Assembly: GCA_031458775.1 (NCBI GenBank)
Contig: JAVKJV010000004.1
Coordinates: 34,398 to 98,397, forward strand
Direction: 5' to 3'
DNA: 64,000 nucleotides
Source: Candidatus Fervidifonticultor quartus
Lineage (GTDB): Bacteria > Sysuimicrobiota > Sysuimicrobiia > Sysuimicrobiales > Humicultoraceae
Position numbers and translations under genes: made by a program. Below are positions 1-64,000 of this stretch, one piece after another. Below the pieces are notes generated by a model, which was not told where the DNA came from, did no database searches, and saw only the letters and a program-made list of their open reading frames with translations. Positions within the stretch are counted from its first letter, which is position 1, and each line of letters opens with the position of its first letter.

Positions 1-210
1 CCTCGGCGCTGCCAAACCCGGCGTACTGCCGCATAGTCCACAGACGGCCGCGGTACATCGTGGGGTAGATGCCGCGCGTGTAGGGGAACGCGCCGGGCTC
101 GCCGATCGTCGCCTGATAGGCGGCGCGCACGTGCTCGGCGCGCGGAACGGCCGGCAGCGGGATGCCGTCGGCGGTGCTGACCTCGTCCGGGCGGTCACTC
201 ATGAGTTGGC
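1..210 (-). CDS. methylmalonyl-CoA mutase family, N-terminal fragment (gene continues beyond window start)
   Basis: The reverse translation starts [68 protein letters not shown]. The [23 protein letters not shown] block is the hallmark N-terminus of B12-dependent acyl-CoA mutases. Confidence 0.6.
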
Positions 211-339
211 CTCTCAAGGCGGCATACTCACTTCGCGCTGGATCACGGCCTGCCCCTCTCGGTCGCCGACTCCCTGGTGCGGACCGCGATCTCGCCTCTG
301 TCGGCAGTCAAGAGGCGACGGGGTCGGCATGCGCCAGGG

Positions 340-828
340 TCAATAGTCCTCTTCGGACTCTCGGGGCACATCAGGCCGATACAGCAGCGTGTAGCGGGCC
401 AGGTGGAAGCCGACCGATTCCCAGAACCGCAGCCCTCGCACGTTGCCGGCGAACACGCCGGACTGGATCTCGTCGGCACCGTGCTCCTTGAGCCATGCGA
501 TCACGGCCTGCGCCAGCCGCCGGCCGTGCCCTTCGCGCCGGAACTCCGGATAGATGAAGAACTCGCCGATCACGCCCTGGGTGCGGCCCTTGTTCGCCCA
601 GTGTTTGTTCAGGACCGCGACGGCAAAACCGACCTTGCGCCCGCCCTCCACCCCCCACCAGACCTGGCGGTGTTTGCCCTGGTCGGCGAAGAGCGCTTCA
701 GTGTAGCGGTCGAGCCACGCGTCGTCGGGAGGTTCACCGGTGATCTCTTCGCGATAGCGCTTGAGCCAGTCGCGGAACTTGGGATCACCCGGTGAAACTG
801 GTTGCAGGTGCATTGCGGTCTTGGCCAT
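340..828 (-). CDS. GNAT family N-acetyltransferase
   Basis: 162-aa ORF with a typical GNAT core (VGFAVAV... EFFIYPEFRREGHGRRL). Identification rests on fold-level similarity only. Confidence 0.6.
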   Translation of the reverse strand: MAKTAMHLQPVSPGDPKFRDWLKRYREEITGEPPDDAWLDRYTEALFADQGKHRQVWWGVEGGRKVGFAVAVLNKHWANKGRTQGVIGEFFIYPEFRREGHGRRLAQAVIAWLKEHGADEIQSGVFAGNVRGLRFWESVGFHLARYTLLYRPDVPRESEEDY

Positions 829-989
829 CGCGCGATTCCGTCGAGGGATTTCGCCCGTCCCACCGGGATTCCTGTCGCCTCTCGAACTTCCGATTGACGT
901 CGTCGATGTGCCCGCGCGGCCGATGAGGATCCGTGTGCGGTCACGACGCCGCCGGCGCGGTCGTCGAACCGATCAGACGCCGCTGCGCG

Positions 990-2183
990 TCACGCGGTCG
1001 GCAGCGGCTCAGACGGTAGGGGTCCGTAGGGTCGAATGGCGAGGATGCCGTGCTTGAACACGAGTTCCTGGATGCCGTTGGCTTCGATGAGCAGACTGTA
1101 GGTCCCGAAGTCCTTGATCACCGCAGCGGGGATTTCATACCCGTCGCGGCAGCGGATGTGCACCGGCGCGCCGGTGGTCACCAGGCGGCGGTAGAACGCG
1201 TCCTCCATCGACGGCCTGGGCAGCGACCTGCCGCCTGCGGGCTGCCCTTCGGGGCGAATGTCCTCGCGCATCACGACTGATGCACCTCCCTCACGCTCGG
1301 GACGAATCTCGGCCAGCGATTGAATCGTATCCTCGTCCTGCACGGGCGCGGCGCCGCCGGTGACCGTCGGCGTTGGCTCGTCACCGCCAGCCCGCATCAT
1401 CTGTTCGTAATGCCGGCGCAACCCGTGGAACCGGCGCTGCCGGTCAACCCGTCGCGGCTCGGACTGGACGATCCCCCGCACGGGCTTCCGGACGGCATCG
1501 AGCACTGCCCCGACTACGGCTTCTGCCTCGCTGCCCCTGACCGTTTCGGAGCCGACCCGCAGCACGCTGGCGTGCTCCGACGCCAGCACCACCGCGGCCA
1601 GCACCACCGCGGCACCCGCAAACGGCACGATCTGCAACCCTTCGAGCGACGGGCGACTCCCCGCCCGCTCAATGAGCGGCCGCAGGGCGTCGAGAGTGGC
1701 CAGGGCGACGGTGCGAAGGCGGTGCACCTGGCCCGGCAGCGCCTCGGCCGATCCAGTGACGGTCTTCGTAACGTGGTCACGCTCATACTGTAAGTCCACT
1801 GTGACACGCGTGGCGGTGTCGCTGATCGTTTCCTCGAGGCGCACGAGGTGACACTCGGGAATGGGCTCCGGTTCTCCTTCGGCCTCGAGATGGGCAACAT
1901 GGACACGCCAGCCATCGACGTGGAGGTTGTACTGGCTCATCAAGGCCGAGGTGATGCCCCGGCGGATCGATCCATCGTCGCGGTTCGACGTGGTCGTCGC
2001 GTAGATGCGCTCGATCTCGCCGGCCTCATTGGCGACGACCCGGGCAGCGGTGACGGCGTCCAATCGTTCGAGAAACGCTTCGATCTCTTCAGCGAAGACT
2101 TCCCGGGGCAAGCGGACGCTCCGTATGCTGAGGTGGAAGACTCGCGTGGGTGTTCTGCGGTTTCGTGACGGTCTCCTGCCCAC
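990..2183 (-). CDS. hfq: Hfq (Sm-like RNA chaperone) domain protein. Either a 93-aa Hfq starting at the internal ATG at 1271, or a ~397-aa protein with a ~300-aa N-terminal extension.
   Basis: The C-terminal 65 aa (EDAFYRRLVTTGAPVHIRCRDGYEIPAAVIKDFGTYSLLIEANGIQELVFKHGILAIRP) align to the Hfq Sm1/Sm2 motifs ([50 protein letters not shown]). An RBS-like GAGGGAGG lies ~13 nt before the internal ATG at 1271. The frame stays open upstream to a GTG at 2183 with protein-like, non-Arg-rich composition. That GTG is ~20 nt after the GerMN stop. Confidence 0.5.
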   Translation of the reverse strand: MGRRPSRNRRTPTRVFHLSIRSVRLPREVFAEEIEAFLERLDAVTAARVVANEAGEIERIYATTTSNRDDGSIRRGITSALMSQYNLHVDGWRVHVAHLEAEGEPEPIPECHLVRLEETISDTATRVTVDLQYERDHVTKTVTGSAEALPGQVHRLRTVALATLDALRPLIERAGSRPSLEGLQIVPFAGAAVVLAAVVLASEHASVLRVGSETVRGSEAEAVVGAVLDAVRKPVRGIVQSEPRRVDRQRRFHGLRRHYEQMMRAGGDEPTPTVTGGAAPVQDEDTIQSLAEIRPEREGGASVVMREDIRPEGQPAGGRSLPRPSMEDAFYRRLVTTGAPVHIRCRDGYEIPAAVIKDFGTYSLLIEANGIQELVFKHGILAIRPYGPLPSEPLPTA

Positions 2184-2205
2184 CGCCGAGCCGGTCCGGA
2201 ACGCC

Positions 2206-4853
<2,648 letters not shown>

Positions 4854-5147
4854 CTAGCCGCCGGCCATCGCTGGGATGATCGAGACCTCGCTGGACTCGG
4901 CCAAGGGCGTCTCCAGGCCCTGCAGGAGCCTGACGTCTTCCTCGCCGACAAACACGCTCACGAACCGGTGAAGCTGCCCGTTGGCATCCACCAGCCGTTC
5001 CCCCACTCCGGGAAACCGCTGCTCGAGTTCGGCGATCGCCCCACGCAGCGTCGTCGCGCTGACGCTCACCAGTCGCTCGCCGTTGGTGTGACGCCGCAGG
5101 GGCGTCGGAATGCGAATGGTCGCCATCGTCGTCTCCTCAGGCTTCAC
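4854..5147 (-). CDS. CysO/MoaD/ThiS-family ubiquitin-like sulfur-carrier protein
   Basis: 97 aa ending in ...SSEVSIIPAMAGG, a C-terminal Gly-Gly. It has strong pattern similarity to M. tuberculosis CysO (IPTxLRxHTxG..SVSA..L..LHRFV..YV..EDVR...ILPAVAGG). Confidence 0.7.
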   Translation of the reverse strand: MKPEETTMATIRIPTPLRRHTNGERLVSVSATTLRGAIAELEQRFPGVGERLVDANGQLHRFVSVFVGEEDVRLLQGLETPLAESSEVSIIPAMAGG

Positions 5148-5183
5148 CAGAGATCCCGTTCGTCCGCGCCACGGTGCGCCGCG

Positions 5184-6413
5184 CTACGCCGGGACCGTGG
5201 CCAGCACCGCGTCCTCGAACGCCCGCAGCGTGGGTCGGATCCGCACCGTCGCCGGCAGCGACGCTGCGACGGCATCCGCCGTCTTCAACCCGATCCCGGT
5301 GATGTACGCGACGGTCACCCCGTCGGGGTCGAGCGCGCCGGACGCTGCGAGCTTCCTCAGCACGGCCACCGTCACGCCGCCTGCCGTCTCGGTGAAGATC
5401 CCCTCGGTCTGCGCAAGGAGCTTCATGCCGTCGACGATCTCGTCGTCGGTGGCGGCCTCGATACGGCCGCCCGTCGCGTGTGCCGTCGCGATCGCGTAGC
5501 GGCCGTCGGCCGGAGACCCGATGGCGAGCGAGTGCGCGATGGTCTGCGGTCTGACCGGCCGCACGTCGCCGCCCGTGCGGAACGCGGTCGCCACCGGCGC
5601 GCAGCCCGCAGCCTGTGCGCCGTGGATCTGCATGGCGGCCTGCGCAATGAGCCCGAGCGCTGCCAGTTCCTGGAATCCCTTGTGTATCTTGACGTGCAGG
5701 TTGCCCGACGCGATGGGCACCACCACCGCATCCGGCGCCCGCCAGCCGAGCTGCTCCGCGACCTCATAGGCCAGCGTCTTGCCGCCCTCGCTGTAGAACG
5801 GCCGGATGTTCACGTTGAGGAAGGCCCAGTGGTGCTCCTCACCGATCTCCGCGCACAGCCGGTTCACCTCGTCGTAGCCGCCGTCCACTTCGATGACGGT
5901 CGGCCCGTAAACCGCCGAGGCCACGATCTTGCTGCGCTCGATGCCGGCCGGCACGAACACGCAGGCGCGCATCCCGGCCCGTGCCGCGTGCGCGGCCACC
6001 GAGTTCGCCAGGTTGCCGGTGGACGCGCAGGCCAGCACGCGGTACCCGAACCGTCGCGCCGCCGCGGTCCCGATCTCGACCGCCCGGTCCTTGAACGACC
6101 ACGTCGGGTTTGTGGAGTCGTTCTTGACGTACAGGCGTCGCAGCCCGACGGCCTCGCCCAGTCGAGGCGCGGGGACCAGCGGCGTGAACCCGGGCGACAG
6201 GTCGACCGCGGCGTCGTACTCCACAGGCAGCAGGTCGGCGTAGCGCCACATCGAGCGCGGCCCGGCCTCGATGCGCTCACGCAGCGGCAGCCGGCGCAGC
6301 GTCTCCAGATCGTACACCACCTCGAGCGGCCCGAAACACGACTCGCACACATACACCGGCCCGACCGGCACCTCGGCGCCGCACTCGCGGCACTTCAACC
6401 GCTCGACTGTCAC
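5184..6413 (-). CDS. thrC: threonine synthase (N-terminal zinc-ribbon type)
   Basis: PLP-lysine motif NPTWSFKDR, ASTGNLANSVAAHAARAG block and N-terminal CxxC...CxxC ribbon. It lies immediately downstream of thrB. Confidence 0.85.
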   Translation of the reverse strand: MTVERLKCRECGAEVPVGPVYVCESCFGPLEVVYDLETLRRLPLRERIEAGPRSMWRYADLLPVEYDAAVDLSPGFTPLVPAPRLGEAVGLRRLYVKNDSTNPTWSFKDRAVEIGTAAARRFGYRVLACASTGNLANSVAAHAARAGMRACVFVPAGIERSKIVASAVYGPTVIEVDGGYDEVNRLCAEIGEEHHWAFLNVNIRPFYSEGGKTLAYEVAEQLGWRAPDAVVVPIASGNLHVKIHKGFQELAALGLIAQAAMQIHGAQAAGCAPVATAFRTGGDVRPVRPQTIAHSLAIGSPADGRYAIATAHATGGRIEAATDDEIVDGMKLLAQTEGIFTETAGGVTVAVLRKLAASGALDPDGVTVAYITGIGLKTADAVAASLPATVRIRPTLRAFEDAVLATVPA

Positions 6414-6461
6414 CCCGTGCCTCCTCTCGTCCTCCGGCGCGCAGTAGTCGAATCCACTCGC

Positions 6462-7418
6462 TCACAACTCAAGCGCGCCATGGGGGTCGATCTCCGTGAC
6501 AATGATCCGGCTTGTCACACCGGCGTGGGCGAAGGCCGCGCGCATGGCCTCGCCAACCGCGGCCGCCGGTTCAGGTGGGGACAGCGCCGCCACCGAGGGT
6601 CCCGACCCGCTCAAGACCGCGCCGTACGCGCCCGCGCCCGCGGCCGCGTCCACCACCGCCTCGAATCCTGGTACCAGCGGCGCGCGATAGGGCTGATGCA
6701 GACGATCGCGCAGAGAGTCCCTGAGCAGGTCACTGCGGCCCTGCGACAACGCGGTAACCAGCAACGCTACCTGTCCCAGGTTGAAGACCGCGTCGGGCAG
6801 GGTGACCGACTCCGGCAGCGCCCTGCGCGCGGCCGCGGTCTCGATCTCAAGATCCGGGACCGCGAGGACGACCGCGAGCGGCAGTGCGGGCATCAGACGC
6901 GACCAACGCACGCCGGCGCCGTTCTGCGCCACGACCACAACGCCCCCGAGCAGGGCGGCGGCCACGTTGTCCGGGTGTCCTTCGAGTCGGACAGCCAGAT
7001 CCAGGAGATCGTCTTGGTCCATCGCGGCGCCAAGCAGACGTGCGGCGGCCACGACACCGCCGACGATCGCCGCGGCGCTACTCCCCAACCCCCCGCGCAA
7101 CGGGATCGGAAAGTGGGCCCGGAGTTCGAACGCGCCCGTGTAGCCGGTGCGTTCGGCAACCGCCGACGCGCTGCGATAGATCAGATTGCTGGTGTCCTGC
7201 GGCACCGCCACGCCGGAGACCGCGATCACCGGTGAGGTCGACGCGGCCAGCGCGATCTCCGCGCGCAGGCCGATCGCGGCCGCGAGGCAGTCGAACCCCG
7301 CGCCCAGGTTGGCGACGGACGCCGGCACGCTGACGCGTACGCGCTCCGATGGAATGGCCATGCAAGGCTCCTCACATGCAAACACCCCCTCCACTTCCGA
7401 TGCTGGAGGGGGTGTCAC
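6462..7418 (-). CDS. thrB: homoserine kinase
   Basis: GHMP kinase motifs: ANLGAGFD and PLRGGLGSSAAAIV (motif 2). Confidence 0.85.
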   Translation of the reverse strand: MTPPPASEVEGVFACEEPCMAIPSERVRVSVPASVANLGAGFDCLAAAIGLRAEIALAASTSPVIAVSGVAVPQDTSNLIYRSASAVAERTGYTGAFELRAHFPIPLRGGLGSSAAAIVGGVVAAARLLGAAMDQDDLLDLAVRLEGHPDNVAAALLGGVVVVAQNGAGVRWSRLMPALPLAVVLAVPDLEIETAAARRALPESVTLPDAVFNLGQVALLVTALSQGRSDLLRDSLRDRLHQPYRAPLVPGFEAVVDAAAGAGAYGAVLSGSGPSVAALSPPEPAAAVGEAMRAAFAHAGVTSRIIVTEIDPHGALEL

Positions 7419-7559
7419 TCCTTATCCGCCGGAACTGGATCCCGCGGGGGTTGGCACCTTACCGGTTCGGCAGGTTGCCGGGGGTCATCGGGCCCGTTCC
7501 CTCACCCACTCTTGATAAGAGCCGCTATGCAATTGCCCGCTAGCGTATCACAGCTTCAG

Positions 7560-7907
7560 CGAACCGTCAACAAACGCCACCCTGTGCTCGGTGAGGGCCC
7601 GGGCGGTGGCGTTCACCACGGCGTGCTTGTCCATGTAGTTCCGCTCCAGCAGCGGCAGGTGCCCGCCCGCCATGATCTCGGGCTTCGCCCGGAAGTAATC
7701 CAGCACGTCGGAGTGTCCGGCACCATCTCCAACAAGATGCTGAACGCGCCAGCCTCCTCGAGCGCTCGCGCGTCATCAACGATCCGTTTGGCGCGCAGCG
7801 CGTCCTTCCCCTGCACGCGGACGTAGCACGTGATCATGGTGATGGGCACGCCGTCGGCCATCTTTCTTCATCAGGGCAGGCAGCGTGATCTTCTTGCAAT
7901 CGCTCAT
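7560..7907 (-). pseudogene. panB: degraded panB (3-methyl-2-oxobutanoate hydroxymethyltransferase) remnant
   Basis: The reverse strand encodes MSDCKKITLPALMKK, then a 1-nt frameshift, then ADGVPITMITCY (the PanB N-terminus KKITxxxLxxxKxxGxxITMLTAYD). This joins directly to VQGKDALRAKRIVDDARALEEAGAFSILLEMVP, matching the PanB C-terminal region KVQGK..LLDDAKALEEAGAFALVLECVP. The whole catalytic core (~130 codons) is missing and a further frameshift follows. Confidence 0.45.
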
Positions 7908-7983
7908 GCTCGACCCCCCTCTCCAAGGCTAGTCTGTACCGGCCCGACGGCGCCGGGTATCGAGTGGCCACAGTATGGGGGCG

Positions 7984-8382
7984 TTAGGTTGCCGCGCCCA
8001 GCACGAAGCCCAGCAGCAAGAGGAGCAGGACGACCGCCGAGACCAGCGCGTAGCGGCGCTCGCCGTGTCGGGCAAAGTAGGCGCCGGCGGCGATCACGCG
8101 CAGCACCGGCGTGAAGATCAGGAGCAGCAGCCCGAGGAAGACGATCGCCACCGGCCGGCCGTGCAAGGCGCCGGTCACCACCGCGACGAGCGAGCGCGGC
8201 AGATCGGCGACGAAGACCTCGTGCTCCGACATCAACTGCGAGAGCAACAGGCGTTTGCCCGTGCCCGGCGGGACGAGGAGCGCCAGTCCGGTCGCGATGA
8301 TCACGGCCGAGGTCAGCACACCGGCCATCAGCATGCGGCCGATGATGTCCTCAAGGCTGCGAGTCCGCGGGACGCTCACAGG
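7984..8382 (-). CDS. DUF1634 family small membrane protein
   Basis: Hydrophobic ~120-130 aa protein (MLMAGVLTSAVIIATGLALL...). It is the usual partner of TauE/SafE exporters and overlaps the TauE stop. Confidence 0.5.
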   Translation of the reverse strand, partial: PVSVPRTRSLEDIIGRMLMAGVLTSAVIIATGLALLVPPGTGKRLLLSQLMSEHEVFVADLPRSLVAVVTGALHGRPVAIVFLGLLLLIFTPVLRVIAAGAYFARHGERRYALVSAVVLLLLLLGFVLGAAT

Positions 8383-9215
8383 CGGATCCCTCTGAGCGCC
8401 ATGGCGACGCCGACGTAGAGGAGGACCGGGATGAACAGGAGCCGGAGTGTCCGGCTGCGGAGCCGGACCATGATCCTCGCGCCGACCCAGGCGCCGACGA
8501 GGACGCCGAGCGCCGTCGGCGCGGCCACGAGGGGGTTGATCTCGGCGCGACCGAAGTAGACACCGGCGCTTGCCGCCGCGGTCACCCCGATCATGAAGTT
8601 GCTCGTCGCGGTCGAGACCTTCAGCGGCAGACGCATCAGGACGTCCATCGCCAGCACCTTGAATACGCCGCTGCCGATGCCGAGCAGGCCGGAGATCAGC
8701 CCGGCGATGCACATCATGACCGCGCCGGCGGTGACGCGGCGCGCGGCGTACGTGACCTTCTGTCCGCTGGCCGCATCGTAGTACGATCCGGTCAACCCCC
8801 AGCGCAACGCGAGCGGGTCCGGTGGCCCGGGGTCGGGCAGGTCCCGGCCGACTCGCAGGATCATCGGGATCGCAGTGTAGATCAGCAGGAGGCCGAAGAC
8901 CAGATACAGCCACCGAGGCGGTAGGACACTGGTCAGATACGCGCCGGACAGCGCGCCGGTGACCGACGCCAGTTGCAGGACCGTTCCGATGCGGATGTTC
9001 GTGAGCCGGTCGCGGACGTACGCGGCGGCCGATCCGCTGCTGGTGGCGATGACCGACACGAGACTCGCGCCGATCGCGTACTTGATGTTCACGTGGAAGA
9101 GCAGCGTGAGCGCGGGGATGAGGAAGATACCGCCGCCGAGGCCGAAGAGCGCGCCGAGCACCCCCGCCCCGACGCCGGCCATGCCGACGAGTGCGACAAA
9201 CAGGAGAGGATCCAC
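8376..9215 (-). CDS. TauE/SafE (DUF81) family sulfite/anion exporter
   Basis: 279-aa polytopic membrane protein with the duplicated 4-TM architecture and Gly-rich helices (GLGGGIFLIPAL ... GIGSGVF). Confidence 0.7.
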   Translation of the reverse strand: MDPLLFVALVGMAGVGAGVLGALFGLGGGIFLIPALTLLFHVNIKYAIGASLVSVIATSSGSAAAYVRDRLTNIRIGTVLQLASVTGALSGAYLTSVLPPRWLYLVFGLLLIYTAIPMILRVGRDLPDPGPPDPLALRWGLTGSYYDAASGQKVTYAARRVTAGAVMMCIAGLISGLLGIGSGVFKVLAMDVLMRLPLKVSTATSNFMIGVTAAASAGVYFGRAEINPLVAAPTALGVLVGAWVGARIMVRLRSRTLRLLFIPVLLYVGVAMALRGIRL

Positions 9216-9290
9216 CGGCTCCTCTAGCCTAGCACACGCACCGAGGCAGCCTCAGCGGATCGCAGCCTGCAGGGACCGGTGGCGCGAGGC

Positions 9291-10145
9291 CTACGCGGCG
9301 TCGGACCGGAAGATCGGCACAAGGCCTGCGCTGCGGGCCCTCAGGGCGTCGATCTCCTCCGGCGAGAGCGGGCTGAAACGGTCGGCCGCGTCGCACATCC
9401 AGGTGAAGAGATCGGCATGGCCTGGGCTCACCGCGGCCGTCACCGGCAGCGAGAGCGTGAACCGCAGCGCGAGCGCCGCCTCGTCGTAGCTCTCGACGGG
9501 CGCGTACCAGCACTTGGGTCGCACACGCGCCTCGCCTTCGCCGAGCCGCCGGCGCCCCAATGACTTGAGCGCCAGGATCCCGACGCCGCGCCGTACGGCG
9601 GCGTCTACGACCCGAGGCCCGAAGTGCCCCTGGAACCAGACGACCCAGTTTAGTGGGAACAGGATACTGTCGAACGGGAACCGATCGAGCAGAGCCAGTG
9701 CCGCTCGGTCGGAGTGCGCAGAGAAGCCGATCAACCGGATCAGCCCCTGCGCCCTGGCCTCCAGAAAGGCTTCCATTGCGCCGCCGGGCGCGAGGATCTG
9801 CTCCACCTCGTCCAGGGTCGTCACCGCGTGGTGCTGGTAGAGATCGACGTGATCCGTCCCGAGTCGGCGCAACGACTGACGGAGTTCCGCCGCCGCCTCG
9901 TCGCGCCTCCGCTTCTGGGTCTTGCAGGCGAGGAAGACCGCTCCGCGGTATGGCGCCAGGGCCGGGCCCAGACGCTCCTCGGCGTCGCCGTACGACGGTG
10001 CGACGTCGAAATAGTTGATCCCGCGGTCGATCGCCTGACCGACCAACCGGCTGGCTTCGGCCGGGGTCTCGTTCCGAACCAGGATGCCGCCGAACCCGAC
10101 AACCGAGAGATCAGTGCCAGTCCGACCGAGCGCCCGCCGCTGCAA
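9291..10145 (-). CDS. aldo/keto reductase
   Basis: LGRTG..S..GFG N-terminus, D..YG..E motif, and overall AKR length and pattern. Confidence 0.75.
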   Translation of the reverse strand: MQRRALGRTGTDLSVVGFGGILVRNETPAEASRLVGQAIDRGINYFDVAPSYGDAEERLGPALAPYRGAVFLACKTQKRRRDEAAAELRQSLRRLGTDHVDLYQHHAVTTLDEVEQILAPGGAMEAFLEARAQGLIRLIGFSAHSDRAALALLDRFPFDSILFPLNWVVWFQGHFGPRVVDAAVRRGVGILALKSLGRRRLGEGEARVRPKCWYAPVESYDEAALALRFTLSLPVTAAVSPGHADLFTWMCDAADRFSPLSPEEIDALRARSAGLVPIFRSDAA

Positions 10146-10375
10146 TGCCGTTCCTCCTCACGAGGCCGCCGTCAATCCGGTACAGGTTGATGTCACTCCG
10201 GCACAGACGGGGGTCAACCGTGTCGTTGACACCACGGTGCTTCCTTACGCGATCGCGCTCGCCACCCCTTCCAGGTGACCCTGGCCTCGGACGCCTGGGG
10301 GTAGCGGCACGCAGTCAGGGGGGAATCGGTCCGGGAGCGAGCGTGACGATCCTTTGTGTTACACTCTCTGCGGCG

Positions 10376-11116
10376 ATGGATCCTGTCATCATCCAGATCG
10401 GCCCACTCGCCATCCGGTGGTATGGTGTACTGCTGGCAATCACGATTGGTCTGAGCATGGTCGTCGCCTATCGCTACGGCCCGCGCCTCGGCATTCCGGC
10501 GTCCGTGCTCGACGGCACGATCGTCAACTTCGCGATAGTCGCGCTGATCGGCGCACGCCTCGGCTACGTGCTCTCCCACCCATCGCAGTTCCGGCATCTG
10601 CTCGATGTGATCCGCATCGATCTGGGCGGCTTGACCTCGCACGGCGCGATCGCGGCCGGGCTGCTCTACCTGTGGTGGGCGGCGCGGCGCTACGGGATCT
10701 CGATCTGGACGTTTGCCGATGCCTTCGGTTGGGTGATCCCGATCGGCAACATCTTCGTGCGCGTCGGCAACTTCATCAACGGCGAACTGTACGGCGATCC
10801 GACGACCCTCCCGTGGGGTGTGCGCTTCGCCACGTCACCCGACCTGCCCAGACACCCGCTGCAACTCTACGAAGCGGTGTTTGCGGTCGCGATCCTCCTG
10901 TATGCGCGCGCAGCGGCCCGTCGGCGGAGGTTCCCCGGGCAGGTCTTCTGGACGATCATGGTACCGACGTCGCTGGGCCGCATCATCCTGGACATGATGC
11001 GCAGCGATGTACGCGCCCTCGGCGTGCTCACGCTGGGGCAGATCCCGGCCATCATCCTGATTGTCTGGGGCCTCGTGGCGCTCACACGAGGGCGTCGCGC
11101 GGCGCCGGCGTCATGA
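10376..11116 (+). CDS. lgt: prolipoprotein diacylglyceryl transferase
   Basis: Lgt signature GNFxNxELYG (VGNFINGELYGDPTTLPWGV), plus HPxQLYE. Start set at the internal ATG (MDPVIIQIGPLAIRWYG). Confidence 0.8.
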   Translation: MDPVIIQIGPLAIRWYGVLLAITIGLSMVVAYRYGPRLGIPASVLDGTIVNFAIVALIGARLGYVLSHPSQFRHLLDVIRIDLGGLTSHGAIAAGLLYLWWAARRYGISIWTFADAFGWVIPIGNIFVRVGNFINGELYGDPTTLPWGVRFATSPDLPRHPLQLYEAVFAVAILLYARAAARRRRFPGQVFWTIMVPTSLGRIILDMMRSDVRALGVLTLGQIPAIILIVWGLVALTRGRRAAPAS

Positions 11117-12670
11117 CGCGGGGGCAGGGACCATGCCGGCCTCGGTGGCGTCGAACACCTCGTAGCGGCCCTTTCCCCGGCGCTTGGCCGCGTACATCGC
11201 GAGGTCGGCGTGCCGGAGCAACTCTTCGGCATCGTCCCGGCCGGGCAGCGCCGTGGCGACGCCCACGCTGGCCCTCACCACGACCTCGCCATGGCGAAGC
11301 GCGAACGGCCGTCGCAACTCCTGGATGACGCGATCGGCCACGCCCACCGCGCCGGCCGCCGTGGCTCCGTTCAGCAGGATCGCAAACTCGTCGCCGCCGA
11401 GCCTGGCCACGACGTCGGCCGCGCGCACGCAGCCGCGCAAGCGGTGCGCGACCGCGAGCAGAAGTTCGTCGCCGGTCTCGTGCCCGAAACGGTCGTTCAC
11501 GTCCTTGAAGTCGTCCAGGTCGATCATTAGGGCAGACGAGCCGGACCGCTCGGCATCGTCAGACCGGTCGGCCACGAGCGAGAAGAAGTGCCGGCGGTTC
11601 GCGAGACCGGTCAGGCTGTCGGTCGTCGCCAGCGTGTGCAGGTTCCCCATGAGACGCAGGTTCTCGTTCATGACGATGAACTGACGGGCCATCACCAGGC
11701 TCATGACCCCAACGGCACCGAAGACGAGTCCGCCCATCAGTGCGGTGGCCTGCTGGCGCGCCGCGACGAGCAGCACGATGTTGCCGACGAATACGGCAAG
11801 GTACGGCAGCAGGCTGTGTTCGCGGTCGCGCGGCGCCGGTATCACGGCCGTCGCACCGCCTGACGCCCGTCGCCACTGGTGGACCACGGCAGCCGCCGTG
11901 GCCACGTGGGCGGCCATCCACAGGCCGTCGGGCCAATCGCCGCTCTGGTAGCGGTCGAGCAGCGTGAGATAGCCGTAGGCGAGGTCGGCAACGAAGTACA
12001 TCAGCAGGCCCCCGGCCAGGATCATCAGCGCGTGGCGATTGCCGCCCACGGGCCGTCGGAGCACCACTGCCACGATGCCGAACAGCATGACCAGATCGCC
12101 GATGGGATACGCCGCGGACAATGCTGTCGTGATGGCATCCGTGCCCGCCTCGAGCGCGATGGGCCCCAGCACCAGGTGCCAGACGACCATCCACCCGGAG
12201 AGCACTACCGTGCCCGCGTCGAGCCAGAACTTCAGCCGCTCGCCAGGGCCGCAACGCGAAACCGGAAATCTCAGCAGCCCGACGAGCAGGAGGGGGTAAA
12301 AGAGCAGGTAGCCCGCGTCGGCCGCGGACGGAAACGGCTCAATCCCAAGGATCAGCTCGTAGTATGCCCAGAGGAGATCCCCGAACCAATAAAGGAAGAA
12401 GGCGGCCCCGATCGTGCGCCATGCGGCCCGGGCACGCGGATCCAGCGTGTGGTGCGATCCGACCCGCCACGCGAGCACCGCGGCACCCAGGCTGCCCGGC
12501 AGCACTGCCAGGTCGCCGATGACGACCCTCGTTTCGGGCCCACCCCACTGGAACACCTGCCACAGCCAGAACGCGAGCGCGTAGAGCGCGAGGAGCAGAG
12601 CGCCTATCGTGCCCCGGTCTCGCATCCAGTGCTGGAGGCGGGTGGCCCGCAACTGCCATGCCATCGCCAC
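11111..12670 (-). CDS. membrane-anchored diguanylate cyclase (GGDEF domain)
   Basis: ~330-aa multi-TM N-terminal sensor region, then GGDEF with an intact RLGGDEF-type active site (VARLGGDEFAIL) and an I-site-like RxxD. Confidence 0.8.
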   Translation of the reverse strand: MAMAWQLRATRLQHWMRDRGTIGALLLALYALAFWLWQVFQWGGPETRVVIGDLAVLPGSLGAAVLAWRVGSHHTLDPRARAAWRTIGAAFFLYWFGDLLWAYYELILGIEPFPSAADAGYLLFYPLLLVGLLRFPVSRCGPGERLKFWLDAGTVVLSGWMVVWHLVLGPIALEAGTDAITTALSAAYPIGDLVMLFGIVAVVLRRPVGGNRHALMILAGGLLMYFVADLAYGYLTLLDRYQSGDWPDGLWMAAHVATAAAVVHQWRRASGGATAVIPAPRDREHSLLPYLAVFVGNIVLLVAARQQATALMGGLVFGAVGVMSLVMARQFIVMNENLRLMGNLHTLATTDSLTGLANRRHFFSLVADRSDDAERSGSSALMIDLDDFKDVNDRFGHETGDELLLAVAHRLRGCVRAADVVARLGGDEFAILLNGATAAGAVGVADRVIQELRRPFALRHGEVVVRASVGVATALPGRDDAEELLRHADLAMYAAKRRGKGRYEVFDATEAGMVPAPAS

Positions 12671-12716
12671 CGGACTTGTGCCCGCGTGCCCGCGTGCGCA
12701 GACGTCCTGGAGGGGA

Positions 12717-13106
12717 CTACGCCGGCCGGACGAGCCTCAAGGCTGCGGCGAGCGCACGCCACAACACGAGGAACGCCAGCGTGAGCGTGCCTCCGACCGC
12801 CAGGAACACGAAGAAGCTTCGACCGAACGGTCGCGCCAGCCAGACCTGCCGTACCGCCAGACCGATCGTCACCGAAAGCATCCAGGTGGCCAGGAATGGC
12901 CACGGGCCGGGTCTGGTGTACGTACGCAGGAACCGGGCGACGACCACCCACGCCGCGATCAGCGGCGCAGCGGTCTGCAGGATCTCATACGGGGTGAGTG
13001 CGATCTTGTGGAACCGGAGCCCGAGCACGGTGAAGGCAAGCAGGCTGGCGGTGTCACCCCAGGGCAGCCAGCGTGCGAAGCCGGGTTGGGCCGCGCGCGG
13101 GCTCAC
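12717..13106 (-). CDS. small integral membrane protein (DUF3054-like)
   Basis: Four predicted TM helices. Sits between the GGDEF gene and nuoN. Family assignment is weak. Confidence 0.35.
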   Translation of the reverse strand: MSPRAAQPGFARWLPWGDTASLLAFTVLGLRFHKIALTPYEILQTAAPLIAAWVVVARFLRTYTRPGPWPFLATWMLSVTIGLAVRQVWLARPFGRSFFVFLAVGGTLTLAFLVLWRALAAALRLVRPA

Positions 13107-14578
13107 TTCAGCAGACCGGCAACCTGCTGGACGAACGCCAGGACCCGGGCCGGGAGCACGCCCATCTGCAACACGGCCAACGCGGTGATGACCAGGGCGG
13201 CGTTGACGAGTGGACTCACATGGACACGGAGGCCCGTGCCGCCGGCCGTGTCGCCGGCCACCGCGTCACCGGCCGCGGGCGCGGCGAACATGACGTAGGC
13301 CACGCGAAGATAGTAGTAGACCGAGATCACGCTCGTGAGCACACCGATGATCGCCAGTGTCACGCCCGCAGGACCCGCGTCCACCGCGGCCATGAACACG
13401 CCGGCTTTCGCGATAAAGCCTCCCGTCGGCGGCAGCCCGGCCAACGAGAGCATGAACCACCCGGCTACCACCGCCAGCAGTGGCGCGCGCGCGTAGAGAC
13501 CCGCGTAGTCGTCCACGCGGTCGGCCTCCCGCCCGTTGCGCTCGAGGGCGATGGCGACTGCGAACGCGCCCGTGCCCATCATGGCGTAGACCGCCAGGTA
13601 CGTCAGCACCGCGGCGACGGCCTGCGGCGTGGCCGTCGTCACGCCCACCAGCAGGTACCCGGCGTGCGCGACGCTGGAGTACGCGAGCAGCCGTTTGTAG
13701 CTGGTCTGCGCAAGCGCCGCCAGGTTGCCGACGATCATCGTGATCGCGGCGAGCACACCGAGGATGACGGCCCACTGCCCGGCGAGCGCGCCCAGGGTGA
13801 CCGGGAACACCCTCACCAGCGCGACGAACGCGCCGATCTTCGCGACGACCGACATGAACGCCGCAGCGGGAAAGGGCGCCCCCTCGTACACGTCGGGCGC
13901 CCACGTGTGAAACGGCACCAGCGCAGCCTTGAACCCCAGACCGATCACCAGCAGGCCTACACCCGCGGCTGCGGTCAGGCTGGACGCGTGCTCGGCGAGC
14001 ACCGCAGCCAGGCCGGGCAGGCGCGTCGTCCCGGTGACGCCGTAGAGCAGGGCCACGCCGTAGAGGAAGAAGCCGCTGGCGAAGGCACCGAGCAGGAAGT
14101 ACTTGATCCCGGCCTCCTGAGATCGGCTGCTGGCCCTCGCGAACGCGGCCAGGACATACAGCGGAACCGACAGCGTCTCAAGCGCCAGGAACAGCATCAG
14201 CAGGTCACGGCTGGCGGCCATCAACATCGCACCAACCGTGGACACCAGCAGCAGGAAGTAGTACTCGCCCCGCTCGAGGCGAAACCGCCGCAGGTACTCC
14301 GGCGCGACCAGTACGCCCATCGCCGCCGCGGCCAGCGCGACGGTCTGACCGACCCGTGTCAGGCCGTCGCGCACGTACATCTCCGCGAAACCGGTGCCAT
14401 CCGGCGCCCCCAGCCCGACCATCGTCGCGCCGGCCAGACCGGCGAGACTGATCGCCACCAGCGAGCCGCGCGCGCCGGGATCGAGCCAGAGGTCGACAAG
14501 CAGCACGACGACCGCCGCGGCCAGCACGACGAGCTCCGGCGCGATGAGACGGTACGGCAGGTCGGGAAGCGCGGTCAT
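13103..14578 (-). CDS. nuoN: NADH-quinone oxidoreductase subunit N
   Basis: Antiporter-like subunit. Start placed at MTALPDLPYRL, where the ATG overlaps the nuoM stop (ATGA). The annotated 701-aa ORF has a spurious Arg-rich N-terminal extension overlapping nuoM. Confidence 0.85.
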   Translation of the reverse strand: MTALPDLPYRLIAPELVVLAAAVVVLLVDLWLDPGARGSLVAISLAGLAGATMVGLGAPDGTGFAEMYVRDGLTRVGQTVALAAAAMGVLVAPEYLRRFRLERGEYYFLLLVSTVGAMLMAASRDLLMLFLALETLSVPLYVLAAFARASSRSQEAGIKYFLLGAFASGFFLYGVALLYGVTGTTRLPGLAAVLAEHASSLTAAAGVGLLVIGLGFKAALVPFHTWAPDVYEGAPFPAAAFMSVVAKIGAFVALVRVFPVTLGALAGQWAVILGVLAAITMIVGNLAALAQTSYKRLLAYSSVAHAGYLLVGVTTATPQAVAAVLTYLAVYAMMGTGAFAVAIALERNGREADRVDDYAGLYARAPLLAVVAGWFMLSLAGLPPTGGFIAKAGVFMAAVDAGPAGVTLAIIGVLTSVISVYYYLRVAYVMFAAPAAGDAVAGDTAGGTGLRVHVSPLVNAALVITALAVLQMGVLPARVLAFVQQVAGLLK

Positions 14579-16101
14579 CGGCGCATCGTCTGCGCGGGCG
14601 GCACGACGGTCGCGGTCGGACGCGCCAGCCGCTGCAACGTCGCCTCGACGGCTGCCGCCGAGCGATCGAGCAGCGGCGCCGGATGCAGGCCGATGGCGAA
14701 GATCAGCGCGACCAGCGGCGCGAAGACCAGCATCTCGGTGCCGGTCACGTCCACGAGACGGTCCTGGTGCTTGGCCACGGCGGGGCCGTGCATGACCTGC
14801 TGATAGGCCCAGAGCAGGTAGGTGGCGGAGAGGATCACCCCGCCCACCCCGAGCGCGGCCCACCAGGGCGACTGTTTGAACGCGCCGAGCAGGATGAGGA
14901 ACTCGCCCACGAAACCGTTGGTCCCGGGGAGCGCGGCCGACGACAGCAGCACGATGGTGAAGAGCGCCGCGAACCTCGGCATCAACGTCGCAACACCGCC
15001 GTAGTCCGCAATCTCGCGGCTGTGTGTCCGGTCGTACAACACGCCCACGATGAGAAAGAGCGCGCCCGTGCTCACACCGTGGTTGATCATCTGGATCAGG
15101 CTGCCCTGGAACCCCTGGGTGTTCAGGGCCGCGATACCTAGCATTACGAATCCCAGGTGGCTCACGCTGGAGAACGCGATCAAACGCTTGAGGTCGCTCT
15201 GGGCCCATGACACGATGCCGCCGTAGAGAATGCCGACGATGGCGAGACCGGCGATGAGCGGGGACGCGGCGACGAGCGCGTCCGGGAAGAGCATCGGTCC
15301 AAACCGCATGAATCCGTAGGTACCCAGCTTGAGCAGAAGGGCGGCGAGGATCACGCTACCCGCGGTGGGCGCCTCGGTGTGTGCGTCGGGCAGCCATGTG
15401 TGCAGCGGCCAGACCGGCACCTTCACCGCGAACGCCAGGGCGAACGCGGCGAACAGCCAGGCCTGCGCGCCGGCGGGCAGCCGCATCTCGGCCAGGCGCA
15501 CGAGATCGAAGGTGCGCTCGCCGAGTTGCCCGGCGCCGGCGGCGTGCACGGCGAAGATAGCGATCAACATGAGGACGCTCGCGGCCATGGTATAGAGGAA
15601 GAACTTGATGGCGGCGTACCGCCGATTGGGCCCGCCCCACAGGCCGATCAGAAACGCCATCGGGATGAGGACGGCCTCCCAGAACACATAGAAGAGGATG
15701 AGGTCCAGGCTCAGGAAGGTCCCCAGGACCGCGGTCTCGAGACCGAGCATCGCCAGGGTGAAGGCCTTGACCCGTTCGGCAATCGACGCCCACGAGCCCA
15801 GCAGCGCGATCGGGAACAGGACCGCGGTCAGCCCCACCAGCAGCAGCGAGATGCCGTCGACGGCCACCGTGTAGCCGACGCCGAGCGTCGGCACCCAGAC
15901 GACGCGCTCGGCAAGCTGAAACGATCCGGAGGTCGCATCGAAGGCGCGAAAGACCTTGACCGCAACCGCCAGGGTGGCCAGGCTGGTCAGCAGCCCGGCC
16001 CAACGGATGCCCGACTCGCGGCTCCTGGGAATCAACAGCCCAATCAGCACCGCACCCGCGGCGGGGAGGAAGATCAGTACGGAGAGGAGTCGCCCGTCCA
16101 T
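14575..16101 (-). CDS. nuoM: NADH-quinone oxidoreductase subunit M
   Basis: 508 aa. Motifs WLPDAH and KLGTYGF(M)RF typical of NuoM. Confidence 0.9.
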   Translation of the reverse strand: MDGRLLSVLIFLPAAGAVLIGLLIPRSRESGIRWAGLLTSLATLAVAVKVFRAFDATSGSFQLAERVVWVPTLGVGYTVAVDGISLLLVGLTAVLFPIALLGSWASIAERVKAFTLAMLGLETAVLGTFLSLDLILFYVFWEAVLIPMAFLIGLWGGPNRRYAAIKFFLYTMAASVLMLIAIFAVHAAGAGQLGERTFDLVRLAEMRLPAGAQAWLFAAFALAFAVKVPVWPLHTWLPDAHTEAPTAGSVILAALLLKLGTYGFMRFGPMLFPDALVAASPLIAGLAIVGILYGGIVSWAQSDLKRLIAFSSVSHLGFVMLGIAALNTQGFQGSLIQMINHGVSTGALFLIVGVLYDRTHSREIADYGGVATLMPRFAALFTIVLLSSAALPGTNGFVGEFLILLGAFKQSPWWAALGVGGVILSATYLLWAYQQVMHGPAVAKHQDRLVDVTGTEMLVFAPLVALIFAIGLHPAPLLDRSAAAVEATLQRLARPTATVVPPAQTMRR

Positions 16102-16106
16102 GAGTC

Positions 16107-17981
16107 TCAGCGCAACATCCAGAGCCCGAGGAGCACGACCGTCCCGATCAGGAGCGCCAGCGCGTACTGGCGCGCATACCCGGTCTGAAGTTGCCGGACG
16201 CGGCCTCCGGCGACGGCCAGGCTTCGGCCGACGGCGTTCACCACGCCGTCAATGACGCCGAGGTCCACCGGCCCGGCGAGCCACCGTCCCATCGCGTGGC
16301 ACGGCCGGACGATCACCGCGTCGTAGACCGCGTCCACGTACCACCGCTGTTCCAGGAACGTGCCGAGCCGCCCGAGGCCGAGGTCGCGGCGCCCGCGATG
16401 CGCCAGCGCGCCGACGGCGATCCCGGAGACCGCCGCCAGCACCGACAGGACGATCAGCAAGGCCGCCGGCGGATGCGACGCGCCAGCAGCCTCGTGCACG
16501 GGAAGGACGGTGTGCAGGAAGCGCAGCAGCGGCTCGCCGGCGACGCGCGCGCCGAGCAGGCCGCCGCCGGCCGAGAGCACGGCCAGCAGCGCCATGGGAC
16601 CAAGCATCGTCGGCGATGCCTCGTGGGGGTGAGCATCGGGGTCCGCGGGCCGGCCGAAGAACGTCAGCGCTGCCGCCCGGGTGATGTAGACCGCCGTTAC
16701 GAACGCGGTCAGCAGGCCGAGCCCGTACGGCAGGTAGTTTCCGGTTGTCGTGCCGAGCACGAAGGCCTCTTCGAGAATCAGATCCTTGCTGAAGAAGCCG
16801 GCAAACGGCGGCACCCCGGCCAGCGCGAGCGCGCCGATGCCGAACCCGGCCGCGGTCCAGCGCAGCGGCCGTGCCAGCCCGCCCAACCGGCGCATGTCGA
16901 TCACGTCGTGCATCGCGTGCATGACGCTGCCTGCGGCCAAAAAGAGCAGGGCCTTGAAGAACGCGTGCGTGACCAGATGGAAGATCCCGACGGCCGACGC
17001 CAGCGCGCCCATCGCCACGAACATGTAGCCGAGCTGGCTGATCGTCGAGTACGCGAGGACGCGCTTGAGGTCGTGCTGCCGCAGCGCGATCGTCGCGGCG
17101 TAGAACGCCGTGAGCGCGCCAACCGTCGCCACGACGCCGAGCGCGGCCGGCGCAGCCACAAACAGCTCGTTGAGCCGGGCAATCATGAACACGCCGGCGG
17201 TGACCATCGTCGCGGCATGGATCAGGGCCGAGACCGGGGTGGGGCCCTCCATGGCGTCCGGCAGCCACACGTGGAGCGGGAGCTGCGCCGACTTGCCCGT
17301 GGCACCGGCGAAGAGCAGCAGCGCGGCGGTCGTGGCGATGCCGGCGGGCAGCTGCGCCGCGCCGGCACGGATCGCCGTGATATCGAGCGTCCCCAGGGCG
17401 GTGAAGAGAAGGAACAGGCCCAGCAGGAACGCCGCGTCGCCGATGCGGTTGACGATGAAGGCCTTGCGGCCTGCGGCGGCCGCGACCGGCCTCTCGAACC
17501 AAAAGCCGATGAGCAGGTACGAGCACACGCCCACGAGCTCCCAGCCAACGAAGAGGACGAGCAGGTTGCCCGCGCCGACGAGCAGCAGCATGGCAAACAC
17601 AAACAGATTCAGGTAGGCGAAGTAGCGCGACGGGTGCGGATCGTGCGCCATGTACCCGATCGAGTACACGTGGATGAGGAAGCCGACGCCACTGACCACG
17701 AGGGCCATGGTGAGCGAGAGCGCGTCCACGAGCAGGCTCGCGTCGACGGCCAGCCCGCCTGCCCCGAACCAGGAGAACAGCGGCACGACCGCAGCCCGCG
17801 CGCCCTCGACCGGCGCGGCCCGCTGGTGAGCGACCAGCAAGGTCAGCGCGGTCACCAGACTGGCACCCGTCGCCGCCGACGCGACCACACCAGGGAGCCA
17901 CCGGGGCAGGAACCGGCCCACCAGTCCATTGACCAGCCAGCCTGCAAGTGGCCAGAGGAGCAGCAGCGCGGCTGTCGGCAT
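16107..17981 (-). CDS. nuoL: NADH-quinone oxidoreductase subunit L
   Basis: 624 aa, with the long horizontal-helix C-terminus. Motifs WLPDAMEGPTPVSALIHAATMVTAGV. Confidence 0.9.
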   Translation of the reverse strand: MPTAALLLLWPLAGWLVNGLVGRFLPRWLPGVVASAATGASLVTALTLLVAHQRAAPVEGARAAVVPLFSWFGAGGLAVDASLLVDALSLTMALVVSGVGFLIHVYSIGYMAHDPHPSRYFAYLNLFVFAMLLLVGAGNLLVLFVGWELVGVCSYLLIGFWFERPVAAAAGRKAFIVNRIGDAAFLLGLFLLFTALGTLDITAIRAGAAQLPAGIATTAALLLFAGATGKSAQLPLHVWLPDAMEGPTPVSALIHAATMVTAGVFMIARLNELFVAAPAALGVVATVGALTAFYAATIALRQHDLKRVLAYSTISQLGYMFVAMGALASAVGIFHLVTHAFFKALLFLAAGSVMHAMHDVIDMRRLGGLARPLRWTAAGFGIGALALAGVPPFAGFFSKDLILEEAFVLGTTTGNYLPYGLGLLTAFVTAVYITRAAALTFFGRPADPDAHPHEASPTMLGPMALLAVLSAGGGLLGARVAGEPLLRFLHTVLPVHEAAGASHPPAALLIVLSVLAAVSGIAVGALAHRGRRDLGLGRLGTFLEQRWYVDAVYDAVIVRPCHAMGRWLAGPVDLGVIDGVVNAVGRSLAVAGGRVRQLQTGYARQYALALLIGTVVLLGLWMLR

Positions 17982-17984
17982 GGG

Positions 17985-18287
17985 CTACCCGCGCAGGAAG
18001 TCCACGTCGTCGATGTTGGTGGTCTCACGCGTCTTGAAGATGTCGACGATCAGGGCCAGGCCCACGACGACCTCCACAGCGGCCACCACGAGGACGAAGA
18101 ACACCGCCACCTGCCCCTCAATCGACAGATGCTGGCGGGCAAATGTGACGAAGGCCAGGTTCACCGAGTTGAGCATCAGCTCGACCGACATGAACACGAT
18201 CAAGGCGTTCCGCCGGATCAGGACGCCCAGCGCGCCGGTGGTGAACAGCACCGCGGAGAGCACCAGGAACGCCGACGAGGGGACCAT
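17985..18287 (-). CDS. nuoK: NADH-quinone oxidoreductase subunit K
   Basis: 100-aa 3-TM protein ([15 protein letters not shown]...) with conserved Glu residues (SVELMLN ... [11 protein letters not shown]). Confidence 0.85.
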
Positions 18288-18288
18288 G

Positions 18289-18798
18289 TCAGCGCTCCCC
18301 CTCGCCGGCGCCGGTGCGGCGACCGAGCACCACCGCCGCGACAACACCCACGAGCAGGATCACTCCGGCCAGTTCGAACGGTAACAGGTACGTCGTGAAC
18401 AGCGCCTCGCCGACCCGCTGGGCGGTGCCGAAGCGCTCGGGCGGCGGGGCAAACGCGCCGGCAGCCGCGAGCGCCGCGGACAGGAGAATCGCCAGGTAGA
18501 GGGCGCCGAAGACCAGGGCGGCCACGCGCTGGCGGGGCAGCTTGTTGACCGGTCCCTCCGGGGTGCCTGCCTGCAACAGCATGATGACGAATAGAAACAG
18601 CACGACGATGGCACCGGCGTAGATGATTACCTGGAGCGCCGCGATGAACTGCGCGGCCAGGACAAGGTACATCACCGCCAGCGCGACCAGCACCACCAGC
18701 AGGGCGATGGCGCTGTGCACCGGTTGTCTAGCTGCCACGAGCGCGACGCCGCCGGCGACAGCCAGCGTGGCAGCGGGGACGAAGATGACCCATTCCAT
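18289..18798 (-). CDS. nuoJ: NADH-quinone oxidoreductase subunit J
   Basis: 169-aa membrane protein with NuoJ/ND6-like topology. Confidence 0.8.
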
Positions 18799-18805
18799 GG
18801 CGACC

Positions 18806-19279
18806 CTAGACCTCGCGCCTGGGATCGCGGCCTGATGCGCCAGGATACGGTTCCGTCAACATGTCCTTAGTGTAGATCAACGACTCCCGTGTATACCCCG
18901 ACAGTTCGTAGTCATGGCCCAGCACGATCGCGCCGGTCGGGCACGCCTCCTCGCAGAAGCCGCAGAAGATGCATCGCAGCATGTTGATCTGAAACTGCTC
19001 GGCGTGGCGCTCGCCCTTGCTGACCTGCCGCTCCGGGGTGTTCTCACCGGCCTTGACATAGATCGCCTGCGAGGGACACACGATCACGCACAGCTCGCAG
19101 CCGACACAGCGCTCCATCCCGTCGTCGTACCGGGTGAGCCAGTGACGCCCCTTGAAGCGCGGCTCGACCTTGGTCTTGACCTCCGGATACCGCGTGGTCA
19201 CCGGGCGCCGGAACAGGTAGCGCCCGGTAATCAGCAGACCGCGGAGCATGGCGAGGGCCTGGCGCCATCGCGCGGACAT
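18806..19279 (-). CDS. nuoI: NADH-quinone oxidoreductase subunit I (2x[4Fe-4S] ferredoxin)
   Basis: Two CxxCxxCxxxCP motifs (CVGCELCVIVCP and CIFCGFCEEACP). Confidence 0.9.
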   Translation of the reverse strand: MSARWRQALAMLRGLLITGRYLFRRPVTTRYPEVKTKVEPRFKGRHWLTRYDDGMERCVGCELCVIVCPSQAIYVKAGENTPERQVSKGERHAEQFQINMLRCIFCGFCEEACPTGAIVLGHDYELSGYTRESLIYTKDMLTEPYPGASGRDPRREV

Positions 19280-19282
19280 GCG

Positions 19283-20269
19283 TCAGCGCCCCACCAGCGT
19301 CAGGACGACGGCGGTCACCATGACGTTAAGCAGCCCGATCTCGATCAGCACCTTCCAGTTCAGCCCCATCAACTGGTCGTGCCGGACTCGGGGCAGCGTC
19401 GCCCGGAGCCAGACAAAGAAGAACGCGAACGCGAAGGTCTTGACCGCCACCCAGTGCACGCCGTCGACAAACGGGCCGTGCCAGCCACCGAGAAACAGCG
19501 TCGTGGCGAGCAGGCTCATGGTGACGATGCCGACGTACTCGCCGATGTAGAACATCGCGAACTTGAAGCCGCCGTACTCGGTGTGGAATCCCGCAATGAG
19601 CTCCTGTTCGGCCTCGGGCAGGTCGAACGGCGCCCGGTTCGTCTCGGCGATCGCGCCGAGTAGAAAAAGCACGAACGCCACGGGCTGCGTGACGACAAAC
19701 CACAGGCGCTGTTGGGCGTTGACGATCTCGACCAGGTTCAGCGTGCCCGCAGTCAGCACGACCGCGACGACGGCGAGCCCCAGCGTCAACTCGTAGCTGA
19801 TGACCTGCGCCGACGAGCGCAGGCTCCCCAGCAGCGAGTACTTGTTGTTGGCTGACCAGCCGCCCAAGATGATACCGTAGACGCCGACCGACGACGCACC
19901 GAGCACGATGAGAATGCCGATGTTCACGTCCGCGATACGCAGCGGCACCGTGTAGCCGAAGAGCGTCACCTCCGGGCCGATTGGCAGCACCGCGTACACG
20001 AACAGCGCGGCGATCATCGAGATCGCCGGCGCGACCCAGTAGACGAGCGGGTCCGCGCCCGCCGGCATGAAGTTCTCCTTGAAGATGAGCTTCACCGCAT
20101 CGGCGATCGGCTGCAGCAGCCCCGAAGGCCCGACGCGCACCGGGCCGTACCGCAGCTGGAACCTGGCGACGAGCCGCCGCTCCAGCAGCGTCATGTACGC
20201 GCAGATCATCAGCACGAGCGCCAGCATCACCGCGCTCTTGACCACGGCCTCCACCGCGACCGCGGTCAT
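19283..20269 (-). CDS. nuoH: NADH-quinone oxidoreductase subunit H
   Basis: NuoH/ND1 signatures (LLERRLVARFQLRYGPVRVGP; GGWH). The start may be the internal Met (MTAVAVEAV...); the longer ORF overlaps the nuoG end. Confidence 0.85.
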   Translation of the reverse strand: MTAVAVEAVVKSAVMLALVLMICAYMTLLERRLVARFQLRYGPVRVGPSGLLQPIADAVKLIFKENFMPAGADPLVYWVAPAISMIAALFVYAVLPIGPEVTLFGYTVPLRIADVNIGILIVLGASSVGVYGIILGGWSANNKYSLLGSLRSSAQVISYELTLGLAVVAVVLTAGTLNLVEIVNAQQRLWFVVTQPVAFVLFLLGAIAETNRAPFDLPEAEQELIAGFHTEYGGFKFAMFYIGEYVGIVTMSLLATTLFLGGWHGPFVDGVHWVAVKTFAFAFFFVWLRATLPRVRHDQLMGLNWKVLIEIGLLNVMVTAVVLTLVGR

Positions 20270-20297
20270 CGCCGCCTCCCTCCGCCCGCGCGGAGGC

Positions 20298-22665
20298 TCA
20301 CGGCGCGCCTCCGGCAGGAGCGAGCCCCAGCAGTCGCACCTCGACCGGCGCCGCGACATGCGGCCACTGGAGAAGACGCTGGACCGGCGCGCTCTCGTAC
20401 CCGCGCGGCACGGTCACCTGCCCGGCTGGTGTGGCGTCGCTGACGCGCGCTTGAAGCACGAGACGGCCGTGGGTGGTCGTCAGCTCCACCGGCGCTCTGT
20501 CGGTCAGTCCGAGCCGAACCGCATCATCAGGGTGCACGAGACAGTGAGGCGGCCCCGCGAGAGCGGTCACGCCCTGACAACGACCGGTCATGGTCCCCTG
20601 GGTGAACAAGTGATCGGCTGCCACCACGAGGAGACCGTCGGTTGCGATCACCGCGCTGCCGTCGCCTGATCCGGTGAGACCGTCCAGTCGCACCGGCGGC
20701 ACCGGCAGCACCTCGCCGACGCGGATGTCACCGGCGTGCGCTCGCATGTCGGCCAACAGCTCGTCGGACGTACCATAGGTGAAGAGCACGCCGAGCTTGG
20801 CCGCGACCAGCCCGAAGATCTCGCGGTCGGACCGCGCCTGCCCGGGTCCGGGCGTGGCGGCCCGCAGCGACACGGTGCGACCTTCGAGGTTCGTCACGGT
20901 GCCGTCCTTCTCGGGCAAGACCAGCGCCGGCAGCACGACGTCGGCCGCCTGCGCGGTGGCGGAGAGAAACGCGTCGCTCACGACCAGGAACTTGGTGCCC
21001 CGGCGCGCTGCGTCCCACGCCGACCGATCGGTCACCGCCGTCGCGGGATCGCACCCGGCCACCCACAACACGTCGAGCGCGCCGGTTGCGGCCTGCCGCA
21101 AGATCTCGGGCGCCGCCCAGCCTCCGGCTCCCGGGACGACGCCGAAGCGCGCGGCGCCCAGGTCGTTGCCCTTGCCCCGCATGACGTGCAGCGTGCCCCG
21201 TGCCGCCGAGACGATCCGGGCCGCGGCGCGCAGCAGCGCGTGGCTTTCGGGACCGTCAAGCGCCGCCCGTCCCACGAATACGTGCACCCGCTGGCCGGCC
21301 GCAATCGCCGCGGCCGCCGATCCCGGATCGCCGGCTCGCTCCACGGCGGCGGCGAGGTCCTCGACCGCGGCCGCGAGCCGATCATAACGGACCACCTGCT
21401 CCCACCGCGCGTGGCGGTGGATCTCCAGCCGCTTGGCGTGCAGCGTCATCAGCACCGCGCCACGGTCGAGCGCGGACTTCAGCCGCAGCCACAGCACCGG
21501 ATACTCCTCGGTCGGATCGCAGCCCAGCAGCACGAAGACGTCGCCGCGACCAATCTCCTCGATCGACGCGCGCAGCCCCCACGCCACCTGCAGGCTTGCG
21601 CCGGACGGCGTCGCGTCAATCCGATGATCCAGGTGCGGGGTGTCGACGACATCGCGGAACAGGCGCGCCGCAAAGAACGCGTCCTCGTTCGACAGCCGCC
21701 GGCCGCCAAGGAACGCCACGCGACCCGACCCGCGCGCCCTTGACTCGCGAATCCGCGACGCGACCAGGTCGAGGGCCTCTTCCCATGTCGTGCTTTCCAG
21801 CCGGCCATTCCTCCGCACCAACGGCGTCGTCAGCCGATCCCGCGAGGCCACGTAGTTGTGCCCGAAGAAACCTAGATCGCAGAGCCAGACGTCATTGACC
21901 GCGCGGTCTTCCCGCGCGCGCACGCGTTGAATCTCACCGCCGCGCACATCGAGCCACACGGCACAGCCCAGCCCGCAGTGCGTACACGTCGATGCCACGG
22001 GCTGGTTGTCCCAGGGCCGCGCGCGAAACCGGTACGTGCGGCTGGTCAGCGCGCCCACGGGGCATATCGCGATCGTGTTGCCGATGAACTTTGACTCGAC
22101 CGGCAGCGCAAACGGGGTACCGACCTCGCTGGTGAAGCCGCGCTCGAAGCCCTTGAGCGCGTCGTCGCCGGCGATGATCTCACCGAATCGCACGCACCGC
22201 CAGCACAAGATGCAGCGTTCGCGGTCGAGCGCCAGCACCGGCCCCAGAGACACGGGCTTCGCGAAGTCACGTTTGGGTTCGATGAACCGGCTGCGTCCCG
22301 GTCCCCAGCGGAACGTCTGATCCTGCAGAGGGCACTCGCCGCCCTTGTCGCAGATCGGGCAGTCGAGCGGATGGTTGATCAACAGGAACTCGAGGATCGC
22401 CTCCTGCCCGGCCGTCACCTCCGGCCCGCGGGTGTCGACGACCATCCCCTCGGTCGCGACCAGGGTGCACGAGGTCTGCAGCTTGGGCATCTTCTCGACC
22501 CGCACCAGGCACATCCGGCACGCGCCCAGCGGCGGCATGCGGTCGTGATAGCAGAAGATCGGGATGTCGATCCCGGCCGACCGCGCGGCCTGATACACCG
22601 TCGTACCCCTGGGGACGGTCACCGTGCGACCGTCAATCGTGAGCGTCACCGCGCCCAGCGAGGGA

Positions 22666-22676
<11 letters not shown>
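20298..22676 (-). CDS. nuoG: NADH-quinone oxidoreductase subunit G (75-kDa Fe-S / molybdopterin-like subunit)
   Basis: N-terminal 2Fe-2S cysteines (CYHDRMPPLGACRMC), HxxxC 4Fe-4S cluster sites (NHPLDCPICDKGGEC) and a molybdopterin-oxidoreductase-like C-terminal domain. Confidence 0.9.
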
Positions 22677-23958
<1,282 letters not shown>

Positions 23959-23961
23959 CGT

Positions 23962-24453
23962 CTATGGGTACCGCTCGAGGATCTTCTCGATATCGCCGGC
24001 GGCGACCCGCGGCCACCGGTCCTCGTCCACGATCACCGACGGCGCTTCGTCGCACGCGGCCAGGCACTCCACGGTACGCAGCGTGAACCGGCCGTCGGTT
24101 GTGGTCCCCCCCGGCGCCACGCCCAGGCGCTCCTGGAGCCCGTTGACGACGGCCCGGCAGCCGTTGATCAGGCACGCCAGGTTCGTGCAGACCTGGATCA
24201 CGTGGCGGCCGACGGGCTCGAGGTACAGCAGCGAGTAGAATGATGCGACCGACGTCACCTCGGACACCGGCAGGTCGAGGAGACCGGCGACCTCCTCCAT
24301 CACGGCCGGGCTCAGGTAGCCGGCCTCGCGTTGGGCGACAAAGAGCGCCGGCAGCAACGCCGACTGCCGGTGCTCGTACAGCCCGGTCAGGCGACGGATC
24401 TCGGCGCGCGCGGCGTCGCTGAGCGTACGGCCAGCCCTGTGGTCCGGCGTCAC
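23962..24453 (-). CDS. nuoE: NADH-quinone oxidoreductase subunit E (24-kDa, [2Fe-2S])
   Basis: Thioredoxin-like 2Fe-2S subunit, with Cys residues in VCTNLACLINGC ... CLAACDEAP. Confidence 0.85.
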   Translation of the reverse strand: MTPDHRAGRTLSDAARAEIRRLTGLYEHRQSALLPALFVAQREAGYLSPAVMEEVAGLLDLPVSEVTSVASFYSLLYLEPVGRHVIQVCTNLACLINGCRAVVNGLQERLGVAPGGTTTDGRFTLRTVECLAACDEAPSVIVDEDRWPRVAAGDIEKILERYP

Positions 24454-25637
24454 CGATCCACGTCTCCGAGCACGATGTCGATGCTGGCGATGGCCACCAC
24501 GACGTCCGATACAAACCCCTTGTACACCATCACCGGAAGCGCCTGGAGATTGTTGAACGATCCCGAGCGCACGCGTACGCGAACCGGCCGATTGCTTCCG
24601 TCACTCACGACGTAGTAGCCCTTCTCGCCGCGCGGCGCCTCGACCGCGGCGTACACCTCGCCGACCGGCGGGTGAATCCCCTCGCTCACCAGCTTGAACT
24701 GGTGGATGACCGCCTCCATGCTTCGCACCAGCTCGTCCCTCGGGGGCAGGGCGACCTTCCGGTCGTCCACGATCCAGGGACCGCCGGGCAGGCGGTCAAG
24801 CGCCTGGAGGATGATCCGGCGGCTCTGCCGCATCTCCTCGAGCCGGATCAGATACCGGTCGAAGGCGTCACCATTCCTGCCCAGCGGCACGTCGAACTCG
24901 TACTGCTCGTAGCCGCTGTACGGGAATGCCTTGCGCACGTCGTAGTTGATCCCCGATCCGCGCAGGATGGGGCCCGTGCACCCGTAGGCCAGCGCGTCCT
25001 CGGGCGGCAGCACCGCGATCCCCTCGGTACGCTTCCGCCAGATCAGATTGTCGGTCAGCAGTCGGTCGTACTCGTCGATGCGCGCCGGCAGCCGGTCCAT
25101 CAGCGACCGCACCCGCGCCTCGAACCCGTCGGGCAGGTCCCACTGCATCCCGCCGATCCGCAGGAAGCCGTGCATCATGCGCTGCCCCGTCACGCTCTCC
25201 AGGATATCGAGGATCTCCTCGCGGTCCTGAAAACAATAGATGAAGACGCTGGTGACGTTGAGGTCGATCGCGCTGCTACCCAGCCACACGAGATGGCTGG
25301 CGATCCGCGACAGTTCCGAGAGGATGACGCGCGCCGCCTGCGCCCGCGGGGGCGGCGTGACGTCGAGCAGCTTCTCGACGGCCAGCACGTAGGCCGTCTC
25401 CTCGATGAACGTCGCCAGGTACTCGATGCGCGCCGGAAAGACGATGTTCTGGTGGTAGGTGCGAAACTCCATCTCCTTCTCGAACCCGGTGTGGAGGTAT
25501 CCGATGACCGGCTGGCAGCCCAGGATGACCTCTCCCTCGAGATCGAGGATCAGCCGCAGCACGCCGTGGGTAGACGGGTGCTGGGGTCCCATGTTGATTG
25601 TGATGGTCTCGGTTCGGACCTCGGGCATCGTGCTCAC
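24450..25637 (-). CDS. nuoD: NADH-quinone oxidoreductase subunit D (49-kDa)
   Basis: 395 aa, with N-terminal MGPQHPSTHGVLRL, typical of NuoD. Confidence 0.9.
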   Translation of the reverse strand: MSTMPEVRTETITINMGPQHPSTHGVLRLILDLEGEVILGCQPVIGYLHTGFEKEMEFRTYHQNIVFPARIEYLATFIEETAYVLAVEKLLDVTPPPRAQAARVILSELSRIASHLVWLGSSAIDLNVTSVFIYCFQDREEILDILESVTGQRMMHGFLRIGGMQWDLPDGFEARVRSLMDRLPARIDEYDRLLTDNLIWRKRTEGIAVLPPEDALAYGCTGPILRGSGINYDVRKAFPYSGYEQYEFDVPLGRNGDAFDRYLIRLEEMRQSRRIILQALDRLPGGPWIVDDRKVALPPRDELVRSMEAVIHQFKLVSEGIHPPVGEVYAAVEAPRGEKGYYVVSDGSNRPVRVRVRSGSFNNLQALPVMVYKGFVSDVVVAIASIDIVLGDVDR

Positions 25638-25690
25638 GCCGTGCGTTCTCCCAGGGCGCCCGCGATCACGCGCGACGCGGGCTGCGCCGC

Positions 25691-26218
25691 CTACGGCCGC
25701 GGGGCCGACTTCGGAATGATCTCGCTCGGTGTCTTCGGCGTGTGACCGACAAACTGCACCGGCTCTTCTGTCAACGGGAAGTCCTTGCGGAGCGGGTGCC
25801 CCTCCCAGTCGTCCGGCATCAGGATGCGCGTCAGGTTCGGGTGGCCTTGGAACCGGATCCCGAACATGTCATACACTTCGCGCTCGAGCCAGTTCGCCGC
25901 CTTCCACAACCGCGTCGCGCTCGCAATCACCGGTTGATCGCCGGGCAGGGGCGCCTTGAGCCGCAACCGGACAGGCGGCGCGTACCAGGTCAAGAGGTAG
26001 ACGACCTCGAAGCGCGGCTCCTGTGGGTAGCGGTCGAGCGCGGTGAGATCGGTGAGCACCGGGGCGCCGTCCGGCGCGTTCAGCAGGAGCCGCAGAGCAT
26101 CGAGCACGCGGTCAGGGGGGACGCTGACGGTGACCTCGCCCCTGAACTCGGTTACCGGAAGGCCCGGCACGCCGAGCAGCGCGTGCACACGCTCGGCCAG
26201 CGCCGCCGCGCTGGTCAC
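25691..26218 (-). CDS. nuoC: NADH-quinone oxidoreductase subunit C (30-kDa)
   Basis: NuoC-like core ([19 protein letters not shown]...[22 protein letters not shown]). The GTG start overlaps the nuoB stop (GTGA). The longer 311-aa ORF is an Arg-rich artefact. Confidence 0.8.
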
Positions 26219-26715
26219 CGGCGGCCCCCCTGCTTCTCGACCTTCTCGAGCAGCTTCAAGAACCCGTGGAGCAGCGCCTCGGGCCGCGGAGGGCACCCGG
26301 CCACATAGACGTCCACCGGGACAACTTTGTCCACACCCTGGACGAGTGCGTAGTTGTTGAACACGCCGCCGCAGGACGCGCAGTCGCCCATGGCGATGAC
26401 CCACTTTGGCTCGAGCATCTGGTCGTAGATACGCCGTAGTACCGGGGCCATCTTCTGAGATAGCCGGCCGGACACGATCAAGAGGTCGGCCTGCCGCGGC
26501 GACGCGCGGAAGAGTTCGCTGCCGAACCGCGCCAGGTCGAAACGGGCGGCCGCGGTGCTCATCATCTCGATCGCGCAGCAAGCCAGGCCGAACTGGGCCG
26601 GCCAGATGCTGCTCTTCCGCGCCCACGCCAGCATCCGGTCGACGGTCGTCGTGAGCACGCGCTTCTCAAACTCGGCGGCGTCGCGCTCGAGCGAAGGGAC
26701 CGCTACTGCCATTCG
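26215..26715 (-). CDS. nuoB: NADH-quinone oxidoreductase subunit B (20-kDa, N2 cluster)
   Basis: Motifs [10 protein letters not shown] and GDCASCGG...GCPPRPE. Start placed at MAVAVPSLE; the upstream part of the 292-aa ORF is spurious. Confidence 0.85.
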
Positions 26716-27065
26716 AGCGCCCCGCGCTTCCAGGCATAGATCAGGCCGACCGCGAGCACGCCGATGAAGACGAACATCGAGGTCAATCCCAACATGCCGA
26801 GCTGGCGGAACACGACGGCCCAGGGATAGAGAAAGACCGTCTCGATATCGAAGATGATGAAGAGCATGGCGATGACATAGTACTTGATCGGCACGCGCTC
26901 CCGGGCGGAGCCGATTGCCCAGACGCCGGATTCGTACGGCTCCATCTTGGACGGCGACGGCCGGCTGCCGCCGAGCAGGGCGTGCGCCAGCAGCAGCCCG
27001 ACCGTGAGGGCAATCACGAGCACGAAGTGAATCAGAAGGGGAAGATACTCGACTGCTGCGGTCAT
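26703..27065 (-). CDS. nuoA: NADH-quinone oxidoreductase subunit A
   Basis: 120-aa 3-TM protein with PYESG and FDIE(T)VFLYPW signatures. Confidence 0.85.
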
Positions 27066-27174
27066 CGTCGCGAGTGCAGAAGCCCGGCGTCACCTGCGCG
27101 GACGGCTAGTTCCTGACCATCATCGCAGACGACCCCAGGAGTGTCAACCAGAACCGCGTGCGCGCACCCCCTGC

Positions 27175-28359
27175 CTATGCGCGCCGCGCGCCCGCACGAC
27201 GGACCGACGCGAGGATCGCGGGGAGCACCGATACGACGCGGTCGACCTCCTCGGCCGTGCTCCACCTGCCGAGCGAGAACCGCAGCGTGCCGGCAGCCAG
27301 GTCTGTCGGCAGCCCGAGCGCTGCGATGACGTGCGATGGTTCGAGACTTCCGGACGTGCACGCCGACCCGCTCGACGCGGCGATCCCTTCGAGGTCGAGC
27401 GCCAGGAGGAGCGATTCGCTGTCAGCGTCAGCGAATGACACGCTGACAATGCCCGGCAAGCGCTGGGACGGATGGCCGTTGAGGTGCGCGGCGTCCATGG
27501 CCGCCAGCCCGGCGGCAAGGCGGTCGCGCAAAGCGGCGACGCGCGTCGCCTCGTCCGGCATCGCCTCCTGCGCGAGACGCGCCGCGACGCCGAAGCCCAC
27601 GATCCCGGGCACATTCTCTGTGCCGCCGCGCCGGCCGCGTTCCTGGCTGCCGCCATGCAGGAACGGTGCGATCTTCACGCCGCTGCGCACGTAGAGGGCG
27701 CCGACGCCCTTGGGACCGTACCGCTTGTGCGCCGACAGCGAGAGGAGATCGACACCCAATGACCGCACGTCGATTGGCACGATGCCCGCGCTCTGCGTCG
27801 CGTCGGTGTGGAACAGCACACCGTGGGCACGGGCGATCGCCGCGATCTCGGCCGCGGGCGCCAGCGTTCCGATCTCGTTGTTGCTGTGCATGATGGTAAT
27901 CAGCACGGTGCCGGGGCGAATCGCCCGGCGCACCGCGTCAGGATCGACGACGCCGTACCGGTCCACCGGCAGCACCGTCACCGCCACACCCTGCTGCTCG
28001 AGCCACCGGCACGGTTCGAGCACGGCGTGGTGCTCAGTGATCGCGGTGATGACGTGACGGTCTTCTCGCCTGCTGGCGAAGACCGCCCCGAAGATCGCGG
28101 CGTTGTTCGACTCGGTCGCGCCGGCGGTGAAGATGACCTCGCCGGGCGAGGCGCCGATGAGCCGCGCGACCGAGCGACGGGCCGCGTCGACGGCCGCGCG
28201 GGCGGCCTGACCGTAGGCGTGCACGCTCCCGGCGTTGCCGAACCGCTCGGTGAAGAACGGCCGCATCGCCTCGAGCACACGTGGATCGACCGGCGTGGTC
28301 GCCGCGTAGTCGAGGTAGATCCCCGACACCATTGGACGTCCCGAAGGCCCGAGTGGCAT
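27175..28359 (-). CDS. cysteine desulfurase (class V aminotransferase, IscS/NifS-like)
   Basis: YLDYAATTP N-terminus, PLP-lysine region SAHKRYGPKG, and active-site loop SSGSACTSGS. Confidence 0.8.
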   Translation of the reverse strand: MPLGPSGRPMVSGIYLDYAATTPVDPRVLEAMRPFFTERFGNAGSVHAYGQAARAAVDAARRSVARLIGASPGEVIFTAGATESNNAAIFGAVFASRREDRHVITAITEHHAVLEPCRWLEQQGVAVTVLPVDRYGVVDPDAVRRAIRPGTVLITIMHSNNEIGTLAPAAEIAAIARAHGVLFHTDATQSAGIVPIDVRSLGVDLLSLSAHKRYGPKGVGALYVRSGVKIAPFLHGGSQERGRRGGTENVPGIVGFGVAARLAQEAMPDEATRVAALRDRLAAGLAAMDAAHLNGHPSQRLPGIVSVSFADADSESLLLALDLEGIAASSGSACTSGSLEPSHVIAALGLPTDLAAGTLRFSLGRWSTAEEVDRVVSVLPAILASVRRAGARRA

Positions 28360-28518
28360 CGTGCCTAATTATACCGATGACGATGCCGCGCCGAAGGAGT
28401 CGCCGATGGTCGCGCATCCGTCTCGGCGCTTGAGACCGCTACGGGTGTCATCCAGCACACCGGTCTGATCCTCGACGGCATCGGTCGCTGCGCGGCGGAA
28501 CGCGGGCTGCCACACCGG

Positions 28519-29193
28519 CTATCCCCGCCGTCCGGTGCGCATGCGCGAGGCCCACGCCGCAGGCGCCGGATGATCGGCAGGGAACACCGCCGCGCGCTCG
28601 ACGTCGTAGGCGACGCGGTGAATGAGCGCGGACCACCCGGGACCGGCTCGCTCCAGCACCACGTAGCTGGCCCGCGGATCGCCGTCGAACGGAAACCCCA
28701 CGCTTCCCGCGTTCACGAGCAGGTCGCCATCCTGCGCGTGTCCGATCCAGGCCACATGGATGTGGCCGTAGACCACAGTGCGCGCGCCGGCCTCGTCGAG
28801 CATGCGGCGCACGTGTGTAGCATCGGCATCCTTGGGAACCACGTCCGAGATGCTCCAGGGCGTCGCGTGCACGACCACGAGATCGCCGATCCTGTGCAGG
28901 AACGGGAGCCCGGCGAGATACTCGCGCGAGGCCGCGCTCAGGCGCGCCCGTGTCCACGCCGTGGTCGGTTCGTGCTCCCGGACGTCCGGGGTCATCCACT
29001 CGTCGGTGTTGCCGCGCACGCACGGGATGCCCAACGTCCGGACCCGATACACCGAGCCTTCCGGATCAGGCCCGCCAAACGCCAGGTCACCGCCGCACAC
29101 CACGTGATCCACACGCTGTCCGCCGATGTGCGCCAGCACCGCCTCTAGGGCGACCAGGTTGCCGTGCACGTCTGAGAAGACCGCGACCCTCAT
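28519..29193 (-). CDS. metallophosphoesterase (YfcE/MJ0936-like)
   Basis: Motifs DVHGN, GGD and GNTD, and a GH(I)H block typical of calcineurin-like phosphoesterases. The ATG overlaps the NUDIX stop (ATGA). Confidence 0.65.
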   Translation of the reverse strand: MRVAVFSDVHGNLVALEAVLAHIGGQRVDHVVCGGDLAFGGPDPEGSVYRVRTLGIPCVRGNTDEWMTPDVREHEPTTAWTRARLSAASREYLAGLPFLHRIGDLVVVHATPWSISDVVPKDADATHVRRMLDEAGARTVVYGHIHVAWIGHAQDGDLLVNAGSVGFPFDGDPRASYVVLERAGPGWSALIHRVAYDVERAAVFPADHPAPAAWASRMRTGRRG

Positions 29194-29776
29194 GAGGCGC
29201 GGCCTGGCTGGGCATCGCCTTGAAGGATCCCGACCATGCCGTGGATGATGCGCGCGGTGACGCCCCAGATCACGTGCGGCGGGTAGTCGTAGAAGAGCAA
29301 GTCATACGGACGGCCCTCCCGCGTGACCTTCTCGATTCGCAGGTTCTTAGGATCGAGGAATACCGCCAGCGGGACCGTCAGGATTTCCGCAATCTCGTTC
29401 GGGTTGGGTCTCAGCGGCACCGGCCAGGGGATGAGCCCGACGTAGGGTGTGATCGCGAACCCTGAGACGACCGTCTCCACCTCGTCAAGGCGGCCCCAGA
29501 TCGCGACCTGATCGGGCGCCAGGCCGATCTCCTCATAGGTCTCCCGCAGGGCCGTGGCCTGCAGGTCGGTGTCGTCGGGTTCCTCGCCGCCGCCTGGGAA
29601 CGAGATCTGCCCCTTGTGCCGCTCGACGGTTTCGGTCCGCCGGGTCAGCAGGACCGTCGGCACCTCGCCCGCCCGGAACACCGGGATCAGGACCGCCGCC
29701 CGGCGATGCGCGTGCGGCGGCAGGTCGCGTGGCTGCCGCGCTGTGATACGCGCGCGCAAGCGCTCGAGCACGTCCA
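29190..29776 (-). CDS. NUDIX hydrolase (CoA pyrophosphatase-like)
   Basis: Nudix box GGGEEPDDTDLQATALRETYEEIG, preceded by a NudL-like motif (AAVLIPVF...LLTRR). Start set at the internal ATG (MDVLERL...). Confidence 0.7.
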
Positions 29777-29963
29777 TGCCGGTGTGTTGGCTGCAATCGT
29801 GCGCCTCTCCTGCCCTCGACGGGCAGCGGGCGGTCGGAGCCGGCAGCGGAGCCGCGGCCCCCGGGCCGCTAGATGTTGGGAGGGGTCCCGAAATCGAACA
29901 CAAGATGCGGGACCGCCGGCAGGAGTTCCCCCGCCGGCGCGGAAGCCTCCTCTGACCCCAGGG

Positions 29964-31484
29964 GGAAGGCCAATGCACCCACAGCTCGCCTCCGCAGACG
30001 GAACACCATCGCAGCGCCAACGCGACATCTACCTCCTCAGCCCCAGGCTCCTTCCCCCTGAGGTCATAGCCGTCGCCTTCGCGAAGACATCGCGGAGCCC
30101 GAAACCGTTTCGCGAGATTGCCGCCGAACTCACCGAAGCGCAGTCCAGCGAGTTCCATGAGAAGTGGGTGCTCGGATACGGCCACGCCTCAGTGGCCGAG
30201 CACGCGGTGTTGCACCTGGCCCTTGAGAACATCTCCCGGCTCGCGGTCGAGAGCCTGGAGAGCAATCGCCTGGCGTCCTATACCGAGAAGTCCACCCGCT
30301 ATCAGATCTTCGACACGTTCTATATCCCGCCGGCCGTGGCCGCGTCGAAGCACGCCGAGCGCTATGTCGCCACCTGCCGCCTGCTCTTCGAGACGTACCA
30401 TGCAAGCCTCGAGCCGGTGCGCCGGGTCATCGAGGCGTGGCACCCGCGGAAGGACGATGAAACCGACCGGGCGTACAACGCCCGGATCCGCTCCCGATAC
30501 GTCGACGTGTGCCGGTTCCTGCTGCCCTGCGCAACGGTGGCGAACGTCGGTATGACGGCAAATGCCCGCACGCTGGAGCATGCCATCGCCAAAATGCTCT
30601 CGCATCCGCTGGACGAGGTCCGGGAGATTGGCGCCGACGTCAAGCGCGTCGCCCAGACCGAAGTGCCGACACTGGTGAAGTACGCCAACCCAAGCCCGTA
30701 CATGATGGCAACCGCATCCGCGTTGGAGGCCGCGGCCCGCGCCGCAACAGCCGACGCCGACACGGCGACCGCACCGGACGACGCGGCGGCGGTCGTGCGG
30801 CTGGTGCACTACGACCGCGACGCGGAACTACGAGTCGTCGCCGCCTGCCTCTACCGACACGGCACACTCTCGTACGAGGCCGCCTGGCGCCGAGCGCAGG
30901 CCATGGCGCCGGCCGAGCGCACCACCATCATCGGTGAGGCGCTGGGACGCCTCGGCCGGCACGACACGCCGCTGCGAGAGATCGAGCACACGACCTACAC
31001 CCTGGACATCGTGTGCGACCAGGGCGCCTACTTCGACCTGAAGCGCCATCGCATGATGACGCAGAGCCCGCAGGCGCCGACTGTCGAGTTGGGCTACGCG
31101 GTCCCGCGCGCGGTCGACGAGGCCGGCCTCGGCCAGCGCTACCGCGACGCAATCGACGCCGCCACCGACGCTTACCACCTGATTGCCCGCGATCTGCCGC
31201 GAGAGGCCGCGTATCTGGTCACCAACGCCCACAACCGGCGCTTCCTGGCCACGATGAACCTCCGCGAGCTCTACAGCATGGTGCCGCTCCGCGCGCGCGA
31301 GGCCGGCCACTTCTCGTACCGTCGCACCGCGCTCCTCGTCTACGAGGCAGTGCGGGCGGTGCACCCGGCGCTCGCCGCGCACGTCCCATTCGGCTACGCG
31401 CCGCCGGCCGCGGCCGAACTCGAGGCGCGATTCTTCTCCGAGGTCGCGCGACGACCTGGAGCGGTCCCGGTCACGACCGGGTAG
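29964..31484 (+). CDS. thyX: FAD-dependent thymidylate synthase ThyX, double-length (tandem ThyX-fold) form
   Basis: First half carries GYGHASVAEHAVL (ThyX GHxSVxEH block). Second half carries LKRHRMMTQS (RHRx4-7S ThyX signature). ~506 aa from the ATG preceded by GGGGGAAGG. The upstream portion of the annotated ORF is Arg-rich and spurious. Confidence 0.7.
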   Translation, partial: GRPMHPQLASADGTPSQRQRDIYLLSPRLLPPEVIAVAFAKTSRSPKPFREIAAELTEAQSSEFHEKWVLGYGHASVAEHAVLHLALENISRLAVESLESNRLASYTEKSTRYQIFDTFYIPPAVAASKHAERYVATCRLLFETYHASLEPVRRVIEAWHPRKDDETDRAYNARIRSRYVDVCRFLLPCATVANVGMTANARTLEHAIAKMLSHPLDEVREIGADVKRVAQTEVPTLVKYANPSPYMMATASALEAAARAATADADTATAPDDAAAVVRLVHYDRDAELRVVAACLYRHGTLSYEAAWRRAQAMAPAERTTIIGEALGRLGRHDTPLREIEHTTYTLDIVCDQGAYFDLKRHRMMTQSPQAPTVELGYAVPRAVDEAGLGQRYRDAIDAATDAYHLIARDLPREAAYLVTNAHNRRFLATMNLRELYSMVPLRAREAGHFSYRRTALLVYEAVRAVHPALAAHVPFGYAPPAAAELEARFFSEVARRPGAVPVTTG

Positions 31485-31538
31485 CTACCGCGCCCTCAAG
31501 AGTCCGCCCACGCGCGTCAACACGGGGAGGCGACTGAC

Positions 31539-32462
31539 ATGGCGTTCCTGAAGCTGGTGGTCTACATTGTGGGGCTCGGGCTGGCGATCTTCGTGGCCCG
31601 GCAGGCCTTTGCCACGCAGGCTGGCGGCGGGCCGGGCGGCCGCGGCCGGGTGACCGCGGTCAATGCCGGCGCGCTCGCCCTCGCGGTCGCAATCGCCGTG
31701 CTCACGCTTGGCGTCGCCGCGAGCTTCGGCCAGGTGCCCGCGGGCTACCGCGGGGTCGTGCTCAGGTTCGGCGCGCCGACCGGCACGATCAAGGGCGAGG
31801 GCCTGTATATGGTCACGCCGTTCATCAACGCGGTCGAACTCATGTCGGTACAAGTCATCGCCTACGAGGCCGTGGCCGAAGCCGCCTCGCGCGACCTGCA
31901 GGACGTGAAGACCAAGGTGACGCTGAACTACTCACTCGATCCGAACCAGGTCGTCGAGATCTACCGCACCCTGCGTCAGGACTACGAATTCCGGATCATC
32001 AAGCCCGCGATCCAGGAAGCGGTCAAGGGCTCCACCGCCCGGTTCACGGCCGAGGAGCTCATCACGCGACGGCCCGAAGTCCGCGATGCGATCCAGAACA
32101 ACCTCACCCAGCGGCTCGACCGCTTCGGCATTCGCACGCAGGCGATGGCCATCACGGACTTCTCGTTCAGCAAGTCGTTCAACGAGGCGATCGAGGCGAA
32201 GGTCACGGCGCAGCAGCAGGTGTTGAAGGCCGAACGCGATCTGGAGCGGGTGCGGCTCGAGGCGCAGCAGCAGATCGAGCAGGCGCGCGCCCAGGCCGAG
32301 GCCCTGCGCATTCAGAAACAGAACGTCACGCCGGAACTGGTCGAGTTGCGGCGGATCGAGGCGCAGTTCCGCGCCATTGACAAGTGGAACGGTCAGATGC
32401 CGACCTACGTGTCAGGGCCCGTGCCGATCCTCGACGTGTTCCGGAGCGGGGCACCGCGGTAG
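31539..32462 (+). CDS. SPFH/Band-7 (prohibitin/HflC-like) membrane protein
   Basis: N-terminal TM segment, an SPFH core (PAGYRGVVLRFGAPTG...) and a C-terminal coiled-coil. Confidence 0.75.
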   Translation: MAFLKLVVYIVGLGLAIFVARQAFATQAGGGPGGRGRVTAVNAGALALAVAIAVLTLGVAASFGQVPAGYRGVVLRFGAPTGTIKGEGLYMVTPFINAVELMSVQVIAYEAVAEAASRDLQDVKTKVTLNYSLDPNQVVEIYRTLRQDYEFRIIKPAIQEAVKGSTARFTAEELITRRPEVRDAIQNNLTQRLDRFGIRTQAMAITDFSFSKSFNEAIEAKVTAQQQVLKAERDLERVRLEAQQQIEQARAQAEALRIQKQNVTPELVELRRIEAQFRAIDKWNGQMPTYVSGPVPILDVFRSGAPR

Positions 32463-32514
32463 ACCGGCGAAGCGGTCGTTCGCCGGTGACGGATCCGAGA
32501 CGCGCGGCGCAGGC

Positions 32515-32874
32515 CTAGGACGCGTGCGCGGCGGACGGTACGAGCACGTAGGCGAGCGTGAGCAGGTCCTTGTTGCCGTGAAAGCGATGCGGGACGCCCT
32601 TTGGGACGACCGCAATCGACCCGGGGCCGACAGGCACGTCGTTGTCGCCCAGCCGCAGGACGCCGTGGCCGCCTACGACGGCGTAGATCTCGTCCTGGTC
32701 GTGCGTGCCCTGCAGGTCCACGCCGCCGGGCAGGACGCGCAACACACCGATCGTCAGGCCCGGCCGGCTGAGCAGGCGGTGAAACTGTTGGGGCGAGTGA
32801 TCGATGGTCTCAACCACCTTGAACGCATCCCATACCCGGCCGTCCATAGATCCTCTCCTCGCGCCATCTCTCAA
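32515..32874 (-). CDS. cupin-domain protein
   Basis: 119 aa with cupin motifs G(x)5HxH-like (LQGTHDQDEIYAVVGGHGVL) and PxGxxH (PKGVPHRF). Confidence 0.6.
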   Translation of the reverse strand: MRDGARRGSMDGRVWDAFKVVETIDHSPQQFHRLLSRPGLTIGVLRVLPGGVDLQGTHDQDEIYAVVGGHGVLRLGDNDVPVGPGSIAVVPKGVPHRFHGNKDLLTLAYVLVPSAAHAS

Positions 32875-32882
32875 GATCGGGG

Positions 32883-34072
32883 CTACAGGTACTGCGTCAG
32901 AAACGGGGTCTTGGTCAGAATCTCGGGTGCGCCATCGGTAATCAACGCCACGTCCTCCAGGTGCCCGCCCCCGACGCCGGGCAGGAGCACGCCGGGTTCC
33001 AACCCAACCACCATGCCGGCTGCGAGGCGCTCGGGCGCACGGCCACCGGCCACCTTCTCGCCAATGGTGGGCGGTTCATGCAGGTCTGTCCCTACCCCGT
33101 GCCCCAGAATGCCAAAGTACGTGTAGTCGGCGTACCCCCAGCGCCGCGACACCTCGGCGACCGCTTCCACAACGTCCGTTGAGAGCACGCCGGCACGCAG
33201 GCGGCTCAGACCGGTCTGGAGCATCTCGTAGACCGCGCGGTAGACCTTGACCTGCTCCTGGCTCGGCGCGCCGACAAAGGCGATACGAGCGATGTCACCA
33301 TTGTACCCGTTGACGATCGCCGTGCCGCAGTCGATCCGGACCATTTCGCCCGGGCGGATGCGTTTCATCGTTGGGAAGCGATACCCGTAGACCGCGTTAT
33401 CGCCCGAGGCCACCAGCGGATAGTATGGTATGTCCTCGGAGCCAGCCAACATCATGGCCGACGCCGCCGCGGCGGACACCTCCACTTCGGTAACACCGGC
33501 ACGTACCGCATTGATCGCCGCCTGCATGCCGAGATCGGCGACCTCGGCGGCGGCGCGGAGCATCTGCACCTCGATCGGATGCTTGATGCTGCGGGCCTCG
33601 TCAATGGCCTCGAGTCCGTCGACGAACCTCACCTCCGGCAGCGCGTCCTCAAGCAACCGCAGCGCTCCCACAGACATCAGATCCACACCGACACGGCCAC
33701 TGATCCTCTCGCGTCGCAGGCGATCCACGATGAGCGGCACCCCATCGGCAAAGACGAACGGGAACGGTACGGCGTCGGTGACCCACGGCATCGTGCGCGC
33801 CAGCCGCGCGAAGTCGCCGCTGGCCACGAAGAACACGAGTCGGCCGTCCGCGCAGAGCAGTACCGCGTACCGGGTGCCGTGAAACCACATGCTGTAGATC
33901 GGGCGGAATCCGGTACAGTACCGGATCGTGTCCAGCTTCGTGTACAGGACGGCTTCTAACCCGTGTCGGCGCATCGCGGCGGTCAGCCGACCGATGCGAT
34001 ACCTACGCACCTGATCCCAGTCGGTGCCTTGTTCCCAATCCGGTGTGACTGCCATGACCGCCTCCGGAGTCA
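32883..34072 (-). CDS. M24 family metallopeptidase (Xaa-Pro aminopeptidase/creatinase-like)
   Basis: Creatinase-N-like domain followed by the pita-bread catalytic domain (…GHGVGTDLHEPP…; GMVVGLEPG…). Start set at MTPEAV…, whose ATG overlaps the CN-hydrolase stop (ATGA). Confidence 0.75.
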
Positions 34073-34906
34073 TGATCTGCCCTCCTCCACACCGCGGTAG
34101 AAGTACCCCGGGAAGCGGCGTACCGCCTCGAGATCGATGTCCGCGTACAGGATGCCCTCGTCCTCGCCGAGAGTCTGGACGAAGCCCTCGGCGGTGTTGA
34201 TACCGCCAGCCTTGGTGCGGAACCATTCGCCAAGTTCCTCCAAGGTGGCCACGCGTGGCGGCACACAGACCGTGGTGTAACCTCCCGCCTTGGGAAAGCG
34301 CTCGACGACCCGATCGCCTTTCCGAAGGAGCAGCGAGCACGCTGCGATGTCCACGCCCACCACCGGGCGGCCGTACTCCATGTGCCGACCGACTACGGTC
34401 GCCGGGTACGCGGCGCCCAGGGCGAACCACCACGACGGGTTGAACACGATGTCGACGCCACCTTGTCGCAGAGCGTCGGCACCGTCCCTGAAGAACGCGA
34501 AGTCCGAGCAGATCACGATGCCCAGGCGCCCCACACGGGTGTCGAACACGTCGTAACCGCTCCAGGCAATCACGCCGCCGTCGATCTCGCCCTGGGTGGG
34601 GAAGTTCTTGCGCTGCCGGCCGATCACGCGACCGTCCGGACCGATGATCGTCCCTGTGTTGTACCAGCGGTCCCGCGTTCCCTCGATGAGCCCGGCGATG
34701 ACATGCAGCCCAAGCCGTGAGGCTGTGCGACACAGTTCTTCCTCTCCGACTCTGGGGTACAGCTCTGGGAAGCAGGCACAGTCGGTACCGGCGCTGGCGG
34801 CCTCCTCCAGAAGCTCGACGGCGTGACCGACGTCAGCGCCGCTCCACATGTCGTCGAACTCCACCGCGACCGGACGGGCCTGAATGGCCGCGACCCTGAC
34901 TCTCAT
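34070..34906 (-). CDS. carbon-nitrogen hydrolase family (nitrilase/amidase-like)
   Basis: CN-hydrolase catalytic-triad context: VAAIQ… (Glu region), RKNFP (Lys), and GIVICSDFAFF (Cys). Confidence 0.75.
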   Translation of the reverse strand: MRVRVAAIQARPVAVEFDDMWSGADVGHAVELLEEAASAGTDCACFPELYPRVGEEELCRTASRLGLHVIAGLIEGTRDRWYNTGTIIGPDGRVIGRQRKNFPTQGEIDGGVIAWSGYDVFDTRVGRLGIVICSDFAFFRDGADALRQGGVDIVFNPSWWFALGAAYPATVVGRHMEYGRPVVGVDIAACSLLLRKGDRVVERFPKAGGYTTVCVPPRVATLEELGEWFRTKAGGINTAEGFVQTLGEDEGILYADIDLEAVRRFPGYFYRGVEEGRS

Positions 34907-35817
34907 CGACCACCTCCCTGTCGCAGCTTCGGATCCAAAACCTCTCGCAGCCCATCGCCGAGCAAGTTGAAGCCGAGCACCGCCACCATGATGGCCAGCC
35001 CGGGGAACACAACGAGCCAGGGCGCAATCGTCATGTACTGCCGTCCGCGGCTGATCATGCCGCCGAGGGTCGGCGCGGGCGGCTGCGTGCCCAGCCCAAG
35101 GAAACTCAGCCCGGCCTCAACAAGGATCACGATCGACAGATTCAGTGTCGCGGTGACAATCAGCGGCGGCACGACGTTTGGCAGGACATGCGTGAACGCG
35201 ATCCGGCGCATCGACGCCCCCAGCGCAACCGCAGCCTGGACATAATCCATTGGGCGGGCCGCCAGGGTGACGCCGCGCGCCATCACGGCGAACTGTGGCA
35301 TGGTCAGCAGCGTGATCGTCAGGACGAGGTTGCGCAGGCTGGGCCCGAGGGCGGCGACGATCGCAATCGCGAGGAGAATGGCCGGGAACGCGAACAGGAT
35401 GTCGAACGCCCGCATGGCGAGCAGGTCGACCAGCCCGCCTGCCAGGCCGATCGCGACGCCCAGGGGTACGCCGGTCGCCGCAGCCAGGCTCACCGACGAG
35501 ACCGCGGCGAACAGCGAAGTGCGCGCGCCGTTCAGCACGCGGCTCGCGACGTCGCGGCCAAGCTCGTCGGTCCCGAAGGGAAAGTCCACTGTCGGTGGCC
35601 TCAGTTCTTCCCCTGGGTGCAGCGCGGTGGGACTGCGTACCGTCAAGACTGGAGTCAGGAGGCCCACAACCGCCAGGACGACCACCAACCCGCCGCCCAC
35701 GGACACCGACCAGTTGCGCAGCAGCCCGCGCCACCGCGTCGAGCGCACCGCCGTGTCACCGGCCGGCCACCTCCCAAGCGCGGTCGCGGATCTAGCCATA
35801 GGAGATCCGGGGGTCAA
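34903..35817 (-). CDS. peptide/nickel ABC transporter permease (DppC/OppC-like)
   Basis: BPD_transp_1 permease with EAA-like loop (…ARPMDYVQAAVALGAS…), 6 TM. Confidence 0.8.
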   Translation of the reverse strand: MTPGSPMARSATALGRWPAGDTAVRSTRWRGLLRNWSVSVGGGLVVVLAVVGLLTPVLTVRSPTALHPGEELRPPTVDFPFGTDELGRDVASRVLNGARTSLFAAVSSVSLAAATGVPLGVAIGLAGGLVDLLAMRAFDILFAFPAILLAIAIVAALGPSLRNLVLTITLLTMPQFAVMARGVTLAARPMDYVQAAVALGASMRRIAFTHVLPNVVPPLIVTATLNLSIVILVEAGLSFLGLGTQPPAPTLGGMISRGRQYMTIAPWLVVFPGLAIMVAVLGFNLLGDGLREVLDPKLRQGGGR

Positions 35818-36742
35818 CGTAGCGGTAGAGTAGATCGATGACCAGGTTGATCAACACCGCGTTGGCGGTCAGAAAGAGAATGGCTCCCTGGATCACCGTG
35901 TAGTCCCGCTGATAGATCGCGTTGACCACCAGCCGTCCAATCCCGGGCAACGCGAAGACCTCCTCGACGATCACCGCGCCGCCGATGAGCGCCACGAACT
36001 GGATGCCGCTGGCGGCGATGACAGGGATCAACGCGTTCGCCAGAGCGTGCCGGAGCGCCACGCGGCGCTCTGCAAGGCCCTTGGCCCTCGCCGTCCGTAC
36101 GTAGTCCGCGCTCAAGACCTCCAGCATGCTCGCCCGCGTGTAGCGTAACAGGATGGCCGAGATTGCGGCGCCCAGCGCGAGGGCGGCCGGCAGCATCTGG
36201 CCGATACTGCGCCACGGCGCCGCGAAGAACGACACATAACCCAGCGTCGTGATGCCCGGCGCGTACCGCGCGCCGAGCACGATCAAGACGGTCCCGAGGA
36301 AGAACGCCGGAGCCGAGATGAACAGTAGCGACCCGACCCGTATGACCGCCTCGAGCCCGCGGCCTCGCCCGGTCACAGAAAACACGCCCAGAGGTATGCC
36401 CAGCAGGGTCGCCGTGACCATGGACATGACCGTCAACTGCACGGTCACCGGATAGGCGCGCGCAATCTCCTGAGCGACAGGCGCGCCGTGCACGAGCGAG
36501 CGTCCGAGGTTCCCTCTCAGCACCGCTCCAAGCCAGTGCAGGTATTGCACGGCCAGCGGCCGGTCCAAGTGTAGCGCCTGGATGATCGCCTCGCGGTTCT
36601 GCTCGTTCTGGCTCGCGGTGATGCCCAGAAGCACGGTCACAAGATCACCCGGGATCAGGTGAATGATCGCAAACGACACCATAGAGATCCCCAGCAGCGT
36701 GGGCACCAGCAGCAACAGGCGCTTAACGACGTAGGCGCGCAT
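35792..36742 (-). CDS. peptide/nickel ABC transporter permease (DppB/OppB-like)
   Basis: Typical DppB N-terminus (VVKRLLLLVPTLLGISMVSFAIIHLIPGD) and C-terminus (YVDPRI). Confidence 0.8.
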   Translation of the reverse strand: MRAYVVKRLLLLVPTLLGISMVSFAIIHLIPGDLVTVLLGITASQNEQNREAIIQALHLDRPLAVQYLHWLGAVLRGNLGRSLVHGAPVAQEIARAYPVTVQLTVMSMVTATLLGIPLGVFSVTGRGRGLEAVIRVGSLLFISAPAFFLGTVLIVLGARYAPGITTLGYVSFFAAPWRSIGQMLPAALALGAAISAILLRYTRASMLEVLSADYVRTARAKGLAERRVALRHALANALIPVIAASGIQFVALIGGAVIVEEVFALPGIGRLVVNAIYQRDYTVIQGAILFLTANAVLINLVIDLLYRYVDPRISYG

Positions 36743-36754
36743 CGGCGAGGCGTG

Positions 36755-38368
36755 TCACCGGTCGAGCCAGACCTGCTTGAAGAAGTGCCGGCTGCGGCTC
36801 CCGGGCTGCGCTCCGGGCAGCGACACGTATCCCCTCACGTTCTCGTGCAGTAGCTCGACCGCGCCATCGGCGTAAGGATGAAGCATGTAGGCCTGGTCGG
36901 CGATGTGCCGCTGCAGTTGTTGATAGATCGCAATCCGCTTGTTGCGGTCAAGCTCCGTGCGGCCCTGCTCCAAGAGCTGATCGACGAACGGGTCGCGGAA
37001 CCTGCCGAGGTTGATCGCCGAGTCGCTGTGGTAGATGTCGTAGACATGAGCGTCGGGATCCGGCTGCCAGACGGTGGGAATCATGCTCATGCCGTCGTAG
37101 GTGGTTCGCACGAATGCCGTCAGGAGCTGACCCCACTCGCCCTGGCGGAGAGTGACACGGATCCCCGCGGCCGCAAGCTGCTCGCGCATGACCTCGCCGG
37201 CCCTCACGGTGAACGGGAATCGCGGGGGCACGTCGAGGGTCGTGTCGATCCCGTTCGCATAGCCGGCCTCGGCCAACAGCTGTCGCGCCAGCTGGGGGTT
37301 GTGCTGATAGTACGGGAGCCCTTTCTCGTCCCCGCTGTACCCGAAGGGCGCGTCGCACGGAGGAATCTTGGTCGTGATGGCACCCTTTCCGCGGCGAACC
37401 GCACGGATAATCTCCCGCCGGTTGATGCCCACGCTGACCGCCCGGCGCACGCGCACATCGTTGAACGGCGGCTTCGTCTGGTTGAACACGAGCGTGTGCT
37501 GGGCGCAGTACCCCTTGGGAGGCAGGACCGCGACGCCCGGCATGGACTTCACCTGCTCGTCGACGAGAGGATCGACCGACCACGTGTACTGAATCGTGCC
37601 GGTGCGGAGCGCGGCCAGACGCGCCGCCTCGTCGGGGATAATCCGGTACTCGACGCCATCGAGGTACGGCAGCCCCGACTCGTAGTACCGGGGGTTCCGC
37701 TTCAGGACCACGACGTTCTCGGGCACAAACCGCTCCAGCATGAACGGGCCCGTGCCGGACGCGGTTTGTTGCAGGTCACCGGACTTCTCGACGACATCGC
37801 GAGGTACGATCGCGGAGTAGTGCGGGGTCCCAAGGTACGAGAGGAACGGCGCAAATGGCCGGCGTGTTGTGAACCGGACCGTGTACTTGTCCGGGGTCTC
37901 AATGCGCTCGATGATCAGCCAGATCGACCGCCATGGCGATGCGGTACGCTGGTCGGCCATCCGCTCAAAGGTGAACTTGACGTCATCCGACGTGAGTTCG
38001 CGGCCGTGGTGAAACTGGACGCCGCGCCGCAACCTGAACACGAACGTCGTCGAGCCGGATACCTCATAGCTCTCCGCCAAGTCGGGCACCAAACGGTTGG
38101 CGGGGCTGCGCCGCAAGAGGTTGGAGTACACGTGTTCTGAGACCATCCACGTGTGGGCCGCCGCGGACTTCGCCGGGTCCAGCCCCGGAGGGCTAACGTC
38201 CGAGCCAACCACCAAGACGCCGCCTCGTTTGGGCGGGCCGCCCGGCGCCGCCAGCGCGATGCGGTCGAACTGCGACAGCGAGAGCAGCGTCACGCCCGCG
38301 CCCTTGAGGAAGGTCCGCCGGTCGATCAAGCCGTGCACCACACGCTTCTGACGTTCTCGGTCGTTCAC
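36755..38368 (-). CDS. ABC transporter substrate-binding protein, family 5 (DppA/OppA-like), Tat signal
   Basis: Twin-arginine signal (RRTFLKGAGV) and an SBP_bac_5 core (…VRFHDG/ VQFHHGREL…). Confidence 0.8.
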   Translation of the reverse strand: MNDRERQKRVVHGLIDRRTFLKGAGVTLLSLSQFDRIALAAPGGPPKRGGVLVVGSDVSPPGLDPAKSAAAHTWMVSEHVYSNLLRRSPANRLVPDLAESYEVSGSTTFVFRLRRGVQFHHGRELTSDDVKFTFERMADQRTASPWRSIWLIIERIETPDKYTVRFTTRRPFAPFLSYLGTPHYSAIVPRDVVEKSGDLQQTASGTGPFMLERFVPENVVVLKRNPRYYESGLPYLDGVEYRIIPDEAARLAALRTGTIQYTWSVDPLVDEQVKSMPGVAVLPPKGYCAQHTLVFNQTKPPFNDVRVRRAVSVGINRREIIRAVRRGKGAITTKIPPCDAPFGYSGDEKGLPYYQHNPQLARQLLAEAGYANGIDTTLDVPPRFPFTVRAGEVMREQLAAAGIRVTLRQGEWGQLLTAFVRTTYDGMSMIPTVWQPDPDAHVYDIYHSDSAINLGRFRDPFVDQLLEQGRTELDRNKRIAIYQQLQRHIADQAYMLHPYADGAVELLHENVRGYVSLPGAQPGSRSRHFFKQVWLDR

Positions 38369-38567
38369 GCCACCTCACCCCCGTTGAGTGGATCAACGTG
38401 ACACCGCGTATTTGGATGTTCTCATGCGACCGCCAACTGCGAAATCCTCCTTCGGCCGCAACGCGAGCAGGCGTCGGTGACGGCGGCGATGCACGGCCAC
38501 GGCCCGCGTCAACAGGAAACGCCGTGAACAGGTGGAACTACAGCCTTTGGCCATACGGAGGTGTGCG

Positions 38568-39488
38568 GTGCGATTCGCGACCGTTCAAGTGGGCGGCAAG
38601 GCTCATCTCGGACTCCTCGATGGGGAGCACGTGTTCCTCTTTGCGCCGCTGGCGCGCTTGGCCGCGCGCGGCAGGATCCGCGGCCGCGGCGCCTCCCCAG
38701 TCCCCGATGACCTCCTCGCCTTCATCGAACACGGATCGCTGGCGCAGGCACGCGCGGCGCTGGCGCTCGGCCGCAGCCTGCTCAAAGCCGGCAAGGCCCG
38801 CGATGTGATCCTGCCGGCATCGAAGGTCAGGTTCCTGGCCCCCATCCCGCGGCCGCGCAAGAACATTGTCTGCCTGGGTCGCAACTACGCCGAGCACGCC
38901 AAGGAGAGCGGCGGCCAGGTCCCGACGGTGCCCATCTTCTTCACCAAGCCGCCGACGTGCGTGGTCGGCCCGGGGGCGGCCGTCGTGCATCACCCCGTGA
39001 CCGAGAAACTCGACTACGAGGTCGAGTTGGCCGCGATCATCGGCCGTCGCGGCCGCGACATCCCGGAGTCACGCGCGCTCGCCCATGTCTTCGGCTACAC
39101 GATCATGAACGACGTCACCGCGCGCGACCTGCAGCGCCGGCATGAGCAGTGGTTCAAGGGCAAGTCGCTGGACACGTTCGCGCCGATGGGCCCGGTGGTC
39201 GCGCACAGGTCGGCGATCCGGGACCCGCAGAATCTCGTCCTCCGGCTTCGGGTCAATGGCGAGCAACGTCAGCACGCGAGCACGCGCGGCATGGTTTTTC
39301 CGGTCGCCCGGATCATCAGCGTGCTCTCGGCCGGCATGACGCTCGAGCCCGGCGACATCATTGCGACCGGCACGCCCGAGGGCGTCGGCATGGGGATGAA
39401 CCCGCCGGTGTGGCTGAAGCCGGGAGATGTCATGGAAGCCGAGATCGAGGGGATCGGCGTGCTGCGGAACCCGATCGTCGCGCCCTAG
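38568..39488 (+). CDS. fumarylacetoacetate hydrolase (FAH) family protein
   Basis: FAH-fold motifs (…YEVELAAIIGR…; …GDIIATGTPEGVG…). GTG start after GGAGG. Confidence 0.75.
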   Translation: MRFATVQVGGKAHLGLLDGEHVFLFAPLARLAARGRIRGRGASPVPDDLLAFIEHGSLAQARAALALGRSLLKAGKARDVILPASKVRFLAPIPRPRKNIVCLGRNYAEHAKESGGQVPTVPIFFTKPPTCVVGPGAAVVHHPVTEKLDYEVELAAIIGRRGRDIPESRALAHVFGYTIMNDVTARDLQRRHEQWFKGKSLDTFAPMGPVVAHRSAIRDPQNLVLRLRVNGEQRQHASTRGMVFPVARIISVLSAGMTLEPGDIIATGTPEGVGMGMNPPVWLKPGDVMEAEIEGIGVLRNPIVAP

Positions 39489-39507
39489 CGCCGGCCGCGG
39501 GGCAGCG

Positions 39508-39942
39508 TCACGGCGCGAGCGGCGCCAGCAGCGGGGCGACGCCCTCGAGGAAGCGCCGGTCGTCCGCCGTGAAAGCGGCGGGCCGATCACTGTCGATGTC
39601 GATTTCCCCGACCACCTTGCCGTCGGCGACGATGGGCACGACGATCTCGGACTTCGTCGAGAGGAAGCACGCCAGGTATCGGGGGTCGCGGCTCACGTCG
39701 TCGACGACCTCGGTCTGGCCTGAGGCCGCCGCCGCGCCGCACACGCCCTTCCCGATGGGAATGCGCGTGTGCTCGGTCGCGGCCGGGCCTTTCCAGGGCC
39801 CGAGGACGAGGTCCGGTCCCTCCACCCAGTAGATCCCCACCCACGAGTAGTGGGGGAACCGATCGTAGAGGTAGTCCACGACCGCCTGGGCTCCCTGCCG
39901 CGCGAGGTGACGAACTTCCTGGTGCGCGCGCACGTAGTCCAT
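39508..39942 (-). CDS. GAF-domain protein, free methionine-(R)-sulfoxide reductase (fRMsr/MsrC)-like
   Basis: 144-aa GAF with the fRMsr-type GKGVCG motif and a Cys-containing core. Confidence 0.6.
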   Translation of the reverse strand: MDYVRAHQEVRHLARQGAQAVVDYLYDRFPHYSWVGIYWVEGPDLVLGPWKGPAATEHTRIPIGKGVCGAAAASGQTEVVDDVSRDPRYLACFLSTKSEIVVPIVADGKVVGEIDIDSDRPAAFTADDRRFLEGVAPLLAPLAP

Positions 39943-40161
39943 TCCGACATGCCTCCTGGAGGGCCCCAGTGGGGCACTAACTCGTCATTATACCGAAGCC
40001 GGGGAACCGGGCGACGTACCGCTCGTCGCGCCGGGGCAACCGCACGTACGAGTGCTAGGCGTGACGTGACATGTTTGATACATTACAGGACTAAGTAGTG
40101 GTCGAATCGCGGTCGGCCCCCGGTGCAGCATACCGGCCGCCATCCGACTGGAGGTTGGGAG

Positions 40162-40593
40162 ATGACGATCAGGATCCTGCTGGCCCTCGGGCTGGTGCTC
40201 ATCACGGCGTTGGGCTTTGCGGCGTCGGTTCCGGCGCAGACACCTCAGAGAGTCGTTGAGGTCACGATGACCTCGTTCAAGTTCGAGCCCAGCCAGATCA
40301 CGATCAACGAAGGCGAGCGCGTGGTCATTCGCCTGCGGAACGCCGATCAGGCCGGTCGGCCTCATGACATTGCCTCCCGCTACTTCGTGGATCTCCCGCT
40401 CACGGTTCGCGGCGACGGCCGGCAGGCGGTCGAGGAGGGCCGGAAGTACGTGCGGGTCGACGCGGGCAAGCAGGCCGAGTTCGAGTTCGTGGCCGCCAAC
40501 CGCGGCTCATACGCGTTTATCTGCAGCGTGTTCCTGCACTCGGCCGCCGGCATGACCGGTGCGATCTTCGTCAAGCCGCAGGGCGCACAGTAG
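40162..40593 (+). CDS. secreted cupredoxin-like (type-1 copper) protein, paralog 1 (Met axial ligand)
   Basis: Signal peptide, then candidate T1Cu ligands His (RPHDIAS) and C-x4-H-x4-M (FICSVFLHSAAGM). Confidence 0.55.
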   Translation: MTIRILLALGLVLITALGFAASVPAQTPQRVVEVTMTSFKFEPSQITINEGERVVIRLRNADQAGRPHDIASRYFVDLPLTVRGDGRQAVEEGRKYVRVDAGKQAEFEFVAANRGSYAFICSVFLHSAAGMTGAIFVKPQGAQ

Positions 40594-40616
40594 TCCGGAG
40601 CCCGGGCCGCGTCATC

Positions 40617-41060
40617 GTGGAGGGGATCATGTACGCAAGGTTGGCACTGGTGGGGACGCTGGTCGCGGCCGTGACGCTGGGAATGGTCGCCGCCGCTCCG
40701 GCACAAACCACCCCGCCGAAGAGGGTCATCGAGGTGTCGATGACGTCGTACAAGTTCGAGCCCAGCCAGCTTCGGGTGACCGAAGGCGAGACGGTGGTCA
40801 TCCGGCTCAAGAACGTCGATCCGGCCGGCCGGCGTCACAACATGGCGTCGGCGTACTTCGCCACGATTCCGTTGACCCTGCGCGGCGACGGCGAAGAGGG
40901 CACGAACGAGGGCCGCAAGTACGTCGTGGTCTCCGCGGGCAAGGAGGCCGAGTTCGAGTTCGTCGCGCGCAACCGCGGCTCGTACGCGTTCATCTGTAGC
41001 CTGTTTGATCACGCCGCGCGCGGCCAGACCGGCACGTTGATCGTGCAAGCGCCGCAATAG
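40617..41060 (+). CDS. secreted cupredoxin-like protein, paralog 2 (Gln at axial position)
   Basis: ~60% identical tandem duplicate of the upstream gene. Ligand pattern His (RRHNMAS) and C-x4-H-x4-Q (FICSLFDHAARGQ). Confidence 0.55.
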   Translation: MEGIMYARLALVGTLVAAVTLGMVAAAPAQTTPPKRVIEVSMTSYKFEPSQLRVTEGETVVIRLKNVDPAGRRHNMASAYFATIPLTLRGDGEEGTNEGRKYVVVSAGKEAEFEFVARNRGSYAFICSLFDHAARGQTGTLIVQAPQ

Positions 41061-41229
41061 GGCCTGGACTCCCGGTCTTGCGGGCGGCAACGGGGGTGAG
41101 GGGGATGGAGGGCGGTCGGTCGACCGCCCTCCATGGTTTGCGACGGGCAGGGAACACGCAGGTGGCGCCGTAGTGTTTCCGGCGACCCGCACGTGTCCGA
41201 GGGTACCTGACACCGAAGGGGGGAGTTCG

Positions 41230-42801
41230 GTGACGCACAGCCCATTCAGGCTCGGGATCATCGTGGTGCTGATCGCCACGGCGTTCTCGTGGCAGAGCCC
41301 GCCGGCCGGCGCGCAGGCCGCGCCCAGGCAACTGCGCATCGCGGTGGGCATCGACGCCGACACGCTCGATCCGGTCGGCGGCACGACCACGACTGTGAAC
41401 AACATGGTCGACTACTTCTACGAAACCCTGGTGGACGTCGAGACGACGCCGGGTGAGATCAAGCCCAAGCTCGCCACGCGCTGGCAGATTTCGCGCGACG
41501 GGCTCACCTACACCTTCACCCTGCGATCAGGGGTGCGATTCCACGACGGGACGCCGATGGACTCGGCCGCGGTGAAGTTCACGCTCGAGCGACTGCTCGA
41601 CCCGCGGGTGCGGAATCCCAACCGGCATCTGTTCGCGGCGATCAAATCGGTGGAGACGTCGGGCGACCTCAACGTGCGTCTGACGCTGAGCCAGCCGAGC
41701 CCCATCCTGCTGGCGAGCCTGGGGACCACCACCGCGGCGATCCTCTCGCCAGCCGCGGTGCAACGCGCGGGCGACCGGTTCTCCGTAGCACCGACGGGCG
41801 CGGGCACCGGCCCCTACATCTTCAAGGAATGGCGCCGGGGTGACAGCATCACCGTCGAGCGGAACCCGAACTATTGGGGACAGAAGCCGTCGTTCGAGGA
41901 GGTCCAGTTCCGCGTCGTGCCCGACGCCGGCACGCGGCTGACGCAATTGCTGGCCGGCGACGTTCACATGGCGATGCTGCCGCCGGCGCCCGACGTCAAG
42001 GGCCTGCGCCGCAATCCGCGCGTGACCGTGGTCGAGGCGCCCACGGACCGCACGGTCTTCCTGGTGCTGAACAATCAGTGGGGTCCGTTCAAGGACGTGC
42101 GCGTGCGCCAGGCGATGAACTACGCGGTCAACAAGAAGGCGATCCTGGCCAGCGTGCTGTTCGACCTCGGCACCGTTTCGGTCTCGCCCTGTCCGCCGAT
42201 GATGTTTGGCGGTATCCCGGTGCAGGAGGGCGGGTGGCCGTACAATCCGATCAAGGCCAAACAGTTGCTGGCCGAGGCCGGCTACAAGGATGGCTTCGAG
42301 GTGAATTTCTTCGCACCGACGGGCCGGTACATCCAGGACTTCCAGTTCGCGCAGGCGATCAGCGCGCAGCTCCGCAACGTCGGGGTCCGCGCGAACGTGA
42401 GCACCATGGACTGGCCGTCGTACGTGGCGATGATCCTGACGCCGCCGGACCGGACGCGCGTCCAGATGATCGTGCTGGGCTGGGCCTGGCCCGTGCTGGA
42501 TTGCGACGGCGCGCTGTACGGTCAGTTCCATTCGGGCGTCGCCCACCCGCCGACCGGGCTGGGACCAGCATACTACAAGAACGAGAAGGTGGACGCGCTG
42601 CTGACCGAGGCACGGCAGACGAATGACCCAAACAAGCGGAAGGCGCTATACAAGGAAGCGCAGGAGCTGATCTGGAATGACGCACCGTGGGTCTTCCTGT
42701 GGACGCAGAAGTGGTACGTGGCCACGGTGAAGAACCTCGAGGGCGTCAAGGTCACACCGATCGAGAAGTGGCACGCGATCTACGCGACGTGGAAGCCGTA
42801 A
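41230..42801 (+). CDS. ABC transporter substrate-binding protein, family 5 (DppA/OppA-like)
   Basis: Signal peptide plus SBP_bac_5 core. Paralogous to the 36755-38368 protein (e.g. LRSGVRFHDGTP vs LRRGVQFHHGRE). GTG start after GGGGGGA. Confidence 0.8.
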   Translation: MTHSPFRLGIIVVLIATAFSWQSPPAGAQAAPRQLRIAVGIDADTLDPVGGTTTTVNNMVDYFYETLVDVETTPGEIKPKLATRWQISRDGLTYTFTLRSGVRFHDGTPMDSAAVKFTLERLLDPRVRNPNRHLFAAIKSVETSGDLNVRLTLSQPSPILLASLGTTTAAILSPAAVQRAGDRFSVAPTGAGTGPYIFKEWRRGDSITVERNPNYWGQKPSFEEVQFRVVPDAGTRLTQLLAGDVHMAMLPPAPDVKGLRRNPRVTVVEAPTDRTVFLVLNNQWGPFKDVRVRQAMNYAVNKKAILASVLFDLGTVSVSPCPPMMFGGIPVQEGGWPYNPIKAKQLLAEAGYKDGFEVNFFAPTGRYIQDFQFAQAISAQLRNVGVRANVSTMDWPSYVAMILTPPDRTRVQMIVLGWAWPVLDCDGALYGQFHSGVAHPPTGLGPAYYKNEKVDALLTEARQTNDPNKRKALYKEAQELIWNDAPWVFLWTQKWYVATVKNLEGVKVTPIEKWHAIYATWKP

Positions 42802-42885
42802 GACCCGGGGCGTCTGACGATCTGGTGGGGGCCGCGGCCGGCGGGCCGCGGCCCCCACTCAGCCCCTAGCTTCCTTGCCCCACCC

Positions 42886-43812
42886 ATGACGCTCGGCTCA
42901 TATCTCGTCCGCCGCATCGGCGTCGCCCTCCCCACTCTCGTCGGGGTCACGCTCGCGATCTTCTTCATGGTCCGCCTCATCCCGGGCGATCCGGCGAGGG
43001 TGATCCTTGGCCTGCAGGCCTCGGACGAGGAGGTCGTGCGCATCCGGCGCGAACTCGGCCTCGACCGGCCGATCTACGTGCAGTACGGTCGCTTCATCGG
43101 CCGCCTGGTGCGGGGTGACCTCGGGATCTCGGCCGTCACCCGGGCGCCGGTGATCGAGGAGGTCGCCACGCGGCTGGGGCCGACCGCCCAGCTCGCGGTC
43201 TCGAGCATCGTCGTCGCGACGGCGGTCGGGCTCGGCGCCGGCATCGTCTCGGCCACCCGGCAGTACACGGCCATCGACTACCTGGTCATGACCGTGGCGC
43301 TGTGCGGGGTCTCGATCCCGGTGTTCTGGCTGGGGATCATGCTCATGCTGGTGTTTTCGGTGTACCTGCACTGGCTGCCCGCAGGCGGCTACGGCGGCCC
43401 GGCGCACTTCGTGCTACCGACGATCGCGCTGGCGGCGTTCTCGATCGCGATCATTGCGCGCATGACACGCAGCAGCCTGCTGGAGACGTTCAACCAGGAC
43501 TACGTGCGCACGGCGCACGCCAAGGGTGCGCGCCCCCGCGCGGTGGTCCTGCGGCATGCGCTCAAGAACGCGCTGATCCCGGTGATCACGGTGATCGGCC
43601 TGCAGTTCGGCGCGCTGCTGGGCGGTGCGATCCTGACCGAGACGACCTTCGCCTGGCCCGGGATGGGCCGCCTGCTGGTGAACGCGATCACGTCGCGCGA
43701 CTACCCGGTCGTCCAAGGGATCGTCCTCACGTTCGCCGTGATCTTCACGGTGGTCAACCTGATCGTCGATCTCCTCTACGCGTATGTCGACCCGCGCATC
43801 CACTACGGTTAG
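42886..43812 (+). CDS. peptide/nickel ABC transporter permease (DppB-like)
   Basis: Typical DppB N-terminus (YLVRRIGVALPTLVGVTLAIFFMVRLIPGDP) and C-terminus (YVDPRIHYG). Confidence 0.8.
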   Translation: MTLGSYLVRRIGVALPTLVGVTLAIFFMVRLIPGDPARVILGLQASDEEVVRIRRELGLDRPIYVQYGRFIGRLVRGDLGISAVTRAPVIEEVATRLGPTAQLAVSSIVVATAVGLGAGIVSATRQYTAIDYLVMTVALCGVSIPVFWLGIMLMLVFSVYLHWLPAGGYGGPAHFVLPTIALAAFSIAIIARMTRSSLLETFNQDYVRTAHAKGARPRAVVLRHALKNALIPVITVIGLQFGALLGGAILTETTFAWPGMGRLLVNAITSRDYPVVQGIVLTFAVIFTVVNLIVDLLYAYVDPRIHYG

Positions 43813-43816
43813 GTGG

Positions 43817-44674
43817 GTGCCCGAGATCGCGGTGCGCCCGCGGGCGGGTGTGTTCCGCCGCCTGGGCCGCCATCGTACGGCGCTCGTCGGGCTGGCGGTG
43901 CTGCTCGGATTCGTGGTCGCCACCGTCGCGGCGCCGATCGTCCTGCCGTACGATCCCACGGAGGCCGACTTCGAGAAGGTGCTGCGGCGGCCCTCACCGG
44001 CGCATCCCTTCGGCACCGATCAGCTCGGCCGCGACCTCTTCACTCGCGTGGTGTACGGCGCACGCGTGTCGTTCCTGATCGGCGTGCTCGCGGTGGGACT
44101 GAGCGCCGCCATTGGTGTCCCGATCGGCCTGGTGTCGGGCTATCACGGCGGCACGGTCGACCTGGTCGCGCAGCGCGCCGTGGACCTCATGCTGGCGTTC
44201 CCCGGGTTCTTGCTGGCCCTCACGCTCATCGCGGTGCTCGGCGTGGGGGTCACTAACGTCGTCGTCTCCGTAGGGCTGGCCACGGCGCCCGTGTACGTGC
44301 GCCTGGTGCGCGGGGTTGCGCTCTCGGTGAAATCGCAAGTCTACATCGAGGCGGCCCGGGCCTGCGGTGTCCCGGAACGCCGGATCATCGGCCGTCACGT
44401 CCTCCCCAACTGCCTGCCGCCGGTGATCGTGCAATCCACCCTGCAGCTCGGCGCAGCGATCCTCACCGCGGCGGGCCTCGGCTTCCTGGGGCTTGGGGTG
44501 AAGCCGCCGACGCCCGAGTGGGGTACCATGTTGGGCGAGGGCCAGACGTACCTGTTCTCGTCGTGGTACATCGCGACGTTCCCGGGGCTGGCAATCTTCC
44601 TCAGCGTGCTGGCGTTCAATCTGTTGGGTGACGGTCTACGCGACGCGCTCGATCCTCGCATGAAGCTGGGCTAG
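43817..44674 (+). CDS. peptide/nickel ABC transporter permease (DppC-like)
   Basis: DppC-like with C-terminal LGDGLRDALDPR. GTG start immediately after the dppB-like stop. Confidence 0.8.
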   Translation: MPEIAVRPRAGVFRRLGRHRTALVGLAVLLGFVVATVAAPIVLPYDPTEADFEKVLRRPSPAHPFGTDQLGRDLFTRVVYGARVSFLIGVLAVGLSAAIGVPIGLVSGYHGGTVDLVAQRAVDLMLAFPGFLLALTLIAVLGVGVTNVVVSVGLATAPVYVRLVRGVALSVKSQVYIEAARACGVPERRIIGRHVLPNCLPPVIVQSTLQLGAAILTAAGLGFLGLGVKPPTPEWGTMLGEGQTYLFSSWYIATFPGLAIFLSVLAFNLLGDGLRDALDPRMKLG

Positions 44675-44684
44675 ACGTCGCGTC

Positions 44685-45323
44685 ATGGTGATGCCGGACG
44701 TGCAGGCCGGAGATCAGGAGCAGATGCCACTCTCGGCGGTCCTCGAGGCCGCCCTCAACGAGGCCGACTGGCGGCCGATGCGCATCGGCGACCTGATCGA
44801 CCGGACGGCCGACCGCGGGTACGGGCTGTTGCTGATCTTCCTCGGGCTGCCCATGCTGATCCCGTTCTTGCCGCCCGGTTCCTCAACCCTGGTCGGCCCG
44901 ATCTACGCGGCGTTCGCGGTGCAGATGCTGCGGGGCTCGCACCGCCCGTGGATGCCCCACCGCTTCCGCGAAGCCATCCTGGCGCCCGCCACGATCAGGG
45001 CGCTACGCCGCCGGGGTCTGCCCGTTGTCCGTGCCTTCGAACGGCTATCGCGGCCGCGGGCGCTGTGGGTCGGAGAGACCGTCATGCTGCGGACTGTCGG
45101 GATCATGGTGCTGTTGATGGGCCTGGTCCTGCTCAGCCCCCTGCCGTTTCTCAACACGCTCCCGGCGGTCTCGGTCATGCTGATCGGCATGGGCCTGCTG
45201 AACCGGGACGGGTTGTTCGTCCTGGCCGGGATGACCGTCGGGGCGGTCACCCTGGGACTGATCGGCCTGTCGGCACAGGCGGTGCTGGTCCTCATCGAGC
45301 GGCTGAAGTCCGGCGTCCCGTAG
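44685..45323 (+). CDS. ExoD-family membrane protein
   Basis: 212 aa with an ExoD-like pattern (LSAVLEAALNEADWRPMRIGDLIDRTADRGYGLLLIFLGLPMLIP…). Confidence 0.5.
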   Translation: MVMPDVQAGDQEQMPLSAVLEAALNEADWRPMRIGDLIDRTADRGYGLLLIFLGLPMLIPFLPPGSSTLVGPIYAAFAVQMLRGSHRPWMPHRFREAILAPATIRALRRRGLPVVRAFERLSRPRALWVGETVMLRTVGIMVLLMGLVLLSPLPFLNTLPAVSVMLIGMGLLNRDGLFVLAGMTVGAVTLGLIGLSAQAVLVLIERLKSGVP

Positions 45324-45400
45324 CGCACGAGGTCGCGACGAGGAGCGCCTCTTCGCCCTGGAGAAGTCCCCCGGCGACCCGATCAGCGGAGGTGAGAGCG

Positions 45401-45781
45401 GTGGGCGGCTTCGTTCATATCGAGATCCCGACCGGCGACCTCAGGCGCGCCAAGGCCTTCTACGGCAAGGTGTTTGGCTGGACGTTCCGTGACTACGGCA
45501 AGGAGTACGTGCTCTTCGAGGTTCCGGGCGGCGGCGTCGGCGGCGGCCTCACGAAGGTGAAGAAGGTGCCGACGAAGGCGGCGGTCAACGCCTACATCGA
45601 AGTCGACGACATCGACGCCACGCTCAAGGAGATCAAGAAGGCTCGGGGCAAGGTCCTGAGGGGCAAGACCGACATCGGCGGCGGCATGGGATCGTGGGCG
45701 AGCTTCGCCGACAACCAGGGCGCGGTGCTGTTCCTCTGGCAACGCGGCGCGCCCGCCGCGCAGACGAGTCTGCCGATGTAG
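45401..45781 (+). CDS. VOC (glyoxalase/bleomycin-resistance fold) family protein
   Basis: 126 aa (VGGFVHIEIPTGDLRRAKAFYGKVFGW…), from a GTG after GGAGGTGA. The longer annotated ORF upstream is Arg-rich. Confidence 0.55.
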   Translation: MGGFVHIEIPTGDLRRAKAFYGKVFGWTFRDYGKEYVLFEVPGGGVGGGLTKVKKVPTKAAVNAYIEVDDIDATLKEIKKARGKVLRGKTDIGGGMGSWASFADNQGAVLFLWQRGAPAAQTSLPM

Positions 45782-45849
45782 CGCGGCCGTTGCACGGACG
45801 CGAGGGCGGGCCCTCCCGCCCTCGCGCGTGTTCGACGCGGCGGTGCGCC

Positions 45850-46830
45850 CTACACGTGCAACTCGAGGATGTCACCGTCCTCGAGCGCGTGGTCGCGGCC
45901 GACCATCAACCCGTCAATCGCGCCGTGGCGCCACAACCGGGCGAACCGCAGGCGTTCGGCGAAGTCCTTGTGCACGACGGCCGCGGCGTCGAGCACCGTC
46001 GTCCCCTGCTTCAGGATGTAGGGCACCTGCAGGTCGGGCTTCTTGCCGGGCTTCTTGCTGTAGACGCGTACCAGACGGAGCATCCGGAACATCGTCCGGC
46101 GCAGCTCGGAGAGGTTCACGTCCTGCTCCGCGGACACGGGCAAGACCGGCAGCCGATCACCGTAGAATTCTTTGAAGACGGCCAGGGCCGCGGCCGCGGC
46201 CGGCGCGTCGAGCTTCGCGGCCACGAAGATCGCCGGGACCTCGTGGGAACCAGTGCGTACCTGCCCCGGCGGGATCAATGTCACGTTCGCGCGGCTGAGC
46301 AACTCGAGCACGTGCTCGGTCGAGCCGAGAAGATCCTGGTCCGCCAGGTCGACGACACACAGCGCGCCGTCGGCGCCGCGGATCAACGCGTAGAGCCAGC
46401 CTTCGGCAGACTCCTCGCTGATCGGCGGCAGGTCCACGAGCTGGATCTGCACGTCCTCGAACGCGGCCATCCCGGCCAGCGGTACGCGCGTGGAAAACGG
46501 ATAGTCCGCCACCTCCGGAGTGGCGTTGGTCAGCGCCGCCAGGATCGACGACTTGCCGGAGTTGGGCGCACCGACCAGGACGATCTGCCCGGCGCCCTCG
46601 CGCTCAACATGGTAGAACGGCCGGGATCGCGCCGCGCCCTTGCGCCGCTGCGTCTCCTCGCGCAACTTCGCGATGCGGCGCTTGAGGTCGGCCTGCATCT
46701 TCTCCGTCCCCTTGTGCTTGGGGATGGTCCGCAGCATCTCCTCGAGCGCGACCAGGCGGGCTTCGGGGGTTGTGGCCTCCTTGAACTTCTTGTCCGCGGC
46801 CAGGTATTCGGGCGTCAGGTTGGCTGGCAT
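45850..46830 (-). CDS. Obg-family GTPase of DRG/Rbg type with C-terminal TGS domain
   Basis: G1 GAPNSGKSS, G2 FST, G3 DLPP and a C-terminal TGS (…LKQGTTVLDAAAVVHKDFAERLRFARLWRHG…). N-terminal helical region as in DRG proteins. Confidence 0.7.
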   Translation of the reverse strand: MPANLTPEYLAADKKFKEATTPEARLVALEEMLRTIPKHKGTEKMQADLKRRIAKLREETQRRKGAARSRPFYHVEREGAGQIVLVGAPNSGKSSILAALTNATPEVADYPFSTRVPLAGMAAFEDVQIQLVDLPPISEESAEGWLYALIRGADGALCVVDLADQDLLGSTEHVLELLSRANVTLIPPGQVRTGSHEVPAIFVAAKLDAPAAAAALAVFKEFYGDRLPVLPVSAEQDVNLSELRRTMFRMLRLVRVYSKKPGKKPDLQVPYILKQGTTVLDAAAVVHKDFAERLRFARLWRHGAIDGLMVGRDHALEDGDILELHV

Positions 46831-46949
46831 GGCTGCGGCAGCATTGTAGCAAAGGCAGGCGGCGGCCGGCCAATGCGCGGGAACTCCACGCCCCGTGAGC
46901 GCGTCTCACACACTGGAATCCGGACATTGTGCTCTGAAGGAGGCACACC

Positions 46950-47636
46950 ATGCGTTGGGTCCTCGTTGTCCTGCTGATGCTCAGTCTCACGATGCTGCCC
47001 GCCGGCGCCCAGGCGCCCGAACCCGGACGCCATCAGATCGTCACCACCGGACACGGCCGGATCGAGGTCTCACCGGACCAGGCCTCGGTCTCGGTCGGTG
47101 GCCAGGCGCAGCGTGCGACCGCCGCCGAGGCCGCGGCCGAGGTCAACCGCACCGCGACGCAAGCCCTGGAACGCATCCGTGGGCTTGGCATCAGAGCCGA
47201 CGCCATCCGGACGTCCGCGGTGCAGGTCTTCCCGATCTACAGCACCCCGCGCGACGGCAGCGCGCCGCAGATCACCGGCTATCGCGCCACCTCCATGCTG
47301 ACCGTGACGGTTGCCGATCTCTCCCTGGTCGGCCGGGTGATCGACGCCTCGATCCAGGCCGGTGCCAACCTGGTGCACGGGATCTCCTTCGGGCTGCGGG
47401 ACGCGTCCCGCGCGCGCAACGAGGCCCTGACGCTCGCCGTGCGGGACGCCCGCGACAAGGGCGAGGCGATCGCCCAGGCCGCCGGGCTGCGCATCAGCGG
47501 CATCGAGCGGATCGTGGAAGAGGGCGCGAGCGTACAACCGCGCGAGATGCGCGTCGCGGCGGCACCGGTGCCGACGCCGGTCGAGCCGGGCACGGTGTCG
47601 GTCACCGCGCAGGTCACGGTGGTGTTCCGCTACTAG
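46950..47636 (+). CDS. SIMPL-domain (DUF541) secreted protein
   Basis: Signal peptide plus a SIMPL pattern (ITTGHGRIEVSPDQA…ITGYRATSMLTV…VTVVFRY). Confidence 0.65.
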   Translation: MRWVLVVLLMLSLTMLPAGAQAPEPGRHQIVTTGHGRIEVSPDQASVSVGGQAQRATAAEAAAEVNRTATQALERIRGLGIRADAIRTSAVQVFPIYSTPRDGSAPQITGYRATSMLTVTVADLSLVGRVIDASIQAGANLVHGISFGLRDASRARNEALTLAVRDARDKGEAIAQAAGLRISGIERIVEEGASVQPREMRVAAAPVPTPVEPGTVSVTAQVTVVFRY

Positions 47637-48312
47637 AGCGAAGGGCGCGCGCCGAGAGCGTGTGCGGCGCTTCGATCGCCGCCTCGGGCCACTCGACCCG
47701 AATCAACGCGGCCAGACCTTCAAGGTGGGCCCGTGCGACACCAGCGGACACCCCTGCCGGACACCACGCGCCAAACAGCGCGGCCTGAGATGCATCATGC
47801 AACCGGGTACGGTAGTCCGGCCCATAGAGCACGGAGGCGATCACACCCTCGGCGTCGCGGACGACCATGTCGCCGGGCGCAATCGCGTGCTCTTTGCCGT
47901 TGAGTTTCGTGTACCGCTCGCCGTCGCGGCCGATGTCCACGAGGAGCGGGCCCCGCAGCGCGTCGAGGTCGTGTCCCGAGGTCAGGACCAGTGTGTCGAT
48001 CTCAGCGGCAAACATCGCCTGGACCAGGGCCGAGGGACTCTCGATCGGCCTGCCGCCCAGGATCGTCTTCACCTGGTGGATCACTGGGTACCGCTGGCCA
48101 TAGCGCTTGAAGTACGCGGCGTACGCCCGGCCCACCGGGTTGGCATCAGGCGGCTCCGTTGCGTGACGCGCCCGCAGACGGGTCTCGACCGCGCGCGTGG
48201 GTCCGGCCAGCGCCGCGGCCCGAGGCCGGTTAGGGCAGCCCCGGACGATGAGGACGCCGAACACGCCTTCGGGGAGGCGATCTCCGAACTGCGGGGACAG
48301 CACGACCTCCAT
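47614..48312 (-). CDS. B3/4-domain protein (PheT B3/B4-like, stand-alone)
   Basis: ~230 aa from the internal ATG (MEVVLSPQFG…), with a B3_4-like core (…HQVKTILGGRPIES…LTSGHDLD…). Confidence 0.45.
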   Translation of the reverse strand: MEVVLSPQFGDRLPEGVFGVLIVRGCPNRPRAAALAGPTRAVETRLRARHATEPPDANPVGRAYAAYFKRYGQRYPVIHQVKTILGGRPIESPSALVQAMFAAEIDTLVLTSGHDLDALRGPLLVDIGRDGERYTKLNGKEHAIAPGDMVVRDAEGVIASVLYGPDYRTRLHDASQAALFGAWCPAGVSAGVARAHLEGLAALIRVEWPEAAIEAPHTLSARALRSSSGTPP

Positions 48313-48361
48313 GATCGGGCCCTCCCTCCGGCATCCGGCGGACCCGCGCCGAAACGCCCCC

Positions 48362-49693
48362 CTAGACCGCCGAAGCCCAGGCTGCCTGCGCCGATAGCTC
48401 GGCGATGAGCGCCCGGCCGGCCCGGTCCATGAATGCGGCGATCTCCGCGGGCGTCCTCGGATCGGCTTCGTCGGCCTTCGGGGTCTTGACACCAGTGGCG
48501 TAGTACTCCAGGAACGGCGAGATGCTCTTGAAGGGATAGATGACGTAGACCTTCTTGCCCGTGGTATGCGCGTGAATCATCTCTGAGAGCACGCCAAACG
48601 ACATCTGGCTCGTCGGATAGAAGACGACGTTCATGTCCGACTGATCGATCAGCCGCAGGTCGCGCACCACGGTCGCGCGTCCCAGTTGCAACCGCGTCCG
48701 GTCGTCCAGACCCGCGGCCCACGCGCGCAGCCCGTCGAGTGATCCGGCCCACTCTAGGATCTCCGCCCGCTGCGCCTCGGAGAACTGCTGCTCGAACTCC
48801 CGGCTGCCGATCTTCGCGAACGCGGCGGCCTCTTCGTCCTTGACCGACAACGGGTCGAACACGACGAAGTGCTCTCGCAACCGATGCCCGAAGTCCCTCG
48901 CCATCTCGATGAGCTGCCAGAGCCCTTCGCGGCGCAGATTGGTGATGGGATAGCCTAGGTAGATCCGGGGCCTTTTAAAGCAGATGAGATCGAAGAGAGT
49001 GCTCGTCGGCTCGTCGTGCGCAATCAGGTAGTGGGGCACGCGCTCGTAGGCTGCGAACATCTTCGAGAGGAAGACTTCCTGCTCTTGCCACGCGATCAGC
49101 TCGTCGGCATCGAGCCGTCCCCGCCACTGGTCGGTCTCGTGCAACCGCCGGTGGATCTGGTAGACGCTGTCGATGATGGTGACGTAGAAGATGCCCTCGG
49201 GCCGGACCGCCGGCGCCAGGCGCAGACCTGGCAGTGTCTCCTGCACGGCGGTCTCCTCGGGCGCGTGCATACGCCGGCGTGTCTCGTCGAACAGGAGCTT
49301 CAGGTAGTGCGTATCGAGCCCGGGAATGAGATGGCTCTTCCACCAGAAGCAGGCGTGCGTGACCAGGATCGTGCAGAGATCGGGTTCCCACAGCGCGTCG
49401 TCGTTGACGACTTCGGTGAACGCGATGGCACGCAGCTCCTGCAGGGCCTCGGGCGACATGTCCAGGATGGTCTCGGTCCTGACGTCCATGCCCAGGTCGC
49501 GGGCGCGGTCGAGCATCAACCGGCCCATGTCGATCGTACGCAGGCGCCTGATCGGCGACGTCCACCGGCCGTCGCGTATCTCCTGTGCGATGCGCCGCGT
49601 GCCCTCGTCGATCAGGCGGACGAGGTAACCCGGCGCGCCGCCCGCGTCGCGGAGTTTGCCGGTCCCGGAAATGCCCGTGGCGATGACAATCAT
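48362..49693 (-). CDS. uncharacterised protein with N-terminal P-loop-like motif (kinase/NTPase-like; family unresolved)
   Basis: 443 aa starting MIVIATGISGTGKL (GxxxxGK, Walker-A-like). No confident family match by eye. Lies immediately downstream of cofE and fno, with short gaps. Confidence 0.45.
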   Translation of the reverse strand: MIVIATGISGTGKLRDAGGAPGYLVRLIDEGTRRIAQEIRDGRWTSPIRRLRTIDMGRLMLDRARDLGMDVRTETILDMSPEALQELRAIAFTEVVNDDALWEPDLCTILVTHACFWWKSHLIPGLDTHYLKLLFDETRRRMHAPEETAVQETLPGLRLAPAVRPEGIFYVTIIDSVYQIHRRLHETDQWRGRLDADELIAWQEQEVFLSKMFAAYERVPHYLIAHDEPTSTLFDLICFKRPRIYLGYPITNLRREGLWQLIEMARDFGHRLREHFVVFDPLSVKDEEAAAFAKIGSREFEQQFSEAQRAEILEWAGSLDGLRAWAAGLDDRTRLQLGRATVVRDLRLIDQSDMNVVFYPTSQMSFGVLSEMIHAHTTGKKVYVIYPFKSISPFLEYYATGVKTPKADEADPRTPAEIAAFMDRAGRALIAELSAQAAWASAV

Positions 49694-49710
49694 GCTCCCA
49701 CCTCATTTGC

Positions 49711-50466
49711 CTATCGGAAGAGGTCGTCCTCCTGCGGCCGCACCAGATCCGCTGCGCGGTCGGCGCCCGGCTCCTCGGCGCCTCGGATGAGCACCACTGG
49801 CCGACCCTCGGCCGCCTGCCCCTGCAGCAGGTTCGCCATGCCGGCCAGTTCGTCGGCCACGGCTTCGACCGACACGCGGAGCACGTATCCGTACCGGTCG
49901 GCCTCGCCGATGTACGAGCGCAGCACCCGCAGGCCGGCCGCACCGATCGCCGCTCCGGTGGTGCCCTGCCGGAACGGCCGGCCGTGACTGTCGTTCACGA
50001 TCACGCCCACGTCCGCACCAAACGCCTCGCGCAGCCTCTCGCGAATCCGGGCCGCCGACGCGTCAGGGTCACGCGGCAGGGTGACCACCACGTCGTCGCC
50101 GAGTCCGACGTTCGAGTGATCCACGCCGGCGTTGGCGCAGACAAAGCCCAGGCGGTGCTGAGCGATGATCAACCCGGGGCGGACGCGTCGCACGGTGATA
50201 GATTCCCGCAGGATGACCTCCACCAGACGTGGGTCCTTGTGCGTGTCCTGCGCGAGGGCCAGCGCACGCGCGCCGGGCGTCACGGTCCGAAGATCCACGA
50301 CGCTGCCCTCCGCCTTGGAGACCACCTTATGCGCGATGACGACGACATCGCGCGGCTCGGGCACGAGGCCCGCGCCGCGCAGCGCGGCGATGATGGCGGC
50401 CACCAGATCGTCGCCCGGACGGATTTCCGGGAACGGCTCAGGCGCCCACGCCAGCAGCGCCTTCAT
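49711..50466 (-). CDS. cofE: coenzyme F420-0:L-glutamate ligase (CofE / FbiB N-domain-like)
   Basis: CofE pattern (…EIRPGDDLVAAI…VVIAHKVVSKAEG…IIAQHRLGFVCANAGVD…). Start placed at MKALLAW…, whose ATG overlaps the fno stop. Confidence 0.7.
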   Translation of the reverse strand: MKALLAWAPEPFPEIRPGDDLVAAIIAALRGAGLVPEPRDVVVIAHKVVSKAEGSVVDLRTVTPGARALALAQDTHKDPRLVEVILRESITVRRVRPGLIIAQHRLGFVCANAGVDHSNVGLGDDVVVTLPRDPDASAARIRERLREAFGADVGVIVNDSHGRPFRQGTTGAAIGAAGLRVLRSYIGEADRYGYVLRVSVEAVADELAGMANLLQGQAAEGRPVVLIRGAEEPGADRAADLVRPQEDDLFR

Positions 50467-51140
50467 CGGGGCCGCGCGTCGGGCGGGAGGTGTGCGATCC
50501 GGATCCCAAGGTTGCGGCGCCTGTAGCGCACGTTTAGGCTGATCACCAGACACGCCAGCGCTTCGACCGTCGCCGCGAACGCCAGCCCGCCGGCGTCGAC
50601 GCCGCGGGCGCCGATGCTGTTGGCCAGGTCAATGGCCCGGGCGCGGGCCTCTGCGTCGTCGCCGCACACCAGCACGTCCTGATCCAACGGCCGGGCGAGA
50701 TCGGCCAGCAACCGGGCCGAGAGCGTGTGGAACGCGGCTACGACTCGCGCCGATGGTACGAGCGCCTGTGTCTCGGCCGCAGCCGACCCGGCGGGCGGCG
50801 GCACGTAGCGGAACCCGGGCCCGAGCGGCACGGTGGCGTCGATTACCAGCTTTCCGGCCAGGACGCCGGCCAGCTCTTCGATCAGCGCGGCATGCCCTTC
50901 GAACGGACACGCCACCACCACGATCTCCGCGTCGTGGGCGGCCTGCAGGTTGCTGGCGCCGCGAGCGTTGTGCAGACCGAGGCGCCGCGCGACCTCGGCC
51001 CCGCGCTCGGGACTTCGCGATCCGATGATGACATCGTGCCCTCTCGCGCACAACCGTATGGCCAGCCCGTGACCGAGGTCTCCGGTGCCGCCCAGGATGC
51101 CGATGCTGGTCAGCGCGTGCTCATGCGCCGGCGCGTCCAT
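50463..51140 (-). CDS. fno: NADPH-dependent F420 reductase (Fno/NpdG)
   Basis: Rossmann motif IGILGGTGDLGHGLAIRL plus the short-chain Fno architecture. Confidence 0.75.
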   Translation of the reverse strand: MDAPAHEHALTSIGILGGTGDLGHGLAIRLCARGHDVIIGSRSPERGAEVARRLGLHNARGASNLQAAHDAEIVVVACPFEGHAALIEELAGVLAGKLVIDATVPLGPGFRYVPPPAGSAAAETQALVPSARVVAAFHTLSARLLADLARPLDQDVLVCGDDAEARARAIDLANSIGARGVDAGGLAFAATVEALACLVISLNVRYRRRNLGIRIAHLPPDARPR

Positions 51141-52408
51141 CAGCCCTGTCGCTCCGGTCCGGCCACGGCCACCGCGTACGCCTCGGTCGGAAAGCGGCGC
51201 ATCGCGGCGATGATTGCCTCGCGGCTCGTGCGGTTGATAATGCCGGGATAGCGCTCCAGATAGTCGAGCCCCAGGTTGAACAGTTCGATGTCGGCCATGG
51301 TCTGCGCGAGACCCTGGGTGGACTCCAGCCGGACCGCCAGTGACCCCACGAGGAACGTCCGGGCATCGGCGAGTTCATCGGGGCTCGGACCGTACACCTG
51401 CAGGTCCTTGATCTCATGGAGAATCGCGGACACCGCGCGCTCGACGTTGGCGGGACTCACGCCGGCGCGCACCGACCAGGGCCCGGCGAGCAGCCCAGCC
51501 CGCAAGTCGCTGAACGCATAGTAGGCCATCCCCTGCCTTTCGCGAACGTTCTGTCCGATGCGGCCCATCATCCCGAGCTGGCCCAGGAAGAGGTTGGCCA
51601 TCATCACGGCGTAATAGTGTGCGTCGTTGCGGCTGATGCCGGGGACTCCGAGCACCAGGTCGGACTGGCTCTTGCCGGGGAGGGTGACCTCCTCACGCTG
51701 CACGGCAGCCGGCGGCGCCGGTTCCGGAAACGCCGGCAGCACCCAGACACCCTCGGACGGCCACGCCGCGAACGCCGACGCCACAAGGTCTGTCGCGTGC
51801 GCGGGATCGATGTCGCCCACCAGCGCGAGAATGGTCGCCGCCGGCCGGTAGCGCCTCGCGTGGAACGCGCGCAGATCATCCGGCGCGAGCGCGGCCAGCA
51901 CCTGTTCGTCGCCGTCCGGGTTTGCCCGGTGCGGGTGTCCCTCCGGATACACCAGGCGCCGGAACAGGCGCTCCGCGACCTGACGCGTGTCCAGCGCGTT
52001 CACGCGCGCCACCGTGATCAACTCGTTGCGCACGCGCTCGATCTCATCCGCGGGGAATGCGGGCTCGGTGAGCACCTCCGCGGCGATGCCGAGCAGGGCG
52101 GGCAGGTCCGCGGCCAGCGACCGGCCCGTCACCGCGGTGACCTCGATGCCACCGGACACGGAGAGGCTGGCGCCCATGGCGTCGAGGTCTTCCGCGATCT
52201 GCGGGCCGCTGCGGCGCCGCGTACCGCGGATCAACGACGCGGCGACGAATCGCGCCAGACCCGACCGCTCACCGTCGAACATGGAGCCGGCCCTGACGTA
52301 GCCGTGGAGGGCGACCGCGCCCAACTCGGGCGCCGGCTTGACGAGACACACGAGACCGTTCGGCAGCACGGTGCGCCGGACCTGGGCCGCAATGATCGGC
52401 GCGGTCAC
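51140..52408 (-). CDS. M16 family peptidase, non-catalytic-type subunit (no HxxEH)
   Basis: M16 fold. Lacks the inverted zincin motif; the equivalent region reads ALHGYVRAGS. Confidence 0.7.
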   Translation of the reverse strand: MTAPIIAAQVRRTVLPNGLVCLVKPAPELGAVALHGYVRAGSMFDGERSGLARFVAASLIRGTRRRSGPQIAEDLDAMGASLSVSGGIEVTAVTGRSLAADLPALLGIAAEVLTEPAFPADEIERVRNELITVARVNALDTRQVAERLFRRLVYPEGHPHRANPDGDEQVLAALAPDDLRAFHARRYRPAATILALVGDIDPAHATDLVASAFAAWPSEGVWVLPAFPEPAPPAAVQREEVTLPGKSQSDLVLGVPGISRNDAHYYAVMMANLFLGQLGMMGRIGQNVRERQGMAYYAFSDLRAGLLAGPWSVRAGVSPANVERAVSAILHEIKDLQVYGPSPDELADARTFLVGSLAVRLESTQGLAQTMADIELFNLGLDYLERYPGIINRTSREAIIAAMRRFPTEAYAVAVAGPERQG

Positions 52409-53703
52409 GCGGCCACCTCCTTCGCGGCGCCGGCCTCGGGCAGGTACCAGCCGACCGTGCGGCGCTTGTCGCTCAGGTACTCACGGGCCACCCGCCTCAC
52501 GTCCTCCGCGGTGACGCGGCCCACCGCATCGCGCAGCGTGAAGATCCGTTCGGGCGCATCCACCGCCGCGAATGCGCCGAGCGCGATTGCCCGCCGGGAC
52601 ACGCCGTCGCGCAGGTAGACGAACTGCGCCTCGGCCTGGCGGCGGACGCGCGCCAGCTCGGCCTCCGTCACGAGTTCGTGCTGCAGACGGCCAATCTCGG
52701 CGAGTACGGCGTCCTCGACGGCGCGCACATCCACGCCGCTGCGCACCGTGGCCAGAATCCGGAACACGGTCGGGTCGGCGCTCGGCGTCAACCCGGAGCC
52801 GACGTCGACCGCGAGACCGCCGTCCACCAGCGCGCGATAGAGCCGGCTACTGCGGCCGCCGCTGCCGCCGTCGAATGGCACGAGGCCAGCGAACCCGGAG
52901 AGCACGCCGTCCAGGACCATCAGCGCCGGCAGGTCCGGGTGGCTGGCCGCGGGCGCGTGGAAGACCATGTGCAGGTAGGCCGTTGCGCCGCCCGGCCGTC
53001 GCAGCACGACCCGGCGTTCACCGAACTGCTCGGCCTCGACCGCGCGCACCGCCGGGGCCGGCGCACCCGCGGGGATCGCGCCGAAGGCGGTGTCGATCAG
53101 GCTGGCCATCTCCCCCGCGTGGAAGTCACCGACGGCGACGGCAATCGCGTTCCCGGGATGATAGTACGTCCGGTAGTGACGGTACAGGTCATCGCGCGTG
53201 AGCGCGCGGAGGTCATCTTTCCAACCGATGACCGGCTGCCGGTACGGATGCGCCTTGAACGCCAGTGCATCGACCTCCTCGCGCAGGTAGTACGCGGGGA
53301 AGTTCTCAGCGCCCTCGCGCTCGGAGATGATCACCGTCCGCTCGCTGGCAACCACGTCGGGATCGAACACGGTGTTCTGCATCCGATCGGCTTCGAGCCG
53401 CACCGCGGTCTCGATGTGCTCGACCGGCAGAACTTCATAGTACGCGGTGTAGTCCTTCCACGTGAACGCATTCCACCGGCCGCCCAGCCGGTCGATCAGG
53501 CGCGTGAGCGTGCCCGCCGGATAGGACGGTGTCCCTTTGAACAGCATGTGCTCGACCCAGTGGGAGACGCCGGTGTAGCCCGGCGGCTCGTTGCGGCTGC
53601 CGACCTTGTACCAGATCCAAAACGTCGCCACCGGCGCGGCGTGGCTCTCCTGGATCAGTACACGCATGCCGTTGGACAGCGTCGCATCATAGACATCGTG
53701 CAT
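52405..53703 (-). CDS. M16 family zinc peptidase, catalytic subunit
   Basis: HxxEH motif (HWVEHMLFKGT) and downstream Glu (…ERTVIISEREG…). Start set at MHDVYDA… after GAGGAG. Confidence 0.75.
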   Translation of the reverse strand: MHDVYDATLSNGMRVLIQESHAAPVATFWIWYKVGSRNEPPGYTGVSHWVEHMLFKGTPSYPAGTLTRLIDRLGGRWNAFTWKDYTAYYEVLPVEHIETAVRLEADRMQNTVFDPDVVASERTVIISEREGAENFPAYYLREEVDALAFKAHPYRQPVIGWKDDLRALTRDDLYRHYRTYYHPGNAIAVAVGDFHAGEMASLIDTAFGAIPAGAPAPAVRAVEAEQFGERRVVLRRPGGATAYLHMVFHAPAASHPDLPALMVLDGVLSGFAGLVPFDGGSGGRSSRLYRALVDGGLAVDVGSGLTPSADPTVFRILATVRSGVDVRAVEDAVLAEIGRLQHELVTEAELARVRRQAEAQFVYLRDGVSRRAIALGAFAAVDAPERIFTLRDAVGRVTAEDVRRVAREYLSDKRRTVGWYLPEAGAAKEVAA

Positions 53704-53845
53704 CAGATCACTCCTCACAACAGAGGCCCGCCAGCGGCGGGCCGAGGCGAAACTCATGTGTCTTCGTGGGGCACACAGACCTCCCCTCCCCTGGACGCCG
53801 GCCCGTCCAGGAGGCCGGACGTGCGACCGCGTATCCCGTTTGAGG

Positions 53846-54658
53846 ATGGTGCTGCTCAACCATCACACCCTCAGCCGGTACCGGCGTGCGATTATCCGGC
53901 GGCACCGGGTGCGCACCGCAGCCGGCGCGCTGCGCTTCGTCAATGCGCTCGGGTTCTGCTATGCCTTCACCGGAGGCCCGGGCGGCCTGCCGGGCTTGTT
54001 CGACGTTCTCGATACCCGCAGCATCGACCGCATGTGGACCTGGGCCTGGCGGTGGAAGGACGAGCTGGTCACGACGCGGCGCGTACACTACGGGAAGGTC
54101 ATCCGCCGCAAGCCGTCCTATGTCTCGTTGACGCTGCTGCCGGCCTTCTATGCGCTGTCGGGCAACGTCGGCGAGCCCGACGATCACATGCAGGCGTTCC
54201 GCGAAGGCCGGCTGAGCGTACTGGCCAGGGCGGTCTACGAGCACATCCTGGCACATGGGCCCATCTCCACATGGGCGCTCCGCCGGCTGTACGTGCCGCG
54301 CGGCGAAAGCGGCGCGCGGTTCCATCGGGCCCTGGACGACCTGCAGGAACGGTTCCTCGTGGCCAAGGTCGCCGAGGAAGAGGAGTGGCGCAACGGGTTC
54401 ATCTGGGACGCCTTCCACCGCTGGATGCCGCAGGTCGTGCATGCGGCGGGCTCGCTGTCCACCCCGGACGCGGCGGCGCAGGTGATGGCGCGGTACGCCG
54501 GCGCAGTCGGCGCGATCTCTGAGCACGACGTGACGGCGATGTTCGGCTGGACCCTGCGGCTCACGCATCAGGCGGCTGAGCGCGCCAGGCTCGAACCCGC
54601 GTACCTCGAGGACCGGCCGGTGTGGGCCGCGCCGGCCATCCGGCGTCTTTCCCTCTGA
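53846..54658 (+). CDS. winged-helix domain protein, YcaQ/AlkZ-like (DUF1006)
   Basis: C-terminal …LAHGPISTWALRRLYVP…FHRALDDLQERFLV… resembles the cryptic winged-helix family. Start set at the ATG after GAGGA (MVLLNHH…). Confidence 0.4.
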   Translation: MVLLNHHTLSRYRRAIIRRHRVRTAAGALRFVNALGFCYAFTGGPGGLPGLFDVLDTRSIDRMWTWAWRWKDELVTTRRVHYGKVIRRKPSYVSLTLLPAFYALSGNVGEPDDHMQAFREGRLSVLARAVYEHILAHGPISTWALRRLYVPRGESGARFHRALDDLQERFLVAKVAEEEEWRNGFIWDAFHRWMPQVVHAAGSLSTPDAAAQVMARYAGAVGAISEHDVTAMFGWTLRLTHQAAERARLEPAYLEDRPVWAAPAIRRLSL

Positions 54659-54659
54659 G

Positions 54660-55472
54660 TCATCCGCTGACGGGCCGGCGTCGCAACACCGCCGTCGGAT
54701 CCACCGGCCCGATCCCCTTGCCGATCGGGAGCCCGGCCGCAATCCCGGCGGTGATCACGTCCTTGGCCTGCGCGACCGCCTCGCGAACCTCCAGGCCTTT
54801 CGCGAGTCCTGCGGTGATCGCGGCGGAGAACACGCACCCGGTACCGTGCGTGTGTTTCGCGGCCGCGCGAGGCGCCACGAATTCGTCGAAGGCCTGACCG
54901 TCAAACAGGACGTCAACGGCCTGGTCGGTGTCGTCGAGGTGACCGCCCTTGACGATGACATACCTCGGTCCCATCGCGTGGATCGCGCGCGCGGCATCGC
55001 GCATCTGCATCCGCGTGGCGATCTTGAGGCCGAGGAGCGCGCCGGCCTCGTGCAGGTTGGGCGTGACCACGAGCGCGGCGGGCAGCAGCACGTGTCGCAG
55101 CGCCTCGGTCGCCTCGGGCCGCAGCAGCGGCGCGCCGCTCTTCGCGATCATCACCGGGTCCACGACGAGATTCGTGATCGCCCAACGCCGCACGGCACCG
55201 GCCACCGCGGCGATGATCTCGGCGTTCGACAACATGCCGGTCTTGGCCGCGTCGGTACCGATGTCGCGCATGATGGCGTCGATCTGCTCCACCACGAACT
55301 CCGGCGTCGCCTCGAGCACGCCGGTCACGCCCGTGGTGTTCTGCGCGGTGAGCGCGGTGATGGCGGACGTGCCAAACACGCCTAGCACCGTGAAGGTCTT
55401 CAGGTCCGCCTGGATTCCGGCGCCGCCACCGGAGTCGGATCCGGCGATGGTCATGGCGCGCGCGATCGTCAT
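54660..55472 (-). CDS. thiD: hydroxymethylpyrimidine/phosphomethylpyrimidine kinase
   Basis: Ribokinase-like ThiD motifs (TIAGSDSGGGAGIQADLKT…; …THGTGC…). Confidence 0.85.
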   Translation of the reverse strand: MTIARAMTIAGSDSGGGAGIQADLKTFTVLGVFGTSAITALTAQNTTGVTGVLEATPEFVVEQIDAIMRDIGTDAAKTGMLSNAEIIAAVAGAVRRWAITNLVVDPVMIAKSGAPLLRPEATEALRHVLLPAALVVTPNLHEAGALLGLKIATRMQMRDAARAIHAMGPRYVIVKGGHLDDTDQAVDVLFDGQAFDEFVAPRAAAKHTHGTGCVFSAAITAGLAKGLEVREAVAQAKDVITAGIAAGLPIGKGIGPVDPTAVLRRRPVSG

Positions 55473-56566
55473 CTGGACCCTCCCGGTCTGAAGTGCGTCC
55501 AGCCGCTGGCATCGAGCGGCCGGGGTGCGCCGTCGACGACCACGCTGCGGCCGGCGGAGAGCGGCAGGACCTGACCGATAACCGTCGCCGCGAGACCGGT
55601 CTCAGCCTGCAGCCGCGCCAGGACACGGCCGGCGTCGCGCTCGGCGACCGCGAACAGCAACTCGTAGTCCTCACCGCCGGCGATGGCCAGCTGCAGCGCG
55701 CTGCGGCCCGACCGCATTGCGACGACCGGGACGCACGGGTCCACCGGGAGCCTCGCGGCGTCGAGCCGAACGCCGACGCCGCTCGCTTCGCAGAGCCGCC
55801 AGAGATCGAGCGCCAACCCGTCGGAGAGATCGATCATGGCGTGCACCCCGCCAGCGCCAGCCAGCACCCGCCCGGCGGCCAGGCGGGGCTCGGGCCGGCG
55901 CTGCGCGGCGATAGCGGGCGCAATCGCGGTCGCGTGGTCCTCCGCGGCACGGTCGGGCGCATGGGCGTGGCACACGGCGCCATCCGCCAGGTGTTCTGTG
56001 AGCGCGACCAGCCCTGCCGCTGCGCGTCCAAGGGTGCCCGTGACCGCGAGCAGGTCGCCGGCCCTGGCACCGTCGCGGCGGATGAGACGATCGGGTTCGA
56101 CCTCGCCCAACAGTGCAACGTCCACGATGATGACCGGCGCTTGCGCGAGGTTGCCGCCGACCACCGTGACGCCGCACGACGCCGCCATCATGAGGAGGCC
56201 GTCGTACAGACCGTCGACCCACGCGGCATCGAGGTCGGCCGGGAGCATGAGTGAGACGACCGCGTGACGGGACCGCCCGCCCATCGCGGCGATGTCGCTC
56301 GCATTGATCGCCAGCGCCTTCCAGCCCACATCCGCTGGAGAACTCGTCGCCCTGCGGAAGTGGACATCCTCGACCAGCGCGTCGGTCGTGAGCAGCGTGA
56401 GCATGCCGGGGGTCACCCGGAGCGCGGCCGTGTCGTCGCCGATGCCCACGACGATCGCGCCGTCTTGCGCACCGACGCGCTCGACGATGCGCGCGAGGAC
56501 GGCCAGTTCGCCGAGATCGGCGACTCGAGAACCGACCGTATCCCGGCGGCTACGCGCGCGCGGCAC
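55469..56566 (-). CDS. thiL: thiamine-monophosphate kinase
   Basis: AIR-synthase-like ThiL motifs (GIGDDTAAL…; …TTDALVEDVHF…). GTG start overlaps the thiE 3' end. The upstream part of the 465-aa ORF is Arg-rich. Confidence 0.75.
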   Translation of the reverse strand: MPRARSRRDTVGSRVADLGELAVLARIVERVGAQDGAIVVGIGDDTAALRVTPGMLTLLTTDALVEDVHFRRATSSPADVGWKALAINASDIAAMGGRSRHAVVSLMLPADLDAAWVDGLYDGLLMMAASCGVTVVGGNLAQAPVIIVDVALLGEVEPDRLIRRDGARAGDLLAVTGTLGRAAAGLVALTEHLADGAVCHAHAPDRAAEDHATAIAPAIAAQRRPEPRLAAGRVLAGAGGVHAMIDLSDGLALDLWRLCEASGVGVRLDAARLPVDPCVPVVAMRSGRSALQLAIAGGEDYELLFAVAERDAGRVLARLQAETGLAATVIGQVLPLSAGRSVVVDGAPRPLDASGWTHFRPGGSR

Positions 56567-57182
56567 GAACGATCTCCGCCAGGCGACGCGCGGCCTCGCG
56601 CACGTCGTCGGCACCCACCACGGCGGAGATGACCGCCACACCGTGCGCACCATGCTGAATCGCCTCGGCGGCGTTGGCGACCGTGATCCCGCCCACGGCC
56701 ACGATCGGGATGCGCAGGGCCGCCCGAATCTGTGACAGGGCCTCGGGCCCGATGGCATCGCCCGCGTCTGGCTTGGACGTCGTGCCATAGATGCTACCCA
56801 CCCCCACGTAGTCCGCGCCGTCGGCCTCGGCCTGCACCGCCTCGGCGACTGTGCCGGCCGAGGCACCGACGATGCGGTCCGGCCCCATCAGACGCCGCGC
56901 ATCGGCCACAGGGAGGTCGTCCTGCCCGACATGTACGCCGTCGGCGTCGACCGCCAGCGCCACGTCGGCGCGGTCGTTCACAATGAGCGGCACGCCGGCC
57001 GGTTGCGTGATCGCCTTGAGCCGGCGGCCCATCTCCACCATGCGGCGCGCGGGCCACATCTTCTCGCGGAACTGGATCATCGTGGCGCCGCCGCGGATGG
57101 CCGCGGCCACGACGTCTTCCAGGGGCCGGTCGCGGCCAATGGCCCGGTCGGTGATCACATACAGGCTCAAATCGAATCGCAT
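56550..57182 (-). CDS. thiE: thiamine-phosphate synthase
   Basis: LYVITD motif, then …IQFREK…, …DGVHVGQDD…, and …VAVGGI…. Confidence 0.85.
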   Translation of the reverse strand: MRFDLSLYVITDRAIGRDRPLEDVVAAAIRGGATMIQFREKMWPARRMVEMGRRLKAITQPAGVPLIVNDRADVALAVDADGVHVGQDDLPVADARRLMGPDRIVGASAGTVAEAVQAEADGADYVGVGSIYGTTSKPDAGDAIGPEALSQIRAALRIPIVAVGGITVANAAEAIQHGAHGVAVISAVVGADDVREAARRLAEIVRAARA

Positions 57183-58048
57183 CAGGTCCCCCTCGCGCGG
57201 CCGGCCGGCCGCGGATGCTCAGCGCCAAGGTGGTAGAGCGCGTCGAGGAGCGCCGGCACCAGTGTACCCGGACCGGCGGCGGCGCGGGCGGCACGCTCGG
57301 CGGCCACGCCGAAGACCGTCAGCGCGGCGACTGCGGCGCGGAAGTGATCGTCGGTGACCGCACAGAACACGCCGACGAGCGCCGTGACCATACAACCCGC
57401 GCCAGAGACGGCCTCGAGCCACGGGTGGCCGTGCTCGACGCTTGCACGGCGCGTCCCACCGGTCACGTGGTCGCGTGCTCCGGTGACGGCGGCCACACAG
57501 CGGAACTGCCCTGCCAGGCGGGCCGCCAGCGCCTCGCCATCGTCCGCGGGTCCCCCGACGATCGCCTCCACGCCGTGAGTCCGGCCCGACTCGCCCAGGA
57601 GCGCTGCGGCTTCGCCACGGTTTGCGCGCACCACGGCGATCGGCAGGCGTTCGATCAGTGACCGGGCCGAGGCGTCACGGTACGCGGTGGCGCCTGCGCC
57701 GACGGGGTCGAGGACGATGGGTATGCGTCGCGCGGCGGCGACGGCGCCGGCGGCCGCCATGGCGTCGAGTCGCTCGGGCGTCGGCGTCCCGAGATTCAGG
57801 ACGAGCGCGTCGGCCCGCGCGGCCATCTGTTCGGCGTCGTCGCGTGCCAGCGCCATGACCGGGAGCGCGCCGACCGCGCGCGTCACGTTGGCTACCGCCT
57901 GCATTGTCACGAAATTGGCGAAATGGTGCACCAAAGGCCGGCGCTGACGCACCGCGGCGACAAACCGCGATGCCTCCTCCCCGATGCCACCCTCGGGACC
58001 GGCCCACGGCTCCGATGGCGACGGACCCTGCAGGGGCCGCACGGTCAC
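57182..58048 (-). CDS. thiM: hydroxyethylthiazole kinase
   Basis: PLVHHFANFV (ThiM N-terminus), with catalytic Cys in …GAGCMVTAL…. Confidence 0.8.
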   Translation of the reverse strand: MTVRPLQGPSPSEPWAGPEGGIGEEASRFVAAVRQRRPLVHHFANFVTMQAVANVTRAVGALPVMALARDDAEQMAARADALVLNLGTPTPERLDAMAAAGAVAAARRIPIVLDPVGAGATAYRDASARSLIERLPIAVVRANRGEAAALLGESGRTHGVEAIVGGPADDGEALAARLAGQFRCVAAVTGARDHVTGGTRRASVEHGHPWLEAVSGAGCMVTALVGVFCAVTDDHFRAAVAALTVFGVAAERAARAAAGPGTLVPALLDALYHLGAEHPRPAGRARGT

Positions 58049-58557
58049 GACCGCGACGCCACACCCGCAGCCGGCGCGACGCCGGCCCGGGTCAGTGCGC
58101 GCAGCACCAGCACGCCGAGAATCGCACCCGGCACGCTGCTGAGCAGAAACGCCGGCAGCAGCGTCGCCACCGGAATCGCCTTGCCCATGAGCGCCGGCGC
58201 CACGAGCAGCGATCCGACCAACGCGCCGATCGGCCCGGTGCCGAGGGGCTCGAGCAACCCGACCCAGGGCCGCCGCCAGATCATGTGCGCGAACCCGACG
58301 ACCAGCGCGCCGGGGATGCTGCCCGGAAACGCCAGGAGCGTGCCGACGCCCAGATAGTTACGAAGCACCGCGGCGACCGTCGCCGCGAGCGCCGCATACC
58401 ACGGGCCTAGCAGGACGCCGGCCATCGCGTTGATCATATGTTGCCAGGGCAGCAGCTTCGCACCGGCCGCCGGAATCGCGCCCGGCACGAACGACAACAC
58501 AACCGGCAGCGCGGCAAACACCGCGGTCAGGACAAGCCTACGAGCGGGCACCAACAC
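58045..58557 (-). CDS. thiW: ThiW-like (ECF S-component-like) putative thiazole transporter
   Basis: 170-aa 5-TM protein immediately upstream of thiM. Assignment is by context and topology. Confidence 0.45.
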   Translation of the reverse strand: MLVPARRLVLTAVFAALPVVLSFVPGAIPAAGAKLLPWQHMINAMAGVLLGPWYAALAATVAAVLRNYLGVGTLLAFPGSIPGALVVGFAHMIWRRPWVGLLEPLGTGPIGALVGSLLVAPALMGKAIPVATLLPAFLLSSVPGAILGVLVLRALTRAGVAPAAGVASRS

Positions 58558-59963
58558 TCACCTCCGGGGCAGACCTGGCACCGGCTGGCGCCGGCCGATC
58601 AGGGCATGCAACGCAAAGGCCGTGAGGAAGCTTGGAATCGAAGCGCCAAGCCACGGCACGCCGGCGCTCAGCGGAAACGGCAGGTGCAGCGCACCGAACC
58701 CGGCCTGCAGGAGCCCCTTCCACCCGGGAATTGCGGTTGGCGCGATCCACTGGTAGACCAGGAAGCCCGCGAGCCACACCGCAACCGGAAGCCAGCGGAC
58801 GCCGGGGGTCACGTGCCTGGGCGGGTCCGCCGTCAGCCCCTCGGCGTCATAGCGGCGCCGCCGCAGCACGAAGTAGTCTGCGGCCTGCACACCGAACAGC
58901 GGAACAAAGAACGCGCCGATCAAGAACAGGAAGCTCTCGTATTGCACGACGTTCACGGCGACGGCAAGGGCGACACAGACCGCGCCCACCATCACGGCGA
59001 ACACGCGCTGCGGGGCTTTGGGGAAAACGTTCTGGAGACTAACGGCCGTGGAATAGATGTTCGCGAACCCGTTGTCGGTCTCATCGGCCAGCAGCAGCAG
59101 CAGCGCGAGCCACCCGCCCGCCACGCTCATGAGGGCGGGGATCAGGTCCGGCGTCTTCAGCGCGAGAACGAAGGCAGCGCCCAGCGCATAGAACCACACG
59201 TTGGCGATGAAGTACCCGACGTATGTGCCCCAGAACGCCGGGCCCGCGCGTCGGCTGAACCTGCTGTAGTCGGCCACGAGCGGGAGCCAGGACACCGGCA
59301 TGGCGATCACGAGATCCACGGCCAGCCAAAACGGCAGACTCCCGTCGCCCGGCGCGGCAAGCAGGCCGCGCAGGTCGAAGTGCGTGGCGAGATACCAGGT
59401 GAGATACACCGTGGTACCGTAGACGAGCCAGATCGCGAATCGCTCCAGCCAGCGTCGCACAACGACCAGCGGGCCGCCGATGGCCATCAACGTGCAGACG
59501 GCGCCGACTGCCGCGGCCCAGAGGACGAAGTTGTCGAATCCCGCCAGTGCCCGGGAGATGCCATTGGCGGCCCGGGCCATGATGAACACCTCGAAGGCCC
59601 CCCACCCGACGAGCTGCACGACGTTCAGCGCTGTCGGCAAGAACGAGCCCCGGACGCCGAGCGCCGGTCGCATGAGCACCATCGTCGGAGAGCCGGTATC
59701 GCTCCCGATGACGCCGGCGAGCGCCAGCAGGGCGTTACCGATGAGGGTGCCCAGGACGATCGCCCCAAGGGCCTGGCTCAAGCCGAGCCCGGGAACCAGC
59801 AACGTCCCGGCGAGCAACACGAGCAATCCAACACCCAGGCTCGACCACAGGGCGAAGTAGTCCAGGAACCCCAGGACACGCTGATGATCGGGCACCGGGA
59901 CGATCCGCTGTCCTGGCCGTTCACCTTGCAGCGCGTCATCCAACACCGTCGTGCTCGCGGCCA
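58558..59963 (-). CDS. cytX: NCS1-family nucleobase:cation symporter, CytX-like (putative HMP/thiamine-precursor permease)
   Basis: 12-TM NCS1 pattern. First gene downstream of the TPP riboswitch. Start at MAASTTVL… after AGGAGGCGAGGGG. Confidence 0.7.
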
Positions 59964-60049
59964 TCGTCGTCCCCTCGCCTCCTGACCACGTGCGACCGAA
60001 GTAGAACAGCCGCCCGGTCCACTCGGACTGGCGGCTGCGGTCGTTGACC

Positions 60050-60160
60050 TCGGTCCCCACGCCAGCATTGCCTGGATCGGGTACTAGGGGTCTGCGACGG
60101 GGCATTTGCGCCAGGTCGCACTCTCAGCCCGGTTCACCCGAGCTCCCCCAGAGGGCGTGC
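60050..60160 (-). ncRNA. TPP (thiamine pyrophosphate) riboswitch, THI element
   Basis: The minus-strand RNA reads …caCGCCctCUGGGGGAGCucggguGAAccgggCUGAGAG[ugcgac…gucgca]gACCCCuaguACCCGAUCCAGGcAAUGCUGGCGUGGGGA…. It matches the THI-box consensus: CUGGGGxGC, GCUGAGA, ACCC, and ACCUGAUCYGGxUAAUGCCRGCGxAGGGA. P1 is CACGCC/GGCGUG. It lies directly upstream of cytX-thiW-thiM-thiE-thiL-thiD. Confidence 0.75.
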
Positions 60161-60199
60161 TATGCGATTCGCCAATTTCCTAGTATAGCGGAGGGGCGG

Positions 60200-60950
60200 T
60201 CATGTTGCCAGCGCGCCGCCGTCCACCGGGAGCGAGACGCCAGTGATCCACCCGGCCGCGTCGGACGCGAGGAAGACGATCGCGCGGGCCACGTCCTCCG
60301 CGGTGCCGAGCCGGCGCAGCGGAATGGCCCCGGCGGCGCGATCCCGCTCATCCGACGTCCACGCTTCCCAGACGTCGCGGTTGAGGTCCGTGGGGATGAA
60401 GCCCGGGAGGACTGCATTGGCTCTCAGGCCGTCCGGGCCGTAGCGTACGGCCAGGGCGCGCGTCAGCGCGAGCATGCCGGCCTTGCTCGCATCATACGCC
60501 GGGGTCCGGCCGGTCCGGCTACGGGCGGCAAGCACGGACGAGACGTTCACCACGGCACCCCGTGCGGCGAGCAGATGTGGCAGGGCATGCTTACTGCACA
60601 GGAACGCGCTGCGCAGATTGACGTCGAGCACGGCGTCCCAGCCGTCCGGAGTCTCTTCGGCAACCGGGATGCGGCGGATGATGCCGGCGTTGTTCACCAA
60701 CACATCGAGCCGGTTGAAGCGCCCGACCACCGCACCGACGACATGCCTGGCCCCGGCGTCGACCGAGACGTCGGCCGGGACGAAGAACGCGTCGTCGCCG
60801 AGTGCGGTAACCGCCTCCCGGCCGCGGTCCGCGCGTCGTCCGACGACGGCGACGCGCGCACCCAGATCGCGCGCTAACCTCGCCGTCGCCAGACCGAGCC
60901 CGGCCGTGCCTCCGGTGACGAGCATGACTTTGCCGTCGAGCCTGACCATG
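60200..60950 (-). CDS. SDR-family oxidoreductase
   Basis: TGGTAGLG (TGxxxGxG) cofactor motif, NNAG, and catalytic YxxxK (YDASK). Start at MVRLDGKVMLVTGG after GGAGGCGAGG. Confidence 0.75.
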
Positions 60951-61003
60951 CGCACCTCGCCTCCCCAGTAGGACCGACCCGCCGAACGTCGCGAACTCCG
61001 TGT

Positions 61004-62095
61004 ATGGAGCCCGCCATGGCGGACCGTACGATCCTGCACGTGGATATGGACGCCTTCTACGCGGCGGTAGAGCAACTCCGCCGTCCGGACCTGCGCGGCC
61101 GCCCGGTCGTCGTGGGCGGCGATGGCGATCCGCGCAAGCGCGGCGTGGTTTCCACCGCCTCCTACGAGGCCAGGAGGTTCGGCGTGCACTCGGGCATGCC
61201 GCTCCGTACCGCCTACCGGCTGTGCCCGGATGCCGTCTTCCTGCCGGTAGACTTCAAGGCGTACCGTGAGGTTTCCGAGCGGATGCACGCCATCCTGCGA
61301 GACACCGGCGCCCGCGTGGAGTCCCTAGGCCTCGACGAAGCGTTTCTCGACTGCACCGGGCTGCCGGAGAGCGGCGAGGTGATCGCCCGCCGCATCAAGC
61401 GGCGCATCGCCGCGGAGCTCCATCTCACCGCGTCCGTCGGCGTCGGCCCCAACAAGCTTGTCGCCAAGATCGCCTCCGGGATGGACAAGCCCGACGGCCT
61501 CACCGTCATCACCCAGGACGAGATCGCGAAGCGGCTGGGCCCGCTCCCGGTGACCGTGCTGTGGGGTGTGGGCCCAAAGACCGCAGGCCGCCTGCGCGAG
61601 GCTTTCGGCGTGCAGACGGTCGCCGACCTCGCGGCCCTATCCGTCGAGCAACTGCAGGAGACGTTCGGCCCGCGCCACGGTGCCTACCTCCACGATATCG
61701 CGCACGGTGTTGACGACAGCGAGGTCGTGACCGAGTGGGAGCCCAAGTCCATCAGCCGGGAGGAGACGTTCCAGGTCGACCTCCGTCAGATGGGCATCAT
61801 GCGGGACGCGATCAGAAGAATGGCCGCCGAGGTCGCCGACGACCTCCGCCGCGAAGGCTACCGCGCGGCGACCATCACCCTGAAGATCCGCCTCGTGCCG
61901 TTCACGACGCTGACGCGGTCGCGCACGCTCGCGGCGCCGACCGACGACGCCGAGACCATCGGCGACCTGGCGGTGGCGTTGCTCGACCGGGTGCCGGTCA
62001 ACCGGCCGGTGCGGCTGCTCGGCGTACGGGCCGCGAAGCTCTCGCCCGCGGCCCCGCCGTCCGCCGCCCTGGCGCTCAGCGCCCCAGAGTCTTGA
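61004..62095 (+). CDS. dinB: DNA polymerase IV (Y-family)
   Basis: ILHVDMDAFYAAVE…, …SYEARRFGV…, …LGLDEAFLD…, HhH …IPGVGPKT…-like (LWGVGPKT). Confidence 0.85.
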   Translation: MEPAMADRTILHVDMDAFYAAVEQLRRPDLRGRPVVVGGDGDPRKRGVVSTASYEARRFGVHSGMPLRTAYRLCPDAVFLPVDFKAYREVSERMHAILRDTGARVESLGLDEAFLDCTGLPESGEVIARRIKRRIAAELHLTASVGVGPNKLVAKIASGMDKPDGLTVITQDEIAKRLGPLPVTVLWGVGPKTAGRLREAFGVQTVADLAALSVEQLQETFGPRHGAYLHDIAHGVDDSEVVTEWEPKSISREETFQVDLRQMGIMRDAIRRMAAEVADDLRREGYRAATITLKIRLVPFTTLTRSRTLAAPTDDAETIGDLAVALLDRVPVNRPVRLLGVRAAKLSPAAPPSAALALSAPES

Positions 62096-62552
62096 CCGCG
62101 GCCTCCACGGCCGCGTAGTCCGGTTCGGTGCCCTGAGTGGGCGCGATCCATCTGAAGCGCACGACGCCGTCCTGGTCCAGGACGAAGACCGACCGCATCG
62201 CCACGCCGGGCATCAACCCGCCAGCCCAGTTGGGGTCCTCGATGCCGAACGCGCGCACGGCCTCGCGATTGAAGTCGGAGAGCAACGGGAAGTTGAGCCC
62301 GTTGGCGTCGGCAAACGCCTTCTGCGCATACGGCGAGTCCACGCTAATGCCCACGACACGGGCGTTGAGCGTGCTGAACTGCGCCAGGCTGTCGCGGAAC
62401 GCGCACATCTCTTTGGTGCAGGTGCCGGTGAACGCACCGGGAAAGAACGCGAGCACGAGCGGCGTACCGTAGAACTCGTTCAGCTTCACCGCCTTGCGGT
62501 CAGAGTTGACGAGCCGCACATCTGGAGCCTGCTGCCCAACCTCGACGGCCAC
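62076..62552 (-). CDS. peroxiredoxin (AhpC/TSA-Prx family, Bcp/PrxQ-like)
   Basis: Active-site FTGTCTKEMC (peroxidatic Cys in the T-x-x-C context). Probable GTG start at VAVEVGQQAPD. The longer ORF upstream is Arg-rich. Confidence 0.7.
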   Translation of the reverse strand: MAVEVGQQAPDVRLVNSDRKAVKLNEFYGTPLVLAFFPGAFTGTCTKEMCAFRDSLAQFSTLNARVVGISVDSPYAQKAFADANGLNFPLLSDFNREAVRAFGIEDPNWAGGLMPGVAMRSVFVLDQDGVVRFRWIAPTQGTEPDYAAVEAAVKTLGR

Positions 62553-62695
62553 GGTCTTCACCCCTTCGTGAGTTCGCCAGCCGGACGGACATGCTGGTCG
62601 CTGCCATTCTGACCGTGACGCCCGTCGTGCGTCAAGACGCCGCCTGCGCCCAGACGCCGACAGGAAAGCCGGGCGCCCGGACGAAACTTCACCCG

Positions 62696-63691
62696 ATGGC
62701 CGCATCGTCGCCAGCGCCCTCGCCGATGCGCGTCCTCGCCCTGCGGGGGCCTGAGATCGTCACCGATCCACCCGAGCCGCTGACCTCGCTGATCGCGCGC
62801 GACGACCAGGTGGTCTGGGTCGACCTGCCCAACCCAACGCTTGATGCGCTGGAGCGGATCGCGACGACCCTGCAGCTCCACCCGCTGGCGGTTGAAGATG
62901 CCCTGCGGCGCCGGCAGCGGCCGAAGGCCGAAGAGTACCAGCACTTCATCTTCATCACGACGCACGCGGCACGTTCGGCCGGCGAGCACGGCGAGGACGT
63001 CGTCCTCGACGAGATCGACATCTTCTACGGGGCCGGCTACGTCATCACCGCCCACGACGGCACGACCCCGGCGCTCGACGAGGTGCGCCGCCGGGTGGCC
63101 CAGGCGCCGCCCGAACTCCGCTGCTCGCGGGGCTACCTGCTCTACGTCATCCTGGACGTGGTGGTGGACTCGTACTTTCCGGTGCTCGACACCCTCGACG
63201 ACTACATCGAGGATCTCGAGGACGCGCTGTTCACCGACCCGGCCCGGCAGACGATGGACCGTTTGTTCTCGGCCAAGCGGACGCTCCTCAACCTCCGCCG
63301 CGTGGCCGCGCCGCAGAGAGACATGATGAACCTCATGATGCGACACGACACGCGACTGGTCGATGAGCCACTACGCGCCTACTTCCGGGACGTCTACGAC
63401 CACCTGCTGCGCATCACCGAGCAGATCGACACGCATCGCGACCTGCTCGCCGGCGCGCTCGACATCTACCTGAGCCTGATCAGCAATCGTCTCAACGAAG
63501 TCATGAAGGTCCTCACCATCATCACCGCGATCTTCGCGTCACTGGCGGTGCTGACGGGGTTCTACGGGATGAACTTCGAGCGGACATGGCCGCCGTTCGC
63601 CGCGTCGTGGGGCGTGCCGGCGGCCGTCGGGATCATGGCGACCAGCATCGCCGTCATGTTGCTGGTCTTCAGACGGCTCCGGTGGCTATGA
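62696..63691 (+). CDS. corA: magnesium/cobalt transporter CorA
   Basis: C-terminal TM pair with the signature YGMNFE (GMN motif). Confidence 0.8.
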   Translation: MAASSPAPSPMRVLALRGPEIVTDPPEPLTSLIARDDQVVWVDLPNPTLDALERIATTLQLHPLAVEDALRRRQRPKAEEYQHFIFITTHAARSAGEHGEDVVLDEIDIFYGAGYVITAHDGTTPALDEVRRRVAQAPPELRCSRGYLLYVILDVVVDSYFPVLDTLDDYIEDLEDALFTDPARQTMDRLFSAKRTLLNLRRVAAPQRDMMNLMMRHDTRLVDEPLRAYFRDVYDHLLRITEQIDTHRDLLAGALDIYLSLISNRLNEVMKVLTIITAIFASLAVLTGFYGMNFERTWPPFAASWGVPAAVGIMATSIAVMLLVFRRLRWL

Positions 63692-64000
63692 GCGACGCAG
63701 CGCTCCCGCGCTCCGGCGATCCCGGATTCGGGTATGTGACGCCGGACAACGTCGCGCTGCTTGTCGACCTGTACGAGCTCGCGATGGCCGACAGCTACTT
63801 CCGGCAGGGAATGAACGACCGCGCCACGTTCGCCCTCTTCGTGCGATCGCTGCCGGCGAATCGTACGTTTCTGGTCAGCGCCGGGCTCGACACCGCCCTG
63901 GCCTATCTCGAAACGCTGCGCTTCACCGACGATGCGATCCGCTACCTGGAGAGCCTCAAGCTGTTCAGCCCGGCATTCCTGGCCTACCTGCGGGAGTTCC
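63688..64000 (+). CDS. pncB: nicotinate phosphoribosyltransferase, N-terminal fragment (continues beyond window)
   Basis: …LLVDLYELAMADSYF…RATFALFVRSLP… is the NAPRTase N-terminal signature. The ATG overlaps the corA stop. Confidence 0.7.
   Translation, partial: MSDAALPRSGDPGFGYVTPDNVALLVDLYELAMADSYFRQGMNDRATFALFVRSLPANRTFLVSAGLDTALAYLETLRFTDDAIRYLESLKLFSPAFLAYLREF

Follow-up and report, generated by a model that had tools for sequence, protein, structure and literature searches.

A tandem of predicted exported cupredoxins with methionine and glutamine at the axial copper position, behind a conserved direct-repeat element, in Candidatus Sysuimicrobiota

Introduction

The tuning of blue copper by its axial ligand is a textbook problem that has mostly been studied with engineered mutants. 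Stellacyanin is the classic plant case of an axial Gln: its His2-Cys-Gln site (His46, Cys89, His94 and Gln99 in the cucumber protein) has a potential that is lowered relative to Met sites. The loop spacing Cys-x4-His-x4-X is common to azurin and stellacyanin. In the bacterial auracyanins A and B, the axial ligand is Met.

Bacteria are already known to have type-1 copper with a Gln ligand. Auracyanin D of Chloroflexus aurantiacus has an axial Gln, a green site and a potential of +90 mV, the lowest known for type-1 copper (PMC10804444), and in the NirK of Thermus scotoductus a Met-type T1Cu feeds a His2-Cys-Gln T1Cu with the same His-x4-Gln spacing that we describe below (PMC6400189). In nitrosocyanin, the N-terminal His is replaced by Glu (PMC10804444). 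The EfeO/FtrB-type proteins have no His-His-Cys triad; they possess an Asp/His copper site, a Glu-rich iron site and a linkage to EfeU/FtrC (PMC11966278).

Here, we analyse two adjacent cupredoxin genes in a 64-kb stretch of DNA from Candidatus Fervidifonticultor quartus, which we call the window when referring to its whole length. The initial annotation singled out the pair for having Met in one protein and Gln in the other. The pair is real, though such a set is not new in bacteria, as Chloroflexus has auracyanins A and B (Met) together with D (Gln). Like auracyanin D, the second window protein is bacterial, consists of one cupredoxin domain, has an axial Gln and shares its genome with a Met-type paralog. 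It differs from stellacyanin and the phytocyanins in its bacterial origin, in lacking a glycosylated or GPI tail, and in having one Cys, which makes the phytocyanin disulfide impossible. In Thermus scotoductus NirK (T1CuN in PDB 6hbe), the two sites are domains of one enzyme with a catalytic T2 copper, whereas the window encodes two separate small proteins without T2 ligands. Unlike nitrosocyanin, both window paralogs keep the N-terminal His.

Results

Gene structure and N-termini

The pair lies within two open reading frames on the + strand (40123-40593 and 40617-41060). Alignment to homologue N-termini and the positions of two GGAGG ribosome-binding sites, read from the sequence, favour an ATG start at 40162 for paralog 1 (GGAGG at 40150-40154 on the + strand, 7 nt before the ATG) and at 40629 for paralog 2 (GGAGG at 40619-40623 on the + strand, 5 nt before the ATG). 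With these starts, the genes occupy 40162-40593 and 40629-41060 on the + strand, are separated by 35 nt, and each encode a putatively exported cupredoxin of 143 aa, with an axial Met in paralog 1 and an axial Gln in paralog 2. The proteins are 61% identical over 143 aa (E = 3e-62). This agrees with the roughly 60% identity first reported; the accompanying size of about 150 aa and spacing of 23 nt are revised here, the shorter spacing presupposing a GTG start at 40617.

Both N-termini open with a few positively charged residues, including an Arg at position 3 or 4, and continue into a hydrophobic segment that closes with a conserved PAQT. In the AlphaFold models of both paralogs, the hydrophobic segment forms a low-confidence helix away from the beta-sandwich. 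The segment may be a Sec signal peptide or a membrane anchor; neither a lipobox Cys nor a twin-Arg motif was found in the N-termini of either paralog.

Fold and copper ligands

Both proteins score above the cutoffs of two Pfam families, PF13473 (46.2 bits for paralog 1 and 41.7 bits for paralog 2; cutoff 27) and PF00127 (36.5 and 30.2 bits, respectively; cutoff 21.2). Structure prediction, which the initial annotation had proposed as a check, yielded confident cupredoxin models of canonical topology for both paralogs (pLDDT of about 96-98 in the cores and 89 for the paralog 1 model). The fold is a Greek-key beta-sandwich in which the Cys closes a strand, while the second His and the Met or Gln sit in the loop preceding the last strand.

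An upstream His followed by Cys-x4-His-x4 and an axial Met or Gln had been proposed as the ligands, and these motifs match the sequence exactly. In paralog 1, the set is His68 and Cys121-x4-His126-x4-Met131 (FICSVFLHSAAGM), encoded on the + strand by the codons at 40363-40365, 40522-40524, 40537-40539 and 40552-40554. In paralog 2, it is His70 and Cys123-x4-His128-x4-Gln133 (FICSLFDHAARGQ), with + strand codons at 40836-40838, 40995-40997, 41010-41012 and 41025-41027 (CAG for the Gln), giving the stellacyanin-type axial Gln with its Cys-x4-His-x4-Gln spacing. When 35 members of the family are aligned, none departs from His68, Cys121 or His126 (numbered as in paralog 1), and the axial column contains M, Q, E or H. 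In pairwise and profile alignments, Met131 coincides with the axial Met of both plastocyanin and the Hyphomicrobium nitrite reductase (HdNiR), and the Gln column with that of the Geobacillus nitrite reductase, in agreement with the original assignment of this position as axial. The Pfam scores, the fold models and the invariant His/Cys/His likewise bear out the description of both proteins as cupredoxins with a full type-1-style ligand set. The 35-sequence alignment also shows a conserved surface Glu-x-Glu on the strand before the Cys strand. Each protein has a single Cys in its whole sequence and no C-terminal extension.

Comparison with described families

The best structural matches are all copper cupredoxins, and the top Foldseek matches of paralog 1 are AcoP, auracyanin B and PDB 4hcf. 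Auracyanins A and B are among both the sequence and the structure matches; by sequence, the window proteins fall outside the auracyanin clade. AcoP (PDB 7z3b) differs in its axial Met, its extended loop and its acidophile origin, and is only 18-22% identical. For the Bacillus anthracis protein named 'Cupredoxin_1' (PDB 4hcf), we found no published function and no mention in the literature. The closest structural neighbours (4hcf, AcoP, nitrosocyanin and FtrB) are not established electron shuttles, an observation that counts against a carrier role.

The top NCBIfam match is CopI (NF051440), at 37.9 and 33.6 bits compared to a cutoff of 280, and the best match covers only about residues 16-64 (the N-terminal ~45 residues). 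With a score so far below the cutoff and a partial length, membership of CopI is ruled out. Membership of the phytocyanins is ruled out by the lack of any Pfam Cu_bind_like match at E <= 1, the single Cys and the missing C-terminal extension, and membership of the EfeO/FtrB type (Cup-I/Cup-II) by the invariant His-His-Cys triad and the lack of an iron permease in the loci.

The tandem in related genomes

An NCBI MAG protein with the label Armatimonadota has the same sequence as paralog 2. The related loci come from Ca. Fervidifonticultor and its relatives in Ca. Sysuimicrobiota / CSP1-3, a lineage of hot springs and soils to which NCBI gives the name Armatimonadota. The locus order is kept: FAH hydrolase, GAF protein, cupredoxin(s), peptide-binding protein, two permeases, ExoD, glyoxalase and Obg-like GTPase. 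The Met-then-Gln tandem recurs at this syntenic position in several Ca. Sysuimicrobiota MAGs (the window, L004/5/6, L010, L013 and L016). At other loci, the second gene carries an axial His (L007/8/9, L015, L028 and L034; CSLFDHASRGH), so that a tandem with Met first and Gln or His second is present in at least seven independent loci. An axial Glu is found in P0022 and P0040.

The single-copy loci that we recovered (L011, L012, L014, L017 and L018/L019) all have the Gln form, and in no recovered genome does a Met loop occur alone. Genome L001 has one chimeric gene, in which the N-terminal half derives from a Met copy and the C-terminal half from a Gln copy; it retains the Gln-type copper loop. 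In a neighbour-joining tree (no bootstrap), all Met copies form one clade nested among Gln sequences. Since every recovered single copy has Gln and the Met copies group in one nested clade, Met is read as the derived state within the family. The initial annotation had spoken of a Met-to-Gln swap; for this family the direction is reversed. From these sequences, Gln appears to be the core, widespread state and the Met copy a later duplicate with a changed axial ligand. The axial change from CAG to ATG takes two substitutions.

The two lineages also differ around the copper site. Their second-sphere residues are His-Asp and x-His-Ser in Met copies, and His-Asn and Asp-His-Ala in Gln copies. Both copies are under purifying selection, with a dN/dS of 0.16-0.42 in both lineages, values that are approximate because synonymous sites are near saturation. 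As Gln is freely replaced by His or Glu in orthologues, the axial residue may do something other than finely tune the potential.

The opposite holds outside the family. In an exhaustive profile search, only seven representative clusters reached E <= 1e-30, and the axial residue in the best 149 representatives is Met in 121 and Gln in 8 (an automated motif count in which one of the 8 is spurious). On this count, Gln appears uncommon and family-specific, and which residue the family had at its root is uncertain.

A direct repeat upstream of the pair

The AT-rich core of the leader (40062-40108) holds the only 35-nt segments in the 64 kb with a GC content of 37% or less, and the most AT-rich 35-mer (40066-40100) has 37% GC. 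At the 80-nt scale, the leader has 55% GC, compared to a mean of 68.6%, and is tied with a coding stretch. Its earlier description as the only markedly AT-rich stretch nearby is thus accurate at the 35-nt scale, while at the 80-nt scale its GC content is only modestly low.

Aligning the upstream regions of 13 loci revealed a direct repeat of two hexamers that are 11 bp apart, start to start. In the window, it reads GTGACA-tgttt-GATACA (40066-40082, + strand), is located 96 nt upstream of the ATG, and is a candidate -35 region and/or activator operator. Elsewhere, the hexamers read GTGACA-N5-TTTACA or TTTACA-N5-TTTACA, compared to GTGACA-N5-GATACA in the window. A G(G/C)TA(C/T) motif follows 5-9 nt beyond the repeat in the 13 loci. 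The pattern KTKACA-N5-KWTACM occurs once in the window, where 0.04 occurrences are expected by chance. It is present exactly once in 23 of 25 loci, always intergenic and upstream of the first cupredoxin gene. The distance from the repeat to the first cupredoxin start is 72-119 nt in the 13 loci where it was measured, and the other matches have comparable offsets. The repeat is also found in distant ANGP1-type loci, whose neighbours differ entirely. One common element lies upstream of the pair, with no separate element before the second gene.

An exact 18-mer taken from the relatives matches 11 metagenome contigs, and eight of these carry the cupredoxin locus (seven with a cupredoxin directly downstream and one with an FAH-GAF locus that ends at the contig edge). 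The other three contigs are low in GC and are probably chance matches. The same metagenome scan with the 18-mer found no further regulon members.

The feature that the initial annotation proposed as a promoter or operator was a palindrome, ACATGTttgatACAT (40069-40083), of which only the 6-nt ACATGT is self-complementary; the region also has 4-nt ATGT/ACAT arms. Relatives read ACACGT in place of ACATGT. A palindromic operator is thus ruled out, as the dyad is weak and not conserved, and the conserved feature is the direct repeat. The leader does contain a conserved, gene-specific cis-element, as had been proposed, though it is not the palindrome.

A sigma-70 consensus scan of 39400-41400 found no promoter, and a recognisable -10 is absent in the high-GC genomes. 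In L017, the first hexamer together with a TAGTAT located 17 nt downstream makes a good sigma-70-like promoter. We conclude from its conservation, rather than from a consensus match, that the direct-repeat region is the putative promoter region of the cupredoxin unit. Sites of OmpR/PhoB-type activators consist of direct-repeat hexamers about one helical turn (11 bp) apart that overlap the -35. The element may tentatively be considered a candidate operator of this type, the likelier alternative being a plain -35 box with a conserved spacer: the geometry fits, but the element is not linked to a regulator gene and its first hexamer may be no more than a -35 box. There is no sign of a leader RNA element. 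The 5' UTR folds no more stably than its shuffles (z = +0.57), and an Rfam scan of 39900-41300 returned only sub-threshold noise.

The 3' boundary and the neighbouring genes

A hairpin with a perfect 13-bp stem and a 4-nt loop (41105-41134, + strand) begins 45 nt past the paralog 2 stop and is followed by GGUUUG. The RNA fold of 41055-41180 has a free energy of -64 kcal/mol (z = -3.4), and 0 of 200 shuffles were as stable. The hairpin fails a strict T-run terminator scan (39400-41400). Based on its folding, it is probably a transcription stop that divides the pair from the downstream ABC locus. In most relatives, the site of the hairpin is occupied by a conserved convergent gene for a secreted protein of 130-138 aa and unknown function, which is missing in the window and in L010. 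As this gene stands in between, the cupredoxins of those relatives are not co-transcribed with the transporter, and the hairpin suggests that the same holds in the window. An operon with the ABC transporter is rejected on the basis of the hairpin and of the convergent gene of most relatives.

The ABC locus comprises a substrate-binding protein (41173-42801) and two permeases (42886-43812 and 43784-44674). Its initial description as an ATPase-less peptide locus is correct: it has no ATPase gene, and the window has no in-frame ABC signature, its one LSGGQ match sitting in a gene that scores as an aldo/keto reductase. The unusual partnership that had been read into its position is reduced to adjacency by the hairpin, the convergent gene in relatives and the other neighbourhoods of some distant members. 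The best reading is that the two are simply neighbours, such loci being plentiful in this genome.

No copper, cytochrome c or terminal-oxidase gene was found among the Pfam-scanned genes, which include all those predicted within ~11 kb on either side, and no long ORF of the 64 kb has a CxxCH motif. Respiratory genes were found only in a complex I operon located 15-27 kb upstream. With no copper, cytochrome or oxidase gene nearby, the context names no electron-transfer partner.

Discussion

The gene structure, the fold, the conservation of the ligands and of the tandem, the purifying selection on both copies and the conserved cis-element are best explained, with a probability of about 0.6, by two co-expressed, exported mononuclear copper proteins that would differ in potential through their axial ligands. 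As part of this joint explanation, the two genes would form one bicistronic unit, driven by the conserved gene-specific promoter region and ended by the strong hairpin. Each protein would bind one copper with His-Cys-His in a trigonal plane and a fourth, axial ligand that would be the Met thioether in paralog 1 and the Gln amide oxygen in paralog 2. Judging from stellacyanin, auracyanin D and Thermus NirK, the lower reduction potential would belong to the Gln protein, along with a perturbed site that is either stellacyanin-like blue or green, while the Met protein would have a conventional blue site of higher potential.

Redox tuning and an electron-carrier role are plausible. The pair would then act as two soluble or membrane-tethered one-electron carriers of different potentials at the outer face of the cytoplasmic membrane, serving different partners or acting in series. 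In the Sysuimicrobiota lineage, coxABC (the aa3 oxidase) is ancestral, and some families have nirK or nosZ (PMC11604079). The aa3-type oxidase, NirK and NosZ are thus plausible candidate partners in the lineage, although nothing in the 64 kb names one.

Nothing established is overturned by this locus, since Gln-ligated bacterial type-1 sites and sets of Met/Gln paralogs are already documented. What is new is descriptive: a narrow, uncharacterised Cupredoxin_1-type clade with Gln as its default and Met, His and Glu as natural variants, a conserved Met-then-Gln tandem, and a gene-specific direct-repeat element. Natural Met and Gln proteins that are ~60% identical and share one putative operon, with His and Glu orthologues and an origin in thermophilic uncultured bacteria, provide a matched comparison set, and they should be easy to express and compare. 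The cis-element is testable and is the first regulatory handle in an uncultured phylum without genetics. The proteins themselves are candidate soluble electron carriers for the respiratory and denitrification enzymes of the phylum.

Readings other than a co-expressed pair with different potentials were also weighed. The proteins could handle copper as periplasmic resistance, buffering or chaperone factors, as has been proposed for CopI, CupA or AcoP, with the element acting as a copper-responsive operator. The top NCBIfam match is indeed a copper-resistance cuproprotein, far below its cutoff as it is, and the element is dedicated and deeply conserved, unlike a housekeeping promoter. However, CopI membership fails (38 bits compared to the 280-bit cutoff), a His/Met-rich tract is absent, neither CopA, CusR nor any other copper gene is located nearby, and the full invariant His-Cys-His-X set is typical of redox sites. 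We consider copper handling unlikely.

A further reading treats the clade as a natural axial-ligand series (Gln, His, Glu and Met) on a near-constant cupredoxin scaffold under a dedicated, deeply conserved direct-repeat operator. The ancestral Gln/His/Glu form would have a low-potential or coordinatively flexible site, rather than being a plain shuttle, and would work in sensing, copper delivery or small-molecule redox, for example; the Met copy would have been recruited later as its electron-transfer partner. Taken as one joint claim, this series is rather doubtful.

The Gln/His/Glu paralog could instead have an accessible site and act as a small copper redox enzyme or sensor, resembling nitrosocyanin or an FtrB/EfeO ferroxidase, with the Met paralog as its electron partner. 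The axial position accepts Gln, His and Glu, all of them hard donors, the surface Glu-x-Glu before the Cys strand is conserved, and one family member is named 'EfeO-type cupredoxin-like' in UniRef. However, FtrB uses Asp/His without the His-His-Cys triad (PMC11966278) that is invariant in the window family, nitrosocyanin has a Glu for the N-terminal His (PMC10804444) where the window family does not, and the loci have no adjacent iron-transport genes (FtrC/EfeU). A role of this kind is very unlikely.

Even less probable is simple redundancy, in which the axial difference would be of little consequence and the duplicates would contribute to dosage or back-up, not to tuning. A single copy is all that many genomes have, and the Met/Gln chimera of L001 indicates that one protein can suffice. 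However, the Met and Gln lineages are each conserved with their own second-sphere residues, the Met copies are monophyletic, purifying selection acts on both copies, and the chimera and all single copies keep the Gln-type loop, so that the Met loop never stands alone.

A single functional unit with the adjacent ATPase-less peptide ABC transporter is largely excluded: the adjacency is conserved across the Sysuimicrobiota loci and a distant ANGP1-type locus has an SBP_bac_5 and permease set ~3 kb away, but the 13-bp hairpin follows gene 2, the convergent 130-aa gene intervenes in most relatives, the upstream element goes with the cupredoxin gene alone, L024 is without ABC genes in the 8 kb upstream on a contig that ends just past its cupredoxin, and the window has a second ATPase-less peptide ABC locus at 34.9-38.4 kb, indicating that such loci are simply common here.

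Axial-residue variants and a chimeric cupredoxin gene

Orthologues of the Gln paralog carry further residues at the axial position, the fourth copper-ligand position after His-Cys-His. Axial His (CSLFDHASRGH, codon CAC) occurs in the second cupredoxin gene of four related loci, L007 (6470–6901), L015 (2924–3358), L028 and L034, and axial Glu occurs in the homologous proteins P0022 and P0040 (HAWLGE and HASNGE). The Met-type partner of the axial-His form always belongs to one subclade, CAFFTHAxxGM. A full His-Cys-His scaffold with a natural axial His or Glu is unusual.

The lone cupredoxin gene of related locus L001 (6001–6432; GCA_031459855.1) is a chimera when compared with the tandem pair of L013 (4001–4989). 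Its nucleotides 1–180 are 97–100% identical to the L013 Met paralog, while nucleotides 181–432 are 87–100% identical to the Gln paralog, and the copper loop that it keeps is Gln-type. The chimera fits either unequal recombination between tandem copies or an assembly collapse.

Genes flanking the cupredoxins

In most related loci, a conserved secreted protein of 130–138 aa, with no Pfam match, is encoded convergently just 3′ of the cupredoxins (minus strand; L001:6453–6869, L007:6971–7363 and L005:6548–6940). The gene is absent from L010 and from the window, where the corresponding interval (41061–41172) holds a perfect 13-bp hairpin.

The region is flanked by two separate peptide-type ABC loci (34903–38368, minus strand; 41173–44674, plus strand), each encoding an SBP_bac_5 protein and two permeases. 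The ATPase gene is missing from both, and no in-frame LSGGQ-type ABC signature was found across the 64 kb. Their ATPase genes must lie outside this stretch, and the two loci may draw on a common set.

Other genes in the window

A complex I (nuo) cluster with NuoD-, NuoF-, NuoG-, NuoI-, NuoK- and NuoL/M-like genes (about 13100–25640, minus strand) shows that the organism has a respiratory chain, although this cluster does not directly neighbour the cupredoxin pair.

Three large ORFs have coding-like GC3: one of 755 aa (4968–7235, plus strand) with no Pfam family at E ≤ 1e-4, and two of 442 aa (48362–49693, minus strand) and 248 aa (47662–48408, plus strand) with none at E ≤ 1e-3. The C-terminal 60 residues of a 396-aa ORF (990–2183, minus strand) gave a near-threshold Hfq match (24.9 bits versus 27), and the remainder had no Pfam match. 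A 622-aa ThyX-family protein (29616–31484, plus strand), about twice the usual ThyX length, has two matched Thy1 stretches; its counterparts, conserved upstream in related loci, are 504–517 aa long.
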